From the NCBI RefSeq assembly GCF_013315695.1, contig NZ_CP054355.1: a stretch of 64,000 nucleotides of DNA. The stretch is one strand, 5' to 3'. Numbering within the stretch: position 1 is the stretch's first letter; every line of letters starts with the position of its first letter. Source of the DNA: Escherichia coli. GTDB taxonomy: Bacteria; Pseudomonadota; Gammaproteobacteria; Enterobacterales; Enterobacteriaceae. The translations under genes were made by a program, and so were the position numbers. Shown here one piece after another: positions 1-64,000 of the stretch. The notes beneath the pieces are model-generated. The model did no database searches and was not told the origin of the DNA. It worked only from the letters and a program-made list of their open reading frames with translations.

Positions 1-7
1 AGGACCC

Positions 8-433
8 GTGCTGACGCGGGACATAGAACGGGTGCTGGAGCAAAGCGGGGAAGCCCCGGTCTACGGGCCAAACCTGCGCGCCTCCTGCCGTCGTCTGGAG
101 GATGCCGGCTGGCTGCGTACCCTGCGCGCTCCGAACCTGCAGCTGGCAGTGGAGCTGACGGACGCCGGCCGGGCCGTGGCACAGCCTCTGCTGCCCGCAG
201 GCGGCACTTCTGCCACTGATCTGGCGGTGGAGCTGAACGGCATAACGTATCAGGCCTGCCGTGGGGATTTTGTGGTGCGTCTCGACGGCAGCACCTGTCT
301 GCAGTTATGGAATAAAGAAGGCAGGGTGGTACGCCGGGAGGGCGATCCGCTGGAAGTGGCGCAGTGGCTGCAGGCCTGTCACGATGCAGGAATGGAGGTT
401 CGCGTACAGATAAATGAAAGTGCCGCTCCGTAA
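8..433 (+). CDS. hypothetical protein, 5'-partial (reading frame open to window start)
   Basis: ORF has no in-frame stop upstream of position 8; no recognisable motif. Confidence 0.3.
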   Translation: MLTRDIERVLEQSGEAPVYGPNLRASCRRLEDAGWLRTLRAPNLQLAVELTDAGRAVAQPLLPAGGTSATDLAVELNGITYQACRGDFVVRLDGSTCLQLWNKEGRVVRREGDPLEVAQWLQACHDAGMEVRVQINESAAP

Positions 434-452
434 GAACACGCCTGTGCACGGT

Positions 453-800
453 TTACACATCATCCCATGGTGGCAGCCGGTTAACTTTCCTGCGCCACCA
501 GTGGAAAGAGGCCATGAGCAGTCCGGACAAAAACCCCCCCGTGATACTTATAATAATGGCCTCACCTGCCACCATTCCTGACGGCCCCCAGTAGATAAAC
601 CACATTGCACATCCCCAGGAAATGCCCCATAAGCCCCCCGTCAGCACCGTGACCTGCCAGAACGGCATAAAGGGTAATGGCGGAAGCCGGATACCCAGCC
701 GCCAGAGAATACGCAGAAGAGGAGGGGCATAATTGCTCCGCCACATCTTTTTGCTGTCCATCAGGGCAATGGCCCGGGCTTTTTTCTGCTCAAAAGTCAC
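453..800 (-). CDS. small hydrophobic membrane protein, unknown function
   Basis: 115-aa ORF with Gly/Trp-rich hydrophobic segments typical of a 2-3 TM protein. Confidence 0.35.
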   Translation of the reverse strand: MTFEQKKARAIALMDSKKMWRSNYAPPLLRILWRLGIRLPPLPFMPFWQVTVLTGGLWGISWGCAMWFIYWGPSGMVAGEAIIISITGGFLSGLLMASFHWWRRKVNRLPPWDDV

Positions 801-928
801 AGGAGCACCTCCGTTCCATGATGTAAACGTGACACAGCTTATTGTTATTGATTATTATTATCATGCTGTGGTTATGTTGTCATGCATCAGTACACTGACA
901 AAAGTGCAAAAGAAAGGAAAACTGGCAG

Positions 929-1264
929 ATGAACAGAAAATATTATTTTAATAATATGTGGTGGGGATGGGTGACGGGGGGATATATGCTGTATATGTCA
1001 TGGGATTATGATTTTAAATACAGATTACTGTTCTGGTGTATTTCTCTCTGCGGAATGGTTTTGTATCCGGTTGCAAAATGGTATATTGAAGATACAGCTC
1101 TGAAATTTACCCGGCCTGATTTCTGGAACAGCGGTTTTTTTACTGATACACCTGGAAAAATGGGATTGCTTGCTGTTTATACGGGTACTGTTTTCATATT
1201 ATCTCTTCCGTTAAGTATGATATATATTCTTTCTGTTATTATAAAAAGGCTGTCTGTAAGATAG
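929..1264 (+). CDS. colicin Ia/Ib-type immunity protein (orphan; no colicin gene present)
   Basis: 111-aa hydrophobic protein (MNRKYYFNNMWWGW...IIKRLSVR) matching my recollection of the colicin Ia immunity protein; hairpin plus T-run immediately 3'. Confidence 0.5.
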   Translation: MNRKYYFNNMWWGWVTGGYMLYMSWDYDFKYRLLFWCISLCGMVLYPVAKWYIEDTALKFTRPDFWNSGFFTDTPGKMGLLAVYTGTVFILSLPLSMIYILSVIIKRLSVR

Positions 1265-2702
1265 ACAGCCTGTCTTATATTTTATTTAAATACCCCAGAA
1301 CTTATGCCACAAGAATTATCTAAAAGTTGCCGTTCTACTCCGTTAGTTTGTAGTTCTATCATAGTCTTATTAACTCGATCACGAGGTCTGTATGACGGGG
1401 AAGCTTGCGCTGTAAGATTATATGATAATGCACATATTGTAATGATAGTTGTTTTTATCTTTGTGTTTAATGTGAAAATTTTATAAAGCATATAATGTTC
1501 CCTATTTTTATTTTGTTTATAATTTATTGGTTGTATGTTAAATCTATCATAAGTCTAATGATTAAAATGGTTAGTGGTGTCAGGATTAGTGAAAATAAAG
1601 GATGTAATATGCTATTCTTTCTCTGTAAGTACTTGAGAATACTAAACCATAGTACAAGAATGATTATGTACATGTAGTGAGAATTGGAAAACATAGTTTC
1701 TTCCCGTGTTAATGAGAGTATGTGTTTTTATGTGGGGATATGTACACCCCATATAGATGTATTATGTTATATTTATAATATACCTCGGCAAAATAAAAGG
1801 ATTGTTATAGAAATAGGGAAGGCTATAAAAAAGCTTATATTAAGGTCTGTTTTCTTCTTAGAAAAATAATTCTTTGCTCTAATTATTATAGATGTAATCC
1901 CCCAAACAATAAAAAGAATGGAGCTGCTTGTAATTATTTGATATATCAAAATTGTTTTCCTCTATTTTTGTGTAGATAGATGTTAATGGCACTGGGTGCA
2001 TTTATTCGTAATTTCTTTTTCCATGCTGGGCCAGCAGGAGCATTTGAACAGAAACTTGATTAATCATGAAAACACATCACTTATCGAAGAAAAAAATATA
2101 AACTAACAGAATAACTATAGATGCAGGGAAAGCTAAGAATAAGCTTATAGCTGGGGCTGTTTTTTTGTTGAATTTCCAGTTTGTGACTCTGATTATTACA
2201 GCTATAGTCATCCAGACTATAATTAAAATAGAACTGCCATTGATAAAATCATATTTCAAAATAAATTCTCCTGTATTTGTCACTCAATCGGTGGTTTATG
2301 TGACTATATTCGCAAAAACTGGTCGCAGAAAAGTCCTGTTTTCAGCTTGGAAACCCGGTAATCAGAATAATGGATAGGGGAACAAAAATCTCTGTATAGA
2401 ACGCTCCATTGAGGGAGAGAAAACGTGTCATTTTGACCCGTTCGGTATTCAGAACACACAAAACCGATCGCGCATCGCTTTCGTGCATAGTTATGCAACG
2501 CGCTAAAAACGATTCTGACGCATTTTTCTGGTTCAGCCTGTGTTTCCTTGTCTTTTTGCGTTTTTTGCGTCAGAAAGCGACTGAGGGCGTTTTAAGGGGT
2601 ACGTACAACGGGAGTTATGGTAAATGGATCGGTTTTTCGGGAAGGATCGACAGGATTTGCCGTTGGGTGTAGTGTAAGCGACTGAAAAACAAACGCCCCT
2701 GA

Positions 2703-3401
2703 AATCATGTCCAGATCCGGCAGAACCAGCCTCATGCGCAGTTCTGGCTGGTTTTTGACGTTGATCGCGAGGGGGCAGCGATTGACTGGAGCGACCGGAA
2801 CGCTCCCGCGCCGAACATCACCGTAAAAAATCCTGTGAACGGTCATGCTCACCTGCTCTACGCGCTCAATATCGCCGTGAGAACCGCGCCGGACAGCTCG
2901 GTTAAGGCGCTGAAATACGCCGCTGCGATTGAACGTTCGCTGTGTGAGAAACTTTGTGCTGATGTGAACTACAGCGGACTGATTTGTAAAAATCCGTTCC
3001 ACCTGGAATGGCAGGTGATGGAGTGGCGAGAGGAAGCCTATACCCTCGATGAACTGGCTGATTATCTCGATTTGAGCGCCTCAGCGCGCCGTAGCATCGA
3101 TAAACATTACGGGATGGGGCGAAACTGCCACCTGTTCGAAATGACGCGCAAATGGGCTTACAGGGCGATTCGTCAGGGCTGGCCCGAATTCTCACAGTGG
3201 CTTGATGCCGTGATTCAGCGTGTCGAAATGTACAACGCATCGCTTCCCGTTCCGCTTTCACCGCCTGAATGTCGGGCTATTGGCAAGAGCATTGCGAAAT
3301 ACACGCACAGGAACTTCACGCCGGAAACTTTCGCACAGTATGTGGCTGATACGCACACATTAACGTACGTTTTCGTTCCATTGGCCCTCACCCCCCGATA
3401 A
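2703..3401 (+). pseudogene. ColE2-type plasmid Rep (primase-type initiator) remnant, lacking N-terminus and C-terminal DNA-binding region
   Basis: In-frame translation from the stop at 2700 gives ...FWLVFDVDREGAAIDWSDRNAPAPNITVKNP..NGHAHLLYAL..ICKNPFHLEWQ.., as remembered for ColE2 Rep; no ATG/GTG/TTG start before the GTG at 2835; protein ends early. Confidence 0.55.
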
Positions 3402-3637
3402 CGACCCAGGTAGCGCGCCGTATTCCCCCCGCCGGCCGTTTTCTTCGACATGTACATCAGGCGCGGAACTCATCGGGGCGCGGGAATGAAATCCCATTCA
3501 GACTCCGGATAGATTCAAGCAAGCCCACTTATCGTCAAAATCGGTGTTGCAAAAACGGGAGTGACCATAGATCCGTTTTCCAAGCGGACCCATAATATCG
3601 GCTGGTAAACATCACTCGCTAGTGCATTCTTTTTGTT

Positions 3638-3657
3638 GGTAATGATAATCATTTACA
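3638..3657. promoter_or_regulatory. Fur box upstream of cjrA
   Basis: ggtaatgataatcatttac closely matches the Fur consensus GATAATGATAATCATTATC. Confidence 0.6.
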
Positions 3658-3732
3658 TTCATTCTTTGATGTTTTATCATAATTAATGTTTTGTCAATAA
3701 ATATATGGAAACATATTGTTTCAGATGGGAAT

Positions 3733-4608
3733 ATGAGAAAGTTCATCCTTATTTCTATGATAACGTTAGCTAGTGTTAGTCTGGGAGCCTGCAGACAGAA
3801 TGTCACCATAAAGCAGGATGCGCCAGGGCAGAAAGCTTTCCTGACTGACGGGCAGATTTACGATTTGCACAGTGGCAAAATTATTTCTAGCAGCGAGCTT
3901 TTGGCGGATCTTGCTACCGCTCAACATCTTATTATTGGTGAAAAACACGATAATGCCGAGCATCATCAGATTGAGCTTTGGCTTATTCAAAATTTGCTCA
4001 TCCAGCGACCACAGGGGAGTGTGTTGCTTGAGATGTTGACGTCAGAGCAACAGCCCCGAGTTAACCAAGTTAAATGTTGGCTGAAAGATAATCCTGTGGT
4101 TCGAGATAGCCGTGTTCAGGAACTACTTAACTGGCAAAAAGGGTGGTCCTGGGAGATGTATGGCGACATCGTCATGCAGCTATTACGTGGGCCTTACCCG
4201 CTGCTCAATGCCAACATTGGCCGGGAGCAGATATTGGCACTGTACAAAAAAAACGAATTTCCTAAAGGAAAAAAATCCACTGCACCTGTGGTACAAGAAG
4301 CTCTGCGTGAAACCATCATATCTATGCATGAAGGCAACCTTGAAAGCCAGCAACTGACGTCAATGCTCTCTATTCAGCAGCAGCGGGATCGCTACATGGC
4401 CCGCCAGCTTCTGAGTGCCCCGGTACCGTCGTTGTTGATTGCAGGTGGTTATCACGCGTCAAAAAGCATGGGCGTACCGTTACACATGGAAGATCTTGCC
4501 ACCGGCACCCATCCAGTGGTGTTGATGCTTGCAGAAAAAGGAATGAACATCACAGTAGATCATGCTGACTACGTGTGGTTTGTAGCGCCAGATACAACAA
4601 AAAGGTAA
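3733..4608 (+). CDS. cjrA: ChaN-like haem/iron-binding lipoprotein (CjrA-like)
   Basis: Signal peptide with lipobox-like SLGAC; size and position 5' of a TonB homologue and a TonB-dependent receptor as in the cjrABC-senB cluster. Confidence 0.55.
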   Translation: MRKFILISMITLASVSLGACRQNVTIKQDAPGQKAFLTDGQIYDLHSGKIISSSELLADLATAQHLIIGEKHDNAEHHQIELWLIQNLLIQRPQGSVLLEMLTSEQQPRVNQVKCWLKDNPVVRDSRVQELLNWQKGWSWEMYGDIVMQLLRGPYPLLNANIGREQILALYKKNEFPKGKKSTAPVVQEALRETIISMHEGNLESQQLTSMLSIQQQRDRYMARQLLSAPVPSLLIAGGYHASKSMGVPLHMEDLATGTHPVVLMLAEKGMNITVDHADYVWFVAPDTTKR

Positions 4609-4615
4609 ACCATGG

Positions 4616-5392
4616 ATGATGAATATTCTCCACTTCTCACAGTCGGTAAAATGGAGCAGCTGGTTTATCTGTTCTCTACTGCTTCATGGACTGATTTTCC
4701 TTGCGTTTATCTGGCGTTTTTCCGAAGTTCAGCCCGCTATGTCTCCTGCACCGGCGATCATGCTGCAATGGGCAGAAATTATAGAGGCTCCTTCTTCTCC
4801 ACTTTCGCTTCCGGTGGGAATCGCTCAACAGGAGTCCGCAGTGACAGAAGAAAAGCAACAAACTGAGGACAGACAACAACGTCCTGTCACTGAAGACAGT
4901 GATGCAACCATTGAAATAACTAGGAAGAAAAAGTCATCCGATGGAGAAAAGAAAAAGACACGTCCACCTCGTAAGATAAAGGCTCAAACCAGCGACAGCA
5001 ACCCCACAGCCGTTTCCAGTAATGCTGCACCTCAGGCTCTGGTCGAATCGTCCCGTATTGCTGCGCCTTTTAACAGTGACTCAACAAAGCGAGATAATTC
5101 TGAGGCATCTTGGGAAAGCAGAGTAAAAGGCCACCTAAACCGTTATAAACGTTACCCTGGCGATGCCAGAAAACGTGCACGAACCGGCACAGCCGTCGTG
5201 ACTTTTACCGTAAACACGGAAGGCACTATTGTCAGTAGTTTCTTGGAAATCTCTTCAGGAACCTTTTCTCTTGACCGCGAAGCTATTGCTGTTTTAGAAC
5301 GCGCTCAACCACTTCCCAAACCACCGCCTGAAATATTGGAGGGAGGATTATTTAAAGTAAAAATGCCGATTACCTTTAAGTTGAAGGAGTAA
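4616..5392 (+). CDS. cjrB: TonB-family energy transducer (CjrB-like)
   Basis: N-terminal membrane anchor, charged linker, C-terminal TonB-like domain (..GTAVVTFTVNTEGTIV...PLPKPP); 258 aa. Confidence 0.65.
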   Translation: MMNILHFSQSVKWSSWFICSLLLHGLIFLAFIWRFSEVQPAMSPAPAIMLQWAEIIEAPSSPLSLPVGIAQQESAVTEEKQQTEDRQQRPVTEDSDATIEITRKKKSSDGEKKKTRPPRKIKAQTSDSNPTAVSSNAAPQALVESSRIAAPFNSDSTKRDNSEASWESRVKGHLNRYKRYPGDARKRARTGTAVVTFTVNTEGTIVSSFLEISSGTFSLDREAIAVLERAQPLPKPPPEILEGGLFKVKMPITFKLKE

Positions 5393-5560
5393 AGGGATAA
5401 TTGGCCGTTCAAGTTCATTTAACTGAAATTTAATTTTCATTTTTATGCTGAACATTTTATCAAACTTTTCCACTGTCAAAAAAATCAAAAAGACAGTAGA
5501 ACATAATTAATAAACAAATAGTTATACTTATCTTTATTAATATTATACCCAAGGAAATTT

Positions 5561-7822
5561 ATGAACGTTATAAAACTGGCTATCGGCTCAGGCATATTAT
5601 TGCTCAGCTGCGGTGCTTACTCACAATCCATCAGTGAAAAAACTAATTCCGACAAAAAAGGAGCGGCAGAATTCAGTCCGCTCAGCGTTTCTGTCGGGAA
5701 GACGACCAGTGAGCAGGAAGCTCTCGAGAAAACAGGCGCGACCAGTTCCCGGACAACGGACAAAAACCTGCAATCACTTGACGCAACAGTGCGTAGTATG
5801 CCTGGTACTTATACTCAAATAGATCCTGGTCAGGGAGCAATCAGTGTGAATATTCGAGGCATGAGCGGATTTGGTCGTGTAAACACTATGGTCGATGGTA
5901 TTACCCAGAGTTTTTACGGAACCTCTACCTCCGGAACAACGACGCATGGTTCAACTAACAATATGGCTGGCGTACTTATAGATCCTAACTTACTGGTAGC
6001 AGTTGATGTTACACGCGGTGACAGCAGTGGCTCTGAAGGGATCAACGCCCTTGCCGGTAGTGCAAATATGCGTACTATTGGCGTTGACGATGTAATATTT
6101 AACGGTAATACATATGGCCTTCGTTCACGTTTCTCTGTCGGTAGTAATGGGCTGGGACGCAGCGGAATGATCGCCCTTGGTGGAAAAAGCGACGCTTTTA
6201 CGGATACGGGAAGCATTGGCGTTATGGCTGCTGTGAGCGGCAGTTCTGTGTACTCTAATTTCTCAAATGGTTCTGGAATTAACAGCAAAGAGTTTGGTTA
6301 TGATAAATATATGAAGCAGAACCCCAAATCCCAACTGTATAAAATGGATATCAGACCAGACGAATTTAACAGCTTCGAACTTTCCGCTCGAACCTATGAA
6401 AATAAATTTACACGTCGTGATATAACCAGTGACGACTATTACATTAAATATCATTACACCCCTTTTTCTGAATTAATTGACTTTAACGTAACGGCCAGTA
6501 CCAGTCGCGGTAATCAAAAGTATCGTGATGGCTCGCTGTATACTTTCTACAAAACCTCAGCGCAAAATCGTTCTGACGCGCTGGATATCAACAATACCAG
6601 CCGGTTCACTGTCGCGGACAATGACCTGGAGTTTATGCTGGGCAGCAAACTGATGCGTACCCGCTATGACCGGACCATTCACTCAGCGGCGGGCGACCCG
6701 AAAGCGAATCAGGAATCGATCGAGAACAATCCGTTCGCACCCTCCGGCCAGCAGGATATTTCAGCGCTGTATACCGGGCTGAAGGTTACGCGCGGCATCT
6801 GGGAGGCAGATTTCAATCTCAACTACACACGTAACAGGATCACAGGGTACAAGCCCGCCTGCGATTCACGCGTTATCTGCGTGCCACAGGGTAGCTACGA
6901 TATTGACGATAAAGAGGGTGGCTTCAACCCTTCAGTTCAGCTTTCTGCTCAGGTAACACCATGGCTTCAGCCGTTCATTGGCTACAGCAAATCCATGCGC
7001 GCCCCGAACATCCAGGAGATGTTCTTCTCTAATTCAGGAGGCGCATCCATGAACCCATTCCTGAAGCCTGAACGTGCAGAAACCTGGCAGGCGGGTTTTA
7101 ACATTGATACCAGAGATTTACTGGTCGAACAGGATGCCCTGCGCTTTAAGGCTCTGGCGTACCGCAGCAGGATCCAGAACTACATCTACAGCGAGTCTTA
7201 TCTGGTTTGTTCTGGAGGTCGTAAATGCAGTCTGCCTGAGGTGATTGGCAATGGCTGGGAGGGCATTAGCGATGAATACAGCGACAATATGTACATCTAC
7301 GTTAACTCGGCAAGCGACGTTATCGCAAAGGGCTTCGAACTGGAGATGGATTATGATGCAGGTTTTGCTTTTGGCCGACTCTCTTTCAGCCAGCAGCAAA
7401 CAGACCAGCCAACCTCCATCGCCAGCACCCACTTTGGCGCAGGGGATATAACCGAACTGCCCAGAAAATACATGACGCTGGATACTGGTGTTCGCTTCTT
7501 CGATAACGCGTTGACCCTGGGCACTATCATAAAATACACAGGCAAGGCTCGTCGCCTGTCGCCTGATTTTGAGCAGGACGAACATACCGGCGCAATAATC
7601 AAACAGGATTTGCCGCAGATCCCAACGATTATCGATCTCTATGGTACTTACGAGTACAACCGCAACCTGACACTGAAACTTTCGGTACAAAACCTGATGA
7701 ACAGAGATTATTCGGAGGCGCTGAATAAGCTCAACATGATGCCAGGTCTTGGTGACGAGACCCACCCAGCCAATTCCGCGCGTGGCAGAACATGGATATT
7801 TGGCGGGGACATTCGTTTCTGA
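5561..7822 (+). CDS. cjrC: TonB-dependent outer-membrane receptor (CjrC-like)
   Basis: 753 aa, signal peptide, C-terminal ...GGDIRF ending in aromatic residue typical of TonB-dependent receptors. Confidence 0.7.
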   Translation: MNVIKLAIGSGILLLSCGAYSQSISEKTNSDKKGAAEFSPLSVSVGKTTSEQEALEKTGATSSRTTDKNLQSLDATVRSMPGTYTQIDPGQGAISVNIRGMSGFGRVNTMVDGITQSFYGTSTSGTTTHGSTNNMAGVLIDPNLLVAVDVTRGDSSGSEGINALAGSANMRTIGVDDVIFNGNTYGLRSRFSVGSNGLGRSGMIALGGKSDAFTDTGSIGVMAAVSGSSVYSNFSNGSGINSKEFGYDKYMKQNPKSQLYKMDIRPDEFNSFELSARTYENKFTRRDITSDDYYIKYHYTPFSELIDFNVTASTSRGNQKYRDGSLYTFYKTSAQNRSDALDINNTSRFTVADNDLEFMLGSKLMRTRYDRTIHSAAGDPKANQESIENNPFAPSGQQDISALYTGLKVTRGIWEADFNLNYTRNRITGYKPACDSRVICVPQGSYDIDDKEGGFNPSVQLSAQVTPWLQPFIGYSKSMRAPNIQEMFFSNSGGASMNPFLKPERAETWQAGFNIDTRDLLVEQDALRFKALAYRSRIQNYIYSESYLVCSGGRKCSLPEVIGNGWEGISDEYSDNMYIYVNSASDVIAKGFELEMDYDAGFAFGRLSFSQQQTDQPTSIASTHFGAGDITELPRKYMTLDTGVRFFDNALTLGTIIKYTGKARRLSPDFEQDEHTGAIIKQDLPQIPTIIDLYGTYEYNRNLTLKLSVQNLMNRDYSEALNKLNMMPGLGDETHPANSARGRTWIFGGDIRF

Positions 7823-7890
7823 TGACAATTTCCGCTAGGTTCAGACAATACGTTTTCTCTCTTATGTCAATTTTATTGCAGGAACGAAAA

Positions 7891-9066
7891 ATGAATATTT
7901 TCACTTTATCCAAAGCACCGCTATACCTGTTAATTTCACTATTTTTACCCACGATGGCCATGGCTATCGATCCACCTGAACGCGAACTTTCGCGATTTGC
8001 CCTGAAAACGAATTACCTTCAGTCCCCTGATGAAGGCGTCTATGAACTGGCGTTTGATAATGCCAGTAAAAAGGTGTTTGCAGCAGTCACCGATCGTGTA
8101 AATCGTGAAGCCAATAAAGGCTATCTGTATTCGTTTAATTCAGATTCGCTGAAAGTCGAAAATAAATACACGATGCCATACCGGGCATTTTCGCTGGCGA
8201 TAAATCAGGATAAACATCAGCTCTATATCGGACACACCCAGTCAGCGTCCCTGCGTATCAGTATGTTTGACACCCCAACCGGCAAACTGGTAAGAACCAG
8301 CGACAGGTTAAGTTTTAAAGCGGCAAACGCTGCAGATTCGCGTTTTGAGCATTTTCGCCATATGGTTTACAGCCAGGATTCCGATACCCTGTTTGTGAGT
8401 TATAGCAATATGCTGAAAACGGCCGAGGGCATGAAGCCTCTGCATAAGCTGTTAATGCTCGACGGGACGACGCTTGCCTTAAAAGGCGAGGTTAAGGATG
8501 CTTACAAAGGTACAGCGTATGGTCTGACGATGGATGAAAAAACACAGAAAATCTACGTTGGCGGAAGAGATTACATCAACGAAATTGATGCGAAAAATCA
8601 GACGCTGCTGCGTACCATCCCGTTGAAAGATCCGAGACCACAAATCACAAGTGTGCAGAATCTGGCGGTGGACTCCGCTTCTGACCGTGCCTTTGTGGTG
8701 GTATTCGACCATGACGATCGTTCCGGTACAAAAGATGGACTCTATATTTTTGACTTACGCGACGGTAAACAGCTTGGCTATGTGCACACAGGAGCCGGAG
8801 CTAACGCGGTGAAATACAATCCGAAATATAACGAACTGTATGTCACCAACTTCACTAGCGGCACCATCAGCGTAGTGGATGCCACCAAATACAGCATCAC
8901 CCGTGAATTTAACATGCCGGTCTACCCAAACCAGATGGTGTTGTCGGACGATATGGATACCCTTTACATTGGCATCAAAGAAGGCTTTAACCGCGATTGG
9001 GATCCTGATGTGTTTGTGGAAGGAGCTAAAGAACGTATTCTGAGCATTGATTTGAAAAAGTCGTGA
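7891..9066 (+). CDS. senB: SenB/TieB-like secreted protein with YVTN-type beta-propeller repeats
   Basis: About 391 aa from MNIFTLSK with signal peptide; repeated KIYVGG / ELYVTNFTSG / LYIGI motifs; position after cjrC as in cjrABC-senB. Confidence 0.5.
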   Translation: MNIFTLSKAPLYLLISLFLPTMAMAIDPPERELSRFALKTNYLQSPDEGVYELAFDNASKKVFAAVTDRVNREANKGYLYSFNSDSLKVENKYTMPYRAFSLAINQDKHQLYIGHTQSASLRISMFDTPTGKLVRTSDRLSFKAANAADSRFEHFRHMVYSQDSDTLFVSYSNMLKTAEGMKPLHKLLMLDGTTLALKGEVKDAYKGTAYGLTMDEKTQKIYVGGRDYINEIDAKNQTLLRTIPLKDPRPQITSVQNLAVDSASDRAFVVVFDHDDRSGTKDGLYIFDLRDGKQLGYVHTGAGANAVKYNPKYNELYVTNFTSGTISVVDATKYSITREFNMPVYPNQMVLSDDMDTLYIGIKEGFNRDWDPDVFVEGAKERILSIDLKKS

Positions 9067-9339
9067 TCGGGGGGAAAAAACATGGGATAAAAACTCCGTT
9101 ATTCCACTAAACTGGCCGGACTAGGAAAAGCAAACATCTCTGTCCTGCCGGTACGCCTGTTACGCCGCTCCATGAGGCTGAGGAATCTCCAGAAAACGAG
9201 ACAGGCACAGCATTGTACGATCAACTGATTTGTGCCAATAATTAAATGAAATCACAGCTATGCCTGTTCATGGGGTTCTAGGCCGGAACCCCAGATTTTT
9301 CCGATTGTTTGTTTTCTAACTGATTATTCAGTAGTTTTA

Positions 9340-9377
9340 GAGGGCTGACGCTCAGTGGAACGAAAACTCACGTTAAG
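9340..9377. repeat. Tn3-family 38-bp terminal inverted repeat-like sequence (isolated end)
   Basis: gagggctgacgctcagtggaacgaaaactcacgttaag closely resembles the Tn3 IR GGGGTCTGACGCTCAGTGGAACGAAAACTCACGTTAAG. Confidence 0.65.
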
Positions 9378-9406
9378 AGGTTTTGACTATGATAAAAGTC
9401 AAAGTA

Positions 9407-9443
9407 GGGGTGAGTTTGGATATGGAAATTATTGTACTATAAG
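9407..9443. repeat. Tn3-family-type IR-like 37-mer (copy A)
   Basis: GGGGTGAGTTTGGATATGGAAATTATTGTACTATAAG; GGGG...TAAG architecture; near-identical copy at 23728-23765 in the same orientation. Confidence 0.5.
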
Positions 9444-9588
9444 GAGAGCATGAAAAACCCTGGGGCAGTCACTGAATGAGGGACCAGCAGCGGTAAAATA
9501 ACCAGCATAATTTCTGCATGGTCGATTTTTATACCGTGACAGGCTGTTTTTTATACTTGCACCGATTCCCGGGCACACTTAGCCTGTG

Positions 9589-9865
9589 TCAGGCCGGCAT
9601 ATACCTCAGCAGACTGATATCCCGCGCGTTTTTCTTCAGCCCTGATACATTCAGCCCCGCAATGGCCCGGCGGTATACCATCCGGCCGCCGCACAGCACG
9701 CATTCGAACGGGTCACGACTCAGGAACTGTTTCACCATTTGTGCATAGCACACTTTCGCCACTGCTTCCGGTTTATCCATCCCCAGAGCACGGTACACCT
9801 GCGGCAGCTTCTCTCCACACACCCGGTTGGCAAGGAACCCGAAGTACCTCACCATCTTAAAAAAC
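9589..9865 (-). pseudogene. IS91-family-like transposase C-terminal fragment, N-terminally truncated by IS629
   Basis: ..VRYFGFLANR..CVLCGG.. resembles the C-terminal region of IS91/ISCR-type transposases; ORF abuts the IS629 end. Confidence 0.35.
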
Positions 9866-9919
9866 TGAACCGCCCCGGGAATCCTGGAGACTAAACTTCC
9901 TGAGAAAGAGGTAAACAGG

Positions 9920-10246
9920 ATGACTAAAAATACTCGTTTTTCCCCCGAAGTCCGTCAACGGGCAGTCCGTATGGTTCTGGAAAGTCAGGGCGAATATGAC
10001 TCACAATGGGCGACAATTTGTTCCATTGCCCCAAAGATTGGCTGTACACCGGAGACTCTGCGTGTCTGGGTACGCCAGCATGAGCGGAATACCGGAGGCG
10101 GTGATGGCGGGCTCACCACCGCTGAACGTCAGCGTCTGAAAGAGCTGGAACGTGAAAATCGTGAACTGCGCCGCAGTAACGATATCCTTCGCCAGGCTTC
10201 CGCTTATTTTGCGAAGGCGGAGTTCGACCGCCTCTGGAAAAAGTGA
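9920..10246 (+). CDS. IS629 transposase OrfA
   Basis: [19 protein letters not shown]... HTH/leucine-zipper OrfA of the IS3 family. Confidence 0.8.
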
Positions 10247-11133
10247 TGCCACTGCTGGATAAGCTGCGTAAGCTGTACGGGGTCGGACCGGTATGCAGTG
10301 AACTACATATTGCCCCGTCAACGTATTACCACTGTCAGCAACAGCGACATCATCCTGATAAACGCAGTGCCCGTGCGCAGCGCGATGACTGGCTGAAGAA
10401 AGAGATACTGCGCGTATACGATGGGAATCATCAGGTATACGGTGTGCGTAAAGTCTGGCGTCAGTTGTTACGGGAAGGAATCAGGGTAGCCAGATGTACA
10501 GTGGCGCGCCTCATGGCGGTTATGGGACTTGCCGGTGTTCTCCGGGGTAAAAAGGTCCGCACTACCGTCAGCCGGAAAGCCGTTGCCGCAGGCGACCGCG
10601 TAAACCGTCAGTTTGTGGCAGAACGTCCTGACCAGTTGTGGGTGGCTGATTTTACTTACGTCAGCACATGGCAGGGGGTCGTCTATGTGGCGTTCATCAT
10701 TGATGTGTTTGCCGGATACATCGTGGGGTGGCGGGTCTCATCGTCTATGGAAACGACATTCGTGTTGGATGCTCTGGAGCAGGCGTTATGGGCCCGTCGA
10801 CCGTCCGGCACGGTCCATCACAGTGATAAAGGTTCTCAGTATGTATCGCTGGCCTACACACAGCGGCTTAAGGAAGCCGGATTACTGGCATCAACAGGAA
10901 GTACAGGCGACTCGTATGACAACGCGATGGCGGAGAACATCAATGGTCTTTACAAAGCGGAGGTAATACACCGTAAGAGCTGGAAAAACCGTGCAGAAGT
11001 GGAACTGGCCACACTCACGTGGGTGGACTGGTATAACAATCGACGATTGCTGGAAAGGCTGGGCCATACTCCTCCGGCAGAAGCAGAAAAAGCTTATTAT
11101 GCTTCCATCGGAAACGATGATCTGGCAGCCTGA
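10243..11133 (+). CDS. IS629 transposase OrfB (DDE catalytic domain)
   Basis: IS3-family OrfB overlapping orfA in the -1 frame. Confidence 0.8.
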
Positions 11134-11175
11134 GTTCACAGATAAAACACTCTCCAGGAAACCCGGGGCGGTTCA

Positions 11176-11738
11176 CTTGGACTTAAATAGCTATAAACGT
11201 TTGTTGAATGGATGTATTTAGCGATAAAATCAGTATAAAAACCGTTATCAAAGAAGATGGACGTATACCCACCCAGACCATAGCTTTTAGTATCGCCATA
11301 ATAGCTGCCGCTCAGCTCTGCATTGGTACTTGTATGGGTAAATATTAAGCCAGTGTATAGCATTGCTGATTCAATTCTTATGCCTTTGTCTGCACCGAGT
11401 TGCAGGTGGTTGTATGTATTCTGATAACCGTCAGTGCCACTCCCCTGACCGAGCATATAGCGTCCCCAGACCCCGGCTTCTCCACTGTCGCGAATGTCCC
11501 CCATACGTTTATTGAGGTTATTCATTTCTGTAGAGAAAAGGCGGTAGCTGCTATTAGCAAAACTGGCCGCCGTACTGACTGCTTTTTTATCAGGCTCTGA
11601 GTTAAAGCCAATAATTGCCAGATTTGTACCGTTACCGTTATCACTAGTACCAAGTATCGGTGTTACGTTACTGAGCCCCGTTTTCTGGCTTATTGCCGAG
11701 AACATACTGAAATCGGTACCATCCGGTGCTTCAATTAG
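11176..11738 (-). pseudogene. autotransporter beta-barrel domain fragment trapped between IS629 and IS5
   Basis: Gly/Tyr/Ser-rich beta-strand-like sequence ending in aromatic residue; both ends cut by IS elements. Confidence 0.35.
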
Positions 11739-12934
<1,196 letters not shown>

Positions 12935-13569
12935 CTAAAGGCGTCTTTGGCTTCGGTCAGCGAACACTGCTGTTTTTCTTTGCAGGACGGTGAATCTTTG
13001 TAGTCCGTCATCTGCGCCAGCAGCTGATAGCTGTCGTCAAGCTGCATCTGGCTGCGCTCTTTTTCCATCGCCTGCACCGCTTTCTGGCTAAACGCCGCAG
13101 AGTCATCGGTGATCACCGGATTAAACGTTGGGTCCATCGTGCCCATTTTTTCCTGATGATGTACCGGAATGTCGCACCCAAGGAAAGCGCCGGTGATAAA
13201 GAATTGTGCCGTCGCAACGGTGCGTTGCAGACTGTTGGCATAGGTATATACCGTGTCCGGCGTCGGGCATTCGCCTGACGTGACCATCCCCAGCTCCGCC
13301 AGCCATTCTCGCATGTAGTGGCCCATATAAATTTCCAGCACACCGCCTTTCGTGGTGAGCTGCCCGCCGGGCACATCCCACTCCGGCCACTGATTCGGCG
13401 TGGACTGCTCCAGCACGCTGCCATTATTGGCCAACGGCGCGCGCAAGTTGTGTCGGCTCATCATCAACACTTGTTGCAGTTGATAACCTTCCGGCGTTGT
13501 CTGCGCTTGCGCGGCGGACGACAATAAAACAGCCCCTGCCACAGCGGCGGCGAGTATCAATTTTTTCAT
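12935..13569 (-). pseudogene. agp: glucose-1-phosphatase (histidine acid phosphatase) 5' fragment, truncated by IS5
   Basis: Signal peptide plus RHNLRAP (RHGxRxP) histidine acid phosphatase motif and Agp-like N-terminal sequence; reading frame runs into the IS5 end. Confidence 0.6.
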
Positions 13570-13690
13570 CCCTACAACCTCTTGTTGTTATCAATCCTCA
13601 TAGAGTGTGACAGAAATATGACATTTTTCCGGGAACGGTTTCGCAAAACGGGAGATTCCAGAAGATAACCGGCAGGTCAGCGTGTTCCGG

Positions 13691-14176
13691 TTACTCCGAG
13701 ATAAAAACCTCATACTTAATATTGCGGGCGCAATAAAAAGTGCCGTCCGTCAGATACAGTTCACGAAATCGCGTGTTATCAGAGATGTTGTCCAGCAGGG
13801 AACGTTCCGTATCGACAAATTCTTTTTGCACGCGGTAATGAACGGCGTTCTCCGTTTCAAAAGAGACATATTCCGTGGTGGCGTAGGGCTTATTTTTTGA
13901 TTTCACGTACACGATATATTGCACGGTACTGGCCGTCAGCCCCGTTTTCGCCGCGATCTCTTTGAGACTCAACGTCTCAGAGGCATAAAGCGCCTGAACC
14001 TGCGCTATGCGTCGGTGATTATACGCCGTCACCCGAAGGCTCAGTTTCAGCCGATAGGCCATATTCCGCACGGCGGTAATATTAGTGTGAAGCAGTTGCG
14101 CTATCTGCTCTGTCGTGAGGATGCCCGCGTTTTCCCGCAGAATCGCAAGGCTTTCGTCGTTCCAGATAAATGCCAT
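13691..14176 (-). CDS. putative DNA-binding protein with two helix-turn-helix-like segments
   Basis: 161 aa, no signal peptide; 25 bp downstream of the thioredoxin gene on the same strand. Confidence 0.4.
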   Translation of the reverse strand: MAFIWNDESLAILRENAGILTTEQIAQLLHTNITAVRNMAYRLKLSLRVTAYNHRRIAQVQALYASETLSLKEIAAKTGLTASTVQYIVYVKSKNKPYATTEYVSFETENAVHYRVQKEFVDTERSLLDNISDNTRFRELYLTDGTFYCARNIKYEVFISE

Positions 14177-14200
14177 TGGGTATCTCTCCGTACGCGTCGT

Positions 14201-14686
14201 TCATCGCGCCGCCAGGCGCGCAAACGTGGTCTCTAACTCAGACGGCTTACGCATACCCTGGTGTAGCTCCAGAACGCGTCCTTCGGAGTCAATCAGTACG
14301 GAGGTCGGCGTGCCGATCACCTGATAACGTTCCTGGGTAATGTTGAGCTGATCGCGCACCACCGGATAGGTTATCTGATGTTTTGCCAGCAGATCGTTGA
14401 TCCTGACCGTTTCAGGGTCGGTATTGACCGCCACAACCACCACTTTATCGCCCCATTTTTTGCTCAGCGCTTCCAGCGTGTCCATTTCCGCTAGGCACCC
14501 CCCGCATCCCGCAGACCAAAAATTCAGGTACACCGCCTTTCCTTGCCAGCGTTCAAGGCCTGACTCCTGGCCTTGCAGATCAAACGCCGCCAGCGCCGGG
14601 GCCGGTGCCCCGACCGCCAGCTTTTCTTCTTTACACCCGCTTATCAGGATCGCCGCCGCGAGTAACAGCACATTATGCCAGCGCAT
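14201..14686 (-). CDS. TlpA-like thiol:disulfide oxidoreductase lipoprotein
   Basis: Lipobox ILISGC; thioredoxin fold with CGGC active site (WSAGCGGC). Confidence 0.65.
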   Translation of the reverse strand: MRWHNVLLLAAAILISGCKEEKLAVGAPAPALAAFDLQGQESGLERWQGKAVYLNFWSAGCGGCLAEMDTLEALSKKWGDKVVVVAVNTDPETVRINDLLAKHQITYPVVRDQLNITQERYQVIGTPTSVLIDSEGRVLELHQGMRKPSELETTFARLAAR

Positions 14687-15368
14687 GTTGATTGGCCTCC
14701 TCACCCAGATATTTACCGTGTTGCAGCCGCAGAATACGGTCGGCAAACTGCCCAAGCGCAGGGTTGTGCGTCACCATCACAATCGTGCGCCCCTGACGAT
14801 GCAGATCGGTGAGCAGATCCAGCACCCGCTGCTCATTCTCTTCATCCAGGTTGCCCGTCGGTTCATCCGCGAAAATAACCGGCGGTTCGTTGACCAGCGC
14901 CCGGGCGATACACACACGCTGCTGCTCACCACCGGAAAGCTGGCTCGGCAGGTGCGTCACACGATGCCCAAGCCCTACCTGTTCCAGCACCTTCCTCGCC
15001 GCCGCTTCATCCACCACGCTGTGGTAATGCTGGGCGAGCATGATGTTTTCCAGCGCAGTTAAGAACGGGATCAAATGGAACTGCTGAAATACCAGGCCGA
15101 TTTTCTCGGCGCGAAAGCGACGGCGCCCCTCTTCATCCAGCGCGGCGGCATCGGTGCCATCAAGAAACACCTGCCCTTCCGTCGCCGTATCAAGGCACGT
15201 CAGAATATTCATCAGCGTGGTTTTACCAGAACCAGAAGCGCCCATAATGGCGACAAATTCACCCTGCGCAATGCGCAGATTAATGTCATCCAGGGCGGTA
15301 ACGTCACCGAACCGTTTGTATAAGTGGCGGGTTTCGATCGCCACCTGAGGGATATGCGTAACGGACAT
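14673..15368 (-). CDS. ABC transporter ATP-binding protein (MacB/LolD-type)
   Basis: Walker [10 protein letters not shown], signature LSGGEQQR, Walker [12 protein letters not shown]. Confidence 0.85.
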
Positions 15369-15372
15369 GGCG

Positions 15373-16533
15373 CTACTCTCCTTTCAGCACTTTAGCAGGC
15401 TCGACGCTTACCGCGCGTCGCACCGGAACAATCGCCGCCAGAATGGCGACCAGTAAAGACAACACCAGAGTAATGGGCAACACCGGCAGACGCAGTGAAA
15501 TGGCGGCATTAAACACCGTTAATCCCAACAGTTGCGCCAGCAAATATCCCAGCACCCAGCCGCACGCCACCGCCGCCAGCGCGATGATGCTGGTTTCCAG
15601 CAGAATTTGCCGCACGATATCGCCGTTGCTGGAACCAAGCGCTTTTTGCAGCGCAAACTCGCGCGCCCGCTCGCCGACAATCGCCATCAGCGTGGTATTC
15701 ACGCACAGCGAAGAGAGCGCCAGAATCACGATCGAGACCAGTCCCATCAGACCTTTAATTTTATCCAGCACCTGCCCTTCGGAAGCAGAGACCTTACGCA
15801 CCGGACGAATCTCCAGGTCAGGATACTGCGCCTGCAACCGGCTGGCATAGTTCTCCACCTGGCCGACATCGTTACTGACGCTCAGCAAGCCGTGGCTGAT
15901 TTTGCCCGGCTGATGCAGCCAGGCCTGCGCCACGTCGAGGCTGACGATCAGCATGTTGTCCGTCGCATCGCCAGACTCCACAATGCCTTTAATCTGCAAA
16001 TTCTTACGCTGATTGTGATCCACCAGCGTGATGCTGTCGCCCGGCTGCACGTTGAGGCGTTCCGCCAGTTTGACGCCGATCATCGCATTACGGTCGTCAA
16101 AACTAACGCCAATCCAGCTACCGGTGACCTGCCAGTACGGCACCAGTTTTTGCAGCGACTCGAACCACACGCCAACCATCACCACTTTTTCCAGCTCGGT
16201 ACGCGCCATGCCGTACAACCACGGACTGGCGCCATGCACCAGCCCCTGCGGCGCCTGATCGAGAATGCTCTGCAACTCCTGCTGCGGCATACTGGAACCG
16301 TGCCCCGGCCCGATGTAAAAATTCGCGCCGAAGGTGCGCAGTTCTTCGCTCATTTTGGTGTTAATGTCGAACCAGACGGCAGAAAGCGCCGTCACGATGG
16401 TCGCCCCCACCATCAGCGCGGCAAACACCACGCTGACCCGCTGAAAACGCAGACGCAGCGCCCGCCACACCAGCAGCCAGAGCATGGTACGTTTAGCGGC
16501 CATACAGCACCTCCACAGGATACAGCCGGGCAA
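15373..16533 (-). CDS. ABC transporter permease (FtsX/MacB-like)
   Basis: N-terminal TM, large periplasmic domain, C-terminal FtsX-type 3-TM bundle. Confidence 0.7.
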   Translation of the reverse strand: MPGCILWRCCMAAKRTMLWLLVWRALRLRFQRVSVVFAALMVGATIVTALSAVWFDINTKMSEELRTFGANFYIGPGHGSSMPQQELQSILDQAPQGLVHGASPWLYGMARTELEKVVMVGVWFESLQKLVPYWQVTGSWIGVSFDDRNAMIGVKLAERLNVQPGDSITLVDHNQRKNLQIKGIVESGDATDNMLIVSLDVAQAWLHQPGKISHGLLSVSNDVGQVENYASRLQAQYPDLEIRPVRKVSASEGQVLDKIKGLMGLVSIVILALSSLCVNTTLMAIVGERAREFALQKALGSSNGDIVRQILLETSIIALAAVACGWVLGYLLAQLLGLTVFNAAISLRLPVLPITLVLSLLVAILAAIVPVRRAVSVEPAKVLKGE

Positions 16534-17776
16534 TCCGCCGGGCCGGGAACCAGGTGCCGATCAACGCAATCAGTACCGCAATCACCAGTACGCACGGCAC
16601 CACAATCCAGGCAAAATTAAGCGGCGCGTCGAAGAGCATGACGCCAATCGCTTTCGCCAGCCCCCACCCGGCAATACATCCCAGCGCACCGCCAGCCAGC
16701 CCGCTGGACGCCGCTTCCAGGTAGAACAGCAGCATAATTTGCCACTGTCGCGCACCCAGCGCTTTCATCAAACCGATCTCTTTGGCGCGTTCCATAATGG
16801 TGCTGGTCATCAGCGAGGCGATCCCCATTGCGGAAGCCACCAGCGCCGCGACGGTAACGACCGCCATCAGCAACTGAATTTTATCGATCACCACCCCTTC
16901 GGACGCCGCGACCTGCCATACCGGGCGCACTTCCGCACCGGAAATCGCCTCTTCCAGCTGATGCGCGATCGACGACACATAGGCCGTGCAATACCAGAGG
17001 TCGTACTCTTCGGCATTGAGCGCGTCCAGGTTTTCCCGCGCGCGGCGGGACAGTTCGTTTTCCGGCACCGTCAGCGCCGAGACGCGAATCGCCTGCACTT
17101 TTCCGGGGAGCCCCAGCAGGTGCTGTACCGTGCTTAGCGGCATCACCAGTTGGTTATCTTCATCGCCGCCGCTGGAGAGGATACCGCTGACGGTGACCTG
17201 CACTGCTTCGCCTTCGGTACGTAATGTCAGCTTATCACCGGGTTTCCAGCCCATTTGCCGCGCCAGCGCGTGCCCGACTAAGGTCTGCGGCTCTGCGCCT
17301 GCGGGTTCCTGCGGCCAGTCGCCGGTCACCTGCCAGTATGGGCTGACCGTTTTCTGCCCCGTCTCATATCCCTCTTCATCAGGAATATCCACTGGCTGAC
17401 TGAAGAAAGTGCCCAGAATCCGCACTGGTTCTCCCTCCACGCTGGCTTCGCCGCCGAGCATCGGCGCAAACCCGACAATGTTGTTTCGCCAGAAGATATC
17501 TTTGATGTTCGGCAGCTCGGCTTCATCAAGAAAATCCTGACCGGAAAGCGGATTACTGCTCTCACTAAACAGCGCGGGCAGCGCAGCCTGTCCGGCGGGT
17601 TCAATCAAAATGTTCGCACCATAAGACTTCAGCTCTCTGGACATTTTGTCGCCGATATCAATGGACACCGCCAGCAGCGCCGAGATCAGGCTGGAGGCCA
17701 GAAAAACGGTGATTATCGCCAGCACTTTGCGGCGTAAATTGCGCCCCCAGGATTGTCGTAACATCCGCCACAGCAT
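16493..17776 (-). CDS. ABC transporter permease (FtsX/MacB-like), second copy
   Basis: Same architecture as the adjacent permease; overlaps it by about 40 bp. Confidence 0.7.
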   Translation of the reverse strand: MLWRMLRQSWGRNLRRKVLAIITVFLASSLISALLAVSIDIGDKMSRELKSYGANILIEPAGQAALPALFSESSNPLSGQDFLDEAELPNIKDIFWRNNIVGFAPMLGGEASVEGEPVRILGTFFSQPVDIPDEEGYETGQKTVSPYWQVTGDWPQEPAGAEPQTLVGHALARQMGWKPGDKLTLRTEGEAVQVTVSGILSSGGDEDNQLVMPLSTVQHLLGLPGKVQAIRVSALTVPENELSRRARENLDALNAEEYDLWYCTAYVSSIAHQLEEAISGAEVRPVWQVAASEGVVIDKIQLLMAVVTVAALVASAMGIASLMTSTIMERAKEIGLMKALGARQWQIMLLFYLEAASSGLAGGALGCIAGWGLAKAIGVMLFDAPLNFAWIVVPCVLVIAVLIALIGTWFPARRIARLYPVEVLYGR

Positions 17777-17778
17777 GA

Positions 17779-19158
17779 TTATTCCTCCCTCATGTCGGCA
17801 GGAACAAACTGCTCCGGCGTTTCACGGAAGCGTTCATAGTTAGCCTCTGACGAGAAGAACCAGGTCTTGCCGCCATAGCTGTATTTGTAATCGGCTGAGG
17901 TATTGGTCAACGTTGAACCATCGACCGGATCGGTCACTTTAATAGTCATGACCGTCGAGAAGTAGTTCACCCCTGTCGCCAGTTCTTTACCGGGGATCAC
18001 CAGCTCTTTTTCATCATTGTGCCAGTTTTCAATCGGCACCGGGTTACAGCCACCGGCCTTGCCGATAGACGGAATAAAAATATGCACTCCGCAGGCGACG
18101 CAGATAACCTGATTGCCCTCCATGACATAACCCTGATCGCCGCACAGCAGGCAGGCGTCGAACACCACGCCAAAACGCAGCTTGTCGGGATAGCGGTTAA
18201 TCACGAAGAAGCGCACCGCTTTGCCATCGTCCGCCACCCAGACGAAACGATGCAGTTTACCGTCACGAAGCTGTTCAACCGGCAGGCGCACCATGCCATC
18301 GCTCCCCAGCGTTACGGGCACGGCTTCAGAGAGTTGCGGCGGCTGCGAGGCCACTTTATCCCACCACAGTTGGCCTGCGATAACGACCACCGCGCAGCCG
18401 ATTGTGACCAACCACAGCCGCAAAGCGTTGCGACGCTGCGCCAGCGCCAGACGGTGAGCAATCGGTTCTTCGGTTTCCCGCGTCTGTCGAAAAGCCCGCA
18501 ACAGCGCCGGAAGCCAGCACAGCGCCAGGGCCAGCAGCAGCGCGGCTCCCGCCCAGTTATACAGCGCCGTGTTATTTGTGACTTTCGCCACGAAGCTCAG
18601 CAGTGATTTTCCCAGCGGAACAACCTGTAATTTCATCAGCAACAACAGCAGGTTGCCGCTCAGCGGCAGCCAGATCATCACCAGCAGAATCAGCGTTAAC
18701 GGCCAGTACAGGCCGCGAATACGCCGCAGCAGCATCGCGCAGAGTACGCCCGCCAGACAGAGGATCGCAAAAGCGAGAACGACGGCCGTCAGGTTTAACA
18801 GCAGGTCAGTATTCAGCACATGCGTACTGGTCAGCCCGCCCAGATTAGGGTCCAGCGCCCAATGGCGGGCAGCGCCGAAAATCAGAATCCCCTGCCACAG
18901 ATAGCGGATACGCGTTGAAGCCCACCAGAAACTGAGGACAAACAGCAGCGATACCATGACCTCCGCCCCAACCAGCAGCAGTTGTACCGGTTGGCTGCCG
19001 TGAATAAACAGTCCCGCCAGCACGCCGGCAATCAGCCCGGTCAGCAGCGTCCAGGTCAGCGGACGTAAAGAGGGAGGATCGTTTCGACTCCAGAGAACAC
19101 CGGAAAGAAGCGCAATGCAGAAAAAGACCTGTAGCGTCGTGACGAAAAAGTAACTCAT
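17779..19158 (-). CDS. polytopic membrane protein with C-terminal Cys-cluster and YHS-like domain (Cj1660-like)
   Basis: Multiple hydrophobic helices; C-terminal CLLCGD...CVACG...GGC and ..YGGKTWFFSS..ANYERF. Confidence 0.5.
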   Translation of the reverse strand: MSYFFVTTLQVFFCIALLSGVLWSRNDPPSLRPLTWTLLTGLIAGVLAGLFIHGSQPVQLLLVGAEVMVSLLFVLSFWWASTRIRYLWQGILIFGAARHWALDPNLGGLTSTHVLNTDLLLNLTAVVLAFAILCLAGVLCAMLLRRIRGLYWPLTLILLVMIWLPLSGNLLLLLMKLQVVPLGKSLLSFVAKVTNNTALYNWAGAALLLALALCWLPALLRAFRQTRETEEPIAHRLALAQRRNALRLWLVTIGCAVVVIAGQLWWDKVASQPPQLSEAVPVTLGSDGMVRLPVEQLRDGKLHRFVWVADDGKAVRFFVINRYPDKLRFGVVFDACLLCGDQGYVMEGNQVICVACGVHIFIPSIGKAGGCNPVPIENWHNDEKELVIPGKELATGVNYFSTVMTIKVTDPVDGSTLTNTSADYKYSYGGKTWFFSSEANYERFRETPEQFVPADMREE

Positions 19159-19261
19159 AACTTCGACTCTGTACGGCGGGTTGAATTAAGCGACGGGCAT
19201 ATGATCGGTCTGACCAACGCGCCAGAAGGGGGAATCCTCCTGGCGCGTTGGTTAGTCGGTT

Positions 19262-19792
19262 TTAGTTCAGACCGACATATTTAAACTCGTAGCTCACATC
19301 AAACGGTTTCCACCAGCGGCCTACGCCTGTTTCGCTGTCAGTATGGCGATGCATCCCGGCTTTTGACGGCGGTTCAATGTGGTAGGTCACTTTATAGTTG
19401 CCCACGCCCATCATTTTGATGTTCGCGCCATAGTGCGGGCCATCGCTGGCAACCATCGGCATGAAGGTGCCTTCCTGTTTTTCGCCCGTGTCGTTGTTGA
19501 CCAGGGTGTAGCTGATGGTCAGGTACGGGATCCATTCCCCTGCGCCAAAGCCGTTTTTATTGCCTTCTACAGCGTGGATATCCGCTTCAAGGTGAACATC
19601 GGCTTTTGCTGCCGGTAAGCCCATGCCGCGCGGTTCCATATCAATCGGTTGCAGGTAAACGGCCGCCAGCTCCATTTCATTCATGGTGACAGGCTCGCCT
19701 GCCGGGTACTCTTTAAAAGCAAACGCGGCTGGCGCAATGAAAATGCTGGCCATCACTGCGCTGGCAATCAGGGTTTTCTTCATGGTCATCAA
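19262..19792 (-). CDS. fetP: P19-family periplasmic iron-transport protein (FetP-like)
   Basis: 176 aa with signal peptide; immediately 3' of an FTR1 permease as in P19/FetP systems. Confidence 0.6.
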   Translation of the reverse strand: MMTMKKTLIASAVMASIFIAPAAFAFKEYPAGEPVTMNEMELAAVYLQPIDMEPRGMGLPAAKADVHLEADIHAVEGNKNGFGAGEWIPYLTISYTLVNNDTGEKQEGTFMPMVASDGPHYGANIKMMGVGNYKVTYHIEPPSKAGMHRHTDSETGVGRWWKPFDVSYEFKYVGLN

Positions 19793-19829
19793 ACGTATCC
19801 TCTCGTCTAAAACAACGGCTATACAACGA

Positions 19830-21776
19830 TTATGGGTTATTTTTTATCGTCTCCCCGGGAACCGCGCTTTTGCGCCGCATCACCCACAGCGCCACCAGCG
19901 CCGCGAGCAGCAATACGACCTGCGGTAACAACGTTTCCACGTAGGGATAAATCCCCAGCCAGCTGATTTCAGGGAAGCCGTTAATCAACGTAGGCTGGAA
20001 CAGTTTGCCTTCCACCAGTTCCAGAACGCCTTTGCCCGCAAAGACGAAGGCCATCAGATACATGAAACTGCCGGTAAACATAAAGAAGGGTTTCAGCGGC
20101 AGGCGCACCACTGAGTAACGCATCACCAGCCAGGCGAGCAGCAGCACCACGCAGCCAATCACAAAACCGGCGCCAATCGCCATATGGCCGGATACCGTGT
20201 TTGCATCGCCAATCAGAGCGTAATAGAACAGCACCGTTTCCGCCCCTTCGCGGTACACCGCCAGGAAGCTGGTCAGCCATAGTCCGACCAGGGAGCCTCG
20301 CGACAGGGAATGAGACAGTTTGCCTTCCAGCCAGGCTTTCCAGTGGCGCGCTTCCACTTTGGACAGCAGCCAGTAACTCATAAAGAACAGCATCACGACG
20401 GCAATCAGCATCGTTATGCCTTCCAGCAGTTCACGGCTGGCGCCGGAGTTAGTAAACAGCATCTGGAAGATAGCGGCGGTGATGACGCTGGCGATCAGCG
20501 CCACAATTACCGACTGACGAATAAGCGGCAGCTTATCCTGATGGTTGTTTTTCACCATGTAGGCCACGATTGCCGCAACAATCAGCAGCGCTTCCAGCCC
20601 CTCGCGCACGATGATCATCAGACTATAGAGCAGCAGACTCCACTGGGTTTCTTCGCCTTCGCCCAGCATCGTCACGGCTTTTTGCAGATCCTGCGCCAGC
20701 GCGCTGGCCTCTGCATTCAGGCGCTCAACCGGCTGACCGGCCTTCATCAGACTGACCAGGCGGGTAAAATACGCCTCCAGCGTGGTTTTAAATGCCGAAT
20801 CGCGAGAGCCGATTTTGTTTTCCATGCCGCTGGCTTCGAAGCGGTCGAAGTAGGTATCCTGGATATCCAGAATCGCATTCTTCGCATCGCCGCCCTGATA
20901 GCGCGCTATCGCGTCCTGAATGCTCTGGTTAATTCCCGTCGTCACCTCAGCCCAGTCGGTGCGGTTATTTCCCTCGTCCGCCGCCGGAATGTTGTCTGCG
21001 CTTTGCGCTGCGGCAACCTGCTGATCGTCACGGGTGGTTGGCAAGCCGGGTAAGATATCCTCGATATCCTGTAGCAGCGTAGTGACCTGATAGGAGACAT
21101 CGTTGAGATGGTCAGGTTGCGCGGTCAGCGCAATCAGGGATGAGAATTGTTGGTTAATGGAGGCGGCATCTTTTGCAGAACGGTTTTGTCTGAGGGACAT
21201 CTCCATCTCAGAGTTTTTAAAGCCCTGATAGTGCGCCTGTTGAACGTGCTGACTGGCAACGCTGTAATTCCCGGCCTGATATTCAGTGACCGCCTGCGCC
21301 AGCAGATCGTCGATCGTCCTGAAACTCTCCTGCCAGTGAACGGCAATGTCGTCCCTGGACAGCGCGTTGTGCTGCTCTTCGGCCACCAGACGATGTCCGC
21401 CATCCAGCACCGGTTCCACTTCGCGCAGTGCGGCTTTCAGCCAGTCAATGCGCGCCTGGACGTCAGCGAGCGGTTTTTTCTCGCCAATCATTCGACGGAT
21501 CTCGCCGAATGCGCTCTCCATCTCGTAACTTTTGCGCGCGGAAATGTTGATGCGGATCGGCCCTTCCAGGTTCTCGAACACCTCAAAATAGGCCATTTGT
21601 ACCGTGCGGCGCGCCTCGTCGGCATGCTGTTGCTGATAAAGTTCCGCTGTTTTATCAAGACGTTGCTCGATATCTTCAATCAAAGGCGCATAATTCGTCG
21701 ACGCCCAGACACTCATGCTTATAAACAAGCCAAAGAGAGTAACCAACAAAGAGTTACGGAAGTTACGCACGTGCAC
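19830..21776 (-). CDS. fetM: FTR1-family iron permease with large N-terminal periplasmic domain (FetM-like)
   Basis: 648 aa; two RExxE motifs (REGLE, REGAE) in the C-terminal membrane domain. Confidence 0.7.
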   Translation of the reverse strand: MHVRNFRNSLLVTLFGLFISMSVWASTNYAPLIEDIEQRLDKTAELYQQQHADEARRTVQMAYFEVFENLEGPIRINISARKSYEMESAFGEIRRMIGEKKPLADVQARIDWLKAALREVEPVLDGGHRLVAEEQHNALSRDDIAVHWQESFRTIDDLLAQAVTEYQAGNYSVASQHVQQAHYQGFKNSEMEMSLRQNRSAKDAASINQQFSSLIALTAQPDHLNDVSYQVTTLLQDIEDILPGLPTTRDDQQVAAAQSADNIPAADEGNNRTDWAEVTTGINQSIQDAIARYQGGDAKNAILDIQDTYFDRFEASGMENKIGSRDSAFKTTLEAYFTRLVSLMKAGQPVERLNAEASALAQDLQKAVTMLGEGEETQWSLLLYSLMIIVREGLEALLIVAAIVAYMVKNNHQDKLPLIRQSVIVALIASVITAAIFQMLFTNSGASRELLEGITMLIAVVMLFFMSYWLLSKVEARHWKAWLEGKLSHSLSRGSLVGLWLTSFLAVYREGAETVLFYYALIGDANTVSGHMAIGAGFVIGCVVLLLAWLVMRYSVVRLPLKPFFMFTGSFMYLMAFVFAGKGVLELVEGKLFQPTLINGFPEISWLGIYPYVETLLPQVVLLLAALVALWVMRRKSAVPGETIKNNP

Positions 21777-21790
21777 ACCGCCAAAGAATG

Positions 21791-21812
21791 CAAATGATAA
21801 TTATTATCATAT
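21791..21812. promoter_or_regulatory. Fur box upstream of the fetM-like operon
   Basis: aatgataattattatcat, near-palindromic match to the Fur consensus, about 15 bp upstream of the fetM start. Confidence 0.6.
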
Positions 21813-22062
21813 CTTTTTGTCGCGTTGTACATGACCTGGATCATAAAAATGTCAGCAGACGACAAGTTATGTAAATTTATTTCATCAAATCGTGATGAAC
21901 ACACACATTATGCGTTGATAAAAGGGACGTTATCTCCCTGTTTTTCTCATGGAATTAACGGCAAGGCAGGCGCGGTAACAGAGGAATAAATCCCCCTGCC
22001 GACAGTGATATTATTCATTATCGGCAGGCAGAAATAAAACGCGTTATTGCGTACAGCAATAT

Positions 22063-22824
22063 TCAAAGATTAAGGTTATTTCGATCGCTGGCAAGACGCT
22101 GTAAGAATTGACCATATCCCTGCGGCCCCATCCAGTAGTTAATACTTTTCTCAACGCCGGTTGATGTCAACGTCGCACCGGAAATACCGTCAACGGTATA
22201 TTCATCGGCATGTTCAGGTTTATCCTGTACTATTTTCAATGCAGGATGTCCGCTGTTATCTAATAATCGTTTCCCTGGCCACTGTTTGCGCCAGTTGGCG
22301 TCTTCCACCCTAGCCCCCAGAAACGGCGTTTCCCGTTGCTGATAATAATACAGATTTCTCACCGTACGACCGTCCAGCCCCAGAGCAAGAAACGCATGCA
22401 TCATGGATTTCGCGCCCTTACCGGTAACTGGAATGATAACCTGCTGAATTTCATTATTTTTATCTTTCACAAAGAACACATCCGCCACCGTACAGCGCTG
22501 ACGAACCTGCGCTGGGTCGCGTTCAGGGGCAAGTTTTTCACACTTCTGCCGCGCGGTGTCCGCGCTGCTGCCAGCCACCAGTTCGCCGGAATCTAAATTA
22601 ACATGGCGTTGAATAATATAACGATGATAGAGCGTTTCGACTGATTTTTTATCCTGGGTCTCTGATTTCATCAGGCCCGCAGCGTGTAAAATTGCCGCCT
22701 GTTTTTCCTCCTCTGTCGGCTCCGTCATTTCTCCCTGGAACAGCATAAACCATGCCGCCGCCGCAACAAAAATAAGGACACAAAGCACCATCATTGATGC
22801 AACAATAATTTTACCCTTGCGCAT
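22063..22824 (-). CDS. orphan NqrC/RnfG-type FMN-binding domain protein, membrane-anchored
   Basis: N-terminal TM; C-terminal ..VIIPVTGKG..SMMHAFLALGLDG..YYQQRETP..DGISGATLTSTGV.. as in NqrC flavinylation region; no other nqr genes nearby. Confidence 0.6.
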   Translation of the reverse strand: MRKGKIIVASMMVLCVLIFVAAAAWFMLFQGEMTEPTEEEKQAAILHAAGLMKSETQDKKSVETLYHRYIIQRHVNLDSGELVAGSSADTARQKCEKLAPERDPAQVRQRCTVADVFFVKDKNNEIQQVIIPVTGKGAKSMMHAFLALGLDGRTVRNLYYYQQRETPFLGARVEDANWRKQWPGKRLLDNSGHPALKIVQDKPEHADEYTVDGISGATLTSTGVEKSINYWMGPQGYGQFLQRLASDRNNLNL

Positions 22825-23035
22825 TGAATTGTTATCCCTGTCAAAATGGAAATCGAAAAAATCGCCTGAACGTATCACAGACTTTCATTCAATTAAAACA
22901 GATATGCCATTATCAATTCAGGTTTGCAACGTCAGGCAGCGGTAAAAAATAATAACTGGCGTCGGTAAAAAAGCAGCAAAAATAACAGAAAACACGCTCT
23001 CCGCTCGTTTTACACATCCTTACAATGGGTTAAAA

Positions 23036-23058
23036 AATGCCGGGTTTCCCCGGCACGC
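23036..23058 (-). terminator. Rho-independent terminator after scsD
   Basis: Minus-strand hairpin gccggggaaacccggc followed by a T-run. Confidence 0.55.
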
Positions 23059-23060
23059 TA

Positions 23061-23567
23061 TCAAAACATGGCTGCCCGCCACAGACGTAACTTCATGCCC
23101 CAGTAGCTGGTCCAGCCGCTGGTCGTAGTTACCACCTGCCCCTTCGACACCACCACCAGCGTTGGCGTGACGCTGATTTCCCAGTTTCGTGATATCTCAC
23201 CGCCGCTATCATTCACGACGGGGAACGTCACCCTTTTACGCGATAACCAGCGGGAAACCTCCCCGTCATTACCGGAACGCAGCGCGATGGTCATGACGCT
23301 CTCCCCTTCCGACTGCAAACGGGCGACATCCGGCGTGGTGAAACGGCAGATACCGCACCAGCTCGCCCAGAAGTAGAGCAGCACCGGGCGTTCTTCACTG
23401 ATCGACGCCAGCGTTACGGTTTCCCCGTCCAGCGTATGCAGCGGCGTGCTGTCAAACATGGCCGGCATCTGCGGAGAACGCCAGACATCCAGCAGGATTA
23501 TCACGCCAGCCAGCAGAACCAGTAAGATCGCGCCTTCACGCAGCCAGCGGCGCAGTTTACTGAGCAT
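23061..23567 (-). CDS. scsD: ScsD-like membrane-anchored thioredoxin-like protein
   Basis: 168 aa, N-terminal TM, WASWCGICR CxxC motif. Confidence 0.65.
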   Translation of the reverse strand: MLSKLRRWLREGAILLVLLAGVIILLDVWRSPQMPAMFDSTPLHTLDGETVTLASISEERPVLLYFWASWCGICRFTTPDVARLQSEGESVMTIALRSGNDGEVSRWLSRKRVTFPVVNDSGGEISRNWEISVTPTLVVVSKGQVVTTTSGWTSYWGMKLRLWRAAMF

Positions 23568-23727
23568 GGGCCACCGCCAGTTTTTCTTTCACCACCGCCT
23601 CAAGGGTCTCCCACGATACCGCGCCGGGGATCATCTCGTCGCCAATGATGGTTGCCGGCGTCCCCTGAACGCCAACCAGCCGGGCGAGTTGCAGATTGGT
23701 GCTCAACGTCTCCATGCTTTTCTCATC
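23557..23727 (-). pseudogene. scsC: ScsC (DsbA-like) C-terminal fragment, truncated at IR copy B
   Basis: ..GVQGTPATIIGDEMIPGAVSWETLEAVVKEKL.. typical DsbA-like C-terminus; overlaps the scsD start. Confidence 0.5.
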
Positions 23728-23765
23728 GGGGTCAGTTTGGATATAGAGAATTATTGTACTATAAG
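23728..23765. repeat. Tn3-family-type 38-bp IR-like sequence (copy B)
   Basis: GGGGTCAGTTTGGATATAGAGAATTATTGTACTATAAG; same orientation as copy A. Confidence 0.5.
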
Positions 23766-24318
23766 GACTTCCCCGGCATGTCAACGCCGGTGTTTACGGT
23801 TTCTGTCTGCACTATAGTAAAAAAATAAAGGGGAGAGACTGCGGTACTATAAACGATCATGATGAATCGTCATCGATTCGGACCCTGATGAAAGACGCTC
23901 GTGAGGCTCTAGTTCGTTAGTCGGGTACACTTGCCCTGTACAATAAGCAGATATACCTCACGGGGTCTAACCCTTTATCATCAACGAGTTGCAGATCAGA
24001 TGGTCATACAGCTTTGTACTTTAGCTGGCTGAGTACAACCTGAAATCATCACCGTAATGCAATGATGCCCAGCACAGTCTTGCATTTTTGGCAGCGATGG
24101 CAACAACAGCGCGCCAGTATCCTCTGCGTTCGACCAGTGAGCAGACCCAACGACTGAATAAATCAGTCCTTTTCTCCGCCCCGATCAGTACCGAGCGGGC
24201 ACCCTGAACCAGAAGTGTTCTCAGATACGAATCGCCAGCTTTCGTTATCCTGCCAAGCTTCGACTTTCCGCCGCTGCTGTACTGCGATGGTGTCAGTCCC
24301 AGCCAGGCTGCCAGCTGG
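23766..24318 (-). mobile_element. IS110/IS1111-family element 3' fragment (transposase C-terminus at about 24021-24318), truncated by IS26
   Basis: ..LAAWLGLTPSQYSSGGKSKLGRITKAGDSYLRTLLVQGARSV.. is an IS110-family C-terminal signature. Confidence 0.5.
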
Positions 24319-24687
24319 GGCACTGTTGCAAAGTTAGCGATGAGGCAGCCTTTTGTCTTATTCAAAGGCCTTACATTTCAAAAACTCTGCTTACCAGGCG
24401 CATTTCGCCCAGGGGATCACCATAATAAAATGCTGAGGCCTGGCCTTTGCGTAGTGCACGCATCACCTCAATACCTTTGATGGTGGCGTAAGCCGTCTTC
24501 ATGGATTTAAATCCCAGCGTGGCGCCGATTATCCGTTTCAGTTTGCCATGATCGCATTCAATCACGTTGTTCCGGTACTTAATCTGTCGGTGTTCAACGT
24601 CAGACGGGCACCGGCCTTCGCGTTTGAGCAGAGCAAGCGCGCGACCATAGGCGGGCGCTTTATCCGTGTTGATGAATCGCGGGATCT
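24319..24687 (-). mobile_element. IS26 partial copy (right IR plus 3' end of tnpA26), interrupted by the Tn3-family transposon
   Basis: IR ggcactgttgcaaa at 24319; ORF ends ...KGQASAFYYGDPLGEMRLVSRVFEM as in IS26 Tnp; identity stops at 24687. Confidence 0.8.
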
Positions 24688-24720
24688 GGGCTCCGTTTGG
24701 GAAACGGAAAATATTGTACG

Positions 24721-27708
24721 TTAAGGCTGTTTTTTGTACTGACTGACATCAACTGCTCGCAAAGGACGATACTTCCCTTCAGCCAGCTTCTTATTGTTTT
24801 TCCAGATATAGTCCCCTGTCAGATTAATGTGCTCCCAGCCCAGCGGAGACAAATGTGACAACAATTGCTCATTAATATGTAGCCCTTTCTTTTTCAGCAG
24901 GTTAATGGCGTTTTCTATATATACGGTATTCCACAAAGTGATTGCGGCAGTGAGCAGCGTAAGCCCACTGGCGCGGTAACTCTGGTTTTCAATACCACGA
25001 TCCCTTATTTCTCCCAGACGATGCATGAAGACAGCTCTGGCAAGGGCATTCCGGGCTTCCCCTTTGTTCAGACCTGCCTGAACCCTACGACGAAGCGCCG
25101 GATCGCGGAACCAGTCCAGCATGAACAGTGTTCGCTCAATACGACCAATTTCTCTTAACGCCTTAGCAAGGCCATTCTGTTTCGGATAACTGGTCAATTT
25201 TTTCAGCATCAGAGAAGCGGTCACTGTTCCCTGTTTTATTGAGGTCGCCAGTCTCAGAATTTCATTCCAGTGTATTTTTATCTCTTTGATATTCAGGGGG
25301 GTTGTGGAGATAATTGACTGTAGAGCAGGATAGTTATCAGCTTTACCTTGAATAAACAAACGTTTGTCATGCAGATCCCGGATCCTTGGGGCAAAAGCGA
25401 ATCCCAGCAGATGCATTAGTGCAAAAACATGCTCCGTGAAACCTGCTGTATCGGTGTAATGTTCCGTTATATCAAGGTCACTTTCGTGATACAGAAGACC
25501 ATCAAGTACGTGGGTGGAATCACGAACACGACTGATTACTTTGGTATAAAACGGACTATATTGATCTGAGATATGCGTATAAAACTGCACCCCAGGTTCC
25601 TGACCGTACTTCAAATTAACCTGACCGGCATAGCGCCCATGACTGCCAACCCTAAAATTCTGGCCGTCAGAGGATGAGGTGGAACCGTCTCCCCATAATG
25701 CCGCCAGCGGTCGTGACTTCTGGGCATTAACCAGTTCTGCCAGTGCAGCAGAGTACGTTTCATCACGGATGTACCATGCTTGTATGTTTTCCAGCGAAGC
25801 TCGTGTGGTTCCCGGACAGGACTCTGCCATTTTTTCCAACCCTAGATTGATGCCGTCCGCCAGGATAGTGGTTAGTAGTAAACGATTATCCTGAGGACGG
25901 ATTAGCGGATTCTTAAGATGAGTAAAATGTCGCGAGAAGGCAGTCCATCGCTCGACTTCATCAAGTATCTCTGTAATTTTGGGGTGCGGTAGCATGTTGT
26001 AAATCAGGTCGGCCAGGGGAGAGACTGTTGAAGGAACGCTGTTATCCAGTGGGGTGATCTTTACACCTTTATCTGAAATATCCACATCAGGAAGCTCCCC
26101 TGCGACAGCCATTGCGTTAACTTCCTCCAGACGGGAGGCCAGTAGAGTCAGTCTGGCATTAAGATAAGCCCCGCATTCTGTGCCAACAGGTAAATTTAAT
26201 AGGTTATTATTTAATAACTTTTCGAAATCATCGTTAGGCATAAGATAATCATCAAAGTTTTTGTAGCGCCGGGAGCCCCTGACCCAGATATCACCCGCCC
26301 GCAGCGCCCCCTTTAGCTCATTCATTGCGCAAATTTCATAGTATTGTCGGTCAATGCCTGAGGGGGTGACCACCATCTTTCTCCAGCTCTCAGGAATGAA
26401 ATCCAGTGGTGCCGATGCAGGAACCTTTCGTAGCTGTTTACGGTACATATCACGAATAGTTTCAAGGGCATCATTAAGCGGCAACGCTGCCGAAGTGGCT
26501 CTCAGTTGCAGGGCCGATAGAAAACGAAAAGAATATTTGCGCAATGTACTGAATTTTTCGGTAATAAGATGAAGCGGCTCAAAATTATCCTTACGTGCAA
26601 GAAGCTTTGTTTCCTCCAGACTGGCGACAAAATCGTCCCACGGTAACACTCGTTCAATAGCAGACAGAGGATCTTCGCCTGCATTGCGTGCATCCAGGAT
26701 AGCCTGGCCAACAGAAACATACTGACGTAACTTTTGCTGTATCAACTTGCCCGTTTTCTGAAGACGCTCAGCCTGCTGATGTTTTGCCCGACTGAACATG
26801 CTGCCTAGAATACGTTCATGCAGTTCTATAATTTCATCAATGATTGTGGCTCTGGCCTCAGTCAGTACACAGACCATCGTTGCGTATCGACGAGCAGGGG
26901 AAAAATCAGCCAGATCGCGACTGCTCATTTTGCGGCCCTCACGCGCGAGTTTCAGCAATCGGTTCTGGTGAACGGTTCTCTCCACTCCTTCCGGCAGCGC
27001 CAGAGCTTCAATAGCGTTAAGGCGGTCAATGTGTTGCAGGACATTCTTTCCATTGATTTTCCCTGGAGGTTGAAGCAGCCACGTCAAACGGGATATTTGT
27101 TTTTCATTTGTCACCAACAGGGCATCAAGCGCAGATTTATGCGTGATATCAAGGTGCGCATTCAGCGTTGTATACACCGTTTTATCACCCAGTGTCATTG
27201 CTTCTGCACAGGTACGTTCCAGAACATCAATGCCTGGAATAATAATTCGCTGTTGATGCAGGTACTTTAGTAACTCCTCTGCGATAAGTATGCCTCTGTC
27301 CGTTCTGGTAGACAGAGGGAGCAGATGCCGGATACATTCTTTCTGAAGTGCACCGTTAAAGGCTTTCAGTTCAAGATATCGATAAAGTTCCCTCATATGC
27401 TCACGTCTGGTGGTATCACGACCGGAAACGTATTCCTGCCAAAGTTCTGCTGATAACTTAAGTCGAGCGCCAATGGTTTTTAGCAATTTTGCGGGTGGGG
27501 ATGATTTTTTATCCGGGGCAAACCCAATACTTTTCAGATAACAGAGAAGAACGGCAAAACCAAACCGGCTGGCAGGTTTACGGTGAGCATTGATAATTGC
27601 CAGATCCTGCTCACTGAAATACGTCATTCGAGTCAGTGTTAACTCATCGTCTGGCAATGCCAGTAATGATTCTCTTTCCGATAGAGAAAGAATCTGCCTC
27701 CTTGCCAT
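24721..27708 (-). CDS. tnpA: Tn3-family transposase TnpA
   Basis: 995 aa; stop codon lies inside the terminal IR as in Tn3-family elements. Confidence 0.8.
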   Translation of the reverse strand: MARRQILSLSERESLLALPDDELTLTRMTYFSEQDLAIINAHRKPASRFGFAVLLCYLKSIGFAPDKKSSPPAKLLKTIGARLKLSAELWQEYVSGRDTTRREHMRELYRYLELKAFNGALQKECIRHLLPLSTRTDRGILIAEELLKYLHQQRIIIPGIDVLERTCAEAMTLGDKTVYTTLNAHLDITHKSALDALLVTNEKQISRLTWLLQPPGKINGKNVLQHIDRLNAIEALALPEGVERTVHQNRLLKLAREGRKMSSRDLADFSPARRYATMVCVLTEARATIIDEIIELHERILGSMFSRAKHQQAERLQKTGKLIQQKLRQYVSVGQAILDARNAGEDPLSAIERVLPWDDFVASLEETKLLARKDNFEPLHLITEKFSTLRKYSFRFLSALQLRATSAALPLNDALETIRDMYRKQLRKVPASAPLDFIPESWRKMVVTPSGIDRQYYEICAMNELKGALRAGDIWVRGSRRYKNFDDYLMPNDDFEKLLNNNLLNLPVGTECGAYLNARLTLLASRLEEVNAMAVAGELPDVDISDKGVKITPLDNSVPSTVSPLADLIYNMLPHPKITEILDEVERWTAFSRHFTHLKNPLIRPQDNRLLLTTILADGINLGLEKMAESCPGTTRASLENIQAWYIRDETYSAALAELVNAQKSRPLAALWGDGSTSSSDGQNFRVGSHGRYAGQVNLKYGQEPGVQFYTHISDQYSPFYTKVISRVRDSTHVLDGLLYHESDLDITEHYTDTAGFTEHVFALMHLLGFAFAPRIRDLHDKRLFIQGKADNYPALQSIISTTPLNIKEIKIHWNEILRLATSIKQGTVTASLMLKKLTSYPKQNGLAKALREIGRIERTLFMLDWFRDPALRRRVQAGLNKGEARNALARAVFMHRLGEIRDRGIENQSYRASGLTLLTAAITLWNTVYIENAINLLKKKGLHINEQLLSHLSPLGWEHINLTGDYIWKNNKKLAEGKYRPLRAVDVSQYKKQP

Positions 27709-27874
27709 ATAGTTATCCTTGTTAATTATTTAGTACGTTATTTTTGATGAAAAGGTTATTGCATAAGGGTACACCCTGATGCGAGATATAAAATGTGACC
27801 TCATACAAATAATGACATAACCTATATGCGATAGAATATATGCAACAACCTAAATGCGACAATGCGGTGAAAAA
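27709..27874. promoter_or_regulatory. res site / divergent promoter region between tnpA and tnpR
   Basis: AT-rich intergenic region with repeated atgcga-containing subsites. Confidence 0.5.
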
Positions 27875-28516
27875 ATGTTCATCAGAGCTTATTTAAGGGC
27901 GTCAACAGAAGATCAGTTTGCAGATCGAGCAAAAGAGATGCTGGAACAGTTCGTCCAAGAACGGGGGCATAAAATTGCCAGTTATTATCGGGAGAACATA
28001 AGCGGTACAAAACTTGACCGTCCGGAACTGAAACGCTTACTGATGGACAGTCACCGTAATGATATTTTGCTGGTCGAGCAGATAGACCGCCTGACCCGAC
28101 TGAGTAACAGCGACTGGATAACGCTGAAAAAGCAGATAGAACAACACGAACTGCGGATTGTCAGTCTGGATGTTCCAACATCATGGCAAGCCCTGTCAGA
28201 TAAAGATCCTTCACAATCAGATCCGATTACCCGCGCAGTGATAACTGCAATAAATAATATGCTTATAGACCTGATGGCCGCGATGTCGCATAAGGACTGG
28301 CTGAGTCGTCGCCAACGCCAAAAACAGGGAATTGAACGAGCTCATACGTTGGGTAAATACCGGGGAAAACAGGCCGATCAGGAACGTCATCAGAAAGTGT
28401 TGTACTACAGACAAGTAAAAAAACTCAGCATTAGAGAAACAGCAGATGCAACGGGCTACAGCACTTCGCAGGTTTGTCGCATTCAGGCTCTCTATAAAGA
28501 GGTTAAACCTGATTAA
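27875..28516 (+). CDS. tnpR: serine recombinase (resolvase TnpR-like)
   Basis: MFIRAYLRASTEDQ N-terminal serine-recombinase motif. Confidence 0.7.
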   Translation: MFIRAYLRASTEDQFADRAKEMLEQFVQERGHKIASYYRENISGTKLDRPELKRLLMDSHRNDILLVEQIDRLTRLSNSDWITLKKQIEQHELRIVSLDVPTSWQALSDKDPSQSDPITRAVITAINNMLIDLMAAMSHKDWLSRRQRQKQGIERAHTLGKYRGKQADQERHQKVLYYRQVKKLSIRETADATGYSTSQVCRIQALYKEVKPD

Positions 28517-28959
28517 AAAACAGCCTTAACGTACAATATTTTCCGTTTCCCAAACGGAGCCCTGCTAGCCTTTTCGTAATCATGCCATTGGAGATCATCT
28601 GGATTGATGTTAGGCATGACGTCTTGGCTGTAAAGCAAAAAATCAAGTGAGTCATCCATGATCTTCTCAAAACGCTTACTGCGGTTGTTTCTGTCACTAA
28701 TAGAGCCCGCCTGATACCACCTTTCCGACAACTGCCGATATCGAAGGAAGTGCTCATCCTCTTTCAGTTGATGAAACTGGTTCCTGATTTGTGCATCAAG
28801 CCGAATTGCCAGACCAGTAAAATCAGGTAACACAACCTTATGAGGGGCATTTTTGGGAGAAATCAGAGAAATGAATTCAGAAACCTGCATATCCTTGCTC
28901 TGAGGCCCGTAACGTTTATCAGAGCGGCGGGTGCCAATAAAAAAGCTTTCAATCGTCAT
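28513..28959 (-). CDS. hypothetical protein; 3' end replaced by Tn3-family IR sequence
   Basis: 148-aa ORF whose last ~16 codons are encoded within the transposon IR. Confidence 0.3.
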   Translation of the reverse strand: MTIESFFIGTRRSDKRYGPQSKDMQVSEFISLISPKNAPHKVVLPDFTGLAIRLDAQIRNQFHQLKEDEHFLRYRQLSERWYQAGSISDRNNRSKRFEKIMDDSLDFLLYSQDVMPNINPDDLQWHDYEKASRAPFGKRKILYVKAVF

Positions 28960-29006
28960 GATTTACCATATTAATCAGTATGTTACTCATTTATGTGTGT
29001 ATGAGG

Positions 29007-29171
29007 TTACATGTAGTACAGATGTAAAACCGGCGTAAGCCGGTGCGTTCGTCCGAAATAACCAATCCGTTCGTCCAGTTCAATGGCTGCTATCAGGTTC
29101 TGCTCCGCAATGTATTCACGAATGCGCTTCCTGTCCTGGCTGGCCAGCATGGTCCAGAATATCTCCATCAT
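29007..29171 (-). pseudogene. ParE/RelE-family toxin, truncated after about 37 residues (55-aa ORF)
   Basis: MMEIFWTMLASQDRKRIREYIAEQNLIAAIELDERI matches the ParE/RelE N-terminal helix pattern, then diverges and stops; 4-bp overlap with the upstream antitoxin. Confidence 0.45.
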
Positions 29172-29437
29172 TTACCGGCAACCTTCCTGCTCATTTCATC
29201 TCGCCATGCTGCAGCAGAGGATTCGACCATGTCATGGGGAAGTACATCGCCGTGCTCGAGTTGCTGACGTCCTGCCTCAACCTGGTCACGGAACCAGGTA
29301 TTATGCTGCCGTTCAACGGTCTGACGCATAAAATCCCGGATTAACTGAGAGCCATTACGGTCCATGCTTTTTGCAGCGGCCATAAAAGCATCCTTCAGTT
29401 CAGCGTCGATTCTTAAACTCATATTAACCTGTGCCAT
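29168..29437 (-). CDS. ribbon-helix-helix antitoxin (RelB/DinJ/ParD-like)
   Basis: N-terminal MSLRIDAELKDAF... RHH signature; translationally coupled to the toxin remnant. Confidence 0.55.
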   Translation of the reverse strand: MAQVNMSLRIDAELKDAFMAAAKSMDRNGSQLIRDFMRQTVERQHNTWFRDQVEAGRQQLEHGDVLPHDMVESSAAAWRDEMSRKVAGK

Positions 29438-29459
29438 TTATCACCTCGTCATTACTACG

Positions 29460-29476
29460 TATATACACAGTATATA
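29460..29476. promoter_or_regulatory. palindromic operator candidate upstream of the antitoxin
   Basis: Perfect palindrome tatatacACAgtatata 23 bp upstream of the antitoxin start. Confidence 0.4.
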
Positions 29477-29639
29477 ACGATTCAGACATCGTCACCAGGA
29501 TATGCCGCGTCAGCGGCATGGAAGGCGGCACGCTGTGGTTACATGTGATACCGGAGTAAAACCGCCGAAGCCCGGCGTCAGCCGATACTGATTGATAGAT
29601 TTCACCTTACCCATCCCCAGCCCTGCCAGACCATACCCG

Positions 29640-29880
29640 CTTTCAGCCATGAGAGAGCTTCTGTGCGCGGTCGGAGTGGTCCCGACGAGGGTTTACCCGA
29701 AGTCGGGGCGTATCTCCGCGTTAGCGGGCCGTGAGGGCCGCTTACGAGCGTGTACTGAGAACTTCCAGCGAGAAGACTGACAGCGATGATGATGTAGTTA
29801 CAACATTCATAATTAAAAGCGACTCTGTTCCGGCCCTTCGGGCCGGGGCGGGGCCGCTTTTCAGTTATGAGGGAGGGGCT
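29640..29880. other. structured non-coding element X, candidate single-strand initiation (G-site-type) priming signal downstream of oriR
   Basis: Several hairpins (ccggcccttcgggccgg); shares gtcccgac...ggccgtSagggccgcttacgagcKtgta with element Y at 60560-60730. Confidence 0.35.
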
Positions 29881-29999
29881 TTGTTGTTTCGGTTCTGCGC
29901 TGGACCGGGGTTTTCCTGGTGGTTGTATTTGAGTGTTGTAACTAAAATGGCTCCGGTCGGGGCCCGCCGCTTGCGGTGGGAGGTGCATATCTGTCTGTC

Positions 30000-30350
30000 C
30001 ACAGGACAGGCAATGAACAGGTTTTCTTTTTAAATGAATGTAATTAAGTAGTTTAAAGGAGATATAAACAGGTGTTTAAAAGATACATTGCACCCTGTAA
30101 CGCTGGCGGCTGGCGCTTTATGAGGTGAACGGTTGTAACCTTATCGGGAAGTCCCTTGCAGTTTAATGTGGATAAGCACAATTACCCGTCTGTGAGGCGT
30201 ATTTTGTATTAAAAACAGGGGGAACCGGATGCACCTGAAGGTGGATGGTGAGGTTATTTTTTGTATGTGGTGCTGATTTTTTGTGCACTGGCGGGCTTCA
30301 GGCGTGCGGAAGCCTCCGGCGCGTGCCGGATTATTCTGAGGAGGTCACTT
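30000..30350. other. IncFII origin region (oriR) downstream of repA1
   Basis: Position directly 3' of repA1; DnaA box tgtggataa at 30167-30175. Confidence 0.5.
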
Positions 30351-31208
30351 TCAGGGGGAAGCTGTAGCCAGCCGGCTGTAATTGCGGTTACGTGACAGAA
30401 TCATGCGCTCCTTCACACGACGCTCCACTTCGCGTTTTACCGTCTCACCATTAGCAGTAAAGCGCCCTTCCGAGATTTCACGCGTCAGCTGCCGTTTCAC
30501 CAGGGTGACGATATCCTGACGTTCCCTGTTCGCATCACGACGCGCACGGGCACGTTTTATTCCACGGGACTTAAGCTCTGTCTGGTAACTGCGGAAACGC
30601 TCACGCACAAAACGCCAGGCTTTCGCTATTAGTTCATCCATACCCAGGGTATCCAGCCCCTGTTTTTTGCGCTGTCTGTTTTCCCATTCAACACGACTGC
30701 GGCGCGCAGCTGCCACTGCATCCTCAGACACATCAAGGGCAGCAAACAGAGCCGGTGTGAACGTGATATCGGTCGGAATGTAGCACCCGATAAGCGGGTC
30801 ATATTCCGTCTGGTAGGTAATCAACCCCAGCTCTGACAGGAACGTCAGGGCACGGGTGGCACGAGTGATGGAGAGTTTTCCTGCACCGGACTCTGTCGCC
30901 AGTCCGCACTCAATGGCCAGCGTGGTGATGGAGCACTGGACGCGGTTGGCCAGCGGGTCATAGTGGAAACACAGCCCCTGCAGGAGCGCATCAATAGCCC
31001 GTCGACGCAGCACCGGTGGCATGCGTCGACGCAGACCACGCGAACGGGCATGCGCCACATGAATGGCGAAATCAAAACGGGAGGTGAAGCCCACCGCCTT
31101 TTCCATCAGTTTTTCGCAGAACTTCAGCGTTCCGGCACCTTTACGGGGTGTAAACACCGGATTCGGGTTCTTTACCTGGCGGTAATACGTTTGGTGAAGA
31201 TCAGTCAC
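30351..31208 (-). CDS. repA1: IncFII replication initiator RepA1
   Basis: 285 aa from a GTG start, [19 protein letters not shown]...RLATASP, as remembered for R100/R1 RepA1. Confidence 0.85.
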
Positions 31209-31295
31209 ACCATCCTGCACTTATGTTGCACAGAAGGAGTGAGCACAGAAAGAAGTCTTGAACTTTTCCGGGCATATAACTATACTCCCCGCATA

Positions 31296-31386
31296 GAGCA
31301 ACAGCTTCTATGCAGTTTCTTGTTAGCCCCGGTAATCTTTCCTACTCGCCAAAGTTGAAGAAGATTATCGGGGTTTTCGCTTTTCT
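31296..31386 (+). ncRNA. copA: CopA-like antisense RNA of the IncFII replicon (approximate)
   Basis: Plus-strand stem-loop ccccggtaatctt...aagattatcgggg followed by ttttcgctttt, between repA2 and repA1. Confidence 0.45.
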
Positions 31387-31519
31387 GGCTCCTGTAAATC
31401 CACATCAGAACCAGTTCCCTGCCACCTTACGGCGTGGCCAGCCACAAAATTCCTTAAACGATCAGCAATCTATCACGCACACCAGAAACAGGCAAGAATG
31501 TGATGTCGCTACATTTTAG

Positions 31520-31768
31520 TTAGCTAAAAGCACTCTTCTGCTTTATCAGTTCGGCAATCATCTCAGCCTGGGTAACGCCCTCAGCTTCACACATCACCTG
31601 CAATTGCGCTTTTAACGCAGCAGGAATGAACACTCTGAGTTCTTTATGTGTAGCTCGTTTTCTTGCCAGGGATGCCTGCTGACGTTCTGCAAGCGTCAGA
31701 GGATTACCTTTTCTGTATGCTCGCTTTGTACCTGATGAGGAAGTCACTGCATTTTCTGTCTGCGACAT
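31520..31768 (-). CDS. repA2: IncFII copy-number repressor RepA2/CopB
   Basis: 82-aa basic protein immediately upstream of the copA/repA1 region. Confidence 0.75.
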
Positions 31769-31934
31769 CTCGCCTCCTCAATACTCAAACAGGGATCGTT
31801 TCGCAGAGGATACTACAGTTTTTTGAAATCAGCGACTTGAGAATTGTGACGAAGATCTGTGTTGGCGCACAAATCAACGGGGATTACTGTCGTTTAATGT
31901 GATTTAAACTGTGAAATAGTATGGTTTTCAGTTA

Positions 31935-32015
31935 TGGAAACGCCGGGAGCGGGGAAAACTTGCTTTTTCCCGTTTCCGGGGTTGGACAACTGAGCAACGC
32001 GAAGGCGTCAGCTAC
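31935..32015. repeat. ~80-bp repeated element, copy 1 (upstream of repA2)
   Basis: ggaaacgccgggag...ccggggttggacaacTgagcaacgcgaAggcgtcagc; second copy at 44645-44745. Confidence 0.55.
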
Positions 32016-32598
32016 GATGTTCCGGGGACTGCTGATCAGCCCCTGTTGTATTCAGCCATTCTCCGGTCATCTGCAGCAGTTTTCTGGCATCGTGGCTTCT
32101 GAGCAACGGAATACCAGCCTGCCTCAGAACCTCTTCCAGAAGAATATCCCGGCGTCTGCGTTCCGGTCGTAAATGGCTGGCATCATCCAGCTCTACTGCT
32201 GCAACAATACTGAACGAACGCCGCTCAACGATAACCACATCAACATGCCACTGAGACACCATCCTGAATAACTGCCACCACTGGCGTGATCGTGGCCGGA
32301 TATTCCCGTTCAGCTGGACGATATCCGCGACCCGTACCTGCGGACACAGATACCACCGCTTCATATCCACAATTCTGAACAGTCCTTTCATAAAACTGAC
32401 TTCCCTTTCTGTCAGCAGCGTCTTCTGACGTTGCCAGTATTCACCGCCGGACAGTATTCGCTCTGCATCACCGGTCCGTATACCTGCCGCATGCAACTGC
32501 ATCAGCAAAGGAGAATGCTGATTTACACTTCTGAGGATAATCCGGATAAGTAACGCTGCAATAATCAGAACAATGAGAATAAAAATAATCAGCTTCAT
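32008..32598 (-). CDS. membrane-anchored protein (DUF2726/NERD-like), unknown function
   Basis: 196 aa, N-terminal TM helix; domain assignment from memory only. Confidence 0.4.
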   Translation of the reverse strand: MKLIIFILIVLIIAALLIRIILRSVNQHSPLLMQLHAAGIRTGDAERILSGGEYWQRQKTLLTEREVSFMKGLFRIVDMKRWYLCPQVRVADIVQLNGNIRPRSRQWWQLFRMVSQWHVDVVIVERRSFSIVAAVELDDASHLRPERRRRDILLEEVLRQAGIPLLRSHDARKLLQMTGEWLNTTGADQQSPEHRS

Positions 32599-32635
32599 TG
32601 TTTATCTGCTCCTGGTAATTAATTATTCTGAATTA

Positions 32636-32845
32636 TTACCTTACATATTTCCATATCTCTTTTGGTATCCTGTCATATAACTTTCCGGTGATTAATTCCG
32701 CTAACCGGTGGTCTGCTGCTGAATTAAATGATTCACGTTCACTGGTTGATAAACTGTCTCTGTTTTTATGAATAATTTTTTCCAGCGTATTGACTGATGA
32801 ACATCGCCGTAACTGATACAGCCATTCCTGTTTTGTTTTTGCCAT
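32636..32845 (-). CDS. hha: Hha/YmoA-family modulator
   Basis: ..YQLRRCSSVNTLEKIIHKNRDSLS...FNSAADHRLAELITGKLYDRIPKEIWKYVR aligns with Hha. Confidence 0.7.
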   Translation of the reverse strand: MAKTKQEWLYQLRRCSSVNTLEKIIHKNRDSLSTSERESFNSAADHRLAELITGKLYDRIPKEIWKYVR

Positions 32846-32890
32846 TTTTATTCCCGCTGAGAACAGATGAATGATAAGATTGCCAGCGCT

Positions 32891-33352
32891 TTATTTACGG
32901 TGTCTCCATATCCAGGGGGGAACCGGATCAGCATCTGACCAGAGCCCACGTTTTTGTTGTCTGGCTTCGTTCTGAAAGACAGGCAGCACGGGATCTGTGT
33001 TGTACTGCTCATATACCCAGGCAGCCCCGGCCCGGACCATAAACTGATTAACATTCATTCCGTCTGGTGCATAAACCTGCCCGAGAATACGGCCATAACG
33101 ATCTCGCTGAAAATATGTGACGGTAACCGTTTTTCCTGCAACCAGTGATTTCATCATGTCCGTTGACCACCGGCCATAATCCTGTTTCTTTTCCGGTGCA
33201 TCAATATTTACCAGCCTGATCCGCACCGCCTTCCGTGAGTCCATGACCTCGATGGTATCACCGTCCAGTACACGAACAACCCGTCCATGAATATCTGCAG
33301 ACAATACCGGCCATGAAAAGATAAATAATACCAGTGGAATATATTTCATCAT
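32891..33352 (-). CDS. secreted thermonuclease-family (SNase-like) nuclease
   Basis: Signal peptide then ..LVNIDAPE.. and ..YGRxL.. staphylococcal-nuclease-like motifs. Confidence 0.6.
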   Translation of the reverse strand: MMKYIPLVLFIFSWPVLSADIHGRVVRVLDGDTIEVMDSRKAVRIRLVNIDAPEKKQDYGRWSTDMMKSLVAGKTVTVTYFQRDRYGRILGQVYAPDGMNVNQFMVRAGAAWVYEQYNTDPVLPVFQNEARQQKRGLWSDADPVPPWIWRHRK

Positions 33353-33596
33353 GTTATTCTCCATATCAGATAAATGGCACCTGTATTTCAGGCATCCTGA
33401 ACATTGCAGCACACAATGAATAACACCTTGTTTTGTGAAATAAATCACAAAATATAAAATCTCGACTTAATACGGAAAAAACTCTGTGCTACTCAGAACT
33501 GTACGGTCATACTGCCCGACCGGATATTAAAAAAAGCAAATCTCATGCATTATTCAGCCTTCTGAATCCCTGGAGTAATGAAGGCTGCTTTTTTCG

Positions 33597-33818
33597 TTAC
33601 ACCCTTCCCCGGCTGCGCCGGTGGCAGTGTTCAGCCCTTTTTCGGGCAAACTGCTGCCAGTCTGTCCGGGGCGCAACACCGGCAGCCCGTCGCCATGCTT
33701 CTGCCGCTTCCATCCAGCGTCCACTGACCTCCAGAATAACGGCCCGGCTTCCGGCACGCTGCCAGCGCCAGACCTGACCGTTCCGTGAACTGTTTCTGAA
33801 TCCATTCATCTTTATCAC
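33597..33818 (-). CDS. small Arg/Trp-rich hypothetical protein
   Basis: 73-aa ORF; weak support. Confidence 0.2.
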   Translation of the reverse strand: MIKMNGFRNSSRNGQVWRWQRAGSRAVILEVSGRWMEAAEAWRRAAGVAPRTDWQQFARKRAEHCHRRSRGRV

Positions 33819-33911
33819 TCCTCTTTAACCCGTCAGTATTATGGTGTTAAATAATCTACTGAATTGGCTTCCTTTCGGGTACGGAAGTTATTTCCTTTTA
33901 AGCCTTATTTC

Positions 33912-33942
33912 CCTGCCTCCTCTCTGATGGAGGCTTTTTTTT
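33912..33942 (+). terminator. Rho-independent terminator (plus strand) abutting the finO 3' end
   Basis: gcctcctctctgatggaggc hairpin followed by T8. Confidence 0.55.
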
Positions 33943-34501
33943 ATTTCTCATCAAGCACGGCCTGAAGTTCTGCCTTTATCCGGTTCTGGCGGCGGATTTT
34001 ATCCAGACGCGCTGCCGCATACGCTTCCTCCTCCTGAGAAATATGCTCCGTCACATACCCTTCCGTGTCATACCGGCAGGCACCGGCTTTCATGGCACAC
34101 AGATAGCTTTCTGAACGGGTGATGGCCTTCAGCGCCCTGCGCAGTTTTTTATGCGAGAGCGGGATATTCCGCTGCGCCACGTCTTCCAGTAACACGTCCC
34201 GGATACCGCAGGCCAGAAGTCGGGGTGTGTCACCGTCAAATAATCCCGGCCACCAGGGTTTCAGGGTGTTCACGGCCTCATCCAGCGAGGGCAGGTTCAG
34301 ATAAATGGACAGCGCCTGTCTGGCCTGCGCTTTTTTTGCTGTCAGCTCTGCTTCCCGGGCAGCCTTCTCCGCCAGTTTCTGCTTTTTCACCTTCCATTTT
34401 GGTGGCGTGGTGACATTGATGATGGTTTTCCGGCTCCGGGTCGGTGTTTCCCCTTCCGTTTTCCGTTTCAGTGTCAGTACCGGTCGTTTCTGCTCTGTCA
34501 T
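33941..34501 (-). CDS. finO: fertility inhibition protein FinO (intact)
   Basis: 186 aa, [25 protein letters not shown]... Confidence 0.85.
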
Positions 34502-34603
34502 GATTGCCCTGACCTTTGTGAAAATATGTCCTCCAGGTCGTTGAAACTACTCACTATGATATTAAGCTGACCTCAACGACCTCTGACATATTAATACCGA
34601 CAA

Positions 34604-35464
34604 TTAAAGATGTTTTTTAAACCATTGCGTCTGTACTGCCGCCACACGTTCAAAAAACGCGCCTTCATAAATATCATAATGGCATGCGTCAGCTTCCTCG
34701 TATAATTCCTTAGTACCAGAAGCAACAGCATCATATAAGGCTTTTCCCTGTTCTGGTGGATTAACACTATCCTGGCCGGCAATAACAATCAAAACTGGGC
34801 ACTGTACTTTGGCTGCGCTCTCTGCCGGTTTATATTGCAACGTCTCCATAACCGTAAGGAAAGGTATTTTTATATCCATTTCAGGATACTGACCTTTTAC
34901 CTTCTCGAAGAATACCTTTGATTCATTATCACTCAGTACCCGGGTAACCCCCACAAACATCTCTTTCCCGGTGTTTTTCTTCTTCTCTGCCATTTTATTC
35001 AGCGTGGACAGAAAAGACGCTCTCTCCGATTCATTCATCTCTCCGGTAACCAGAACATCACCGTCAGCAAAAGCCAGCTGGCTGACAATACATTTTACGC
35101 GTTGGTCCTGCGCAGCTGCACTGAAGACATGCCCCCCTCCCAGCGATGTTCCCCATAACCCAATACGCTGATTATCAATACATTCCTGCTTTTCTGCCCA
35201 ATTGATAACTGAAATAATATCTTCGGTCTGCATTGCAGGAACCAGACGCCCTCGTTCTCCATCACTCTCACCGAATCCTCGATAATCAAAAGTAATCGTT
35301 GCGAATCCTGCTTCTGTAAAGGCATTCGCAAAGCAAGGGAGCAGAACATTCCTGATACCGCAAAACCCATGGCATAAGATAATCAAAGGATGTTTTATAT
35401 TTCCTTCAGGAACACGAAATGTCAGGGCAATACCTTCAGAGAGTTTGTGATCCGTAATTTTCAT
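34604..35464 (-). CDS. alpha/beta-hydrolase fold protein
   Basis: GxSxG nucleophile elbow (GTSLGG), HG oxyanion motif; between traX and finO. Confidence 0.6.
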   Translation of the reverse strand: MKITDHKLSEGIALTFRVPEGNIKHPLIILCHGFCGIRNVLLPCFANAFTEAGFATITFDYRGFGESDGERGRLVPAMQTEDIISVINWAEKQECIDNQRIGLWGTSLGGGHVFSAAAQDQRVKCIVSQLAFADGDVLVTGEMNESERASFLSTLNKMAEKKKNTGKEMFVGVTRVLSDNESKVFFEKVKGQYPEMDIKIPFLTVMETLQYKPAESAAKVQCPVLIVIAGQDSVNPPEQGKALYDAVASGTKELYEEADACHYDIYEGAFFERVAAVQTQWFKKHL

Positions 35465-35522
35465 AAATATCCTGTGTTATGTTGTTTATTAATAATCAGA
35501 ATCAGCGTCAGTATCATACCAG

Positions 35523-36269
35523 TCACAACGCCAGAACGCCCAGCACAGCCAGATGACAGGCGTAGAATACCGGGAAAAAATCCCCGGGCCAGAAACGGGG
35601 TAATGATTTTCCTGCACACGACACCAGACCAACGGTCAGCACCGTCATTACAAGACCGGCCACCGCCGCTGCATCACTGGAGGCAAGGTTAAGTGCCGGA
35701 ATAACGGCCAGCAGGCATGCAAGCAGCGCCAGACGTTCCGCTCTGTCTTCCGCCCGGTACAGTCGGTAACTGACCGCCAGCATCAGCAGCCCGGCAATGC
35801 CGTAACTGGTGCCGGACAAAGGCCCCCACAGGGCCATCAGAAGAATGGCCGCTGCTGTACGCCACCCACTGCGCGTTTCACACCACGTCAGCACCTGTGC
35901 CGCCACTGCAAAGGCAAACAGGATATTCCCCTCATACCAGGGAAAGCCGGCCAGATAATATGCGAACTGGGCAATAATTCCCCATCCCCACAGCCGGTTA
36001 ATGGCCGGTTGCCGGATATGCGCATGACGGGACAGATTCAGCCCCCACACCAGGGCAAACAGCGGAAAGGCTCCTCGCCCGGCCAGAAACATCCATTCCT
36101 GCTTCAGCTGGAATATCAGATTGATGTGGTCCAGTACCATCAGCACCAGCGCCACCGTTTTGATGATATCCCGCTGTCCGGGTGACCAGACCAGAAACGA
36201 CTGCAACCAGGTATCGGTCCGTGCAGCCAGTGAATCGTTACGTGTCGTGTTCGTGTTATCCGTTGTCAT
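35523..36269 (-). CDS. traX: F-pilin acetylase TraX
   Basis: 248 aa from MTTDNTNTTRNDSLAARTDTWLQ...; the longer listed ORF is an upstream extension overlapping traI. Confidence 0.8.
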   Translation of the reverse strand: MTTDNTNTTRNDSLAARTDTWLQSFLVWSPGQRDIIKTVALVLMVLDHINLIFQLKQEWMFLAGRGAFPLFALVWGLNLSRHAHIRQPAINRLWGWGIIAQFAYYLAGFPWYEGNILFAFAVAAQVLTWCETRSGWRTAAAILLMALWGPLSGTSYGIAGLLMLAVSYRLYRAEDRAERLALLACLLAVIPALNLASSDAAAVAGLVMTVLTVGLVSCAGKSLPRFWPGDFFPVFYACHLAVLGVLAL

Positions 36270-36288
36270 CAGTGTTTGTCTTCCTGTA

Positions 36289-39200
36289 TCAGTCTCCGCC
36301 CAGGGTTTTCTCTTTCTGCAGGTCACGAACCATATCCCGCTCCATCTGCTGCAGACGCTCCTGCAGCAGATTTTCCCGGGCAACCTCCCGGACCGCTTCC
36401 CGCTCCCGTTGTGATTCACGCAGCACACTCTCCGGCAGTGCGGTTTCCCGTTCAGATATGGCAGACCGGTCACGCTCCTGTCCGGCAATATCCCTGACAG
36501 CCAGCTCTGTTTTGCCATCCGGCAGGTCAGGTTTGTTCTCTGCCATTTTCCTGACAATTTCATCTGCGCGGCGTTCCGTTTCACGGCGGATGGCCTCTTC
36601 AGCCTGCCGCTGTGCCAGTACCTCTGCCGTGACCGGTTCGCCATTTCCGGCCCCCGGCTGGACGCTGTTATCCGGGATATCCCCCCACACGCGGCCACCG
36701 GTGATGGCACCGGGATTCCACGGACGACCTTCACCGGCAATTCTCACCACCACACCGCTGTCAGGATTATCACGGGCAATCCGGACGCCATCCTGCATAT
36801 TATCAGCCAGCAGGCTCTCTCCGTTACGGCTGCCCTGCAGGGCCACGAACTGCGCATCCCCGCTGCCTTTCACCCGTCCTTCACCACTGAATCCCCGCAG
36901 CCCGTTTCCGTCATCCGTGGTCAGTGGGTTCAGCCAGATACCAGCTGACTTGCCGTTACGGTCAAACGCCGGCAGTGCCACATACGGCTGCGGATATTTA
37001 CGTCCCGGTGCAATAAACCGTGCAGGGCTGTCTCCCCCGGCCAGCCCTGCCTGACGGAGAACGGCACGGCCTGCCGCCACGTCCCGCAGTTCCCGTGCCG
37101 TACTGAACAGCCGCTGCGCATTCATGACCTCCCGGTCCGGTTTCGGCTCCAGCACATCGTGGGCAGTTCCTTTCTGTACGGCATTGTTAATGGCATCCGT
37201 CCAGCCCTGACGGTTATCGGTGTACACCTGCACATGCTGCTTCATACGCGACAGGGCCACGTAGGCTGACTCAAAGCCGGCCATCAGTTTCCGGTTACCT
37301 TCCGTGCCTTCAAGCGCGATGGCAAAGGTTTCACTCGCCCCCTGCGCACCGTGGGCGGTGATGGCATAAGCCAGGTCAATATGTTGCTCTGCCCGCTCCT
37401 GGCCGGGGCGAATCACCCGGGTCTGCTGTCCGTCTGACAGCGTGACACTGTCACCGGAAACCGCTGTCACCGTCCAGACGCTGTTGGCCACATAACCGCG
37501 CTCCCGGTCACTCTTCGTGAAGCGCATCCGGTCGCCGGTCCCCACCCGGATTTTGTCCGGGGTGTACAGTGTGACACCTTCAGCCACCGCCTCCCGGGGC
37601 GAAATCAGCCGCGTGTTACCTTCCGCATCCTCCAGGGTTATCAGCCCGTCATCCTTGCTGATACCGGCAATCCGGTGATACACACTATCCACCAGGGCAA
37701 GGGCATCCGGGTTATTCTCCCAGGTGGAGAGACGACGCAGCTCCCCGTCACGTATATTCGCTGTGTTCAGGACAGGCACCATGACCTGCTCTTTCCCCAG
37801 CTCACCGGCCTTTTCCCGTGCATCATGAATCATGCTGTTCAGTACGCGCCGGTCCTCATTCAGGTGCGTGACAATCAGCGTCTGCTCCCGTGCTTCCGGT
37901 GTCCTGCCGGTATAGTCGCGGACAATGGCTTCATACAGTGTCATGGGGACATCCGGAAAAGTCTCACCTTTCAGCATCGCCTTCTGCTGCGCTTCTGCCA
38001 GTTTCGCTTCCTGGCTGTGACTGAACTCCGTCACGGAGTGCTCCGGTGCCCATGCGCCCTCCTGACGGGGAACCTGAGACGGTTTCACACTCTCAAGCCC
38101 GGACAGTGCCCTTTCCACATCCCGGTTAATCAGGCTGTATACCGCCTCCCGCAGTTCCGGCGTCTGACGCACAATCTCCTTCATGATGACCACATCGGCA
38201 GCACTGCGCGTCTGCTGGAGACGGAAAGGCTGACCGGGCGCGATGGCCTGCAGCTGGTCCGTGTCACCACTGGCCACGGCACGACCGCCACCGGCCGCAA
38301 TCAGGGCGTATGCCCGTGCCATGTCGGTATTGCCCACCATTGAGCTCTCATCGAGCAGGAACAGCGTGTTGCTGAAATCCGGCGTTTCTCCGCTGCGCTG
38401 CTGCAGCTGCGTGTCATGCAGAAAGGACGCCAGCGTCTGTGCATCCACGCCGGCGCTGCGCATCTCACCGACCGCACGGTGCGTGGGCCCCAGCCCCACA
38501 ACTCGGGGACGCTCACTCGCCGGCAGCATGTTCACGGCTGACATCACCGCCCGGAACTGTGTGGTCTTACCCACACCGGCATAACCCTGTACCACCGTGA
38601 AACGGTCGGACGTTTCCAGTATCATACGGGTGGCGGCACGCTGTCCCGACGTTAACGTCTCCATGAGTTCGCCGGGTACTCTCTCCATCAGCGGCGTGAC
38701 CGCCTCCTTACCTTCGAGAATATGGCGAAGAATACTTTTTTCTGCCTCATACGACGCACGGGAAACCAGCAGGCCTGTGCCATAGCCTTTTGCCACATCC
38801 ACATACAGTAAGTCACCGCGTTTTATCTGCGCATTGATTTCCCCTCCCAGTTCAGTAAAACCGGTTCCTTCTGCAGCAAACGACTTCGCCTCTGTCAGCA
38901 GGTCCACCATGCTGAAGGCCAGGTTTTTACTTTCCAGCACAGGAAGGGCCAGATGAATGGCCTGCTGTGCCGGCGTGTGCAGCCCGGTTTTCTGCAGACT
39001 GATAGCGGTTTCCAGCGATGTCTCACCGGCCCGCGCCTTTATCTGCTCAGAAACCACCGTAAAGGAGGGATGGCGGGCAAGTTTTTCCGCAGTACGGGTT
39101 TCATCCAGTGAGGAATACAGCCGGACATCACGACCGCTGCGGGCCAGACCGTTCAGGGTGGCGTTGTCCATTGCCATCTGTGTGACGGAGGCAAACACCG

Positions 39201-41559
39201 TCGCACTGTCACTGACGGAATGCCCGGGCGTTTCCACCCAGCCGTTCTCCAGCTTCAGTGCCGTGAACGGTGAATCAGCCACAGGCAGGGTGGCCGGTTC
39301 AGCCCGCCCCGGCACAACAACCGTCATCGCATCTTCACTGACGGATGCCACCTGCAGGCGGTCACCGCCGGAGACGCGGAGTCCGGGAATTTTCCCTGTC
39401 ACCCTCAGTCGCTCGCCGTCTGCCACCGGCATTTTTTCCGGCCGGAACAGCGACCAGCTGCTGTCCAGGGAGGAAATACGCACCACCTGCGTTTCGCCCT
39501 GCGCATCCCGCAGGGTCAGGCTGTGACTCTGCGCCGTCACCCGGTCGATAACATAGCGGTCATGACTGCGTGTCTCCGGGTTCCACTGCTCCATCACCAT
39601 CCCCGGTCGGTACATATCCCGCAGATAACGGCTCCGGCTGTCCAGCCAGACCGGTGACAGGGCGGTCATGGTCACCTCCGGGTGTCCGAGCACGCCCTGT
39701 GTTTTCAGCTCACTGCGAATGGCCTGTGTCAGTATGGCCTGTTCCCGTACCCCGCTGACCTGTGCCACGCTCTCTTCTCCGGCTTTCACGCTGGCCGCAA
39801 AATCTCCGGCCAGCCGGTCATAGCGGACATTCCGGTCCGGTTCACTGATGATGGTTGCCGGTCGCTGTTCTCCGCCCTGCCAGCGATACGTGTTCACCCC
39901 GGTATCCTTCATGGCCATCAGCGCACTGCCTGTACCGGTTCGCTGCCCGCTGTCGGTTATCAGGACCTGTACGTTATGACGTGCGGCACCGTCCAGCAGG
40001 GTTAACGTCTCTTTCAGGGAGAGTTTTTCGCCCTGGTCGACGATAACAGTACTGCCCGGCGTGAAGACCATGCCCTCCTGCAGCTGACGACGTCCGGTTA
40101 TCAGCTCACCGGACAGCCGTTCATCCTGCTTCAGGTTCATCTGCGAGCGACGGTCAGCAGCGATAATCTGCACCTCCCGCCCCTGCTCCCGGGCCATCAT
40201 GACCAGTTCAGCCACCCGCTCACGCTGCCCGGCTGCACCGCCCTGCCCGGACACAATGGCCAGCGACGGACGGTCCTGTGCCAGAACACTGACCGCATCG
40301 CTGTAACCAGCCGTCCGGGGGACACTTTTCTCCGGATGTACGGTCACCCGGTTCTGTTTCATGATGTCACGACTGAGTGCCCGGACGGACAGCTCATCGA
40401 GCACATGAATTCCTGATGTGAACAGCCCCTTCTCACGGTCGAGGGGGATAAGCTGCTCACGGCTGATGGCCTCATCGATACCGGCGCGTGCCCGTTCAAT
40501 CACACCATTTTCCGGCGGCAGTATGCCGACCGTCCTGGCCAGCACGTCCGTATACGTGAACTGCACTTTTCGTTCACTTAATCCGGCAATCGCCTGTGTC
40601 ACCGCCTGCTGCACATCCGGCCCGTCCTGTGAAGCAGGCCCGGGCGCCTGCGTGCGGATCTCCGCACGCTGATCCGCCGCGTCACGATATGCCCGGATGT
40701 CGAACCCGGTTTCCTTCAGCGTCTGCATCCATTCAGCCATTCTGATTTCCGGATCGACGTGCTGTTTGGATTTACGCGTATCCAGTGCCGCCACATCCCG
40801 GGATTTCAGCGAGGCGTCTTCCCCGACGGCCTCCCGGATAGCCTGTGAGCGTCCGGAAAAGGCCTCCACCGGTACGCCCGGCATCTCCCACATACCGTGC
40901 TTACCCACCACTTCGGTTTCATAGCCCAGCGCCTCAACCTGCTCTTTCAGTTTTTCCCGGTAGAGCCTGCCAAAGGCAATCTGATTAGCGTACACATTCT
41001 CAATGAACCCCGTTTTCCCCACTTTGTCACTGCTCAGTGTCTTCCACTCACCGTTATGCTGCGTGACATTAGCCACCACCGCATGCGTGTGTAACTGTGG
41101 TTCCTGATCGCGACTGGTGTCGTGGTTAAACAGTGCCATCACCAGATTACCGGTCAGCACCGTTTCTGACTGTCCGTCCGTCATCACCCGTGTGGAGGCC
41201 AGCGCCTCCACCTGACGAACAGCAAAGTCCACGGCCTGGTTATGTGCATCAATCAGGCGCTTATCGCCACCTAACATGGCCATCATGGAGACACTTTTGG
41301 GGGCGGAGAAGGTCAGGTCGTAGCCGGGACGATGCTTATTACTGCCATCCTGCATGCGGCTTAGATCCGCTCCGTCCGGCAGCCTTCCCTCCAGAAGACG
41401 GGTAAAAACATCCTTATCGACACTGCCCTGCAGTCCCAGCTGTTCAGCCCCCCTGCCGGCCCAGCGTTCTCCCATGCTGCCCAGTACATAGTAATTATCC
41501 TTGTCGGTATAATAGTTACCGGCACTTCCGGCCGATCTGACCTGCGCGATACTCATCAT
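36289..41559 (-). CDS. traI: relaxase/helicase TraI
   Basis: 1756 aa, N-terminal relaxase and helicase Walker motifs. Confidence 0.9.
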   Translation of the reverse strand: MMSIAQVRSAGSAGNYYTDKDNYYVLGSMGERWAGRGAEQLGLQGSVDKDVFTRLLEGRLPDGADLSRMQDGSNKHRPGYDLTFSAPKSVSMMAMLGGDKRLIDAHNQAVDFAVRQVEALASTRVMTDGQSETVLTGNLVMALFNHDTSRDQEPQLHTHAVVANVTQHNGEWKTLSSDKVGKTGFIENVYANQIAFGRLYREKLKEQVEALGYETEVVGKHGMWEMPGVPVEAFSGRSQAIREAVGEDASLKSRDVAALDTRKSKQHVDPEIRMAEWMQTLKETGFDIRAYRDAADQRAEIRTQAPGPASQDGPDVQQAVTQAIAGLSERKVQFTYTDVLARTVGILPPENGVIERARAGIDEAISREQLIPLDREKGLFTSGIHVLDELSVRALSRDIMKQNRVTVHPEKSVPRTAGYSDAVSVLAQDRPSLAIVSGQGGAAGQRERVAELVMMAREQGREVQIIAADRRSQMNLKQDERLSGELITGRRQLQEGMVFTPGSTVIVDQGEKLSLKETLTLLDGAARHNVQVLITDSGQRTGTGSALMAMKDTGVNTYRWQGGEQRPATIISEPDRNVRYDRLAGDFAASVKAGEESVAQVSGVREQAILTQAIRSELKTQGVLGHPEVTMTALSPVWLDSRSRYLRDMYRPGMVMEQWNPETRSHDRYVIDRVTAQSHSLTLRDAQGETQVVRISSLDSSWSLFRPEKMPVADGERLRVTGKIPGLRVSGGDRLQVASVSEDAMTVVVPGRAEPATLPVADSPFTALKLENGWVETPGHSVSDSATVFASVTQMAMDNATLNGLARSGRDVRLYSSLDETRTAEKLARHPSFTVVSEQIKARAGETSLETAISLQKTGLHTPAQQAIHLALPVLESKNLAFSMVDLLTEAKSFAAEGTGFTELGGEINAQIKRGDLLYVDVAKGYGTGLLVSRASYEAEKSILRHILEGKEAVTPLMERVPGELMETLTSGQRAATRMILETSDRFTVVQGYAGVGKTTQFRAVMSAVNMLPASERPRVVGLGPTHRAVGEMRSAGVDAQTLASFLHDTQLQQRSGETPDFSNTLFLLDESSMVGNTDMARAYALIAAGGGRAVASGDTDQLQAIAPGQPFRLQQTRSAADVVIMKEIVRQTPELREAVYSLINRDVERALSGLESVKPSQVPRQEGAWAPEHSVTEFSHSQEAKLAEAQQKAMLKGETFPDVPMTLYEAIVRDYTGRTPEAREQTLIVTHLNEDRRVLNSMIHDAREKAGELGKEQVMVPVLNTANIRDGELRRLSTWENNPDALALVDSVYHRIAGISKDDGLITLEDAEGNTRLISPREAVAEGVTLYTPDKIRVGTGDRMRFTKSDRERGYVANSVWTVTAVSGDSVTLSDGQQTRVIRPGQERAEQHIDLAYAITAHGAQGASETFAIALEGTEGNRKLMAGFESAYVALSRMKQHVQVYTDNRQGWTDAINNAVQKGTAHDVLEPKPDREVMNAQRLFSTARELRDVAAGRAVLRQAGLAGGDSPARFIAPGRKYPQPYVALPAFDRNGKSAGIWLNPLTTDDGNGLRGFSGEGRVKGSGDAQFVALQGSRNGESLLADNMQDGVRIARDNPDSGVVVRIAGEGRPWNPGAITGGRVWGDIPDNSVQPGAGNGEPVTAEVLAQRQAEEAIRRETERRADEIVRKMAENKPDLPDGKTELAVRDIAGQERDRSAISERETALPESVLRESQREREAVREVARENLLQERLQQMERDMVRDLQKEKTLGGD

Positions 41560-43784
41560 CAGAAATCATCTCCCGGCTCAACATCCTCCCCACGCTCCCG
41601 GTGCACATTAATGTTCACCTCTTCACGACGCTGCATCTGCTGCTGGATGTCCGGATGATTTTCCTGTTGCCATGCCTCATAAGCGGCCATATCCACCACT
41701 TCACCGGATTCACTGATCCCGGGTGGCAGTTGCTGTTCCATCTCTTCTTCCGGTTTCATTTTCAGCTCCTGCTCGATCCCCCCTGCCGGAACACTCACAC
41801 CTGCATCTGACTTCTTATCATTGATGACAGAAGACACTGGCTGTTGTGGCTGTTGTGGCTGTTGTGGCTGTTGTGGCTGTTGTGGCTGTTGTGGCTGTTG
41901 TGGCTGTTGTGGCTGTTGTGGCTGTTGTGGCTGTTCAGCCTGAGTCACATCTTCTCCGGAGGCAACCTCCGGTTCAAAGAGGCTGGCCATCTGACGACCT
42001 TCTGCTTCCCTTGCGGCAAGTACGGCACTCAGACGGTTCTCCATTTCCGGGTTGATGTCACGCGGAATAAACTCCGGAGCGACCTTCGGTCGTGCCTGAT
42101 ATTTCAGAGAGAGTTTGACTGCCGGATACGGTCCGGGCAGAGTGACATAGCAGGTCAGATCCGGCAGAGACTGAATGTCGGAATAACTGACCAGCGTCTG
42201 ACGCTCCATATCCTTACCGGTCGATACCCCGTCACGTACCGGGTCAGCACCGTAGGAATACTGCTCGCTGGCTTTCAGGTGCTCTTTCTCACCAATCTCA
42301 CCGGCAGCGAACTCTGCAATCTTATGGCTCGGGGAACGGAAAAAAGCACGGGTGTTCATGACGTCAAACAGCGTGGCCGCCGCTTTCTCACCGTAGATAT
42401 CTTCCAGCTGGGCATAGGACTGGATACCAAACACATAACAGCCACCGAACTTACGGGCTTCCGGCAGGATCTCCACCAGGTCCGGCAGTTTGTGTAACGT
42501 GGGTAACTCGTCACAGAAAAACCACACACGACGGTTACGGTTTTCTCCCATTGCCAGCAGACCACGAATGGCAATGGACAGCCACATGGAGATCACCGGC
42601 TTCAGGGAGGCATGGGTGTCGGCGTTCGACGAAATAAACAGCCAGCCGTTTTTCTGATCTTCCCGGACACCACGCATCCAGTCACGGATGGTAAAAGACT
42701 CACCGTTATGCTCAATCCCCTGCAGGTAACGGATGGCTTTCACGTAGTTGGTCAGCACAGCACGGATGGAAATCGCCGTTTTCTCAATTTTCTCTTCCAC
42801 CAGGTTGGCTGCCGGTGAATTACGCAGGAAGGTACGCAGTTTTTCAATTTTGATGGAAAGCAGTGTGTCCACCAGTTTGCTGTAGCTGCGGTTGGGGTCA
42901 TTACGCATCAGGTACGCCGCTTCCGCAAAAATGGTACGTCCTGAACCCTGCCAGAACGGGTCCTCTTTTGTACCCATAGGGATCAGAGTATTTGCGGTAT
43001 TATCAAAATCCGGCTGTGTCAGGCACTCCTTCCACAAATCCCATGCGGCACAGCGGGCATCCAGCGGATTCAGGATTTTATCGATGGAGGGATCATAGTA
43101 ACTTTTAACAAATTCCCCTGAACGGTCATAAATCACCACCATATCACCGCGCTGACGGGCATAGTTGGCCAGACGACGGATAACCTCCGACTTACCGGCC
43201 CCGACCGTGCCGTGCAGACAGAAGTTCTGGATTTCGGAATCCCGGATAATCGGCAGGTCGCCAATCCGGATATCGGAGTCCTTGCCGTCTTTTTTCAGCA
43301 TCCGGGCCACTTCTTTCGGGTTATCCGTCAGCTGACGCCCGCCGGTCACCTCATTTTCACTCTGCTGTTTCCCCTGATGCCCCAGAATCCAGGAGACAAC
43401 AAAGAAGGTGATCAGGCAAATAACCAGGGCCACGACAGACGCCAGAACGAATGCAGACCATAGCTGCTCTCCGCACCAGATCATATATTTATCATGCAGT
43501 ACCTGGGCAGCGTTCATCCGGAAGGTTTTGCCGTAATACTGGATCTCATAGACCGGCTGGGATTTTATTAAATCCCGCATGCCTTCCAGTGACGTACACC
43601 ACCAGTAAATACAGCCGTTGATAAACGTCTGCCAGCTTATTTTTACCCATAAGACCAGACCAATGAGGATCCAGAAAAAAATAAACAGGCAGTAAAGCAT
43701 GATATTGGCGATCTGGCTGAACATGCGGATACGCATGGACGCAATCTGACCGCCCTGGGTCATATCCTTTGCGTTAAAACTCAT
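41559..43784 (-). CDS. traD: type IV coupling protein TraD
   Basis: 741 aa, N-terminal TMs, Walker [10 protein letters not shown]-terminal (QQP)10 repeat. Confidence 0.9.
41841..41930. repeat. perfect 9-bp tandem repeat x10 (ctgttgtgg) encoding the (QQP)n tract of TraD
   Basis: Counted directly in sequence. Confidence 0.9.
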
Positions 43785-43834
43785 GATGAAACTCCGGGAA
43801 AATCTGGAACAGGGCAGAAAAGGATGATGTGGGG

Positions 43835-44572
43835 TTAATTCACAGAAACAGACCAGGTGTACCCTGTATGCCGGTGGTGATGCCCGCCTGCAGTCCTGCC
43901 GGAAGAGACCTTCTCTGTAACAATGTCAGTCAGGCGCAATACTTCAGACCAGTCACTCCCATGCGGAAACTGGATCTGAATAAAAAGGCGTACCCGTTCA
44001 CGGTGATCCAGAACTGTGTCCGGTTCATAAAAACGGCCACTGTCAGGAGAAACACAGGACGTTTTATTGATGAGATCATACTTATCGGCAGGAGACTGCG
44101 ATGAAATCGCCCAGGTGATATTCTCCGCCTGGTGGCCATCAATACGACTGCTCCCCGGCGTCCATGCAATTTCCTGCGCACTCGCCACGATGATCTCCCT
44201 GGAAACTTCAGCCAGCTTTCTGGGTGTACAGAATACCGGTGCCAGCACACACAGGGACAACAAATTACAGCTGACCGCCTCCGGTTTAAGCAAATTGCTC
44301 CCGGATTTTTCAGGAAAAGATATTTTTGTCAGTATTTCAGTTAATTCCTTATGCCTGAGAGAATTAATAAAGTACATGATAAGCATCATGAGAAACAATA
44401 TAACAATAAGCCCTCCGATAACCACTAAAAGGTCAGTATCAATATTATTGCTGTACAGATAGTCTTTAGTGGTCACTGTATTATCCTGTATCACCGGGGG
44501 GTATTCAGTTACAGGCTTCTCAGTAAATTGATTATTCTCACCAACATATTCAGCGATATTGTCTGATGTCAT
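43835..44572 (-). CDS. hypothetical single-pass membrane protein inserted between traT and traD
   Basis: ATG at 44572 preceded by GGAGAAAG; one TM helix ([22 protein letters not shown]); no recognisable domain. Confidence 0.5.
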
Positions 44573-44644
44573 AATGACTTTCTCCGGAAGATCCCGGCTT
44601 CGCCGGCAACACTTCACGGTCGCACAAAGAATTTGCACAACCGC

Positions 44645-44745
44645 TCAGTGTTTTCATATTTATTTCGGAAACGCCGGGAGGTGACAAAATTTATTTTGTT
44701 ACATCCCGGGGTTGGACAACGAGCAACGCGAGGCGTCAGCAAGGA
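44645..44745. repeat. ~80-bp repeated element, copy 2 (between traT and the extra gene)
   Basis: Conserved flanks shared with 31935-32015, different internal hairpin. Confidence 0.55.
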
Positions 44746-44774
44746 GGCCGGTCAGATCAGCCTCCTGACGAGGT

Positions 44775-45506
44775 TCAGAGAATATTTGCGATTGATTTGG
44801 CCAGTTGGTCTTCGAGAACAGGCTTCGCCTCTTCAAATTTCAGGTTAACCTTGTTCGCATTTGAAACCACACGGGTCTGGTATTTATGCTGGTTACCTGT
44901 TTCAGTACTGGTCTGAATTTTCGCACCTGATGTGCCCTGACGCAGGGCGGCAACATTATCCGTTGTCACCGTTGCCTTAGTACGCTCTGCAATCTGTACA
45001 TCCGTGATCATGGTATAGTTCACATCTTCCACCATCGCATCTGCAGCCATACCCACCAGACCAGCAGCAAGGCCTACACCGAGTGTGGCACCGGCAGAAT
45101 TTGAGTTATAGCCGGTAATACCGGCACCTAACGCTGCACCAACAGCTGCGCCTTCATAACCACGGTTCAGCCATCCCTGAGACTCCCGCAGATCCATCTT
45201 ATCAGCCTTCAGCACATTCGCCTGAATCCAGTAGTAGGCTTTATCCGGAGAAGTCACCACCTGATATCCTTTTGCTTTCACAGCATCAGCAATTTTGCCC
45301 TGCAGCCCACTCATGTCTTTATCAGACGTGTTTTTGATCTGCAGAAATACCGTGCGTTCGCTGGCGGGTTCAAGCCAGATGGTCTCACTCATCTGAGTCT
45401 TCACCTCAAGGTTACGCTTCTTGATTGCTGTGCTCATCGCACCACACCCTGAAAGGGCCAGAGTGGAACTGACCAGTGCAACCATCATCAATTTTTTTGT
45501 TTTCAT
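44775..45506 (-). CDS. traT: surface exclusion lipoprotein TraT
   Basis: 243 aa, lipobox LSGC, matches F TraT. Confidence 0.9.
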
Positions 45507-45519
45507 CCAAAATATCCTT

Positions 45520-46029
45520 TTAACTAACAGACTCTTTTTTGAATAGTCCTATTACTGAGGCTATAGCTGAGAGATTATAACGATTTATATCTATGGTATA
45601 CACCAAGAAAAATAATATGAATGTAATCATTAGTGCAAAAACATATAAGATAGAATGCATAAACGAAACCATAGAAAAAACAATCAAAAACAACAAAATA
45701 TATGTCTTACTCTTAGAATACATAAAATTTATTATTTTTGAATCCTTTCTGAAACTATCAGGAATCGCAAGGTATAACATCATTCCATTTGTAATAGCCA
45801 CAAAAAGCAGGAACCCCATCATTCCACTAGCACATATATCAAAGCCAACATCCCTGACATCACTTTTAACCGATACTAAACGCAGAAAAGTTGGCCATAA
45901 TAAAACCCATAAAAACACATAAGTTCCCGGCTTTATGACTTGTAATAATGATGGGATATTAACACCCTCTACAGAGAGTACCTCCTTTAGTTTCTGCATC
46001 TCCATTTTTATATCATAGTGAGTGATCAT
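45520..46029 (-). CDS. traS: entry exclusion protein TraS
   Basis: AT-rich hydrophobic 169-aa ORF between traG and traT. Confidence 0.65.
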
Positions 46030-48851
46030 AATGGCCCCTTCAATCGTTCTTTCTTATCATCCACCATCTGTTTTAACGCATCTTCAGACGGTGTTGGCAT
46101 TAATTTCTGTCGTTTATTTTCTTCATTATATCTGTTGTTTTGCTGAATTTCTTCCTGTTTGTGATTATTTTTTAACTCTGAATATTGTCTGTCTACAATA
46201 TTTTCTTCGCCATGAATACTATTCTGAGTATCTCCGATATTCCCTTTATATTCTGTGACCATATTATCAACCTGATGTTTTACATCATTACGGATATTAC
46301 TGTCCTGCGTTCTTTGATCAATAATGACCTGATGCCCCTGATGGTCAGCAATAATATCCTGGCTGCCACCACCCGAAGGTACGCTCTCCATTCCTTTACC
46401 AATATCCCCACGGGATTCACGCCAGGCATTATCAACACCAGGCTGTACCTGTTCCTGCACAAAAGACCACGCCATAGCCCGACGGCGTTCTGCAATCTCC
46501 GGCGAACTGGTATTTGTCAGAATAGCTTCTGCATCCTGCGGTGCGCGTTTCATCACATACTGTGCAAACTGTTGCGACAAGTCTTCACTCATCTGCCCGC
46601 TCATGCTTTCAGTACGGGAGGCCATTTCCGCATATTCATGGCTGCGGGTCATATTCGTCGTGTACTGGTCGTAACTCTGTTTTGCTGAGTTCAGGGCTGC
46701 AGACAACTGGTCCACGCGGGAATCGGCATTATTGTCAGTATGGCTGCCGGATTCACTGACTTTGCGACTGGTAAAGTAATCGCTGGCCTCTTTAAAGTCC
46801 TTACTGGCTTTAGCATCGATATCATGGCGAGCATCATGGGTAGCCCTGCTGCCACTACTTGCTGAATGTGAGTCATCATCCGTTGCATCCAGGCTCCCCT
46901 TAAATCCACCTCTGATGCCTACCCCACCACCAACACCAAGAATTTTAGGTTTAACCCCCCATTCAGCATGAGCATCAGCATACATTCCACCAGATAGCCT
47001 GGTACTTGTTGATGCCAGTTCCTGAGTCGCCTGCTCATTACTGATATTATGCGCCTTCGCATAGCTTTCCACTGCACTGCGCATACGGCTGGCCATCATG
47101 GAGTCCTGTGCGCTCATCGTGCTGTCAGCACCACCTGTGACAGAATCACTGCTCCCCCGGTTAGAACCAAACTGGCTGAGCGAGTTCCAGGCACTGGCAA
47201 TACTGCTGCTGAACCCATGCAGGGCGCTTTCTGCTCTGTTCGACGCCTCCCGGGCCATTTCCTGTTGTGCCGCTGCAATCTGACGCGTTGCATTGATACC
47301 AACCGGTAACCGGGACATCGCCCCGCTCGCATCCATCACCATATTACCGTCACGGGTCTGTGTGGCAGTTGCGCCACTGCCGGTCTGGTACATCATCTGA
47401 CCAAACGACGTGGTGCTGTTGGTGCTCCAGCTGAAGCCGTTCACGTTTTCCGTCTGCATGTTGCCGTAGGAGTAATTACCGTCAACCACACTACCTGCCG
47501 CACTGGCAGTCGGGCTGATAGCAGAGGAAGCGAAATGGCTGTACACGCTGGAAAAACCTGCGCCAAGGCCTTTTACCATCATCCATGACAACGGGGGTAT
47601 CATGACAGATATATATCCGGCAGTGGACGCCAGGTCGGAGTATTTCAGCTGTATCTGAGAGAGTTCAGAGAGCACGACCGGTGCACCATTCTGCTTTGCA
47701 TAGAATGTCATGGCACTGTTCAGAATGGCATACAGCAACGGCCAGGTCTGGAACCACATCAGAGCAAACACATAGCCTCTCAGAACAGACAGCGTCAGTC
47801 TGTTGAAGACAGCCGCCAGTACCAGGAGCGGGAAGATACCAATGGTAATGCCCACCAGAATGGTCTGCACCATCGGCAGGTTTCGCATCAGCACATGACC
47901 AATGGAGACATGTGCCAGACGCTGTTTCTCCATTGACGAAGTCGTGGCCAGACTGACCAGGCTGGCGGTATCACCGTTACGGGCTGCATTACTGGTGATA
48001 CCCTCTTTCAGGGCATTCATGGTGACGTTCTGGCGCATAATATGACTGGCAGACTGGCTGGAGCCGTAGAAATAACTGTAACTGTCACTCACCAGTTGCC
48101 TGAATAACAGGTCCGGGTCCGGTCTGCCGCCAAATATCTGCTGCACATAATAATGCCAGGTCTTGCCTCCCGTCTTTGTATCGAGATTCAGCCTGTCTTT
48201 CAGCGTGACCGACGCATCTTTACAGGTTATGAAATTATTATTGCTGTCATAAACGCCCCGTAGCGGGCTGGGCCGGGAAAAAATCAGCGTGTAGGGGTCA
48301 CCGGAGGCCATCAGGTCTTCCAGCGTGTATTTGTGGTTCAGGTAAATATCCCCCAGCACGCAGTTCTGGACGTAGTCCTGAAACAGATTGATGATTTCCG
48401 GATTCCGGGACAGAAAATCGGTGCTTTTCACAATCAGGTTCGCCCCGAACAGCATGCCTGTCTTGCTGTAGGTGGCGCTGTCAGGCTGGGTGAATATCAT
48501 CTCGTAACTGGCCACCATTGCATGCCCGATACGGGTCGTCAGTGAAAGTGGCATCGCCAGTCCGACCGGCACATTATCCACCCGGTGAACTTTGACCAGG
48601 TCACTGTTATCAATAATCTGCACCGATGTACGGACATTAACCAGCAGGCTGATAAGCACAAACACGGCCACCCAGCCCAGCAAATCCATCACGTTGTGCC
48701 GCTGTACCCACATCACGGCCACCGCGAGAACAGACAATGTGAGCGCAATTTTTTCGATGGAATCCCACGTCCGGGTCCCCATAAAGGCGGCAATGGCGTT
48801 CAGGTTATTGCTTAACCACTCACCACCGGCAATCACATAGACTTCATTCAC
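46026..48851 (-). CDS. traG: mating-pair stabilisation protein TraG
   Basis: 941 aa, polytopic N-terminus, position. Confidence 0.85.
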   Translation of the reverse strand: MNEVYVIAGGEWLSNNLNAIAAFMGTRTWDSIEKIALTLSVLAVAVMWVQRHNVMDLLGWVAVFVLISLLVNVRTSVQIIDNSDLVKVHRVDNVPVGLAMPLSLTTRIGHAMVASYEMIFTQPDSATYSKTGMLFGANLIVKSTDFLSRNPEIINLFQDYVQNCVLGDIYLNHKYTLEDLMASGDPYTLIFSRPSPLRGVYDSNNNFITCKDASVTLKDRLNLDTKTGGKTWHYYVQQIFGGRPDPDLLFRQLVSDSYSYFYGSSQSASHIMRQNVTMNALKEGITSNAARNGDTASLVSLATTSSMEKQRLAHVSIGHVLMRNLPMVQTILVGITIGIFPLLVLAAVFNRLTLSVLRGYVFALMWFQTWPLLYAILNSAMTFYAKQNGAPVVLSELSQIQLKYSDLASTAGYISVMIPPLSWMMVKGLGAGFSSVYSHFASSAISPTASAAGSVVDGNYSYGNMQTENVNGFSWSTNSTTSFGQMMYQTGSGATATQTRDGNMVMDASGAMSRLPVGINATRQIAAAQQEMAREASNRAESALHGFSSSIASAWNSLSQFGSNRGSSDSVTGGADSTMSAQDSMMASRMRSAVESYAKAHNISNEQATQELASTSTRLSGGMYADAHAEWGVKPKILGVGGGVGIRGGFKGSLDATDDDSHSASSGSRATHDARHDIDAKASKDFKEASDYFTSRKVSESGSHTDNNADSRVDQLSAALNSAKQSYDQYTTNMTRSHEYAEMASRTESMSGQMSEDLSQQFAQYVMKRAPQDAEAILTNTSSPEIAERRRAMAWSFVQEQVQPGVDNAWRESRGDIGKGMESVPSGGGSQDIIADHQGHQVIIDQRTQDSNIRNDVKHQVDNMVTEYKGNIGDTQNSIHGEENIVDRQYSELKNNHKQEEIQQNNRYNEENKRQKLMPTPSEDALKQMVDDKKERLKGPL

Positions 48852-50230
48852 AGCGTGCTCCCTCCGAAGTGATAGTTGTTCTGGTAACGGCTGAGCATGC
48901 GGGCGGAAAGCTGCTGGCGCATGTAGCTCATCTGACGGTCAACAACCAGCAATGCATCCTGCTGGACCTTTACCTGCCCCTGGAAAACCGCAATCTGTTG
49001 CTGTGCCTGATTCAGATTCTCCAGCACACTGTCCAGCACGGTCTGTGGATAGTTCCCGGTGGCAATCATGGCCCGGGCCTGCTGAAGCAGTTCCTGAATG
49101 TACTGGAGCATGATGTCGTAGCCGATATAGTCCGTCAGCTGGTAAACCACGCTGCTGGACACACCGAGCATCTGCGGGTCAATAAGATATTTAAAGACGG
49201 GGACGGTGGTGCTGGAAATGAAGCCTTTTTCCCTGTCATCCAGTGGAGTATCACTCACCGCTTTATTCTGAATACTGGTGAGCAGTTTTGTAATCTGTGA
49301 TTTCAGGGCTTTATCCCGGGCGATGGTCACATTTGCATCCGCCACCACCTTCAGACACTTGTCCGAATCGTTGCAGTGATAAACTTTTGCCGTTCCCCCC
49401 TCCATAATCGCCCGGAGGATATCGCGGTCAGTGGTACGCGCCGGCAGGGGGGTAATCTCGCTGTCTTCCCCAAAAATCAGCGTACCGGTGAGCGTCATAA
49501 TAAATTCTTTCAGTTCTTTGTTACCATCAAGCATCCTGTTTTTGGACAGCGAGTCCCAGATGATATTGATGTTCTTCAGCACCCGTTCCTTATCTTTGTC
49601 ACTGGCCTTGTCACGAACAGACGATGACTGTCCTCCGACCGTGCAGCCCTGACGGGACGCGGCCCAGTCAGCAAAAATATTGCTCTCACCGGCAATGTCC
49701 TGACAGACCTTCTGCTGTGACACCTGAGTCTGAGGAAATAATCCTCCGACAATCCCCTGCGCCACCTGACAGGAGCTGAGGTTCATACTGTTAATGTCGC
49801 TTGCCATTTTCTGCAGGAAGTCTTTTGCGGTTTTGATTTCCGGCACCGTTGCCTGCAGGGCAAGGTCAAAAAAGTAACCGGCAGCGTTGCTCATAATCTG
49901 CTTAACAAAACGCTGCAACTGATCGCCATTAATAAAACTGAACGAGCCGAGATAGGCGTCGATGCCGCCACATCCGGCATTGATATCCGGCAGCGTCATG
50001 GAAATCAGCTGGATATTTTTGACCTGGGTGCGGGCATACAGGGAGCCACCATAGGCATACCCGGCGGCCTGCCCCTGCCAGACGCCCGGTTGTGTGGTAT
50101 TGGAAGCAAATCCCAGCTTATTAAAGAACTGATTCATGTCGCTGTTCACATCCGCTGACGCTGCGGGTGTGACCGTCAGTAAAGCGGCACAAAGAACCAG
50201 AAGAGGTTTAATGCGAAGCATTATTGCCAC
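48848..50230 (-). CDS. traH: pilus assembly protein TraH
   Basis: 460 aa with signal peptide, position. Confidence 0.85.
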   Translation of the reverse strand: MAIMLRIKPLLVLCAALLTVTPAASADVNSDMNQFFNKLGFASNTTQPGVWQGQAAGYAYGGSLYARTQVKNIQLISMTLPDINAGCGGIDAYLGSFSFINGDQLQRFVKQIMSNAAGYFFDLALQATVPEIKTAKDFLQKMASDINSMNLSSCQVAQGIVGGLFPQTQVSQQKVCQDIAGESNIFADWAASRQGCTVGGQSSSVRDKASDKDKERVLKNINIIWDSLSKNRMLDGNKELKEFIMTLTGTLIFGEDSEITPLPARTTDRDILRAIMEGGTAKVYHCNDSDKCLKVVADANVTIARDKALKSQITKLLTSIQNKAVSDTPLDDREKGFISSTTVPVFKYLIDPQMLGVSSSVVYQLTDYIGYDIMLQYIQELLQQARAMIATGNYPQTVLDSVLENLNQAQQQIAVFQGQVKVQQDALLVVDRQMSYMRQQLSARMLSRYQNNYHFGGSTL

Positions 50231-50633
50231 CCTCCCTTAATTTGTTCTCCCGGCGCATACGGCGTTTCAGCCGGAATATTCTGATCCCCCCGTTTATTAA
50301 TTCATTTAAAGGGTTCCTGACGTATACGATAAGAAATCCACCTGCAAACGCCCATAACGTATACGGAATGACATACATCAGGATGTTCCACATATAACGA
50401 AAATTATTTAATTCCGGGTCAGCTTTCCACGAATCAATACAGGCATCAAAAATACTATGCATAATCACCCATAAAAAAGTTCCGGCAGCAACGAACACAA
50501 AAAACAGATCAAAATATATATCAGAAACCCTGCGTTCATAATCATAATCCCGTTTAGTTTTTCTGTTTTTTAGTTCCGCATCATTTCTTTTTTCTTTCAT
50601 TATAAGTTTCCTCTGATATTTCCGATGATTCAT
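50208..50633 (-). CDS. trbF: TrbF (start uncertain)
   Basis: Small membrane protein between trbJ and traH. Confidence 0.55.
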   Translation of the reverse strand: MNHRKYQRKLIMKEKRNDAELKNRKTKRDYDYERRVSDIYFDLFFVFVAAGTFLWVIMHSIFDACIDSWKADPELNNFRYMWNILMYVIPYTLWAFAGGFLIVYVRNPLNELINGGIRIFRLKRRMRRENKLREGGNNASH

Positions 50634-50961
50634 TCAGGCCGTTCATGCGGCTGTAATATATTTCAGACACCGAAATCCATCCCACAATTGCCCCCACAAA
50701 AAACACAACAGAAACAGAAAAGGTAAGACACAGCGAAACGACAATTTCCACAGGGCTGGCGGGATAAAAAAGCCCCTGACGGATAAAGGGGATATTCAGG
50801 CTGACGATTATTCCCGTCGCGATGCCGGATATTCCGGCAATGAGTAACACCACCTGCTTATTTCGTACCTTTTTCCTCTCCGTACATCTGCAGAACGGTA
50901 TCCATCCGCGCCATAAAACTGGCGGCATCCGTTGCCCCCTGCAAAAGCGGTAATGCCTCAA
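50581..50961 (-). CDS. trbJ: TrbJ (start uncertain)
   Basis: Small membrane protein between trbB and trbF. Confidence 0.5.
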   Translation of the reverse strand: MRHYRFCRGQRMPPVLWRGWIPFCRCTERKKVRNKQVVLLIAGISGIATGIIVSLNIPFIRQGLFYPASPVEIVVSLCLTFSVSVVFFVGAIVGWISVSEIYYSRMNGLNESSEISEETYNERKKK

Positions 50962-51403
50962 GTGTGTTGACGTTGACCAGGAAGGTGGTCGGTGTGGCCA
51001 CCGGGATATTCGGGAAGAAGGTCTGCATCACGTCCGGTGGCACCGGTAATGCTTCCGGAAAGGCGGTATCCCCCTGACCATCCAGGGTGTAGGGAAAAAC
51101 GGAAAAGCCGTACTGCTGTGCCAGCTGTTTCAGTACCGGGTCAAACTGGTGACAGTAAGGGCAATGCCCCTGCATAAACAGCACCACCTTCCAGTCGGCC
51201 AGGTTAACCTGCCTGCCGTTGCTGAGGCGGAACCAGCGGGGAGCCGGCTTTTCTGTTCTGGCTGATGTGTCTGCTGCCGGTTGTGCAGGCTGCACGGCCA
51301 TACCCTGCGGATTCCAGAGTCGTTCAATTTCATCCCGGGTGGAGGCCTGCACACCTGTGGCCATCATCAACAAAATGACCGGCAGTAATTTAGTGAGAGA
51401 CAT
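50858..51403 (-). CDS. trbB: periplasmic thiol:disulfide isomerase TrbB
   Basis: 181 aa, signal peptide, CPYC active site. Confidence 0.8.
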   Translation of the reverse strand: MSLTKLLPVILLMMATGVQASTRDEIERLWNPQGMAVQPAQPAADTSARTEKPAPRWFRLSNGRQVNLADWKVVLFMQGHCPYCHQFDPVLKQLAQQYGFSVFPYTLDGQGDTAFPEALPVPPDVMQTFFPNIPVATPTTFLVNVNTLEALPLLQGATDAASFMARMDTVLQMYGEEKGTK

Positions 51404-51674
51404 GTCCGCCCTCCTGCTGCCCTTCCATCATGGCCTGTTGCCTGGCTTCCAGTGCCTCACGCTCTTCCAGGCTGACACGTGCAATCCATGCATCCAGCAC
51501 CTGGTATGCGCCGAACAGCACAAGGATGGCCGCAATCAACTCCGCCAGAAAAAAAGCCATCCAGGGTTTGCTGTAAACAAGACGGGCGACGATATGAAAC
51601 CAGACACCCAGGGAAAATACCCACATTCCCGTAATATCAAGCCGTGGTAAAGAGAATCTGCGTTTACTTATCAT
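51390..51674 (-). CDS. traQ: pilin chaperone TraQ
   Basis: 94 aa membrane protein, position. Confidence 0.75.
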   Translation of the reverse strand: MISKRRFSLPRLDITGMWVFSLGVWFHIVARLVYSKPWMAFFLAELIAAILVLFGAYQVLDAWIARVSLEEREALEARQQAMMEGQQEGGHVSH

Positions 51675-51754
51675 GTTAAACTCCGGTTATTATTTACATG
51701 AGAGTATTCATGTCTGTAATATTCGCGTTTGTGTGATATTAATCAGAGGTACAA

Positions 51755-52090
51755 ATGAAAAAGTTATCTTTTAAAGAAAAACTGGAAATAGTGAGAAACA
51801 TCATAAGAGAGTCATTATCAGGTAATGCGGCTTTTGCTTTACTGGTGTATTCATTATTGCACTCCCTCCCCATTAAAACCTTTGCTGATTTATTTGTGAC
51901 GATACTGTTATTTATAGCGATTATCGCTGTTGTGATATGGCTATTTCTAATCATCTATGTTTATTTTTGTGAGTTATTCAGAAGTCACTGGATAGCAGTC
52001 TGGTTTATCCTCTGGTCTGTGGTAATCAACCTCACTATTGGATTTGGCATTTATGACAAATTAGCACCAGTCATTTCACTAATGAAATAA
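51755..52090 (+). CDS. artA: anti-tra-strand membrane protein ArtA-like
   Basis: Hydrophobic ORF on the opposite strand between traQ and trbA, as in F. Confidence 0.5.
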   Translation: MKKLSFKEKLEIVRNIIRESLSGNAAFALLVYSLLHSLPIKTFADLFVTILLFIAIIAVVIWLFLIIYVYFCELFRSHWIAVWFILWSVVINLTIGFGIYDKLAPVISLMK

Positions 52091-52412
52091 TAAAAAACCA
52101 CATCACTCCAGACCATATGGCTGACAACATAATACAAACAAACATCCTTCTGAAACTGTCAAACTTCGTGATAACTGGTATGGTACTGACTGCCATTGAA
52201 ACAACCGGTACGGCACACTGATTCATAACCGCACCACAAAGAAACAAGAAATTATCTGGCAGCATACATACACTTATGACATTTACTACAAAGAAGACAA
52301 ACGAGCTCAGCAGATAAACTCCTTTATTATTTGGTCCTGTAAAGAAATAACCAACAACCCCCACGATAAACAGGCTGGCACCTGTAAAAAAACACAAATC
52401 CCCTGTATGCAT
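52071..52412 (-). CDS. trbA: TrbA
   Basis: 113-aa membrane protein between traF and traQ. Confidence 0.65.
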   Translation of the reverse strand: MHTGDLCFFTGASLFIVGVVGYFFTGPNNKGVYLLSSFVFFVVNVISVCMLPDNFLFLCGAVMNQCAVPVVSMAVSTIPVITKFDSFRRMFVCIMLSAIWSGVMWFFIISLVK

Positions 52413-52425
52413 ATATAACCTTTGG

Positions 52426-53199
52426 TTAAAAATTCGGTTTAAAATCTTCAGAAACGTTCAGGAACTGTTTTGCCAGGTCGTCCTGTGAAATAAAGCCGTA
52501 TGATAACGGGCGAACACTGCCCTGTTTCGGGTCAACCAGCATCATGGCCGGGAAATATTTCACACCGAGGCGCTGCGCCTGCCCCTGGTCAGTCCGGGAA
52601 TCCGGCAACAGCGGATTAATCACGCCATCCACGGAAACGGGAATAACACTCAGACCATAGGTATCCCTGAAGCCATTAATGACCTGCGCCAGTTGCCCGT
52701 CGATGGGGTCCTGCCCCCGGTAAAAGAACATGATGCCGTAGTGTTCAGCCAGTTTCGCAATGGCCTGTCGCTGCTGCGCCTGGTCTGCCGCCAGCTGGTT
52801 CCGGACCGTGCCGTTGTAATGGCTGTACTGCAGGTTATAGTCCAGTTCGGGATGCGCCAGCATGGCTTTTTTGGCGCTCATGGTGAAAAGCCCGGCCTGC
52901 TGAGTCCAGTAATTCTGCAGCCGGAAATATTTCACAAAATTATCCACGCCGGGATACAGAATAGCTTCGTACAGCGCCCGCTTTGTTGCCGTCTGCAGCG
53001 CGGTCAGTTTCTGCATAATGTCCGGCTCCTGACGGGGGGCTGCAGGTACTGGTTTATTTTCTTTTTCCTTCGGATTTATTTTCTCGTTATACCACTGCCA
53101 GCCTGCATCTTTTCCTGACGCCGGAAAAATAAAGCAGCAGAGTAACAGTGGCAGTAATGCTTTATTCATCTTCATTCCTTTCATCACTTTTTCTTTCAT
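52426..53199 (-). CDS. traF: pilus assembly protein TraF (thioredoxin-like)
   Basis: Signal peptide; position and size (about 247 aa from MNKALL). Confidence 0.8.
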   Translation of the reverse strand: MKEKVMKGMKMNKALLPLLLCCFIFPASGKDAGWQWYNEKINPKEKENKPVPAAPRQEPDIMQKLTALQTATKRALYEAILYPGVDNFVKYFRLQNYWTQQAGLFTMSAKKAMLAHPELDYNLQYSHYNGTVRNQLAADQAQQRQAIAKLAEHYGIMFFYRGQDPIDGQLAQVINGFRDTYGLSVIPVSVDGVINPLLPDSRTDQGQAQRLGVKYFPAMMLVDPKQGSVRPLSYGFISQDDLAKQFLNVSEDFKPNF

Positions 53200-53422
53200 C
53201 AGGTTTCTGCAGGTCAGTCAGGGCAGAAAAACAAAAATACAGAATAAACAGAAGCACACCGGAGTAAAGGATAACGAAAGCAGCAGCAAGCATCTCACCT
53301 GCAGTGGTTTCTTTTACCGTATCCCACGACCAGATAATTACCGGGGAAATGACAAACGCTGTAATCAAAAGCCGGATAAGAAAATCAATAAAACGGTTCG
53401 ACGTGAATATGACTTTCATCAT
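53162..53422 (-). CDS. trbE: TrbE
   Basis: 86-aa membrane protein between traN and traF. Confidence 0.65.
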   Translation of the reverse strand: MMKVIFTSNRFIDFLIRLLITAFVISPVIIWSWDTVKETTAGEMLAAAFVILYSGVLLFILYFCFSALTDLQKPDERKSDERNEDE

Positions 53423-53445
53423 TTCCCCCGGTTATTTTCCATACC

Positions 53446-55296
53446 TTACTGTCCTGCCTGTTTCAGCTGGTCAGCAATCTGCTCTTTCACTTTCTGCGTC
53501 AGAACGCCACTGTCCGGGATTTTCTGGTTATTCATCAGGTCTTCGTAGAAGTTAGTGAAATCCAGTCTGTCGAACTGAATTTTCTGCAGCTCATCAACCG
53601 TAATCCCCCGACAGTCAGGATGCTTCGCACGGCCAAAACTGATACGCAGCTGACCGTTGCGCCCCTGCTGCTGGACTATCTGCGCCAGCTTCGAATCAAA
53701 CTGACAGTAGCTGCGTTTTTTCTGCAGACAGACACCCAGCACTTTCTTCGAACAGAACTCTCCGACACTGACGGTCAGTTTGTTTGATTTTGCTTTAGCC
53801 AGGGCCTTTTCATCACTGCTGCATTTGGCCAGCCCGATATCCTGTCCCCAGCCGCTGTCCTTACAGCAGTTGCTGTATCCGGCTGCAGCCTTCTTACAAA
53901 ATTTCGCCTGACCGGTGAAAGCACGGACATCCACCCCGTTCAGCGCCGCAACATCCTTACCTGCTGCGGCCAGTGCCGCCAGCTGAGAAACGGCTTCGGC
54001 AAAATCATTACTCTGCCCGCTCTGAGCCTTATCACATTCGCCATCGAGACAGAAGACGTCTCCCCCACAGACCATCACTTTCCCGGATGTTTTTGACTCG
54101 CAGGAGTACGTGGCGTACTCATGCAGACAGGTTCCCTCATCGGAATAAAACGCGCACTGACGTGAGGCCAGCGTACAGGCCGGATTATCGACATATTTCT
54201 GACAGGTGCCGTTATCTGCGGACTGAGTGACATATTTATCCCGGTATGCCCAGCATGCCTGTGTGATGTTCCAGGGTTTACCTTCCATCACTCCGGTTTT
54301 CGTACCACCCGGCTCTGAACACTCAGTGCCTGTCAGCACGCCATCCGCTTTATTAAACGGACAACTCTCCACCCACTCCACCCGGGGAACCCATTCTTTA
54401 TCACGGACCTTCATCCTGAGTTTCAGCGTAAAGGTGGAAGCACCACTGACAAGCGATTCATAGACTTTCCTGTCACCATTCCCGTGCGGGAGGCAATTAC
54501 CGTTAGCAGTACAGCCACTACCGGTCAGAACCTGCCCCTGTGTCACCTGCAAACCTGTCGCCCCGGACAGGGGGTAAGTATCCGACTGCCCGTTTGCCAG
54601 GCCGACATTAAAGGTTGTATTCATGAAGGTATAACGGGAGTTCAGGAAGAAAAAAGCGGCGTATACAGACAATGATGCACTTTCCACTGTACCGGTTACC
54701 GGAGCCGTGACACTGAACACCAGTTTCAGCCCGTTCATACTGAACCGGAACTGTGAGTGCGGTATCGTCACTTCACGATATTCATCCGTGTATTTCCAGT
54801 CCCCGGTGATACTGGCAGTCCGTGTGCAGTACTCCTCCACCATCGTGTCCCGCTCACAGGTATAGTTTGTGAACTCACTGCGGTTTATCTGCTGCGCACT
54901 GCACTGCTGCCCGGTGTTTCCCACAATGCTGTCAGCCCGGTTCACCACATCCCTGCCGGTCTGAATGAACGGTGCATCCGGTGACAGAATGTCTTTCGGC
55001 TTGTTCATGAAGGACTCTGTGATGGTTTTTCCGGTTTCACCGGTCGCCCATTCCGTGGTGCCGTCATTTTTCAGGCCGCCATCCCCGCCGGCAGTCACGC
55101 CACCGTAATATTTTGTCTCGTCCGGATTCGCGTTATAGCTGGGGATACTCTCCTGTGGCTTAAAGCCCTGAATACTGCCTGTACCCTGCCCCTGAATCTG
55201 ACGGGCAAAATCAGAACCGGCCCGGTAATCACTGTTGCTGTCAGCCTGTGCCATGCCGGCAACCAGAGCCAGTATCAGAGGTAAAATACGTTTCAT
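53446..55296 (-). CDS. traN: mating-pair stabilisation outer-membrane protein TraN
   Basis: 616 aa, Cys-rich, signal peptide. Confidence 0.85.
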   Translation of the reverse strand: MKRILPLILALVAGMAQADSNSDYRAGSDFARQIQGQGTGSIQGFKPQESIPSYNANPDETKYYGGVTAGGDGGLKNDGTTEWATGETGKTITESFMNKPKDILSPDAPFIQTGRDVVNRADSIVGNTGQQCSAQQINRSEFTNYTCERDTMVEEYCTRTASITGDWKYTDEYREVTIPHSQFRFSMNGLKLVFSVTAPVTGTVESASLSVYAAFFFLNSRYTFMNTTFNVGLANGQSDTYPLSGATGLQVTQGQVLTGSGCTANGNCLPHGNGDRKVYESLVSGASTFTLKLRMKVRDKEWVPRVEWVESCPFNKADGVLTGTECSEPGGTKTGVMEGKPWNITQACWAYRDKYVTQSADNGTCQKYVDNPACTLASRQCAFYSDEGTCLHEYATYSCESKTSGKVMVCGGDVFCLDGECDKAQSGQSNDFAEAVSQLAALAAAGKDVAALNGVDVRAFTGQAKFCKKAAAGYSNCCKDSGWGQDIGLAKCSSDEKALAKAKSNKLTVSVGEFCSKKVLGVCLQKKRSYCQFDSKLAQIVQQQGRNGQLRISFGRAKHPDCRGITVDELQKIQFDRLDFTNFYEDLMNNQKIPDSGVLTQKVKEQIADQLKQAGQ

Positions 55297-55772
55297 TTCC
55301 CGGAATCTCCTTTCCCTGCCAGTAAATCATGAGCCACCTGCCGGCAGTCACCCGTGGCGGCCACTTTCTCCAGCGCCAGGCCGACCCGCAGGTTTCCCCG
55401 GATGATGTCGTATCCCTGACTGCAGAACACCACCAGTGCCGGTACACTGCGAATGCCGTACTGTGAAAACAGCGTCGGGTCGATCTGAACACCATCAGTC
55501 GCGCCGTCTTTCACCAGGGACAGCACGGCTTCAGCGGTGGTCTTCAGGTCATTGTTCACCATGCCCCGCAGTGTGGCCGGAATACCGTAGTGCCGGGTTT
55601 CGCCCAGCATCCGTTTCAGCCCCTCTTCGGGAATGGAAAACGACACAAAATACAGGGCACCCTGCCGGGGTTTCCCGTCCTGCGAAGCCTGCTGTTTACG
55701 AACCAGCTCATCCAGAAAATGGTTATCTGAACGCTGAAGGGGGTTTTCCAGCACCTGTTTCTCCGCCCAGGC
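55293..55772 (-). pseudogene. trbC: TrbC, 5'-truncated by IS1
   Basis: Reading frame runs open into the IS1 left end at 55773. Confidence 0.65.
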
Positions 55773-55827
55773 GGTGATGCTGCCAACTTACTGATTTAGT
55801 GTATGATGGTGTTTTTGAGGTGCTCCA

Positions 55828-56103
55828 GTGGCTTCTGTTTCTATCAGCTGTCCCTCCTGTTCAGCTACTGACGGGGTGGTGCGTAACGGCAAAAGCACCG
55901 CCGGACATCAGCGCTATCTCTGCTCTCACTGCCGTAAAACATGGCAACTGCAGTTCACTTACACCGCTTCTCAACCCGGTACGCACCAGAAAATCATTGA
56001 TATGGCCATGAATGGCGTTGGATGCCGGGCAACAGCCCGCATTATGGGCGTTGGCCTCAACACGATTTTACGTCACTTAAAAAACTCAGGCCGCAGTCGG
56101 TAA
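55828..56103 (+). CDS. insA: IS1 InsA
   Basis: 91 aa, [23 protein letters not shown]... Confidence 0.9.
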
Positions 56104-56525
56104 CCTCGCGCATACAGCCGGGCAGTGACGTCATCGTCTGCGCGGAAATGGACGAACAGTGGGGCTATGTCGGGGCTAAATCGCGCCAGCGCTGGCTGTT
56201 TTACGCGTATGACAGGCTCCGGAAGACGGTTGTTGCGCACGTATTCGGTGAACGCACTATGGCGACGCTGGGGCGTCTTATGAGCCTGCTGTCACCCTTT
56301 GACGTGGTGATATGGATGACGGATGGCTGGCCGCTGTATGAATCCCGCCTGAAGGGAAAGCTGCACGTAATCAGCAAGCGATATACGCAGCGAATTGAGC
56401 GGCATAACCTGAATCTGAGGCAGCACCTGGCACGGCTGGGACGGAAGTCGCTGTCGTTCTCAAAATCGGTGGAGCTGCATGACAAAGTCATCGGGCATTA
56501 TCTGAACATAAAACACTATCAATAA
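56022..56525 (+). CDS. insB: IS1 InsB (expressed as InsAB' by frameshift)
   Basis: 167-aa ORF in the -1 frame relative to insA. Confidence 0.85.
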
Positions 56526-56540
56526 GTTGGAGTCATTACC

Positions 56541-57248
56541 AAAGTCCGGGTCATTACGACGTTTAATCAATTCATCTGCAACGAGGAAACTGGTATCACT
56601 GGATGCCATGCGCAATGCACTCATTGCAGCTTTCGTAACTGAAGACACACCAATGCCAGAATTACCATGAATGGCACTTACAGAGTCAAATTGACCAACG
56701 ATAACACCAACATCAAGCGTAGTGCCGCCAATATCAACTACCAGCGATTTTTCGAACTGACCAACTTTATCCACGACCAGACGAGAAAACACAGCTGGCA
56801 ATGATTCAGGCATCACATCAACGTGTTCAATGGTGAAAACATCGCCTTTATTAAGACGAATCGGCCTCATTAAATTCTCAATTTTACGCTGAATGTTGAG
56901 TTCATTTTTTTGACACTCTTTCGTATAGAACTCACTGATAGGCAAAGTCACAGTCAATGATACAGGCTGAGGCGCTAATCCACTATTCAGTAAAGCGTGA
57001 TGCACAGCTAACAGGTTAACATCCGTATATTGATACTCAATATGAGTCGTAAGAATAGATTGGTTGCTAACTTCATCATACGTGTATTTTTTACCATCCA
57101 GTTCATAGTTAAATGTCTGGCGAATTCCTAACCCGTCAACCTTCCATCCATGACGAAATGAGTTTTGCGACAACGACTTACAGATTTTCCCATTATCATT
57201 CCATGCCAACTTGATTGTTGTTGAACCATCATCGCAGTATACGTTCAT
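56541..57248 (-). pseudogene. parM: actin-like segregation ATPase ParM/StbA, 3'-truncated by IS1
   Basis: N-terminal ..DDGSTTIKL.. actin-fold phosphate motif; frame reads into the IS1 right end; no parR follows. Confidence 0.65.
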
Positions 57249-57476
57249 CTATAGCCCCTTAAATACTCAATCTGAGTAAATCATTGTTTCTGGTTGCAAG
57301 GTAATACTCAATTTGAGCACCATCATAGTTATGAAATCACAAAACACAAGTATTATTTATTACATCACATGGCACACTTCACATTTCATACTTCATAAAT
57401 ATGAACACATATTGACACCTCAGGTTACCGTGTCAAAATATCATCATACTTCACACATCACATTTATGAGGTTGCA
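57249..57476. promoter_or_regulatory. parC-like centromere/promoter region shared by divergent par genes
   Basis: Direct repeats (atactcaatYtgag x2; acttcaca-type repeats) between the divergent parM and parA starts. Confidence 0.5.
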
Positions 57477-58121
57477 ATGATTACTGTAGTTGGTGGGAAC
57501 AAAGGTGGTTCAGGGAAAACTACCATTGCATCAAACCTGGCTATTGCTCTCGCAAATAAAGGAAGGGAAGTCTGCCTGTTAAACGGAGATCTACAACGAA
57601 CAGCCGCAAAACATCATGCGGAACGAGAAGCTGCAGGACTGTTACCAGCAATAACCCTTGTTGAGAAATTTGATAACCTGACACAAACACTACAGGCTCT
57701 GAATGAAAAGTTCGATGATGTAATAGTGGATGTCGCAGGAAGAAACTCAAAGGAATTCATAACGAGTGGAGTTGTCGCACATCAAATAATTGCGCCACTA
57801 CAGTGTTCTCAACCAGATCTGGATACTCTTACAGAACTAGAACAACAGATAGACGCAATGCGTAACCTTAACCCGGAACTTAAGGTTTATTGTTTACAAA
57901 GTATGGCAACAACCAATCCGGTTTTGAGGGGAAATGAGAGAAAAGAATTCCTTGAATATCTTGAAGAATTCCCAACAATTCAAGTCCTTGATTCAGTTAT
58001 TTGTTTCAGAAAAGTCTATCGCGATTGCATGAGCAACGGCACCGGTGTAGTAGAAACGAACAATACAGCAGCCAAAGCAGAAATTGAACATTTAATGAAT
58101 GAGGTATTTGGCCCATGGTGA
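57477..58121 (+). CDS. parA: ParA-family partition ATPase (small type Ib, pB171 par2-like)
   Basis: Deviant Walker A GGNKGGSGKTT; 214 aa. Confidence 0.75.
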   Translation: MITVVGGNKGGSGKTTIASNLAIALANKGREVCLLNGDLQRTAAKHHAEREAAGLLPAITLVEKFDNLTQTLQALNEKFDDVIVDVAGRNSKEFITSGVVAHQIIAPLQCSQPDLDTLTELEQQIDAMRNLNPELKVYCLQSMATTNPVLRGNERKEFLEYLEEFPTIQVLDSVICFRKVYRDCMSNGTGVVETNNTAAKAEIEHLMNEVFGPW

Positions 58122-58390
58122 AGAAACCCAGCCAGCAAGCATTAAACAGAGCTGCAGTTACGGTAGAACAAGCAGAGGCTCTGGCTCAGCGCCTTGCGGA
58201 TAAACCATACGGCGCGCCGGAAAAACCCGAACCAGAAAAACAATGTCGGACGACAATCTCTCTTGGTGAAAGCATGCTTGTCACAATAGAAGATCTGGCA
58301 TTGAGGAATAAACGCAATGGTAAAGATCCAAAAAATGTAAGTGCCATCGTCAGAGTAGCCCTTGAGCAATACTTAAAAACACTAACGTAA
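58115..58390 (+). CDS. parB: small centromere-binding partner (ParB/ParG-like)
   Basis: 91-aa ORF overlapping the parA stop (ATGGTGA). Confidence 0.55.
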   Translation: MVKKPSQQALNRAAVTVEQAEALAQRLADKPYGAPEKPEPEKQCRTTISLGESMLVTIEDLALRNKRNGKDPKNVSAIVRVALEQYLKTLT

Positions 58391-58527
58391 TAATCAATAA
58401 GTTATTACTTATGAAATCACACTTGTGAATTCATACTGTTTAAGCACCCTTGCATACAAGAGATCACATATTGCAGTGGTCTCTTTTTTTACAGAATAAA
58501 TCACAATTCATAATTATGATTTATGAA
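58391..58527. promoter_or_regulatory. second centromere-like repeat region (parC2-like)
   Basis: ttatgaaatcaca and aatcacaattcataattatgatttatgaattatg repeats; the former also occurs in 57249-57476. Confidence 0.4.
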
Positions 58528-59337
58528 TTATGCGTGTCTGTTTTTCAGCATTGTGACCGCATCGGACTCAGGCATCGAAAACTGCACCCGGTGCCGTGCA
58601 GCCACATCCAGCGCAAACACCTTCGTGTAGACCTCCGTTGAGCTGATGGACTTATGCCCCATCAGGCTCTGCAGGACCTTCAGTGGTATACCGGCATACA
58701 GCATGTGCATCGCATAGGAATGGCGGAACGTATGTGGCGTGACCGGGACAGAGAACGTCACACCGTCAGTAGCAGCGGCGGCAACCGCCTCCCCAATCCA
58801 GGTCCTGACCGTTCTGTCCGTCACTTCCCAGATCCGCGCTTTCTCTGTCCTGCCTGTTCGTTTATTACGCCGTTCCAGAGGAATTTTCAGTGTTGCCACC
58901 ATCGTCTGCAGCTGACTGACGTACCAGGAGTCGGAGAGCGGAACCAGCCGGTGAGTCTGCTGTCCGGCAGGCGTTCTTCCTGCCGTCCTGGCGGCTTTTT
59001 CGGTCCGCTGCTTCAGAGTGGCCAGCTGCACAAACGGATACGGAGGCGCGAGCGAAAAATCCCCCCGCGTCAGCGCCAGTGCTTCATTAATGCGCGCACC
59101 GGTGTTCCACAGTGTGGCCAGCAGCATCTTGCGGCGCAGATCCGGGACGTAATGGAGCAGGGCACTCACTTCCGGAGCCAGCAGATATTTCGGCAGTTCA
59201 TCATGAACCATCGACATCTGGCGAAGTGCCAGAGCTGCCGGATAATCAATGACAACAGGAAGTTGTGGAGACTGTCCGGCAGAATAAACTGCCGGTACCC
59301 TGGCTGCAGACTGGCTGTGTATAACGGAGCCTGACAT
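58528..59337 (-). CDS. resD: tyrosine site-specific recombinase ResD (multimer resolution)
   Basis: 269 aa with C-terminal R..HxxR..Y catalytic pattern; adjacent to ccdB as in F. Confidence 0.75.
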   Translation of the reverse strand: MSGSVIHSQSAARVPAVYSAGQSPQLPVVIDYPAALALRQMSMVHDELPKYLLAPEVSALLHYVPDLRRKMLLATLWNTGARINEALALTRGDFSLAPPYPFVQLATLKQRTEKAARTAGRTPAGQQTHRLVPLSDSWYVSQLQTMVATLKIPLERRNKRTGRTEKARIWEVTDRTVRTWIGEAVAAAATDGVTFSVPVTPHTFRHSYAMHMLYAGIPLKVLQSLMGHKSISSTEVYTKVFALDVAARHRVQFSMPESDAVTMLKNRHA

Positions 59338-59863
<526 letters not shown>

Positions 59864-60559
59864 AGTACACCTCTTTTTGACATACTTCGGGTATGCATAT
59901 AAGTATATATTATTATGATGCAAAAATCAGCGCGCAAATACACATACTGTTATCTTACTTTTAGTAAGCCTTATTTATTTTACCTTGCGTTATGTTAACC
60001 AATAAAAATCAAAATCTGACTTATAAAAACAAACCGTAATTATCGCATTCCCGTTTCCGTCAGATCCGACTTTCATTAATATCACAACTTTCCGGAAGTG
60101 TACCACGCTGAGAAAATCATCATATCACTGTTTTCCGCCCCTGCGCGGCGCATCACAGGTCAGGGAGATGGCACAACATATAGTGTAATTAACAGCTAAA
60201 TTCAGCACTACATGTTGTGCTGACGGGAGATGGCGCTGTGCGGCGGGAGAGGAAGATCCGTGACTACCTTTTTTCGGATCTTATTAGTGTAGAAGAACGA
60301 TTGTTGCGGTGAGGGGATTATTGCTTAGGAAGCAAAATTCAAAACTGACTAAGCCAGAAATAGCAACAACAAGATAAGGAAATTTTCCCCCTCAGCCCCT
60401 GCATGCCGTGAGGGGGAGCAACTACCCAACTACAGTTTTCATTTTATGATACGTCTTCACTAGGTAATACCTGTGAACTGACAGAGTCTTTACGGAATGT
60501 ATGGCGGACCTAAATTTGATCCCTGAAAACTGTCAGCGCTGCGAGGACGAAGAAAGTAT

Positions 60560-60730
60560 TACGGCTAAAGCCGTAATACCTCCCCATCCAGCTTCAAGCT
60601 ATGTAGAAACTTATGTGGGTAGAGCAGTCCCGACAGGGCAGTACCGCATTGACAGGCCGTCAGGGCCGCTTACGAGCTTGTATGACAAGGGGGGCCTAGC
60701 GAATTATTGTACGGTAAGCCTTTTTTGAAC
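60560..60730. other. structured non-coding element Y (diverged homologue of element X)
   Basis: Shares ccccatcc...cttYtgtg...gtcccgac...ggccgtcagggccgcttacgagcttgta with 29640-29770. Confidence 0.35.
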
Positions 60731-61054
60731 AGCCTTACCTATTGCTATAGAGGGGAACTCCTACGTTATACGCCGCTTTCAGGGGATTCGACCTTAATGA
60801 GACAACTCAAATATGATCGACAACTTAAACGCGATAGTTGCTGATAAAATCAATCCATTACGCGTTTCAATTGATTAAATAATGCACTTAATGTACAAAA
60901 ATTCCCGATCTCAAAACTGAACCCTAAAGATACCAGGCATCTCCCCCAGGAAGCGCCCTCATGCGTTTTCCTGTTCCGCCCCTGCCACCTACCTTCTGTT
61001 ACATACTTGTTGTATTATTGTTTTTGTTTTCAATCCCCAAGGAGACGTCGCTAT

Positions 61055-61222
61055 ATGACTGTGCGGGAGACAGAGGAAAACATTGAACAAATCTTCCCTG
61101 AGCTTTCGAACTTAATTGATATTATTAATAAATGGCTTTCCCATGGAAACATTGATCCTGAACTGGCACACTTCATCATTTATCTTCTTGATTACCTAAC
61201 CACCACACACAAAAGCATATAA
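61055..61222 (+). CDS. small acidic protein (55 aa), unknown function
   Basis: ATG preceded by AAGGAG at -10; followed by a terminator. Confidence 0.4.
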   Translation: MTVRETEENIEQIFPELSNLIDIINKWLSHGNIDPELAHFIIYLLDYLTTTHKSI

Positions 61223-61332
61223 AAAATTTCCTTGCACATCCATTTTTTTGCGAATATTATTATTCCTGCTGAATATGATTCAATATCGCACGCTACTCAT
61301 CCATCCCAGGATAATGAGTTCATAGGTTGAAG

Positions 61333-61360
61333 TCTCAACACCCCCACTACGGGGGTGTTT
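61333..61360 (+). terminator. Rho-independent terminator
   Basis: acacccccactacgggggtg hairpin followed by T8. Confidence 0.6.
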
Positions 61361-61488
61361 TTTTTACCAATAAACACAAATCACACCATCGCCATACTCT
61401 GTTTGCCAGACATCGATTGGTAAATATGCGTAACTCGCTATAATACAAAAAGAAAAATCAGAACCAGAAACCAGTTTCCAGATAAAAA

Positions 61489-61513
61489 ACACCCTCCCGA
61501 AGGAGGGGACAGA
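61489..61513 (-). terminator. Rho-independent terminator (minus strand)
   Basis: ccctcccgaaggaggg hairpin preceded by an A-run on the plus strand. Confidence 0.5.
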
Positions 61514-62047
61514 CACATTCATATTTCCCAAAACAGGAATTTTTATTTTTATGACGCATTAATGAAGTTACTTCATCTCCAGTAGATTAACTTCATTTAA
61601 AGTGGCGATCAATCATATTTATTACGACTCTAAACTATTACAACAACCACAATAAGATATCACCTCAAATATAAAAGATAATTCTTACAAAAACGTTCCG
61701 AAAACAAAAAATACAGATAAACACCAATTAATTCAGAGCAATCTATTGCGAAGAATCAGAGTAACAGGGCCCCATGATATAATCATGGGGCCCTGTTGCT
61801 TTTACAGATGTAAAAACGACCAATCATTTAACATCTGTTATCGGCACCGCCCCGGACGGGTTCGGCGCAAATATGGTATGGTACCAGCCCGGCAATTCAC
61901 CTGCCGTGCAATCTGACGAAGCAGTACCGGCGTATGCAGATATATCGTCCAGACATATCTGCCGCATTCAGGCGGTGAGTAAAGCCTTCTCTCTCAAAAG
62001 AGGAGCAACAGTTATCCACAGATTCTGGGGATAACTGCGAAAAGAAT

Positions 62048-62188
62048 ATGTGCCAGGAAAGTCGGCTCCCGGGAAAAAGACCGCTGGCGGCGCACCTGCT
62101 GGATACGAAAGCTGAGCTGAAAGGATCCCGGGAGGACGTCCGTAAACTTCAGTCCCTGGCCCGTCATGACGGGAAGGCGAAAAAGTGA
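62048..62188 (+). CDS. small basic ORF (46 aa) coupled to the downstream ORF
   Basis: Stop TGA overlaps the GTG start of the next ORF (GTGA); weak RBS. Confidence 0.25.
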   Translation: MCQESRLPGKRPLAAHLLDTKAELKGSREDVRKLQSLARHDGKAKK

Positions 62189-62826
62189 ATGCGGACACCT
62201 GGACCCGCCTGCAGGCCTTCCGACATGCTCTGGAGCTGACTTCCTGTGAGGCTTCTCTCACCGCCGGGTATGATCACCTGAAGGATTTCCCGGCCGGTTG
62301 CAGCGAGCTGGCCAGCCAGACGCTGACTGATTATCTGACGGAAGACGGCAGCAACCTGTACTCCTGTATTGTCGGTATGCAGTGGGATAATGGTCCTGGC
62401 AGATACGGCCACGTCATTGCCGACCCTGCCAGGGACTATATCGACCTAACCCTTGATCAGTTTCCAGGCTATCATAACCGGATTGTGGCAGAGCCCGTTG
62501 AGTCCGGCGGACAGCTCGCGGCAGACCTCAACAGGGAGCCTGCCATCAGTACAGCTGATGGAATAGTGGCCAGCCCATCAGATAAGGTTAATTACATTAC
62601 TGAACAGAAAAATCGCCAGCCAATGGTGATCATTACAGAATGTTACAAGCTGATCAGAATGACGGCAAGATTTATACCAATGTGCCAGTCATCTCAACTC
62701 TTCCAGCACCAGGTATTCCCTCGCTTATTTATCATTTCAGACGTTGGCTCCTGCAGTTTGTCCAGGAACACCTTAGATCGTTTAGCTACTGACTGGAAGG
62801 TGACACTGTCCATCCTGTCGCTATAG
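62185..62826 (+). CDS. hypothetical protein (up to 213 aa; C-terminal extent uncertain)
   Basis: N-terminal 160 aa look protein-like with several Cys and a GHVIAD segment; convergent overlapping ORF on the other strand. Confidence 0.3.
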   Translation: MNADTWTRLQAFRHALELTSCEASLTAGYDHLKDFPAGCSELASQTLTDYLTEDGSNLYSCIVGMQWDNGPGRYGHVIADPARDYIDLTLDQFPGYHNRIVAEPVESGGQLAADLNREPAISTADGIVASPSDKVNYITEQKNRQPMVIITECYKLIRMTARFIPMCQSSQLFQHQVFPRLFIISDVGSCSLSRNTLDRLATDWKVTLSILSL

Positions 62827-64000
62827 GGCTTGATATAAACCTGGCAGGCAAGGGATCTGGTTAACTCCTTTCCTTCAATAAAGTGTTTGAAGATCCAGAG
62901 ATACGTATCCACAAGCTCCAGCCCTGTACTCTGTGTCCCCGACTGGAAGACCTGCGGTTCAGCTGGTATTTCCATTACATCCATGACCGGTGTCTGCGCA
63001 GCAGTGCCTGTCATCAGGATCCTGTCACTCTTTCGACCGACAGATTATGGCATACAGTTGGGCTCGTAAGATCCAGAGTCAATAACTGACAGGGTTTATT
63101 CTGTCATCCTCCGGCAGCAAAGGCATATACGATATTCACTTATTTTGTCGGTCCAACGGCTTTTTACAGTAGCTCGTTTTGCCCAACTGATGCTACAGCT
63201 CTTTGGTTTGCTTCATCACGGATATCAGCTCCGACACAGGCACAGCTGACTGGTTGCAACGTCTGCACTTCTCTGGACCTGAAACGTCAATTATCAGGAT
63301 TCTGACGATTAGTCTTAAGACTGTCGGTAAATTAAGTGATGCCAGTTGTCAGGATATTCATGGAGCCAGTCTGCATGCGCCTCTGGCGTTGAGACAAACA
63401 TATGAAGTGTATTTCGGATATGACTGTACGCTCAGGAAGTACGGCAGATTCCGTCAAAAATTACCTGTAAAGACAGACTTCAGAAAAAACAGTGCTCGCC
63501 GCAGACCGGTGACCGGGCGAAGCCCGCGAACCGGCGAGGAAGCGCAATATATCTGTAGTTACAGTGAGCAGGTACGCCCTGAAGCCTTCATAATCGGTAG
63601 TGTATGTTGTTTTTCCGGAATGATTTATCCACATATCCAGAGGCCCGATCCAGTAAACAGATCCATGAATGATCAACAAAGGATCCATTAAAGATCCCCA
63701 TATCGCTGCAAACCTTGTCACTCATGGGCCGGGACCACGTTCACATAAGCTGTGGCATGTTATGGATAAACTGTAACAGGTTCATGATAAGCTGTATTCA
63801 GTAATGCATATACTGAAGTAAGTTAATGACATAAACTATGGTCAGTACGCCAGACTCAGTTGTTAAATACAGACTGCAGGTTTTTCTTCAGTCAGTTGAC
63901 GGGGTTCTGACACACGATTTTCTGTTTATTCTTTTACTGTCCACAGGCAGGAGGCTTTCTGGAAAACGAAAATTCAGACATCAAAAAACTGTTCGGCGAG

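Follow-up and report, generated by a model that had tools for sequence, protein, structure and literature searches.

Plasmid family and overall arrangement

Plasmids similar to pUTI89 type as IncFIB/IncFII/Col156 (PMC7272548), and the family has been typed F29:A-:B10 (PMC13108677). Its member pRS218 carries IncFIB and FIIA replicons together with StbAB and CcdAB (PMC4155114), and parAB of pUTI89 is a type Ib system next to stbAB (PMC9800825). The double locus of the pB171 type combines par1 (parMRC, type II) with par2 (parABC, type Ib), according to the passages of PMC9800825 and PMC4270457 that cite Ebersbach & Gerdes 2001. The basic IncFII replicon of R100 and R1 has the order copB-copA-tap-repA1-oriR, and small plasmids of the ColE2-P9 or Col156 type have a Rep primase with ori directly downstream.

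We analysed a stretch of 64,000 nt of Escherichia coli contig NZ_CP054355.1, hereafter the window. With a probability of about 0.9, sequence comparison places these 64 kb on an IncF virulence plasmid with several replicons, of the same kind as pUTI89, pEC14_114, pRS218 and pCE10A. This reading includes a complete IncFII replicon, RepFIB starting at the window end, an F-type stability block, an IncFII-tra segment that would stem from another F lineage than the sequence on either side, and fossils (rep, yacB after codon 37, parM) that would be deletion products rather than slowly decayed genes. Collinearity with pEC14_114 holds over the whole window; DNA identity is 99.8-99.9% in segments 1-23761 and 56540-64000 and drops to 94-98% in the IncFII-tra segment. 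The annotation of pCE10A and pEC14_114 follows the same order as the window (IncFII, iron cluster, senB-cjr, rep pseudogene, int, RepFIB, ccdAB, resD, parA, parM/parR), and the family likewise has the ColE2-type rep pseudogene, the RepFIB-ccdAB-resD-parAB-parMR block and no RepFIA. The mosaic backbone is real yet ordinary, that of an already known F-type virulence plasmid; since family typing without RepFIA is in the literature, the finding is not new. Plasmids of this kind carry cjrABC-senB and iron-uptake genes as cargo.

An earlier note on this DNA had described layers of replication and maintenance modules, only some of them intact. All the modules that it listed are present, with homology far beyond chance; their intactness or truncation, their collinearity with relatives and the structure of the junctions could be read directly. 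The note had placed them at 28513-31768, which does hold the complete IncFII replicon, yacA and the truncated yacB, but the ColE2-type rep (2414-3359), par (56541-58527) and ccd-resD (58528-59863) lie elsewhere.

The IncFII replicon and its neighbours

The IncFII replicon, which the earlier note had called intact, has all its parts:

29448-31768, minus strand: complete IncFII replicon
31520..31768, minus strand: copB (repA2), repressor of the repA1 promoter, 82 aa (NCBIfam PRK13702, 3.4e-40)
31293..31382, plus strand: CopA antisense RNA gene, copy-number control (Rfam RF00042, full model, 89.8 bits, gathering score 60, E 1.9e-15)
31201..31275, minus strand: tap leader peptide, translationally coupled to repA1 (coordinates transferred from the annotation of 100%-identical NZ_CP069530.1)
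30351..31208, minus strand: repA1, IncFII initiator, 285 aa, uninterrupted (TIGR03474 1-275/275, 1.2e-174)
29448..30350, minus strand: oriR, IncFII origin region (collinear with R100 89670-90571)

The order of these parts is that of R100 and R1. The comparison with the R100 backbone that the note had proposed gave an alignment of 4590 bp at 92%, extending from finO through the whole ori region. RepA1 (275/285 aa) and Tap (21/24 aa) are close to their R100 counterparts, whereas CopB is identical at only 51 of 82 residues, and so belongs to a different copy-control allele. Compared to pEC14_114, the cop region 31475-31701 could not be aligned by megablast and so is a different FII allele. In the annotation of 100%-identical plasmids copB is named 'replication regulatory protein RepA'. 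A perfect DnaA box, TTATCCACA, lies at 30167-30175, 176 bp beyond the repA1 stop, and is followed in oriR by an AT-rich stretch (about 30040-30100, from reading the sequence). The activity of each module in the window is predicted from its sequence. Here CopB would repress the repA1 promoter, CopA would block translation of tap and with it that of the coupled repA1, and RepA1 together with DnaA would open the origin about 180 bp downstream.

The following features adjoin the origin:

29168..29437, minus strand: yacA antitoxin, RelB/DinJ-like, 89 aa, intact (PGAP name in identical records; weak TIGR02384 match; aligned with yacA of pJKHS016_1)
29057..29171, minus strand: yacB toxin remnant, codons 1-37 of 92, then unrelated sequence (compared with intact yacB)
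28513..28959, minus strand: truncated 924-nt hypothetical ORF, of which the 5' part is left (interrupted at 28562/28563 by a Tn3-family element)
24688..28562: Tn3-family cryptic transposon (tnpA 24721-27708; serine resolvase 27854-28516)

R100 has pemIK downstream of ori, where the window plasmid has yacA and the yacB remnant; in the pEC14_114 family, IS26 stands in place of yacA, the yacB remnant and the cut ORF. Pfam ParE_toxin matched yacB over profile positions 1-32/89 only, and PGAP calls it a pseudogene with 'missing C-terminus' in identical DNA. The claim of two toxin-antitoxin pairs, one decayed, was thus borne out: ccdAB (see below) is intact, and yacA has kept its reading frame beside a truncated yacB. 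The full 924-nt ORF was found in NZ_CP069530.1 and NZ_CP027554.1, and homology to these plasmids begins at 28562; in the window the cut ORF continues reading into the transposon inverted repeat.

The Tn3-family element is an insertion relative to the pEC14_114 family. It has perfect 48-bp inverted repeats and matches to Pfam DDE_Tnp_Tn3 and Resolvase. Its flanks, GATCT and TGCTA, differ, so that there is no 5-bp target duplication, and the left one is a cut IS26. The cargo segment of pUTI89 type and the IncFII-tra segment meet at this element.

The F-type block, RepFIB and the partition locus

The other end of the window contains the following features:

58528..59337, minus strand: resD tyrosine recombinase, multimer resolution, 269 aa (XerD-like NCBIfam matches)
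59338..59643, minus strand: ccdB toxin, 101 aa, intact (Pfam CcdB full length)
59645..59863, minus strand: ccdA antitoxin, 72 aa, intact (Pfam CcdA full length)
59864..63740: F-collinear spacer between ccdA and RepFIB (blastn vs F 92.7-98.9%; 642-nt and 168-nt conserved ORFs; F's ccdA-upstream intergenic region)
63745..64000, plus strand: RepFIB upstream control region (iteron-like cores at 63745, 63766, 63787 and 63831; leader ending directly ahead of the repA(FIB) start codon)

Compared to the F proteins, CcdA is identical (72/72), CcdB differs at one residue (100/101, I56V) and ResD is identical at 252 of 268 residues. The F backbone had also been suggested for comparison, and ccd-resD proved collinear with it: by blastn, window 58543-64000 follows F (NC_002483) 37621-47661 at 92.7-98.9%, from resD up to, but excluding, the RepFIB repA start codon. 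The spacer contains the UptR sRNA (RF02568 at 61268-61359) and lacks the pif segment of F (about 4.8 kb), the pif junction having AGATCCGAAAA in common. From the resD 3' end, a double par locus replaces F's repE/oriS/incC/sopABC.

RepE, SopA, SopB and PifC gave no tblastn match in the window, and repE, oriS and sopAB were found neither there nor anywhere in pEC14_114. RepFIA (repE/oriS/sopAB) is truly missing, and from the whole plasmid family. The earlier note was thus right that the ccdAB-resD block of the window lacks repE and oriS, but the block is not a replicon-less leftover: it runs contiguously up to RepFIB as in F, and so has a neighbouring replicon. Four of the seven ATAARCTRT cores in the window fall within 87 bp (63745-63851) with 21-bp spacing, and pEC14_114 has the same four iterons and four more flanking repA. 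A DnaA box lies further upstream of them (63625-63633). These iterons, in the last 260 bp, were overlooked in the earlier note. The repA(FIB) gene begins at the base after the window-end equivalent in pEC14_114, F, L011, L012 and L016. In contigs that share the IS1/parM junction described below and continue past this point (3 shown), a 325-aa Rep3_N protein follows directly, and the RepFIB RepA of relatives is identical to that of F at 324 of 325 residues. Three complete records stop exactly at the window-end equivalent, and so are cut immediately upstream of repA(FIB). On these alignments, the RepFIB initiator gene of the source plasmid very probably starts one base past position 64000. The note had held that an additional complete replicon adjacent to these modules outside the window would change its interpretation; with RepFIB iterons inside and repA at the next base in relatives, one is very probably there. 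RepFIB would be a second replicon, starting in the last 260 bp, and would draw stable inheritance from the F-type block through CcdAB post-segregational killing, ResD multimer resolution and the type Ib ParA/ParB half of the partition locus.

This locus and its boundary consist of:

56541-58527: double partition locus (parM cut by IS1; parA/parB intact)
56541..57248, minus strand: parM (stbA) remnant, codons 1-236 of 323 (Pfam StbA_N complete; pEC14_114 annotation)
57249..57476: shared parM-parA intergenic region (runs of 7-bp-spaced CAYCAYA-like repeats; putative parC1-like centromere/operator)
57477..58121, plus strand: parA, small type Ib partition ATPase, 214 aa, intact (NCBIfam ParA_partition 6-203/203, 6.7e-34, below its cut-off)
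58115..58390, plus strand: parB, predicted ribbon-helix-helix centromere-binding protein, 91 aa, intact (Pfam RHH_1; overlaps the parA end)
58391..58527: repeat-rich region 3' of parB, parC2-like (abuts the resD stop codon, at the F/non-F breakpoint)
55773..56540: IS1, joining truncated trbC (55293-55772) to truncated parM (terminal repeats read directly)

Compared by arrangement, the locus resembles that of the pB171 type in that the parM and parA operons diverge from a shared, repeat-bearing intergenic region, ParA is small (214 aa), ParB is an RHH protein (91 aa) and a second repeat region follows parB. The closest solved relatives of ParA are ParF/ParA proteins of 206-214 aa; the exact parA sequence is present on at least 1000 contigs, and pUTI89-type plasmids carry the double locus at the same place. 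Unlike in pB171, the par1 half is inactivated: the parM remnant aligns to residues 2-232 of 320 of R1 ParM, its match to the ParM C-terminal domain is confined to profile positions 3-75/159 (about 87 aa lost), and parR/stbB is missing from the window owing to the IS1 cut. The two partition systems reported earlier, one decayed, are therefore one divergent double locus with parM cut, parR lost and parA/parB intact, and not two acquisitions.

Deletion, segment replacement and other explanations

IS1 is flanked by CGCCCAGGC and AAAGTCCGG, so a target duplication is absent. Positions 53895-91105 of pEC14_114 have no match anywhere in the window. The alignments directly support an IS1-bounded deletion of 37 kb, with the loss of parR, oriT, the leading region and traM-traU. 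Across the collection, 154 blocks contain the exact ParM'-IS1 fusion protein.

2414..3359, plus strand: ColE2-type replicon fragment (2414-2705 from upstream of rep; 2715-3359 with rep codons 40-254)

This fragment, correctly recognised as a ColE2-type rep fossil in the earlier note, keeps only codons 40-254 of 304. It is identical to a 304-aa Rep at 213 of 215 residues (tblastn) and at 97.7% of DNA positions to a free 5162-bp rep-mob plasmid (L017, blastn). As in ColE2-P9 and Col156-type plasmids, Replicase (Pfam, profile positions 56-130 only) and PriCT_1 are present. The start codon, the leader (192 bp), the last 50 codons and ori are missing, and allowing as many as 3 mismatches revealed no ori motif anywhere in the window; hence the fragment is unable to act as a replicon. 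Its pCE10A counterpart is a PGAP pseudogene. With 99% aa identity to a live Rep and the DNA-binding C-terminus lost, it appears to be a product of deletion, not of slow decay.

The note had regarded the modules as a record of successive cointegration and pruning. Pruning is evident in the 37-kb deletion, in the Tn3-family element that lacks a target duplication at the other junction, and in the truncated rep and yacB, but not all of the mosaic is successive cointegration. Serial fusion of IncFII, ColE2-type and F/RepFIA plasmids, with ccdAB-resD as the remainder of a pruned RepFIA, seems to us unlikely, about a one-in-four prospect. A small plasmid was captured at one time or another, judging from the near-identity of the rep fragment to a free 5.2-kb plasmid. 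Moreover, repE/oriS/sopAB directly follow resD in F, the F homology of the window breaks off some 5 codons short of the resD stop, and RepE, SopA and SopB are missing. However, ccd-resD runs on to RepFIB in exactly the way it does in F, the two par systems are one composite locus, and, since the entire family is without RepFIA, its loss or replacement is old and common to the family rather than a layer of this window alone. The IncFII-tra segment, collinear with pEC14_114, looks like an allelic replacement; the step between 94-98% and 99.8-99.9% identity and the Tn3 and IS1 bounds suggest that segment replacement with IS-mediated deletion fits better than whole-plasmid cointegration.

It is improbable that the fragments were kept for a function, with orphan YacA as anti-addiction against incoming yacAB plasmids, the parM-parA repeats as parAB centromere/operator and the ColE2-type fragment interfering with Col156-type plasmids. 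Many plasmids having the same truncated yacB share an intact, identical yacA, the repeats upstream of parA are unharmed by the IS1 cut, and the rep fragment is free of internal stops or frameshifts over 215 codons. However, expression of the latter is doubtful, as it has neither its own start codon nor the 192 bp holding the leader. Its antisense-control region is largely deleted, and recent origin accounts equally well for near-identity to live copies. Least credible, and by far, is an assembly artefact that joined two plasmids via a repeated element, at least at the Tn3-family junction. The junction between this element and IncFII was observed in one assembly alone, with no other record in PLSDB, RefSeq complete E. 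coli, GTDB representatives or JGI metagenomes, and some strains carry this transposon on two or more replicons. However, many assemblies, complete long-read records among them, independently show the IS1 junction that bounds the segment on its other side, and collinearity with pEC14_114 is kept across both junctions, which would be unexpected from a random mis-join.

The ccdAB-resD block and the end of the window

The F-like ccdAB-resD block had been described in the earlier note as lacking any repE or oriS. The ccdA and ccdB genes are both full-length and in operon order: CcdA covers positions 1-71 of the 71 of its Pfam profile and is identical to F CcdA at 72 of 72 residues, and CcdB covers positions 1-101 of 101 with 100/101 residues identical to the F protein. 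ResD is identical to F ResD at 252 of 268 residues. RepE, SopA, SopB and PifC of F (NC_002483) had no match in the window (tblastn, E<0.1 for RepE, SopA and SopB) or in the whole of pEC14_114, an F-type virulence plasmid of the same family. The absence of RepE agrees with that description; however, the block is not isolated, since it is F-collinear as far as the RepFIB iterons. By blastn, F 37621-47661 is collinear with window 64000-63340, 63020-61729, 61731-60265 and 60281-58543. The run opens one base ahead of the repA start codon of RepFIB, passes two small conserved ORFs and the intergenic region upstream of ccdA, and ends in resD about 5 codons short of its stop. The sole F piece missing from it is the 4.8-kb pif segment, which in F is flanked on both sides by AGATCCGAAAA (5091-5107 and 9923-9939 of our F record, L004). 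One junction copy is present in the window (60240-60310), and this single copy fits either deletion or insertion of pif via the short repeat. A stretch of 320 bp (63020-63340), lying between ATCCTGA repeats, is present in the window and pEC14_114 and absent from F.

Four iteron-like cores with 21-bp spacing (63745, 63766, 63787 and 63831) lie in the final 260 bp, out of seven found by a core-motif scan of the 64 kb. The same four are found in pEC14_114 together with four more downstream of repA, so that they bracket the RepFIB initiator gene, and the alignment of this plasmid to the window ends immediately before the GTG of its "RepB family plasmid replication initiator". A RepFIB initiator lies immediately past the equivalent of the window end in F, pEC14_114, pCE10A (also an F-type virulence plasmid of the family) and three contigs that carry the IS1/parM junction of the window and run past its end (L011, L012 and the metagenome scaffold L016). 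In the public collection, 154 blocks contain the lineage-specific ParM'-IS1 fusion protein of that junction. Among the matches listed for it, these three contigs are 98.6-100% identical to the window and encode directly next a 325-aa Rep3_N protein identical to F RepFIB RepA at 324 of 325 residues, and three complete records stop exactly at the equivalent of the window end. Most simply, the window would be the end portion of a record opening at repA(FIB). Judging from these relatives, RepFIB repA very probably starts one base past 64000 in the source plasmid. The earlier note had named additional complete replicons adjacent to these modules outside the window as what would change its interpretation; given the iterons and the repA of the relatives at the window end, RepFIB is very probably such a replicon. 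An apparent "orphan" maintenance block can thus be a window-edge effect, the initiator here probably lying a single base beyond the edge.

Two minor features were seen in the same region. A 53-bp GC-rich element (63491-63543) shows about 80% similarity to a pair of inverted copies flanking repE in F, and to a copy 3' of the ori in the ColE2-type plasmid L017, a 5162-bp rep-mob plasmid. A hairpin or ssi-like role of the element was rejected, its fold being no better than that of shuffles (z = -1.73). The UptR sRNA (61268-61359) scores above its Rfam gathering score in the F-like spacer.

The IncFII replicon and the ColE2-type rep fragment

Enterobacterial plasmids matching the locus 28513-31768 number in the thousands, and three E. 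coli plasmids carry it at 100% identity. Its features are as follows.

Features of the IncFII locus. Coordinates and strand are those of the window.
31520-31768, minus strand: copB/repA2 (PRK13702, 136 bits; cut-off 87)
31293-31382, plus strand, opposite the repA1 leader: CopA antisense RNA (full-model match to Rfam RF00042 at 89.8 bits, gathering score 60; right strand and position)
31201-31275, minus strand: tap leader peptide, 5' of repA1 (21/24 residues identical to Tap of R100)
30351-31208, minus strand: repA1, full-length IncFII-family initiator (TIGR03474 positions 1-275 of 275, 579 bits; cut-off 446.9)
to 29448, minus strand, 3' of repA1: origin region, collinear with the R100 ori region
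29168-29437, minus strand: yacA, 3' of the origin region
beyond yacA, minus strand: yacB stump (37 of 92 codons kept)
28513-28959, minus strand: ORF cut at 28562 by the transposon end

Window 34025-29448, starting at finO and including the whole ori region, forms a single collinear alignment with R100 at 92% identity. RepA1 is identical to that of R100 at 275 of 285 residues, whereas CopB is identical at only 51 of 82. A perfect DnaA box (TTATCCACA) is located 176 bp past the repA1 stop and is followed by an AT-rich stretch, as in the layout of R1 oriR. With copB, CopA, tap, repA1 and the oriR parts all present, the IncFII basic replicon is complete on sequence grounds and is expected to be active. 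The intact IncFII replicon proposed earlier is therefore borne out by the RepA1, CopA, copB/tap and oriR matches.

The YacAB pair (RelB-like antitoxin and ParE-RelE-like toxin) retains an intact yacA, and the full-length toxin is missing. The intact yacB of pJKHS016_1 encodes 92 aa; the window copy matches residues 1-37 and diverges after them, and DNA identical to this stump is annotated by PGAP as a pseudogene "missing C-terminus". The proposed count of two toxin-antitoxin pairs, one of them decayed, holds with ccdAB full-length and yacB cut to 37/92 codons. Further replication, partition or toxin-antitoxin genes were not found in the window by comparison with F proteins, Rfam and the annotations of near-identical records.

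The other rep sequence is a ColE2-type fragment. The ORF at 2835-3401 matches only positions 56-130 of the Pfam Replicase profile, together with PriCT_1, and it is related to Rep proteins of about 304-311 aa from plasmids of about 5 kb. Residues 40-254 of the closest of these, the 304-aa Rep of L017 (P0003), align by tblastn to 2715-3359 with 213 of 215 identical and no stop or frameshift. Compared to L017, the region upstream of rep is kept at 2414-2705 (92%), whereas a deletion of 192 bp has taken the leader, the start codon and 39 codons, and the final 50 codons and the ori right after the stop (AGACCAAATAAGCCTATATCAGATAACAGCGCC) are missing; the L017 ori sequence had no match in the window allowing up to 3 mismatches. 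The fragment is a clean deletion product and not a gene eroded by mutation. ColE2 Rep is an origin-specific primase (PMC4538821). As the start codon, C-terminus and ori are missing, the fragment cannot serve as a replicon. That it retains the antisense-control region or an ori was considered and rejected, in view of the 192-bp leader and start deletion and the absent ori. The ColE2-type rep fossil of the earlier note is thus real, limited to codons 40-254 of 304 and devoid of its cognate ori. Plasmids resembling pUTI89, a further virulence plasmid of the family, are reported as IncFIB/IncFII/Col156 (PMC7272548), and we infer that their Col156 hit is this fragment. Directly upstream of it there is a stretch of 31% GC (~1300-2300) with short hydrophobic ORFs only, adjoined by a colicin E1-type immunity gene (929-1264) and a DUF6404 gene (453-800); within this region (929-2400), the stretch may be a relic of bacteriocin cargo once carried by the captured small plasmid.

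The partition locus

The window was thought to hold two partition systems, one of them decayed. The parM remnant (56541-57248) keeps 236 of 323 codons, aligned to residues 2-232 of the 320 of R1 ParM. Its C-terminal domain is only partly kept and parR is absent, which leaves the type II ParMRC system incomplete. The 214-aa ParA is an intact ParF-like small Walker-type ATPase without an N-terminal DNA-binding domain, and the 91-aa ParB, whose gene overlaps parA, has an RHH_1 domain. The parM and parA genes diverge across a 229-bp repeat-bearing intergenic region. Short heptad-spaced repeats, short enough to permit chance occurrence, lie on both sides of parAB as putative parC1 and parC2. A parC1-parA-parB-parC2 organisation is described for the pB171 type (PMC4270457), and for pUTI89, parAB has been classed as type Ib and placed next to stbAB, the pB171 double par locus being cited for comparison (PMC9800825), in a study where loss of parAB is reported to destabilise pUTI89; the cluster names for ParA and ParB carry no pB171 label. 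Since the same parMR/parAB pair is found at the same position in pEC14_114 and pCE10A, and given the pUTI89 description, the two systems are halves of one composite locus with one half inactivated. The cut parM, lost parR and intact parAB thus stand as proposed, although as parts of a single locus.

Mosaic structure and relationship to pUTI89-like plasmids

The window is collinear with pEC14_114 throughout, with identity stepping between segments.

Identity of window segments to pEC14_114.
1-10328: 99.83%
12614-23761: 99.94%
29495-31475, IncFII ori-repA1: 94.4%
31475-31701, cop region: not aligned by megablast
32599-55772, tra region: 97.1-98.1%
56540-64000: 99.93%

The divergent IncFII-tra segment (28563-55772) is bounded on the left by a Tn3-family element (24688-28562, 3875 bp) with perfect 48-bp inverted repeats, which sits in a cut IS26 with flanks GATCT and TGCTA and thus no 5-bp duplication. 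This element is minimal, having only tnpA and a 220-aa serine resolvase; its closest plasmid copies are only 87-95% identical, and E. coli 2013C-3033 has an identical 664-bp end in its chromosome as well as in a plasmid. The Tn3-family/IncFII junction had no record in PLSDB, RefSeq complete E. coli, GTDB representative genomes or JGI metagenomes, and exact look-up of the 148-aa ORF/transposon fusion gave no match.

The right boundary of the segment is an IS1 (55773-56540; flanks CGCCCAGGC and AAAGTCCGG, no duplication), at which 37 kb of pEC14_114 (53895-91105) are deleted; that interval had no match to the window. Lost with it are parR, umuDC, the leading region with psiB and hok, oriT, and traM through traU, and trbC (55293-55772) is cut at the IS1 end without its first 53 codons. 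Since the window has no oriT, traM-traU or leading region, the plasmid can probably neither transfer itself nor be mobilised. In L016 (12166-16185) the sequence beyond IS1 holds no trbC and instead has nitroreductase, YcaO, ABC-transporter and pentapeptide-repeat genes, a set that looks like a microcin B17-like operon; given these different partners, the same IS1 copy joined parM to more than one sequence.

The divergence of the IncFII-tra segment suggests that recombination with another F plasmid replaced it. We consider it improbable that the segment, with its diverged copB/copA, is an allele swap by which a pUTI89-type plasmid escaped IncFII incompatibility, with yacA and the par centromere kept as working anti-addiction and partition parts and not as junk. 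In the earlier note, the modules were taken to record successive cointegration and pruning. Pruning is well documented by the 37-kb IS1 deletion, whereas for cointegration the sole documented case is the old ColE2-type plasmid capture.

Using the defining markers of pUTI89-like cjrABC-senB F plasmids from PMC13108677 and PMC7272548, we found in the window cjrABC-senB, the iron-uptake 'island', RepFII, a Col156-type fragment and no RepFIA, with RepFIB repA expected from relatives. For the family member pRS218, IncFIB and FIIA replicons have been described along with StbAB and CcdAB (PMC4155114), and pUTI89 is typed F29:A-:B10, i.e. without RepFIA (PMC13108677). Therefore the architecture is already published, and the window departs from it in no kind. 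What is documented here is a pUTI89-type derivative from which an IS1 deletion removed oriT and half the transfer genes. The IS1 junction occurs independently in many assemblies and has some epidemiological use in tracking non-conjugative senB plasmids; the value is mostly one of correct annotation, and no new biology is implied. In the PLSDB table, MOB-suite labels both pEC14_114 and R100 'IncFIA', and pEC14_114 is without a RepE homologue; this label does not mean a RepFIA/repE replicon.

Three antisense RNAs score above the Rfam gathering score in the finO-tra region: AS-pc02 (33516-33700), AS-traI (38634-38710) and AS-traG (48047-48132). The segments 1-10328 and 12614-23761 have the opposite relative orientation compared to pEC14_114, with IS elements between them (10317-12614) and the ALIL pseudoknot of an IS3-family element at 10201-10317; pEBM1 and pCE10A have the same arrangement as the window.

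What the first reader, a model, noticed from the sequence alone, without database searches (positions are those of the whole stretch)
29007..29480. Toxin-antitoxin pair with a decapitated ParE/RelE-like toxin and an intact antitoxin
The toxin frame keeps only the first ~37 conserved residues before diverging and stopping at 55 aa, while the RHH antitoxin and a perfect palindromic operator are intact. This is the expected decay path once addiction is no longer needed, or a sign of antitoxin cross-talk with another ParE-type toxin.
Basis: partly seen in the sequence, partly recalled or inferred. Interest (0 to 1): 0.4.

Follow-up and report, generated by a model that had tools for sequence, protein, structure and literature searches.

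The report
Truncated yacB toxin, intact yacA antitoxin
This is the known yacA-yacB toxin-antitoxin pair next to an IncFII plasmid replication origin, in which a DNA rearrangement removed the last two thirds of the toxin gene and left a working-looking antitoxin; databases already annotate the remnant as a pseudogene, so the finding is real but ordinary.

Summary
Window 29168-29437 (-) encodes an intact 89-aa YacA antitoxin. Window 29007-29171 (-) is a 54-aa frame whose first 38 residues are YacB, a ParE/RelE-fold toxin that is normally 93 aa. The last 16 residues are read-through into unrelated DNA.

The lesion is not point decay, a frameshift or a sequencing error. DNA homology to full-length yacAB loci stops at about 29057. 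What follows is a second copy (R2) of a ~50-nt hairpin-containing element whose other copy (R1) lies upstream of yacA. No YacB C-terminus is encoded anywhere in the 64 kb.

The same junction occurs in 55 of about 1,800 yacB-bearing PLSDB plasmids and in 69 of 5,426 complete RefSeq E. coli genomes. RefSeq annotates it there as "yacB, pseudogene, missing C-terminus".

An orphan YacA beside a dead YacB is already described for Shigella pWR100, where the lesion is different (a 2-nt insertion). An intact ccdAB pair lies elsewhere in the window.

Most likely this is a dead addiction module. YacA is still made and probably represses its own promoter at a conserved palindrome (29460-29476). A role as protection against other yacAB plasmids is possible but untested. 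Interest is low.

The parts
29168..29437 (-). yacA, intact antitoxin gene (89 aa; putative N-terminal ribbon-helix-helix)
   Evidence: ORF. It is identical to WP_000079939.1, annotated 'type II toxin-antitoxin system antitoxin YacA'. The N-terminal ~44 residues give weak, sub-threshold matches to RHH_1, RelB and RelB_DinJ.
29058..29171 (-). yacB remnant: codons 1-38 of the 93-codon toxin gene
   Evidence: tblastn of full-length YacB hits only 29171..29058, residues 1-38, 94.7% identity. DNA is aligned to full-length loci in A1 and A2. RefSeq annotates the identical stretch as a yacB pseudogene, 'missing C-terminus'.
29007..29057 (-). 16 read-through codons plus a TAA stop (29007-29009), lying in non-yacB DNA
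   Evidence: This stretch has no homology to yacB in any full-length locus. It translates the R2 element.
29056..29057 (.). Recombination breakpoint (about +/-2 nt) where yacB homology ends
   Evidence: In the junction-spanning search, about 1,750 plasmids match only query positions 68-136, which is window 29057-29125. Only 55 span the junction. Alignments A1 and A2 agree.
29002..29043 (-). R2, the downstream copy of the ~50-nt R element. Its hairpin ACCGGC-TTAC-GCCGGT is at 29029-29044 and is followed by TTTAC
   Evidence: Direct repeat D1, 76% identical to R1. The 27-nt core pattern occurs exactly twice in the window against 0.00 expected. The hairpin appears in the fold. R2 plus its 13-nt 5' flank matches the R element upstream of a different TA pair in L011 and L012.
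29534..29577 (-). R1, the upstream copy of the R element between the IncFII origin region and yacA; it has a terminator-like hairpin
   Evidence: The terminator-like site at 29577-29563 (-) is. It is conserved upstream of yacA in full-length loci.
29460..29476 (.). Perfect inverted repeat TATATAC-ACA-GTATATA, the putative YacA operator, overlapping -10-like TATACT/TATATA
   Evidence: Read directly from the sequence. An overlapping palindrome was reported (I5). The repeat is invariant in A1 and A2. Operator function is inferred, and the promoter scan found no canonical sigma-70 match.
29442..29447 (-). Shine-Dalgarno-like GAGGTG, 4 nt upstream of the yacA ATG
   Evidence: Read directly from the sequence.

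Best explanation
The locus is the yacAB type II toxin-antitoxin module that sits just downstream of the IncFII replication origin. Here it is in a dead-toxin state.

An illegitimate recombination joined codon 38 of yacB to a foreign segment. That segment starts with a second copy (R2) of the hairpin-containing element that normally borders the replicon, and it continues into an unrelated 307-aa gene.

The surviving 38 residues cover only the short first strand, helix 1 and most of helix 2 of the ParE/RelE fold. All three C-terminal beta-strands are gone, so the 54-aa product cannot be a toxin.

yacA keeps its ribosome-binding site, its leader and the palindrome upstream. YacA is therefore probably still made and probably represses its own promoter. 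With no toxin, the module can no longer kill plasmid-free segregants.

An orphan antitoxin is the expected intermediate of TA decay, because losing the antitoxin first is lethal while losing the toxin first is harmless.

Shown: the anatomy, the breakpoint, the loss of the C-terminus and the recurrence of the allele. Inferred: the recombination route, YacA expression and autorepression, and the lack of activity of the remnant.
For: Identity of the module.
- yacA is identical to a RefSeq-named YacA.
- The locus lies about 900 nt downstream of an IncFII repA (30351-31220), whose CopA RNA is at 31293-31382.

Truncation.
- Full-length YacB is 93 aa.
- DNA homology ends at about 29057.
- No C-terminal YacB coding sequence exists in the window.
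- YacB aligns end to end with the solved ParE2 structure, 5CW7 (E 3.5e-08).
- A low-confidence AlphaFold model (pLDDT 60) gives E5-7, H10-24, H26-43, E58-63, E67-74, E79-87. Residue 38 therefore falls inside helix 2.

The allele is real and has spread.
- 55 PLSDB plasmids carry it, as do 69 of 5,426 complete RefSeq E. coli genomes.
- PGAP calls it a pseudogene.
- The same junction occurs behind a different RepA, in pCoo-type plasmids.

Origin.
- R2 and its 5' flank match the R element of another replicon-border lineage.
- A 12/15-nt patch of similarity lies at the crossover: GGATTGGTTAT-TTC against GGACTGGTGATATTC.

Precedent. In Shigella pWR100, yacB is killed by a 2-nt insertion while yacA stays intact (PMC5658099, PMC7354431). 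Other truncated YacB forms with unrelated tails exist.

Redundancy. Intact ccdA/ccdB lie at 59338-59863.
Against: No expression or toxicity data exist for this allele.

The promoter scan found no canonical sigma-70 site upstream of yacA.

YacA's matches to RHH and RelB models are all below curated cut-offs.

The structure model is low confidence.

The actual donor of the R2 segment was not found. The nearest R copies are only about 77-87% identical, so the microhomology argument rests on relatives.

yacA differs between the two junction-bearing lineages by 6 synonymous and 2 non-synonymous changes. This hints at purifying selection and hence more than passive retention. However, the alleles look shuffled by recombination, so the comparison is not clean.
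Confidence: 0.88

Rival explanations
1. The orphan YacA is kept by selection as an anti-addiction (immunity) factor. It would neutralise YacB made by co-resident or departing yacAB plasmids, for example ColV-type IncF plasmids. The host would then survive loss or displacement of those plasmids.
For: - yacA stays intact in every junction-bearing locus examined, in two diverged lineages, with 6 synonymous against 2 non-synonymous differences.
- yacB has been inactivated independently while yacA was kept (pWR100 in PMC5658099; other lesions).
- Intact yacAB is common on related plasmids, about 1,800 in PLSDB. A cognate toxin is therefore often encountered.
- The orphan-antitoxin and anti-addiction concept is reviewed in PMC7354431.
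Against: - No second YacB-like toxin lies in the window, and the rest of the host genome is unseen.
- The toxin-first order of loss produces orphan antitoxins without any selection.
- The allele is a minority, about 3% of yacB-bearing plasmids.
- yacA alleles appear to recombine, so the synonymous excess may predate the truncation.
Confidence: 0.15
2. The 54-aa product keeps a function. It might act as a partner that binds YacA and tunes autorepression, or as a small toxic or regulatory peptide.
For: - The frame keeps the ATGA overlap with yacA that allows translational coupling.
- It is conserved as an open frame in the 55 plasmids, and some submitters annotate it as a toxin CDS.
- The retained part is the N-terminal helical hairpin.
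Against: - The 16-residue tail is a translation of a non-coding repeat with a hairpin.
- In the pCoo-type lineage a 10-nt insertion in that hairpin changes the frame of the tail, so the tail is not conserved as protein.
- The whole beta-sheet is missing.
- The Pfam score is below threshold.
- If R2 terminates transcription, the message would end before its stop codon, giving a non-stop mRNA (inference).
Confidence: 0.04
3. The truncation is an assembly or sequencing artefact, or the window is a chimeric contig.
For: The locus lies between two rearrangement junctions, at about 29057 and about 28562.
Against: The identical yacB junction is present in 55 independently sequenced plasmids and 69 complete genomes from several species and countries.
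Confidence: 0.01

Closest known systems
yacAB of Shigella flexneri pWR100/pINV (orf176 = yacA with an inactivated yacB)
   Same: The gene pair and the outcome are the same: an intact YacA antitoxin next to a non-functional yacB, described as an orphan antitoxin (PMC5658099, PMC7354431, PMC9455713).
   Different: In pWR100 the lesion is a 2-nt insertion that causes a premature stop. Here the 3' two thirds of the gene were replaced by recombination at codon 38. The plasmid background also differs: IncFII with a tra region rather than pINV.
Intact yacAB of ColV/ColBM and other IncF plasmids
   Same: The position after repA, the origin and R1 is the same, as are the leader, the palindrome and the 4-nt gene overlap. 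yacA differs at 2 of 89 residues, and yacB codons 1-38 are about 95% identical (PMC4707298).
   Different: Those loci encode the full 93-aa toxin and are followed by other genes such as cvi/cvaC. The window's allele lacks codons 39-93.
ParE2 of E. coli O157 (PaaA2-ParE2 complex, PDB 5CW7)
   Same: It is the closest solved structure to full-length YacB, aligned 1-93 to 1-92 at E 3.5e-08. Both belong to the ParE/RelE fold (PF05016).
   Different: The match is distant (32% identity to YacB in alignment A5). YacB's cellular target, gyrase or the ribosome, has not been tested. NCBIfam instead places it in RelE_StbE. The window's remnant covers only the helical hairpin.
Caulobacter crescentus parDE locus with a parE pseudogene
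   Same: It is an orphan ParD-type antitoxin left by decay of its toxin gene, cited in PMC7354431.
   Different: It is chromosomal, in an unrelated organism, with a different lesion.

Membership tests
yacAB toxin-antitoxin module of IncF-type plasmids | A yacA orthologue encoding the ~89-aa antitoxin | tested here: met
   It is 100% identical to WP_000079939.1, named YacA by RefSeq.
yacAB toxin-antitoxin module of IncF-type plasmids | A full-length yacB (92-93 aa) immediately downstream and overlapping yacA | tested here: not met
   The overlap is kept, but only codons 1-38 are present. No C-terminal coding sequence exists in the window.
yacAB toxin-antitoxin module of IncF-type plasmids | Location downstream of an FII-type repA/origin, after the R element, with the conserved leader and palindrome | tested here: met
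   repA is at 30351-31220 and CopA at 31293-31382. R1, the leader and the palindrome align with full-length loci.
ParE/RelE toxin superfamily (Pfam PF05016) | A score above Pfam's gathering cut-off over the whole domain | tested here: not met
   The remnant scores 18.9 bits against a cut-off of 23 and covers profile positions 1-32 of 89. The parent YacB scores 59.7 bits over 1-89.
ParE/RelE toxin superfamily (Pfam PF05016) | A C-terminal three-stranded beta-sheet packed on the N-terminal helical hairpin | tested here: not met
   The predicted strands are at residues 58-63, 67-74 and 79-87 of YacB (low confidence). The alignment to ParE2 5CW7 spans 1-93. The remnant ends its homology at residue 38.
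Ribbon-helix-helix antitoxins (RHH_1 / RelB-DinJ / ParD-like) | An N-terminal RHH DNA-binding domain recognised by curated models | tested here: inconclusive
   Curated profile matches are sub-threshold and the best solved-structure match is not significant:
- RHH_1, 16.1 bits against 20.5.
- RelB, 14.6 against 22.4.
- TIGR02384, 24.7 against 45.65.
- Best PDB match is a CopG-family regulator at E 0.27.
Functional addiction (post-segregational killing) module | A toxin that arrests growth, an antitoxin that neutralises it, and stabilisation of the plasmid | not testable with these tools
   This needs induction, neutralisation and plasmid-loss assays. The sequence argues against toxin activity.

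The most novel reading that the evidence does not exclude
The orphan yacA is not a relic but a selected anti-addiction gene. On this reading, plasmids carrying it protect their host from YacB released when a competing, incompatible yacAB plasmid is lost, which helps displacement. The R element that flanks the cassette on both sides would mark a recombination-prone 'TA slot' behind FII-type and I-complex replicons, through which such cassettes are exchanged.
Probability: 0.1. Interest if true: 0.45.

Novelty: already known. Interest (0 to 1): 0.12.

Why it matters
It matters little on its own. yacAB is a named module, and RefSeq already flags this remnant as a pseudogene.

Orphan YacA next to a dead YacB has been published for Shigella.

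The useful points are practical. Tools that score plasmids for TA content should not count this allele as a working addiction system. Some GenBank records also label the 54-aa frame as a toxin when it should be a pseudogene.

The modestly interesting by-product is the R element. It is a conserved hairpin-containing border between FII-type or I-complex replicons and a slot holding one of two unrelated RHH/ParE-type pairs. Here it is duplicated at the breakpoint. It could help explain how TA cassettes are swapped or destroyed on these plasmids.

Tried and rejected
Frameshift or sequencing error. tblastn of full-length YacB against all six frames of the window finds only residues 1-38.

A natural short toxin family. 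The short database forms have unrelated tails, and 93 aa is the dominant length.

A second ParE/YacB-like toxin in the window as a cross-talk partner. None was found. Pfam scans of ten ORFs in regions not otherwise characterised found CcdB but no ParE or RelE.

R2 as part of the upstream region of the 307-aa gene. Distant homologues of that gene on IncR and IncHI2 plasmids have no R element upstream.

A yacB remnant upstream of R in the 'other TA' plasmids. Only R and the leader are shared, 73 nt at 88% identity.

A known RNA family for R or the leader. Rfam finds only CopA and related replication-control structures near repA.

The R core as a Xer/dif-like site. By eye the resemblance to dif and cer arms is poor, so this was dropped without a formal test.

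A canonical sigma-70 promoter upstream of yacA. The scan found none. The best manual candidate is TGGTGA-17 nt-TATACT, which is weak.

dN/dS as proof of selection on the orphan yacA. pN/pS is about 0.08. However, the junction-bearing pCoo-type yacA is closer to a full-length allele than to the window's allele. The divergence may therefore predate or bypass the truncation, and the test is not decisive.

Full report
**What is at the coordinates**

On the minus strand, an 89-aa ORF at 29168-29437 overlaps by 4 nt (ATGA) a 54-aa ORF at 29007-29171.

The 89-aa product is identical to RefSeq WP_000079939.1, named 'type II toxin-antitoxin system antitoxin YacA'. Its first ~44 residues give weak matches to RHH_1, RelB and RelB_DinJ models, all below curated cut-offs. 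The best solved-structure match is a CopG-family regulator at E 0.27.

The 54-aa product matches Pfam ParE_toxin only over residues 4-36, which correspond to profile positions 1-32 of 89. The score is 18.9 bits against a cut-off of 23.

A protein search shows that the family is YacB, whose normal length is 93 aa. The largest full-length clusters hold 1,713 and 232 member sequences. The window's frame is identical to P0015 over residues 1-38. It then reads FGRTHRLTPVLHLYYM where YacB reads SASSLAGQPYKG....

The word 'decapitated' is also wrong, because the N-terminus is what survives.

**Nature of the lesion**

Aligning the locus with two full-length yacAB loci (CP122943, CP028383) gives near-identity from upstream of yacA through ...GACGAACGGATTGGTTATT. 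Similarity then drops abruptly. This places the breakpoint at window 29057/29056, give or take about 2 nt.

A 136-nt query spanning the junction confirms it. Of the 1,808 PLSDB records that match, most align only from query position 68, which is window 29057. Only 55 span the junction.

tblastn of full-length YacB against the window finds residues 1-38 and nothing else. There is therefore no frameshifted C-terminus to restore. The truncation is a replacement of the 3' two thirds of the gene, not mutational divergence.

**What replaced it**

Directly after the breakpoint lies a ~50-nt element, R2. It has a 6-bp G+C hairpin followed by TTTAC...ACATGTAACC. The new stop codon is the TAA inside that last motif.

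A second copy, R1 (29534-29575), lies upstream of yacA, between the origin region and the yacA leader. The two copies are 76% identical. The 27-nt core pattern occurs exactly twice in the 64 kb, against 0.00 expected.

R2 is followed by the start of a 307-aa hypothetical gene with no Pfam or NCBIfam match. All 55 PLSDB records that hold this flank also hold the junction.

Distant homologues of the 307-aa gene on IncR and IncHI2 plasmids lack R upstream. R is therefore not part of that gene.

R-like copies occur in about 1,000 plasmids. In pO157, a Klebsiella I-complex plasmid, E. coli CP010192 and Shigella pINV, R stands about 95 nt upstream of a different pair: a 94-aa RHH protein and a 91-aa RelE/ParE toxin. 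In pO157 and the Klebsiella plasmid it follows repA and the origin; in CP010192 and pINV, IS and transposase genes lie upstream instead. That toxin is 25% identical to YacB, and its antitoxin is unrelated to YacA.

R thus looks like the fixed border of a slot behind these replicons that holds one of two TA cassettes.

R2 and the 13 nt before it resemble the CP010192/pINV-type R more than the window's own R1. At the crossover, yacB (GGATTGGTTAT-TTC) and that lineage (GGACTGGTGATATTC) share 12 of 15 positions.

I infer an illegitimate, short-homology recombination between yacB and the border of another replicon lineage. The true donor was not found, so this step is inference.

**Spread**

The junction is present in 55 PLSDB plasmids from E. 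coli, Shigella, Salmonella and E. albertii. It is also in 69 of 5,426 complete RefSeq E. coli genomes.

It also occurs behind a different RepA, in the pCoo-type plasmids that are typed IncI-gamma/K1. There the flank is about 95% identical, and the R2 hairpin carries the 10-nt GGGCTTCGGC insertion also seen in R1.

RefSeq annotates the remnant in a 100%-identical record as 'yacB, pseudogene; incomplete; missing C-terminus'. Some GenBank submitters instead call the 165-nt frame a RelE/ParE toxin.

About 1,830 PLSDB plasmids encode the YacB C-terminus at 80% identity or more. The truncated allele is therefore a minority of about 3%.

**Consequences for function**

Full-length YacB aligns end to end with ParE2 of E. 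coli O157 (PDB 5CW7, E 3.5e-08).

A low-confidence AlphaFold model (pLDDT 60) gives a short strand at 5-7, helices at 10-24 and 26-43, and strands at 58-63, 67-74 and 79-87.

The remnant ends inside helix 2 and lacks the whole sheet, so toxin activity is very unlikely (inference).

The 16-residue tail is a translation of the R2 hairpin. In the pCoo-type lineage the 10-nt insertion shifts its frame, so the tail is not conserved as protein.

If R2 acts as a terminator, transcripts would end before the stop codon. That is inference only. The scan flagged R1 as terminator-like but not R2.

yacA keeps a GAGGTG ribosome-binding site at 29442-29447. It also keeps a leader with a perfect hairpin at 29502-29519 and the perfect inverted repeat TATATAC-ACA-GTATATA at 29460-29476. 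That repeat is invariant in all aligned loci.

By analogy with RHH antitoxins, YacA probably binds the repeat and represses its own promoter. This is established knowledge of type II TA systems, not tested here. No canonical promoter was detected.

**Why the antitoxin persists**

Losing an antitoxin while the toxin is intact is lethal, whereas losing the toxin is harmless. Orphan antitoxins are therefore the expected intermediate of decay.

The literature already describes exactly this state for yacAB in Shigella pWR100, caused by a 2-nt insertion (PMC5658099, PMC7354431; 'inactive TA loci' in PMC9455713).

Other YacB forms in the protein database have unrelated tails and lengths of 46, 47, 53 and 60 aa, which points to further independent lesions.

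Between the two junction-bearing lineages yacA differs by 6 synonymous and 2 non-synonymous changes, pN/pS about 0.08. This is compatible with continued selection, for example as protection against YacB from other plasmids. However, the pCoo-type yacA is closer to a full-length allele than to the window's allele. Recombination therefore blurs the inference.

No second YacB-like toxin exists in the window. An intact ccdA/ccdB pair does exist at 59338-59863, so the plasmid is not without an addiction system.

**Context**

The window is an IncF conjugative plasmid segment with these parts:
- an iron-uptake/senB region at 1-22 kb;
- a Tn3-family transposase and resolvase at 24.7-28.5 kb;
- the truncated 307-aa gene;
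- yacB'-yacA;
- the IncFII origin, repA and CopA;
- the distal part of the tra operon, traN through traI, traX and finO;
- a ccdAB/resD region.

**Verdict**

It is also already known: a named module, a published phenomenon and an annotated pseudogene.

What this analysis adds is the exact breakpoint, the recombinational origin of the lesion, the allele's frequency and the R-element border. Interest is low.

Noticed in passing
window 29002-29043 and 29534-29575; L011 1501-1565; L012 1501-1563; L015 2501-2538; L016 1850-1885: A ~50-nt hairpin-containing element (R) stands about 95 nt upstream of an RHH + ParE/RelE pair in many plasmids, following repA and the origin in those where a replicon is seen. 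The pair is either yacAB or an unrelated 94-aa/91-aa pair (pO157, a Klebsiella I-complex plasmid, Shigella pINV). R looks like the fixed edge of a 'TA slot'. About 1,000 PLSDB records hold an R-like copy.
   Followed up: partly
window 29502-29519 (-): A perfect 7-bp stem with a 4-nt loop, ATGCCGC-TGAC-GCGGCAT, lies in the yacA leader between R1 and the palindrome. A shorter version of it is present in the leader of the other TA pair (A4). Its function is unknown.
   Followed up: no
window 29795-29809 and 29930-29944: Inverted pair TAGTTACAACATTCA / TGAGTGTTGTAACTA, 93% complementary (I3). It carries the GTTGTAAC core typical of Tus-binding Ter sites, in the region downstream of the IncFII origin. 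I recall such paired Ter sites from R1/R100-type plasmids; this was not tested here.
   Followed up: no
window 28513-28959 (-) and about 28525-28562: The 307-aa hypothetical gene next to yacB' is itself cut after about 130 codons. Homology with all 55 related plasmids stops at 28562. A Tn3-family-like terminal repeat (...ACGGAAAATATTGTACGTTAA) begins there, followed by a resolvase (27854-28516 +) and a 995-aa transposase (24721-27708 -). No PLSDB record among the top hits shares this second junction.
   Followed up: partly
window 59338-59863 (-); 58528-59337 (-); 57477-58390 (+): There is an intact F-type ccdA/ccdB pair (CcdB Pfam E 3e-32) with a tyrosine recombinase (resD-like) downstream. 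Nearby are a ParA-like ATPase (214 aa) and a 91-aa RHH protein, likely a partition pair.
   Followed up: partly
proteins P0007, P0012, P0024/P0029, P0047: These are other truncated YacB forms with different tails. P0007 (53 aa, 21 members) ends in DEMSRKVAGK, which is the C-terminus of YacA. That suggests an internal rearrangement that fuses yacB to a yacA 3' end.
   Followed up: no
L001 / L007 (CP027554.1), repA: In the record whose yacA-yacB' locus is 100% identical to the window, RefSeq marks the IncFII repA as frameshifted. The window's repA frame (30351-31220) is open at 289 aa.
   Followed up: no
GenBank records CP057145.1, CP057800.1, CP088797.1 and others: Submitter annotation labels the 165-nt remnant as a 'type II toxin-antitoxin system RelE/ParE family toxin' CDS. 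RefSeq calls the same sequence a pseudogene. This inconsistency would inflate TA counts.
   Followed up: yes

Follow-up and report, generated by a model that had tools for sequence, protein, structure and literature searches.

Two stretches of DNA in a 64,000-nucleotide window of Escherichia coli contig NZ_CP054355.1 (the window being the whole stretch that was analysed) share blocks of sequence, and the earlier note had read both as structured non-coding elements near replication modules. One of them, element X, lies beside an IncFII origin, and the other, element Y, lies upstream of ccdA. The locus raises the questions of what these elements are, on which strand and in which direction they would act, and whether the two copies are equivalent. 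The earlier note favoured primase-dependent single-strand initiation sites (G-site/ssi type) for lagging-strand priming, with a family of small RNAs as the alternative.

The placement of X downstream of the IncFII origin, as claimed earlier, agrees with the positions of repA1, CopA and the DnaA box. The features of X and of the neighbouring replicon are as follows.

29623-29757, + strand: core of element X, a G-site-like folded single-stranded DNA domain (family HMM, R100 alignment and fold)
29755-29757, + strand: CTG, candidate primer start (read from the sequence)
29795-29806, - strand: Ter-like site ATGTTGTAACTA (match to KTGTTGTAACTA)
29830-29846, + strand: perfect GC hairpin CCGGCCC-TTC-GGGCCGG (read from the sequence; identical in R100)
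29933-29944, + strand: Ter-like site GTGTTGTAACTA, inverted relative to the site at 29795-29806 (match to KTGTTGTAACTA)
29987-30175, - strand: oriR region, approximate extent (R100 alignment and length of the minimal oriR)
30022-30057: AT-rich stretch of oriR
30167-30175, - strand: DnaA box TTATCCACA (R100 alignment)
30351-31220, - strand: repA1
31293-31382: CopA RNA
31520-31768: repA2

The extent given for oriR (29987-30175) follows from a minimal oriR that we take to be 188 bp. From the repA stop through the element, the window is 97% identical to R100 (L079:7660-8480) and keeps an R100-like order of repA1, DnaA box, AT-rich region, two inverted Ter-like sites and X; within the core, a single loop base is the sole difference between X and R100. 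The alignment with the R100 site, to which the earlier note had pointed, thus came out in favour of its proposal for X. A family HMM built from 62 relatives, with Y left out, matches X at 29623-29753 (E=1.9e-35). The core begins 17 nt left of the start given in the earlier note (29640), whose range also took in the Ter-like site at 29795-29806 and the separate GC hairpin. The perfect hairpins that it had noticed are real, one being CCCGAC/GTCGGG within 29679-29709 and the other the GC hairpin at 29830-29846, which sits between the two Ter-like sites, outside the conserved core, and is followed downstream by GC-rich sequence and then TTTT. In the window, X lies about 605 nt from the repA end. 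A distance of 419 nt, which includes the two Ter-like sites, separates the CTG at 29755-29757 from the DnaA box; this CTG falls near the 3' end of an open reading frame on the - strand (29602-29988).

The leading-strand priming site of R1/R100 was mapped in about 1989-1994. In R1, a G site that needs primase only was reportedly found by Masai and Arai (1989) about 400 bp downstream of oriR. For NR1, Jiang et al. (1993) are said to have assigned the start of the leading strand to the vicinity of the 3' end of repA4, with ter repeats inside repA4. Position and earlier literature together lead us to equate X with the mapped G site. X is probably the G site of the R100/R1-type IncFII replicon, acting in cis as single-stranded DNA and with a putative dependence on primase. 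As judged from the sequence, it is an already known site, a near-identical copy of that of R100. The ter sites have been located in the repA4 region downstream of the IncFII ori, and transposon insertions in repA4 of a 99%-identical replicon were not tolerated (PMC4398462).

X belongs to a widespread family. X-like sequence occurs in at least 5000 plasmid records, and a pattern scan with one genome per species found 63 genome loci carrying the element in many genera of the Enterobacterales, including Escherichia, Klebsiella, Enterobacter, Citrobacter, Serratia, Pantoea, Erwinia, Hafnia, Edwardsiella, Yersinia, Pectobacterium and others. Among the fetched loci, the element lies 570-923 nt past the end of an IncFII-family repA in 31 of 69 copies, and in these repA is always on the strand opposite the element and points at it. 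In most of the other loci, a RepA_IncFII_LM (NF040977) gene takes the corresponding place. The other (left) flank shows no conservation, its genes being unrelated from one plasmid to the next; this combination of a fixed rep side and unrelated genes on the other flank indicates that the element belongs to the origin side of the replicon. One folded single-strand domain of about 130 nt thus accompanies both branches of the IncFII RepA superfamily across the Enterobacterales.

Three blocks are invariant in the family, GTCGGAGTGG, GGCGTATCTCCGCGTTAGCG and CCGCTTACG.GCGTGT, and X has all three; the search pattern for the 62 relatives fixed 20 bases in stem-loop I and the mini-hairpin, so that invariance there is partly by construction. 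Tanaka et al. (1994) reportedly described conserved blocks A-C common to plasmid G sites. Several copies of the element can occur in one genome: six contigs of one Pantoea stewartii strain carry it (L016-L021), and single contigs of Erwinia and Klebsiella michiganensis carry two copies (L044, L074). Such multiple copies presumably reflect several IncFII-family replicons per cell.

The relatives define a common structure for the element, which in X comprises the following parts.

29665-29751, + strand: closed three-branch domain (RNAalifold consensus)
29665-68 and 29748-51, + strand: closing helix, GCGC with GCGT (RNAalifold and pair counts)
29672-76 and 29714-18, + strand: second helix, CGGAG with CTCCG (RNAalifold and pair counts)
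29679-29709, + strand: stem-loop II, with outer stem GTCCCGAC/GTCGGGGC and inner hairpin GGG-TTTA-CCC (covariation)
29716-29727, + strand: alternative mini-hairpin CCGC-GTTA-GCGG, which overlaps stem-loop I
29719-29746, + strand: stem-loop I, CGT.AGCGG.CC-GTGA-GG.CCGCT.ACG (covariation)

RNAalifold, run blind, recovers the same three-branch architecture. The helices of the closed domain are 97-100% paired across the family by pair counts, and one pair of the closing helix is G·T, with A-T instead in 7 sequences. In stem-loop II, 5 of the 8 pairs of the outer stem (29679-86 with 29702-09) have changed on both sides in a compensatory manner, and a pair of the inner hairpin is C-G in 45 sequences and G-C in 8. 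Variants in which 13-14 nt are deleted rebuild a different hairpin at the place of stem-loop II. In stem-loop I, the pair 112-119 is C-G in 53 sequences and U-A in 7, and nearly all copies have a purine-purine mismatch (G·G, G·A or A·G), which is absent in one relative with a perfect GCGGCCC-GTCA-GGGCCGC stem. The central GCGG of stem-loop I (29716-29746) can pair either with the CCGC on its left, forming the mini-hairpin, or with the CCGC on its right, forming the long hairpin. In alignment A4, the proposed structure has 91.4% of cells paired, as compared with 32-47% when the partners are slid. The covariation across relatives that the earlier note had proposed as a check is also seen there, with 45 double-change cells against 16.5 in shuffles (0 of 500), a control that treats related sequences as unrelated and so overstates significance. 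Internal domain and proposed secondary structure of the R100 site were reportedly dispensable for its activity in the work of Tanaka and colleagues (1994), which sits awkwardly with the covariation of stem-loop II.

The fold is specific for one strand. For the + strand of X as single-stranded DNA, the folding energy is -29 kcal/mol (z = -3.49), and 0 of 200 shuffles were as good, whereas the - strand reaches -20.8 kcal/mol (z = -1.28), with 21 of 200 shuffles as good; the phage origins of G4 and alpha3, folded for comparison, gave z = -4.65 and z = -2.23, respectively. The + strand folds better in 62 of 62 family members (mean -27.3 versus -21.9 kcal/mol), a preference that amounts to consistency and not to 62 independent tests, as the relatives share ancestry. 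In addition, three pairs are mostly G·T and exist only on the + strand, becoming C·A on the - strand. Covariation in the family marks the helices under selection, and this signal shows which strand is used. Provided that the fork travels away from repA, a direction that we assume from published work and that is consistent with the Ter arrangement, the + strand of X would be the leading-strand template. The lagging-strand role assigned by the earlier note gives way, by this geometry and the earlier literature, to a leading-strand start.

The opposite assignment has been considered. If the - strand were the active one, priming would run rightward in the direction of oriR, and the site would be a start of the lagging-strand or backward kind, bounded by the Ter-like site at 29933-29944. 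Such a reading could draw on a CTG on the - strand (CAG on the +, column 84) in 42 of 62 relatives, which exceeds any + strand CTG, and on the 9-mer CGGAGATAC, which the - strand of X has in common with stem-loop II of G4, alpha3 and St-1. However, X and R100 have CTT at column 84, and the 9-mer would be expected by chance about 0.1-0.2 times. The fold of the - strand is not significant and is the weaker one in 62 of 62 relatives, three helix positions would become C·A mismatches, and the earlier literature assigns the site to the leading strand, so that activity of the - strand appears distinctly unlikely. A double-stranded site for RepA, a partition or handcuffing protein or a resolvase would account for the inverted repeats, for three invariant blocks of 10-20 nt and for the destabilisation of a related plasmid by insertions in the region. 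It would not give pairs that are G·T only, a strand asymmetry in 62 of 62 relatives or an unrelated hairpin in place of a deleted one, and we regard it as highly improbable.

The same observations bear on two readings in which the region is expressed. The element could encode a small or cis-acting RNA of + sense, or form a structured portion of one, and this RNA would run antisense to the direction of repA. A strand-specific fold, G·U-type pairs and compensatory changes would look identical in that case, and about 75 nt downstream, the + strand has a GC hairpin with TTTT behind it (29830-29870). By comparison, 29500-30000 and 60450-60900 gave no Rfam match at the gathering score or at E<=1, and no sigma-70-like site was found in 29200-30200 by a crude promoter scan that also misses the promoter which the neighbouring toxin-antitoxin operon must have. 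Moreover, the left flank, where a promoter would be needed, is not conserved and holds unrelated genes, and the position of the element is tied to the rep/ori side. The small-RNA alternative of the earlier note, for which no positive support emerged, is therefore very unlikely. Finally, the conservation might reflect a protein encoded by the repA4 open reading frame (29602-29988, - strand, 128 codons), which spans the region in the window and is annotated in some records as repA4 or hypothetical protein. A stop-free - strand frame is present, however, in only 29 of 57 distinct family cores; indels of 1, 2, 13 and 14 nt within the core of relatives break the frame, and substitutions in the stems are pairwise compensatory. 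The RepA4 protein was reportedly dispensable in the study of Jiang et al. (1993), and a coding explanation is barely tenable. We thus retain the reading of X as a G site that acts as a folded + strand.

Where priming by this G site would begin is suggested by the geometry at its 3' side. Past the closing helix of X and R100, the fifth base is T29756, which lies within TACTG; in G4, hairpin I ends at 3992 and the annotated primer start, T3997, is likewise the fifth base and also lies within TACTG. This common TACTG and spacing fit the 'limited homology near the start' that Tanaka et al. (1994) are said to have described. CTG directly follows the core in 11 of the 62 relatives; neither strand has a CTG conserved throughout the family, the best + strand column having 25 of 62. 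T29756 as the start base would for this reason hold for the R100 type only.

We propose the following course of events. RepA and DnaA would open oriR at about 29987-30175, and the helicase would unwind leftwards through both Ter-like sites. The displaced + strand, at about 29665-29751, would fold into the compact three-branch domain, which SSB would not melt. DnaG primase may then recognise the folded domain directly and begin an RNA primer; the likeliest template base for this is T29756 in the CTG, which sits five bases 3' of the domain. From this primer, synthesis would run back through the domain and continue leftwards to give the leading strand. Once a round is complete, the fork coming back would meet the Ter-like site 29795-29806 and halt there, about 40 bp short of the start. 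The scheme takes up the observed position, orientation and conservation of the element, its strand-specific fold, its covariation and the CTG geometry. Recognition by primase, the exact start base and the Ter polarity enter it by deduction or from earlier literature.

The Ter-like sites are of the Tus-binding type. The window contains two matches to KTGTTGTAACTA only, at 29795-29806 and 29933-29944, and TAGTTACAAC of the left site stands at a fixed distance from the core in most relatives. Both sites lie between oriR and X in opposite orientations, so that, whichever the Ter polarity, one of them faces the helicase coming from oriR. This site counts against the mechanism, and the sequence gives no explanation for it.

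Is Y a second site of the same kind? Its features are given below.

60585-60681, + strand: element Y, a homologue of the X family with diverged sequence and internal deletion (HMM E=3.1e-9)
60697-60798, no strand assigned: module of about 100 nt flanking Y (matches of about 80% identity in plasmids)

The blocks that the earlier note had seen in both elements are real. The 16-mer AGGGCCGCTTACGAGC is exact at 29734-29749 in X and 60662-60677 in Y, and a repeat finder pairs 39 nt at 29716-29754 and 60644-60682 with 85% identity (family D7). GTCCCGAC occurs at 29679-29686 and 60627-60634; in Y it stands 20 nt closer to the main block, since the 3' half of a hairpin that X possesses is missing there. 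An exact shared 16-mer is not rare in 64 kb, with about 0.5 expected by chance per strand by our own estimate, and 1 of 100 shuffles gave at least 3 matches at up to 3 mismatches. The homology of X and Y can nevertheless be taken as secure, since the profile matches both elements. The match of Y spans positions 11-130 of the HMM, which was built from 62 independent relatives with Y left out, and in the 64-kb window the HMM matches nothing besides X and Y.

Y has lost much of what defines the family. It retains about 5 of 10, 11 of 20 and 15 of 16 positions of the three invariant blocks, in the order given above. The stem-loop I region and the 3' block are kept. The left closing block is short of four bases, stem-loop II is without its 3' half, and the CGGAG/CTCCG helix, the GCGTTAGC mini-hairpin and the CTG are gone, with GTATGAC where X has GTACTGA. 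Folding of single-stranded DNA, a check that favours X, gives z of about 0 for Y on both strands, no better than shuffles. A tblastn search with ten Rep proteins found no Rep gene or remnant beside Y. The earlier note was right that Y lies upstream of ccdA, at a distance of about 700 nt, but Y falls outside the RepFIA homology, which ends at 60281 (F 45922). In F, Y corresponds to 40690-40786, a stretch of the backbone flanked by RepFIB and the pif genes, and the profile finds no other copy in F. The sampled copies of Y are all identical, including those in the three most diverged records, and have no power to measure selection. Full-length copies of the element joined to the right-hand flank of Y occur in pTEM-2262 and in a Pantoea genome, and because they share this flank, Y looks like the decayed descendant of a full-length copy.

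Most likely, Y is what remains of an IncFII-type replicon that was once present, and it would prime weakly or not at all. The G-site/ssi identity proposed for both elements hence suits X by its R100 identity, placement, fold and CTG, and does not suit Y, which has lost blocks, fold and rep gene. Residual priming activity of Y is possible but rather doubtful, and is entertained because the internal domain was reportedly dispensable in the work of Tanaka (1994). It is unlikely that Y serves as a reduced, origin-independent primase entry site or that stem-loop I acts as an SSB-driven switch, the two taken jointly. In the former case, X and Y could start complementary-strand synthesis in the recipient, alongside the Frpo signals. 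In the latter, the mutually exclusive CCGC/GCGG/CCGC pairings and the kept purine-purine mismatch would act as proposed for the G4 mini-hairpin, and structure, not a trinucleotide, would set the primase start, given that no CTG is conserved family-wide. In the window, the - strand carries the tra genes, and the strand that F transfers (its - strand) corresponds to the + strand here; going by this orientation, the structured strand of X and Y (+) would be the one transferred in conjugation. We return to the preferred reading of Y as a relic.

The surroundings of Y hold several further features. The module at 60697-60798 is widespread: a 321-nt query gave 1622 matching records, including ColE1-type plasmids, in one small member of which the origin, as deduced from RNAI, is about 0.9 kb upstream of the module. 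In pTEM-2262 and the Pantoea genome, it directly abuts the full-length G-site-like copies. The module has no single-strand fold signal, which speaks against a second ssi-like structure, and a comparison by eye with Xer/cer cores and the ColE1 bom site gave no convincing match. At 60692/60693, the window lacks 9 nt (GTCTGGATA) that three other plasmids carry right of Y. Of RepFIA, only a remnant is present (58528-60281 and 55828-58400), with oriV-1 homology, ccdA, ccdB and resD; repE, oriV-2 and sopABC are absent from the window, and in place of the missing RepFIA genes are a gene for a ParA-like ATPase, a small open reading frame, a truncated parM-like gene and IS1. F 41107-45921 (the pif region) is also absent. 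About 600 nt right of Y, a full-length Rfam match identifies the small RNA UptR at 61268-61359 (+ strand, 123.6 bits), a stretch that corresponds to F at about 40.1 kb. Elsewhere, inside the transfer-gene region, about 11 tandem copies of the 9-nt unit TGGCTGTTG occupy 41820-41960.

As a discovery, the finding is real but ordinary and matters little. Modestly useful are the comparative picture of the family given above and its bearing on annotation, which usually leaves the stretch blank or gives it a spurious 'repA4/hypothetical protein', and which a DNA-element model would fix. F-type plasmids moreover carry, far from any IncFII origin, an unannotated degraded copy that is not to be mistaken for F ssiA.

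Several known systems provide signals that can be compared with X. RSF1010 ssiA and ssiB are, like X, hairpin-based priming signals within or beside a plasmid origin. They are distinct in being hairpins of 40 nt that serve the plasmid's own RepB' primase and not host DnaG, and their sequence is unrelated to X. The Frpo signals of the F leading region (ssiD, ssiE) resemble X and Y as folded, primer-giving signals on the transferred strand, as far as the tra orientation indicates. By comparison, Frpo is read by RNA polymerase through a hairpin that mimics -35 and -10 elements, whereas X and Y have no promoter-like hexamers. Like X, F ssiA is a single-strand initiation signal attached to an F-type plasmid replicon. 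The F site near ori-2 is presumably of the PriA (phiX174) type. F ssiA lies upstream of repE/oriV-2 (PMC4398462). Its part of RepFIA is absent from the window, which has no repE. The earlier note had suggested an alignment with F ssiA; an identity of Y with that site was rejected, because Y maps elsewhere in F (40690-40786) and the profile matches nothing near repE/oriV-2.

The origins of the phages G4, alpha3 and St-1 are closer to X in design. They too have a strongly folded single strand (z of -3.5 for X, -4.7 for G4 and -2.2 for alpha3), and G4, like X, has a CTG five bases 3' of the last helix within an identical TACTG. GCGTTAGC is the mini-hairpin motif of alpha3 and St-1 (PMC13037366), a match to X that is within chance, and the alternative pairing in X recalls the alternative of hairpin I and mini-hairpin in G4 (PMC13037366). 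The 9-mer CGGAGATAC of stem-loop II of G4, alpha3 and St-1 (L001 3941-3949) occupies 29707-29715 on the - strand of X, within an invariant block; this match, too, is within chance, by the expectation stated above, which is our own estimate. The G4-type phage origins consist of three separate hairpins, whereas X forms one closed three-branch domain. Comparison of X and Y with the phage records by blastn gave chance matches only, Smith-Waterman alignment on both strands against the phage origins did no better than shuffles, and the family profile (nhmmer), run against G4, alpha3, St-1, whole F and parts of R100, found only X, Y and their orthologues. X thus appears to work like a phage G site without being a sequence relative of it.

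The G site of the IncFII plasmids R1, R100 and NR1 stands nearest. With Y, it has in common only the 3' block and the stem-loop I region (85% identity over 39 nt), and Y lacks its other blocks, its fold and a neighbouring IncFII-family origin. A 99%-identical replicon needs the repA4 region with its X-type site for maintenance (PMC4398462). X, by comparison with Y, is orthologous to the R1/R100/NR1 site, stands in the same order of repA1, oriR, inverted ter repeats and element, and differs from it in nothing of substance.

What the first reader, a model, noticed from the sequence alone, without database searches (positions are those of the whole stretch)
31935..32015. ~80-bp element with conserved arms and a swappable hairpin core, present upstream of two unrelated genes
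Copies upstream of repA2 and upstream of the extra tra-embedded gene (44645-44745) share the flanks GCTGACGCC.TCGCGTTGCTC.GTTGTCCAACCCCGG and CTCCCGGCGTTTCC on the minus strand, but each carries a different internal inverted repeat. This pattern suggests a portable promoter/operator cassette or a recombination site.
Basis: seen in the sequence. Interest (0 to 1): 0.5.

Follow-up and report, generated by a model that had tools for sequence, protein, structure and literature searches.

The report
Strand-specific hairpin module at IncF gene boundaries
A conserved ~75-base module occurs twice in this F-like plasmid (just after traT, and just before the replication-control genes); its 20-bp hairpin pairs properly only on the DNA strand that is transferred during conjugation, so it looks like a single-strand DNA signal and recombination junction, not a promoter.

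Summary
Two copies (31936-32012 and 44667-44740) share near-identical arms around different, self-complementary cores. A covariance model scores them 98 and 78 bits; nothing else in the window exceeds 12 bits.

The promoter reading is not supported. Each copy starts at or just after the stop codon of the upstream gene (yihA/DUF2726, traT). No promoter-like hexamers were found. Copy B is also present in plasmids that lack the "extra" gene.

In public plasmids and metagenomes the module occurs only in IncF plasmids, always co-oriented with the genes. It is found in two contexts, traT-traD and upstream of the IncFII replicon. It has 22 different upstream and 22 different downstream flanks that reassort, so it is a real mosaic junction.

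The hairpin shows compensatory changes at 9 of 19 pairs. Its wobble pairs lie almost entirely on the strand antisense to the genes (46 G-U against 3). Two neighbouring hairpins show the opposite polarity. The antisense strand carries the oriT nick, so it is the transferred strand.

Best reading (confidence about 0.4): a hairpin signal on the transferred strand, possibly a priming site for the complementary strand in the recipient. Rivals: a leaky terminator or insulator, an antisense RNA element, or a single-strand recombination site. The function is untested.

The parts
31936..32012 (+). Copy A, the whole conserved module (rep-type). The strand given is the one on which the hairpin folds, which is antisense to the genes.
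   Evidence: 98.1 bits. Identical or near-identical in at least 5000 plasmid records.
31939..31983 (+). Copy A main hairpin: AAC/GTT closing pairs, a G-G mismatch, a 16-bp stem (31943-31958 with 31964-31979) and loop CTTGC (31959-31963). Four of the 16 stem pairs are G-U/G-T on this strand, which makes them A-C mismatches on the gene-sense strand.
   Evidence: plus strand -42.5 kcal/mol (z -4.85), minus strand -30.9 (z -3.3). Also.
31984..32012 (+). Copy A 3' arm: an invariant single-stranded GGACAAC, then a small variable second hairpin ending in the invariant GGCGTCAG(C).
   Evidence: Alignment A3. In Klebsiella-type copies the 5' half of this second hairpin is GACGCC, pairing with GGCGTC.
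32008..32010 (-). Stop codon (TGA) of the DUF2726/yihA gene. It lies inside the module's first bases, CTGACGCC.
   Evidence: The same TGA ends at least five unrelated upstream ORFs in other plasmids.
44667..44740 (+). Copy B, the whole conserved module (traT-type).
   Evidence: 77.6 bits. Present after traT in R100, F and pSLT-like plasmids.
44670..44713 (+). Copy B main hairpin: AAC/GTT closing pairs, a G-G mismatch, a 16-position stem (44674-44689 with 44694-44709) and loop TTTA (44690-44693).
   Evidence: plus strand -34.9 kcal/mol (z -4.46), minus strand -26.4 (z -3.08).
44714..44740 (+). Copy B 3' arm: GGACAAC followed by GAGCAACGCGAGGCGTCAGC.
44742..44766 (-). Context, not part of the module: hairpin HP-a directly after the traT stop. 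It has sense-strand polarity.
   Evidence: 9 G-U pairs on the sense strand against 3 on the antisense strand, over 8 variants.
44610..44650 (-). Context and control: hairpin HP-c in the highly conserved traT-traD spacer. It folds on the gene-sense strand.
   Evidence: -31.1 kcal/mol on the minus strand against -16.1 on the plus strand; 33 G-U pairs sense, 0 antisense.

Best explanation
The element is a discrete, self-contained ~75-nt module of IncF plasmid backbones. It sits between gene modules at two fixed places: after traT, and at the upstream edge of the IncFII replicon block. Its core is a 3 + 16 bp hairpin, and the pairing is maintained by selection on one strand only. That strand is antisense to the tra and rep genes and is the nicked, transferred strand (T-strand) of conjugation. 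I infer that the module acts as folded single-stranded DNA when the T-strand is exposed, above all in the recipient. The hairpin would resist SSB and, together with the invariant unpaired GGACAAC and the small second hairpin, would present a fixed structure. The most likely use is as a single-strand initiation signal for complementary-strand synthesis. Priming at copy A would convert repA2-copA-repA1-oriR to duplex first, and priming at copy B would convert traD-traI-finO. The frequent G-T wobbles, which are A-C mismatches in the mRNA, would at the same time stop the sense transcript from forming a strong terminator inside operons. Because the module is far more conserved than its flanks, it also serves, actively or passively, as the crossover point where accessory modules are exchanged. 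Shown here: the existence of the family, its restriction to IncF plasmids, the two contexts, the fixed orientation, the covariation, the strand polarity, the identity of that strand with the nicked strand, and the reassortment of flanks. Inferred: that the active form is ssDNA rather than RNA, and the priming function.
For: Covariation: on 38 distinct sequences, 96.5% of cells are paired and 9 of 19 pairs change on both sides. The covariation score is 0.295 against 0.154 for shuffles (0 of 500 reach it) and at most 0.134 for slid registers. Strand polarity: in 27 distinct cores there are 46 G-U pairs on the antisense strand and 3 on the sense strand, and the antisense strand is more stable in 27 of 27 with both RNA and DNA parameters. 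Two more diverged copies fold only on the antisense strand (z -3.0 against -0.6 and -1.0). Internal controls: two other hairpins in the same traT-traD spacer have the opposite, sense polarity (33:0 and 9:3). T-strand identity: the oriT nick sequence TTTGCGTGGGGTGT|GG lies on the strand antisense to the tra genes, both in an IncFIIK plasmid that carries the module and in F. Orientation: all 129 copies are co-oriented with the tra and rep genes. Self-contained: both flanks vary right up to the module, so no conserved promoter can drive an antisense RNA through it. Not a strong sense terminator: no terminator-like site was found, and in several plasmids ORFs with ribosome-binding sites start 26-40 nt downstream. 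Background: stable T-strand hairpins (Frpo/ssi) are known to prime and transcribe incoming ssDNA (PMC11541004; PMC10085688).
Against: There is no direct evidence for priming or for any ssDNA activity. There is no conserved 5'-CTG-3' for DnaG: it is present in copy A but absent in copy B. The stem is too short to hold -35 and -10 boxes as Frpo does. G-T pairs (up to 4 of 16) stabilise RNA more than DNA, which would favour an RNA reading. Orientation relative to transfer cannot be separated from orientation relative to transcription, because all neighbouring genes point the same way. Only two copies per plasmid seems few for a general priming system. IncFIIK plasmids lack the traT copy and F lacks the rep-type copy, so neither copy is indispensable. 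Non-conjugative derivatives such as pO157 keep the module unchanged. The variants were collected with a pattern that fixed 23 arm bases, so arm conservation is partly due to ascertainment. The 27 cores are not phylogenetically independent.
Confidence: 0.4

Rival explanations
1. It acts in the sense (minus-strand) mRNA as a leaky intrinsic terminator, insulator or 3' stabiliser. It would end or attenuate traT and yihA transcripts and shield downstream modules (traD; hok/srnB; the copB-repA control region) from read-through.
For: It begins at or just after stop codons of co-directional genes. It sits upstream of modules that are sensitive to read-through. The hairpin is followed by GCGUUUCC/U. 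A 1987 paper on F traS-traT reports 'promoter and terminator activities' in this region, but only the title was seen. F carries the module in that spacer.
Against: Wobble polarity is 46:3 in favour of the other strand. In the commonest variant the sense RNA stem is broken into 4+4+4 bp by A-C mismatches (-15 against -29 kcal/mol). The U-tract has only 3 U, and the scan found no terminator-like site. Genes with ribosome-binding sites start 26-40 nt downstream with no room for a promoter. The 35-nt conserved arm is not explained by a terminator.
Confidence: 0.25
2. It is a structured element of an antisense (plus-strand) RNA, for example a processing or stability hairpin for transcripts that run against the tra and rep genes.
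For: The polarity fits plus-strand RNA, and G-U pairs are typical of RNA helices. Several antisense sRNAs of related plasmids map to the plus strand of this window: CopA, AS-pc02, AS-traI and AS-traG.
Against: No Rfam family matches either copy, even at E of 10 or less. There is no U-tract after the plus-strand hairpin. The sequence 5' of the hairpin on the plus strand differs completely between contexts, so no conserved promoter exists. No promoter-like site was found.
Confidence: 0.1
3. It is a single-strand recombination site. The folded T-strand would be cut and rejoined by a recombinase or by the conjugative relaxase (attC-like, or a pseudo-nic site), and this would generate the mosaic junctions.
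For: The module has sharp boundaries, reassorting flanks, a chimeric copy with a Klebsiella-type arm joined to an E. coli-type core, and one locus with two copies bracketing a single gene. The top strand has GTCCAAC (= RYYYAAC) and the bottom strand GTTGGAC (= GTTRRRY). Structure selected on the bottom strand is also the rule for attC sites (PMC6393395). There is strand-specific similarity to the oriT nic regions: hairpin AAAACTTG(C)TTTTT followed by GGGGT(G)TGG (0-1 of 500 shuffles).
Against: Only 3 bp of the R boxes can pair, and there are no extrahelical bases or unpaired central spacer. GGGGTTGG lacks a base of the TraI core GGGGTGT|GG and does not change between plasmids of the F and R100 nic types. 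The traT-type and rep-type copies never exchange flanks. Ordinary homologous recombination plus purifying selection can explain the mosaicism.
Confidence: 0.1
4. It is a portable promoter/operator cassette for the downstream gene.
For: Its position is 167 nt upstream of repA2 and 96 nt upstream of the extra ORF. It contains a TTGTCC hexamer.
Against: No -10 partner exists and no promoter-like site was found. The downstream genes differ widely, and copy B is present without the extra gene. Compensatory evolution with strand polarity points to a nucleic-acid structure, not a duplex protein-binding site.
Confidence: 0.03
5. It has no function of its own. It would be an old duplicated piece of backbone, kept similar by gene conversion or hitch-hiking.
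For: There are only two loci, both in one plasmid family. Either copy can be absent.
Against: Compensatory double substitutions occur at 9 pairs. The wobble pattern is one-sided, while adjacent hairpins have the opposite polarity. The module is much more conserved than both flanks across E. coli and Klebsiella lineages (note the ascertainment caveat).
Confidence: 0.05

Closest known systems
Single-strand initiation / ssDNA promoter hairpins of conjugative plasmids (Frpo of F, ssi1-3 of ColIb-P9)
   Same: They are stable hairpins that function only on the transferred strand, are orientation-fixed and plasmid-borne, and act in the recipient before the complementary strand exists (PMC11541004; PMC12672017).
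   Different: Frpo/ssi are roughly 300-nt structures (size from my own knowledge) with -35 and -10 boxes reconstituted in the stem, and they lie in the leading region. This module is 75 nt with a 19-20 bp stem, has no promoter boxes, and lies after traT and before the replicon. No activity has been shown.
Integron attC sites
   Same: They sit at the 3' end of genes, often overlapping the stop codon. They have conserved ends around a variable, self-complementary centre. Structure is selected on the bottom strand and they fold as ssDNA, for example during conjugation (PMC6393395). The RYYYAAC and GTTRRRY-like heptamers are present here.
   Different: Only AAC/GTT can pair. There are no extrahelical bases, no unpaired central spacer, no associated IntI and no cassette arrays. 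The module carries an extra conserved 35-nt arm.
Rho-independent terminators / the dyad symmetries after traT described for F (Jalajakumari et al. 1987, J Mol Biol 198:1; not readable here)
   Same: It lies immediately after a gene, has a GC-clamped stem-loop, is followed by GUUUC, and is the same region of F.
   Different: The sense-strand stem is interrupted by A-C mismatches and the U-tract is short. The polarity of wobble pairs is antisense, unlike the two flanking hairpins.
oriT nick-proximal inverted repeat of F-like plasmids
   Same: It is on the same strand and shows an A-run/T-run hairpin followed by a GGGGT..TGG run.
   Different: It is one base short of the TraI recognition core and does not covary with relaxase specificity. 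The stem is twice as long. The similarity may be a coincidence of composition.
Conserved 'linker' or boundary sequences between modules of mosaic phage genomes
   Same: It is a short conserved island between exchangeable gene modules, and the flanks reassort.
   Different: Here the island carries a covarying, strand-polarised hairpin, which suggests a function beyond providing homology.

Membership tests
Sigma-70 promoter/operator cassette | -35 and -10 hexamers at 16-18 bp spacing, oriented towards the downstream gene | tested here: not met
   Zero promoter-like sites in 31400-32700, and none overlapping 44667-44740.
Sigma-70 promoter/operator cassette | Constant association with the regulated gene | tested here: not met
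   There are 22 downstream flank classes, and copy B is present without the extra ORF.
Intrinsic (Rho-independent) terminator of the sense transcript | Uninterrupted GC-rich stem on the transcribed RNA, followed by a U-tract (at least 5 U in 8) | tested here: not met
   The scans found none at either copy on either strand. The tail is CGUUUCC. The sense stem is broken by A-C mismatches.
Intrinsic (Rho-independent) terminator of the sense transcript | Measured termination in vivo | not testable with these tools
   Only the title of Jalajakumari 1987 could be seen.
Frpo/ssi-type ssDNA promoter | Long T-strand hairpin that reconstitutes -35 and -10 boxes | tested here: not met
   The stem is 3 + 16 bp and has no hexamers.
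Frpo/ssi-type ssDNA promoter | Structure specific to the transferred strand | tested here: met
   46 against 3 wobble pairs, 27 of 27 cores more stable on the antisense strand; that strand carries the nic sequence.
Primase/PriA single-strand initiation site | Supports primer synthesis on SSB-coated ssDNA in one orientation | not testable with these tools
   This needs an M13 delta-ori or in vitro assay. A conserved CTG for DnaG is absent in copy B.
Integron attC | R''/R' heptamers (RYYYAAC/GTTRRRY) that pair with each other | tested here: not met
   GTCCAAC is present, but its partner is only GTT, and the following bases vary (TCC, TCT, TTC and others).
Integron attC | Extrahelical bases and an unpaired central spacer in the folded bottom strand | tested here: not met
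   The stem is continuous apart from one G-G mismatch.
Integron attC | Bottom-strand folding preference | tested here: met
REP/ERIC/MITE-type dispersed repeat | Many copies dispersed in chromosomes | tested here: not met
   The pattern scan of 100,044 species genomes gave 6 stretches of DNA; the three from enterobacteria (Escherichia, Klebsiella) score as full rep-type copies. There are two copies in this window.
F-family oriT nic site | TraI recognition core GGGGTGT|GG (F) or AGTGTGT|GG (R100) | tested here: not met
   The module has GGGGTTGG in plasmids of both nic types.
Any Rfam RNA family | A match at or near the gathering score | tested here: not met
   Nothing at gathering score. The best sub-threshold hit is 17 bits with E 0.4, and it is unrelated.

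The most novel reading that the evidence does not exclude
The module is a previously unrecognised class of T-strand signal outside the leading region. It would be either a compact complementary-strand priming site that lets the replicon and the distal tra genes become double-stranded early in the recipient, or a folded-ssDNA site at which the relaxase or another enzyme joins modules, making it the molecular cause of IncF backbone mosaicism.
Probability: 0.25. Interest if true: 0.75.

Novelty: new variant of a known kind. Interest (0 to 1): 0.5.

Why it matters
IncF plasmids are the main carriers of resistance and virulence genes in Enterobacteriaceae. How the incoming single strand is converted to duplex beyond the leading region is still unclear.

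A conserved hairpin selected specifically on the transferred strand, placed just 3' of the replicon on that strand, gives a concrete and mutable candidate site for testing this question.

The module also marks the exact point where accessory modules (hok/srnB, nucleases, immunity genes, unknown genes) are swapped next to the replicon. That is useful for plasmid typing and for reconstructing recombination history.

If instead it is a deliberately weakened terminator, it still documents an unusual case: a hairpin kept strong on one strand and weak on the other.

Tried and rejected
- **Rfam.** No family matched at gathering score or at permissive thresholds.
- **Promoter and terminator scans.** Nothing was found at either copy.
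- **Literature search for the exact sequence.** No relevant paper turned up.
- **Key older papers.** The 1987 F traS/traT paper, the 1994 tra review, Nomura 1991 (ssi) and Nuk 2011 (finO-distal region of R1) are not in the library.
- **IesR-1 antisense RNA of pSLT.** I checked it as a possible identity. It lies in the PSLT047-mig5 spacer, a different locus, so I rejected it.
- **pHK01 plasmid sRNAs.** The four of them that Rfam finds in this window (AS-pc02, AS-traI, AS-traG, CopA) map elsewhere, not at either copy.
- **Dispersed repeat / MITE idea.** Rejected: the scan of species-representative genomes gave only 6 stretches of DNA; the three from enterobacteria (Escherichia, Klebsiella) score as full rep-type copies.
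- **attC identity.** Rejected on structure; see the membership rows.
- **oriT/nic similarity.** Kept only as a lead. The alignment scores beat mononucleotide shuffles, but the TraI core is not intact.
- **Window-wide scan for other plus-strand-biased hairpins.** It was too noisy to reveal a series of T-strand sites.
- **Nucleotide-diversity comparison of module and flanks.** It is confounded by ascertainment and by indels in the flanks, so I do not rely on it.
- **The 337-aa gene bracketed by two copies.** No Pfam or NCBIfam match.

Full report
**Observation.** The window is an R100-like IncFII plasmid; its tra genes and replication-control genes are on the minus strand.
- Copy A is 31936-32012 and copy B is 44667-44740.
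- Their arms are identical apart from two 1-nt indels, and their cores differ.
- Each arm motif occurs exactly twice in the 64 kb.
- A covariance model built from related sequences scores the two sites 98 and 78 bits, and nothing else exceeds 12 bits.

**Position.** Both copies lie directly behind a gene.
- The TGA inside GCTGACGCC is the stop codon of the DUF2726/yihA ORF. Copy B starts 35 nt after the traT stop.
- repA2 starts 167 nt after copy A. The annotated start of the extra ORF is 96 nt after copy B.
- F-like and pSLT-like plasmids without the extra ORF keep copy B and the next ~125 nt unchanged. Only 1766 of 4157 matching records cover the ORF. Copy B therefore belongs to the traT-traD spacer, not to that gene.
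- F itself has the traT copy.
- An IncFIIK Klebsiella plasmid lacks it in the same spacer, although the rest of the spacer is homologous.

**Distribution.**
- BLAST finds the module in at least 5000 plasmid records of Escherichia, Klebsiella, Shigella, Salmonella and relatives, at about 1.5 places per record.
- An exact-arm pattern matched 6 stretches of DNA among 100,044 species-representative genomes; the three from enterobacteria (Escherichia, Klebsiella) score as full rep-type copies, so this is not a chromosomal repeat family. The same pattern found at least 120 metagenome stretches.
- All 129 copies recovered fall into two contexts: traT upstream with traD downstream, or upstream of the IncFII replicon block. 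All are co-oriented with those genes.
- In the replicon context the next module can be repA2 itself, a hok/srnB locus, a phospholipase-D nuclease, or several unknown genes.
- The preceding gene can be yihA, a ~108-aa gene whose truncated form PGAP annotates as a bacteriocin immunity protein, a PIN-domain gene annotated in one plasmid, or others.
- Conservation begins at CTGACGCC and ends at CCGGCGTT(TC).
- At least five unrelated ORFs end at the module's TGA.
- Flank classes (22 upstream, 22 downstream) reassort, with one strict four-gamete quartet. The traT-type and rep-type copies never exchange flanks.
- One plasmid lineage has two copies bracketing a single 337-aa gene of unknown family.

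**Structure.** The core is a hairpin: AAC/GTT, one G-G (or C-C) mismatch, then 16 pairs and a 4-6 nt loop.
- Twenty-seven distinct cores were found between identical arms.
- On a model-guided alignment of 38 distinct sequences, 96.5% of cells pair and 9 of 19 pairs change on both sides. The covariation score is 0.295, against 0.154 for shuffles (0 of 500) and at most 0.134 for slid registers. The sequences are related, so these numbers overstate independence. Even so, several cores (GGGAGCGGGGAAAA, GGGAGGTGACAAAA, GGGGAGAAATAAAA, GGAATCGGGGGAAA, GGCAGCGGGAGAAA) are clearly independent solutions.

**Strand polarity (the key result).**
- In every variant the strand antisense to the genes (the window plus strand) forms the full helix. 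The sense strand is broken by A-C mismatches.
- The count is 46 G-U pairs on the antisense strand against 3 on the sense strand. The antisense strand is more stable in 27 of 27 variants, with RNA or DNA parameters.
- Two more diverged copies fold only on the antisense strand.
- The same 250-nt spacer provides controls. The hairpin right after the traT stop (HP-a) and a 13-bp hairpin 25 nt beyond copy B (HP-c) have the opposite polarity: 9:3 and 33:0 G-U pairs, sense against antisense.
- Selection has therefore preserved pairing on the antisense strand while tolerating, or favouring, a weakened hairpin in the mRNA.

**Which molecule.**
- The oriT nick sequence TTTGCGTGGGGTGT|GG lies on the strand antisense to the tra genes, in an IncFIIK plasmid that carries the module and in F. 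That this sequence is the F nick site rests on my own knowledge of the oriT literature. The well-folded strand is thus the transferred strand.
- An antisense RNA would need a promoter in the flank 5' of the hairpin. That flank differs completely between contexts, and no promoter-like site or Rfam family is found.
- By inference from the known direction of IncFII replication, vegetative replication exposes the other strand.
- I therefore favour a folded-ssDNA role on the T-strand, as with Frpo/ssi hairpins, with complementary-strand priming as the most concrete possibility.
- Against this: there is no assay, no conserved CTG, a high wobble content that suits RNA better than DNA, only two sites, and each site is dispensable in some lineages.

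**Alternatives.**
- *Leaky sense terminator or insulator.* This is biologically sensible given what lies downstream, and it may correspond to the dyad symmetries reported after F traT in 1987 (title only). It explains neither the polarity nor the conserved arm, and ORFs begin 26-40 nt after the module in several plasmids.
- *attC-like or relaxase-mediated ssDNA recombination.* This would explain the junction behaviour and the polarity. However, the defining attC features are absent, and the nic-like run GGGGTTGG is one base short and invariant across relaxase specificities.
- *Promoter.* This idea fails every test applied.

**Verdict.** The promoter interpretation is rejected, and the mosaic-junction interpretation is supported descriptively. 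The module is an undescribed (in Rfam and in the searchable literature) IncF-specific hairpin element with transferred-strand polarity. Its function remains to be tested.

Noticed in passing
window 44560-44666 (minus strand): The ~110 nt of the traT-traD spacer after copy B is almost identical in R100, F and pSLT, and is recognisable in IncFIIK. It contains a 13-bp sense-strand hairpin with four G-U pairs (44610-44650) and a CCGGC-GAA-GCCGG hairpin. This is probably a traD leader or processing structure of the mRNA.
   Followed up: partly
window 43835-44572 (minus strand): The 'extra' 245-aa ORF between traT and traD is an indel polymorphism, present in about 1766 of 4157 matching plasmids. 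It has no NCBIfam match.
   Followed up: partly
L023 9938-11130; L134 2900-4101: Two copies of the module, the second diverged (53 bits), bracket a single 337-aa gene that has no Pfam or NCBIfam match. The arrangement is cassette-like and lies upstream of repA2.
   Followed up: partly
L135 7214-7288: In an IncFIIK plasmid, a 20-position hairpin (18 Watson-Crick pairs, two mismatches) begins at the traI stop codon (CTGACGCG...) and ends before traX. It is a weak match to the module model (17.8 bits, E 6e-4) and may be a distant relative.
   Followed up: partly
oriT of F (NC_002483.1 66135-66183) and L135 40360-40400, compared with both copies: The nick-proximal inverted repeats of oriT (GCAAAAACTTGTTTTTGC in F; GCAAAATTTTAATTTTGC in IncFIIK and, minus the first base, in the pSLT-like plasmid), followed by GGGGTGT|GG, resemble the cores of copy A and copy B followed by GGGGTTGG. 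The resemblance is on the same strand.
   Followed up: partly
window 31293-31382, 33516-33700, 38634-38710, 48047-48132, 61268-61359, 10201-10317: Rfam hits on the plus strand: CopA, AS-pc02, AS-traI, AS-traG, UptR and an ALIL pseudoknot (an IS3-family frameshift element, from my own knowledge).
   Followed up: no
window 41559-43784 (TraD C-terminus): TraD carries a run of ten QQP repeats near its C-terminus.
   Followed up: no
window 61751-61810 and 19201-19260: Two very stable near-perfect palindromes (-38 and -41 kcal/mol): AACAGGGCCCCATGAT-ATA-ATCATGGGGCCCTGTT and ACCAACGCGCCAG...CTGGCGCGTTGGT. Their function was not examined.
   Followed up: no
window 60500-64000: The right end of the window does not continue into recognisable tra ORFs in the list examined, and no oriT nick sequence was found in the window. 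The tra region may be truncated or interrupted here.
   Followed up: no
L005 2471-2556: In a Salmonella Kentucky plasmid the rep-type module is cut at its upstream arm by a strA-strB (aph(3'')-Ib / aph(6)-Id) resistance insertion.
   Followed up: no

Follow-up and report, generated by a model that had tools for sequence, protein, structure and literature searches.

Beside the end of finO, on the plus strand, we identified a conserved module made of a stem-loop (stem-loop 1), a linker and an intrinsic terminator, which probably forms the 3' end of cis-antisense transcription running across the finO-yigA junction, so that the two strands would make up a sense/antisense locus. The ANR-family gene of the region (yigA in older annotations) is annotated and the antisense RNA AS-pc02 is in Rfam; what is new is the conserved, unannotated stem-loop and terminator module. 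The window, that is, the whole stretch of 64,000 nucleotides that was analysed, is the backbone of an IncF plasmid, and in E. coli resistance and virulence genes are carried mainly by plasmids of this group.

Read leftwards on the minus strand, the genes follow in the order traX, a 286-aa alpha/beta hydrolase gene, finO, the 70-aa ANR gene, a thermonuclease gene, hha, a DUF2726 gene and the RepFIIA control region with CopA (Table 1). The original prediction had placed all annotated neighbours on the minus strand, and this was borne out for the thermonuclease, hha, finO, hydrolase and traX genes. It had also described the DNA between the nuclease gene and finO as a spacer, and this description fell, the region holding a RefSeq-annotated ANR gene on the same strand as its neighbours. 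The ANR gene is the annotated gene of the region, and the plus-strand RNAs discussed below are antisense to it. The region between finO and the nuclease gene is no spacer but, on our reading, a pair of sense and antisense genes, which corrects the earlier picture. The hydrolase gene is variable: some alleles carry it, and in others traX directly adjoins finO. In R6-5, 'orf286' stabilises the finO mRNA. Two genes away from the ANR gene lies hha; the Hha and ANR families consist of small modulators with ties to H-NS or AraC-type regulation, and the two genes may together act as a single regulatory cassette where the tra region ends.

Table 1. Features of the finO-yigA region and other Rfam matches in the window (positions are those of the window).
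Feature	Position	Strand	Details
CopA	31293-31382	+	Rfam match above gathering score
hha	32636-32845	-	
Promoter-like site TTGTGA-16-TAAAAT	33433-33460	+	Start near 33467; in 14 alleles, maximum PWM score 11.2; in the built-in scan
Perfect CRP-type palindrome TGTGA-N6-TCACA	33434-33449		Nuclease/ANR intergenic region; conserved in most alleles
AS-pc02 antisense RNA	33516-33700	+	Rfam RF02876, 'Antisense to pHK01_099'; cmscan 214.4 bits (gathering score 40), full-length model
Weaker terminator-like hairpin	33555-33587, T6 33589-33594	+	CAGCCTTC...GAAGGCTG; fold -12.5 kcal/mol, z -1.3
ANR-family regulator gene (yigA)	33597-33809	-	70 aa; RefSeq WP_001301409.1, 'ANR family transcriptional regulator'
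Promoter-like sites upstream of stem-loop 1	33815-33853	+	Predicted; -10 TATTAT 33837-33842; TGnTAAATA 33845-33853; implied start 33849-33860
Shine-Dalgarno of the ANR gene	33817-33822	-	GAGGAG
Hydrophobic ORF	33841-33927	+	28 aa; from the ORF list; stop codon inside the terminator loop
Stem-loop 1	33861-33894	+	Core stem TGGCTTCC/GGAAGTTA (33865-33872 with 33883-33890), extended by GAA/UUC; loop UUUCGGGUAC
U/C-rich linker	33895-33914	+	From the alignments; predicted single-stranded, unpaired by prediction in all alleles
Intrinsic (Rho-independent) terminator	33915-33942	+	GCCTCC-N8-GGAGGC hairpin 33915-33934, then T8 33935-33942
finO	33941-34501	-	186 aa; Pfam FinO_N 6.6e-38, ProQ/FinO 4.6e-27; RefSeq annotation
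Alpha/beta hydrolase gene	34604-35464	-	286 aa; between finO and traX
AS-traI	38634-38710	+	Rfam match above gathering score
AS-traG	48047-48132	+	Rfam match above gathering score
UptR	61268-61359	+	Rfam match above gathering score
ALIL frameshift pseudoknot	10201-10317	+	Rfam match above gathering score

A strong plus-strand terminator abutting the 3' end of finO had been predicted, and the terminator scan returned the same site, with a 6-bp stem (5 G-C) and an 8-nt loop at 33915-33934 followed by TTTTTTTT; the last two T's of the run fall within the finO stop codon, whose TAA is the complement of 33941-33943. Conservation across IncF plasmids, which the original prediction had named as a check, came out in its favour: the terminator is kept in 21/21 related F-type finO loci that cover that finO end (19 distinct sequences). 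Among the 19 distinct alleles there are 13 different hairpin sequences, all of which fold (-10 to -21 kcal/mol), and every allele carries five to eight T's, on the plus side only. The base of the stem (GCCTCC/GGAGGC) is fixed and five of the seven pairs never vary, while the upper stem and the loop vary and the stem, which reaches up to 11 bp in other alleles, remains paired. Judged on this comparison, the conservation of the predicted terminator is more than chance.

The terminator still lies beside finO where other DNA has taken the place of the upstream sequence, an IS element in allele L019 and a different gene module in L029, and it still adjoins finO in all three alleles that have lost the upstream module (L019, L029 and L018). 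Given this persistence, it could act simply as an insulator of the finO end. Like convergent insulating terminators, it is one-directional, faces the end of the tra-finO operon and would block antisense read-in; unlike them, the module adds a covarying stem-loop and a linker, which a bare insulator would not need. In the diverged FinO loci of pSLT (L033/L034) and Citrobacter braakii (L027, ~72% identity) we found no convergent terminator, and the stop codon of finO lies within the start of the following gene; we conclude that only finO of the F/R100-type lineage is accompanied by the module.

The hairpin might instead serve finO on the minus strand, either by terminating its transcription or, as a stem-loop, by stabilising the 3' end of the finO mRNA, and we consider this very unlikely. 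The hairpin does abut the finO stop and stay with finO where the adjoining DNA has been exchanged (L019, L029), its lower stem is invariant, and in some alleles the minus-strand fold is nearly as good. On the finO-sense side, however, no U-tract follows the hairpin, the sequence there being AGGGAAAUAAGG in the window allele and other non-U sequence in all other alleles, and the five to eight T's are always on the opposite side; a finO-sense terminator was rejected for this lack of a U-tract. Furthermore, the hairpin is more stable on the plus strand in 11 of the 19 alleles, equally stable in four and less stable in four, the U.G pairs of the stem turn into A.C mismatches on the minus strand, and a role for finO would leave stem-loop 1 unexplained.

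Stem-loop 1 has a conserved GGGU in its loop and carries compensatory changes in its stem, to CTTCTTC/GAAGAAG in the L012/pEG356 type and to ACTTTCAT/ATGAAAGT in L014, together with a G.U to A-U change in L011 and L020; its G.U pairs are valid on the plus strand only. A U/C-rich linker with a conserved AAGCCUUAUU joins it to the terminator; within the linker, AAGCCTTATT (33900-33909) is near-invariant, being found in 12 of the 14 aligned alleles and replaced by GGCCTTAT in L014 and L025. The comparison loci were drawn from PLSDB, species genomes and the F plasmid, with identities from 100% down to ~76%, and the structural alignment, based on a covariance model, comprised 27 loci including the window itself (19 distinct rows). 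Plain MAFFT gave errors of stem register, and the loci were realigned with the covariance model, which biases the counts towards the structure. In this alignment 95.5% of the cells are paired, compared with 87.8% in shuffles and 49-69% when partners are slid. The covariation score is 0.272 (0.149 in shuffles, and reached by 0/500 of them) and six pairs have both sides changed (2.9 in shuffles; six reached by 3/500), figures whose significance the shuffle control overstates, because the sequences share ancestry and the alignment was itself made to fit the model. Both the slid-partner control and the stems checked by hand agree with the covariation figures.

The strand of the structure was read from its wobble pairs: the alignment contains 57 G.U and 4 A.C cells, and 95.5% of the pairs are canonical when read as plus-strand RNA, as against 78.3% when read as minus-strand RNA. 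RNAalifold gave -15.7 kcal/mol for the plus and -10.3 kcal/mol for the minus strand. For the first domain it preferred another pairing, GGGU with GCCU and GGAA with UUCC, whose bases are all invariant; we retained stem-loop 1 because of its compensatory changes. A two-hairpin fold was predicted in three diverged alleles, with z-scores of -2.2 to -3.8. Inverted repeats can persist for protein binding or recombination and the compared sequences are closely related, so that a palindrome acting at the DNA level, or a chance feature with no RNA function, was weighed as well. This is scarcely credible in view of the wobble asymmetry, of the T-run that is one-sided in every allele, of a fold kept by 13 different hairpin sequences and of the drop to 49-69% paired in the slid-partner controls. 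The excess of G.U over A.C together with the one-sided T-run argues for a plus-strand RNA, against both a DNA palindrome and an element of the finO mRNA. The aligned alleles show stem-loop 1, linker and terminator as one conserved, RNA-structured module that reads in the plus direction.

The module is carried by 3818 PLSDB plasmids, almost always in single copy and beside finO. The classical F plasmid (L032, NC_002483) has it in full at 1426-1526 (119.8 bits), just after its IS3-disrupted finO. The RefSeq annotation has no RNA at the module, and a search of 33843-33942 against Rfam returned no family at gathering score, the best match, suhB/mmgR, being at chance level (18.9 bits, E = 0.88). 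When the linker was searched for trans targets within the 64-kb window, the best duplex outside the cis site (-27.2 kcal/mol) fell inside the range of the shuffled seeds (-23 to -33).

The 28-aa hydrophobic ORF overlaps the module. It had been predicted as a 27-aa frame ending just before the terminator; the frame exists, but it has 28 codons and its stop lies inside the terminator loop. That it encodes a small membrane protein or a type I toxin, with the terminator ending its mRNA, is extremely improbable. In favour of such a gene, the peptide is hydrophobic, the frame ends inside the terminator, and Hok-family toxins occur nearby in some IncF alleles. The frame is, however, intact in only two of 17 alleles, the ATG being replaced by ATT or AAT in 11 of the 17, with premature stops in L011-L014 and frameshifts and a varying stop position elsewhere; the peptide has no family match in Pfam or NCBIfam, and its ATG lies upstream of the predicted RNA start. 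The reading of the original prediction as an unannotated small gene was rejected on the 17-allele comparison and the family searches. Going by the sequence comparison, the hydrophobic ORF is no gene and no more than a chance feature, a by-product of the RNA module whose conserved nucleotides happen to translate into such a peptide, and it should stay unannotated. Other short frames, namely plus-strand ORFs of 49 aa (33578-33727) and 55 aa (33621-33788) and an 83-aa alternative frame on the minus strand, were also rejected, none being conserved.

On the minus strand, the 73-aa Arg/Trp-rich ORF that had been noted as lying antisense does exist (33597-33818, GTG start), but it is no antisense curiosity: it is the RefSeq ANR gene, which is annotated from the ATG at 33809. 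The protein matches NCBIfam NF033650 over residues 20-68 with 32.9 bits (E = 4.3e-08), a narrow margin over the cut-off of 32; Pfam gave nothing informative, and a PDB sequence search returned designed helical proteins only. The name yigA is used in pCP301 and pS88, and RefSeq names several diverged alleles 'hypothetical protein'. Codon-position analysis does not separate the ANR frame from its mirror frame, and ORF integrity was used instead: of the ORFs compared, that of ANR alone is kept, 14 of the 17 alleles having it intact, and its pN/pS of 0.36-0.6 indicates weak constraint. In p_STEC1589_1 (L005, ~790-800, corresponding to ~33594-33601 of the window) an 8-bp deletion at the ANR stop lengthens the frame, and PGAP annotates in L005 an 83-aa product in a different frame; in L015 the gene is frameshifted and unannotated. 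We found no minus-strand terminator between finO and yigA, so that the two genes are probably co-transcribed.

A plus-strand antisense RNA of the finO-yigA locus has already been described, from plasmid pHK01. This is AS-pc02, whose source is given in the reference list of PMC11980398 as Jiang et al., 2017 (FEMS Microbiol Ecol 93:fix090). In the window, AS-pc02 overlaps the ANR gene by 104 nt at the gene's 3' end and extends into the DNA downstream; its model stops 215 nt short of the terminator and excludes stem-loop 1, the linker and the terminator. In the F plasmid (NC_002483, 1670-1782) the match is only partial, with 87 bits. The L012 allele is that of pEG356, a plasmid which we take to be pHK01-like. 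The original prediction had offered an antisense RNA as its other reading, and this one gained support, both from the AS-pc02 match and from the covarying plus-strand module that holds the terminator.

Reading of the sequence revealed no U-tract at the 3' end of the AS-pc02 match, so that a transcript through AS-pc02 would run on to the terminator at 33915-33942. In another explanation there is only a single long antisense RNA of ~430-480 nt, starting at ~33467 or 33516 and crossing the ANR gene to 33942, of which AS-pc02 and the module would be parts or processing products. Besides the missing U-tract, it is favoured by the upstream TTGTGA-16-TAAAAT element, the strongest conserved plus-strand promoter-like site (up to 11.2; 14 alleles), and by the terminator at 33915-33942 being the next strong one on that strand. 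The same element is a possible origin of a long (~475-nt) antisense RNA that would include AS-pc02. Against the long RNA as the only product stand alleles L016 and L017, which lack the upstream promoter and the 5' half of AS-pc02 and yet keep the module intact, the promoter-like sites directly upstream of stem-loop 1 in diverged alleles, and the hairpin with T6 at 33555-33594, which could stop part of the transcription. We regard it as rather unlikely that this long RNA is all there is.

The hairpin just mentioned lies inside the AS-pc02 match and abuts the ANR stop codon, and L014 has a compensatory CAGCCTCC/GGAGGCTG variant of it; the Rfam consensus of AS-pc02 pairs the same bases differently. 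Farther upstream, the CRP-type palindrome overlaps promoter-like sites placed back to back, the plus-strand one at 33433-33460 and a minus-strand TATATT ending at 33451, which suggests that the nuclease gene, the antisense transcript or both are controlled by cAMP-CRP.

In our preferred reading, with the module as the 3' end of plus-strand antisense transcription, the module could be either an sRNA of its own, with two hairpins and ~85-95 nt, or the end of a longer AS-pc02 transcript. We favour a separate sRNA of ~85-95 nt that would start from the promoter-like sites at 33815-33853. In a scan of 19 alleles, the PWM scores of these sites were 8.8 in the window, 9.4 in L012, 9.7 in L014 and 9.1 in L011, on a chance background of 1.3 sites per kb per strand at a score of at least 8.8. 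Sites of this kind turn up in diverged alleles too, where the alignment places them at the matching position in front of stem-loop 1. Their -35 matches are poor, their -10 variants often lack the final T, and the built-in promoter scan does not list those at 33815-33853. The evidence that these predicted promoters are real is suggestive. A start at 33849-33860 would yield an RNA of 85-95 nt with two hairpins and a U tail, a length that hangs on the weak promoter prediction. Such an RNA would miss the Shine-Dalgarno sequence of yigA, and direct translational control by cis pairing is thus not obvious.

The mechanism that we propose is as follows. On the minus strand, finO and yigA would be co-transcribed, and the plus strand would be transcribed antisense to yigA, AS-pc02 being one such RNA. 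RNA polymerase moving along the plus strand would be halted by the terminator exactly at the finO stop codon, and the same terminator would catch the read-through of a longer AS-pc02 transcript. One effect would be to protect finO and the tra operon from antisense transcription. The antisense RNA would moreover be fully complementary to the 3' end of finO and to the finO-yigA intercistronic RNA, and by pairing with the finO-yigA mRNA it may adjust the expression of yigA, or the processing or fate of the 3' end of the finO mRNA. In its most far-reaching form the proposal is an unannotated, independently transcribed gene, convergent with finO, for a two-hairpin sRNA of ~85-95 nt that would base-pair at the finO-yigA junction, or act on other targets through its invariant AAGCCUUAUU linker, and so set the level of the ANR regulator or the stability of the finO mRNA, probably with ProQ or Hfq and not with FinO; this we put forward tentatively, the odds being somewhat against it. 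If true, the transfer region would have a second RNA switch, located at its distal end, in the F plasmid and in ~60% of complete E. coli genomes. A conserved antisense RNA that ends at the finO stop, opposite an ANR-type regulator gene beside hha, would give the end of the transfer region a cheap control point that is open to testing. According to work attributed to van Biesen and Frost, the level of finO mRNA reportedly decides how strongly IncF transfer is repressed.

Among known systems, AS-pc02 (RF02876) is the closest to the module in place, sharing its locus and strand and likewise lying antisense to the small ANR gene, but its Rfam model lacks stem-loop 1, the linker and the terminator. 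FinP and RepX are FinO-dependent cis-antisense sRNAs; they are ~75 nt long and consist of two stem-loops followed by a U tail (PMC8136791). The module resembles them in its predicted size of 85-95 nt, its two stem-loops and 3' U tail, its plasmid origin and its cis-antisense position; it differs in the much longer linker between the hairpins (20 nt) and in that it need not cover a ribosome-binding site. Ligands of FinO are reported to have a purine-purine mismatch directly below the terminator stem, whereas ligands of ProQ have pyrimidine mismatches or A-U pairs, a rule proposed in PMC12001967. In the module, the bases flanking the closing G-C pair depart from the FinO-ligand rule, being U/U in the window, while other alleles have C/U or A-U. 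As this pattern fits the ProQ type better, we did not file the module as a FinO ligand, and if its RNA is chaperoned, ProQ or Hfq would be a better guess than FinO. FinO ligands were mapped by RIP-seq in Salmonella pSLT, for which TSS data are also available, but the finO of pSLT is diverged and lacks the module. CopA, AS-traI and AS-traG are likewise short structured antisense RNAs that lie opposite backbone genes and end in intrinsic terminators, but the module has no sequence or model similarity to them. Together with AS-pc02, these three make four catalogued antisense RNAs facing minus-strand backbone genes in the window. A search of the literature on antisense or convergent sRNAs at the distal region of finO gave nothing usable.

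Near-identical copies of the 494 bases at 33449-33942 are present in 4773 PLSDB plasmids; of the 5426 complete E. coli genomes, 3265 have them. A scan of the GTDB species genomes returned 11 loci, mostly near-identical plasmid contigs. Eight comparison loci (L020, L021, L023-L026, L029 and L030) are near-identical E. coli IncF contigs filed under Lachnospiraceae, Clostridiales, Bacillota and Collinsella MAGs and under Streptomyces morookaense, which is most likely due to mis-binning or contamination.
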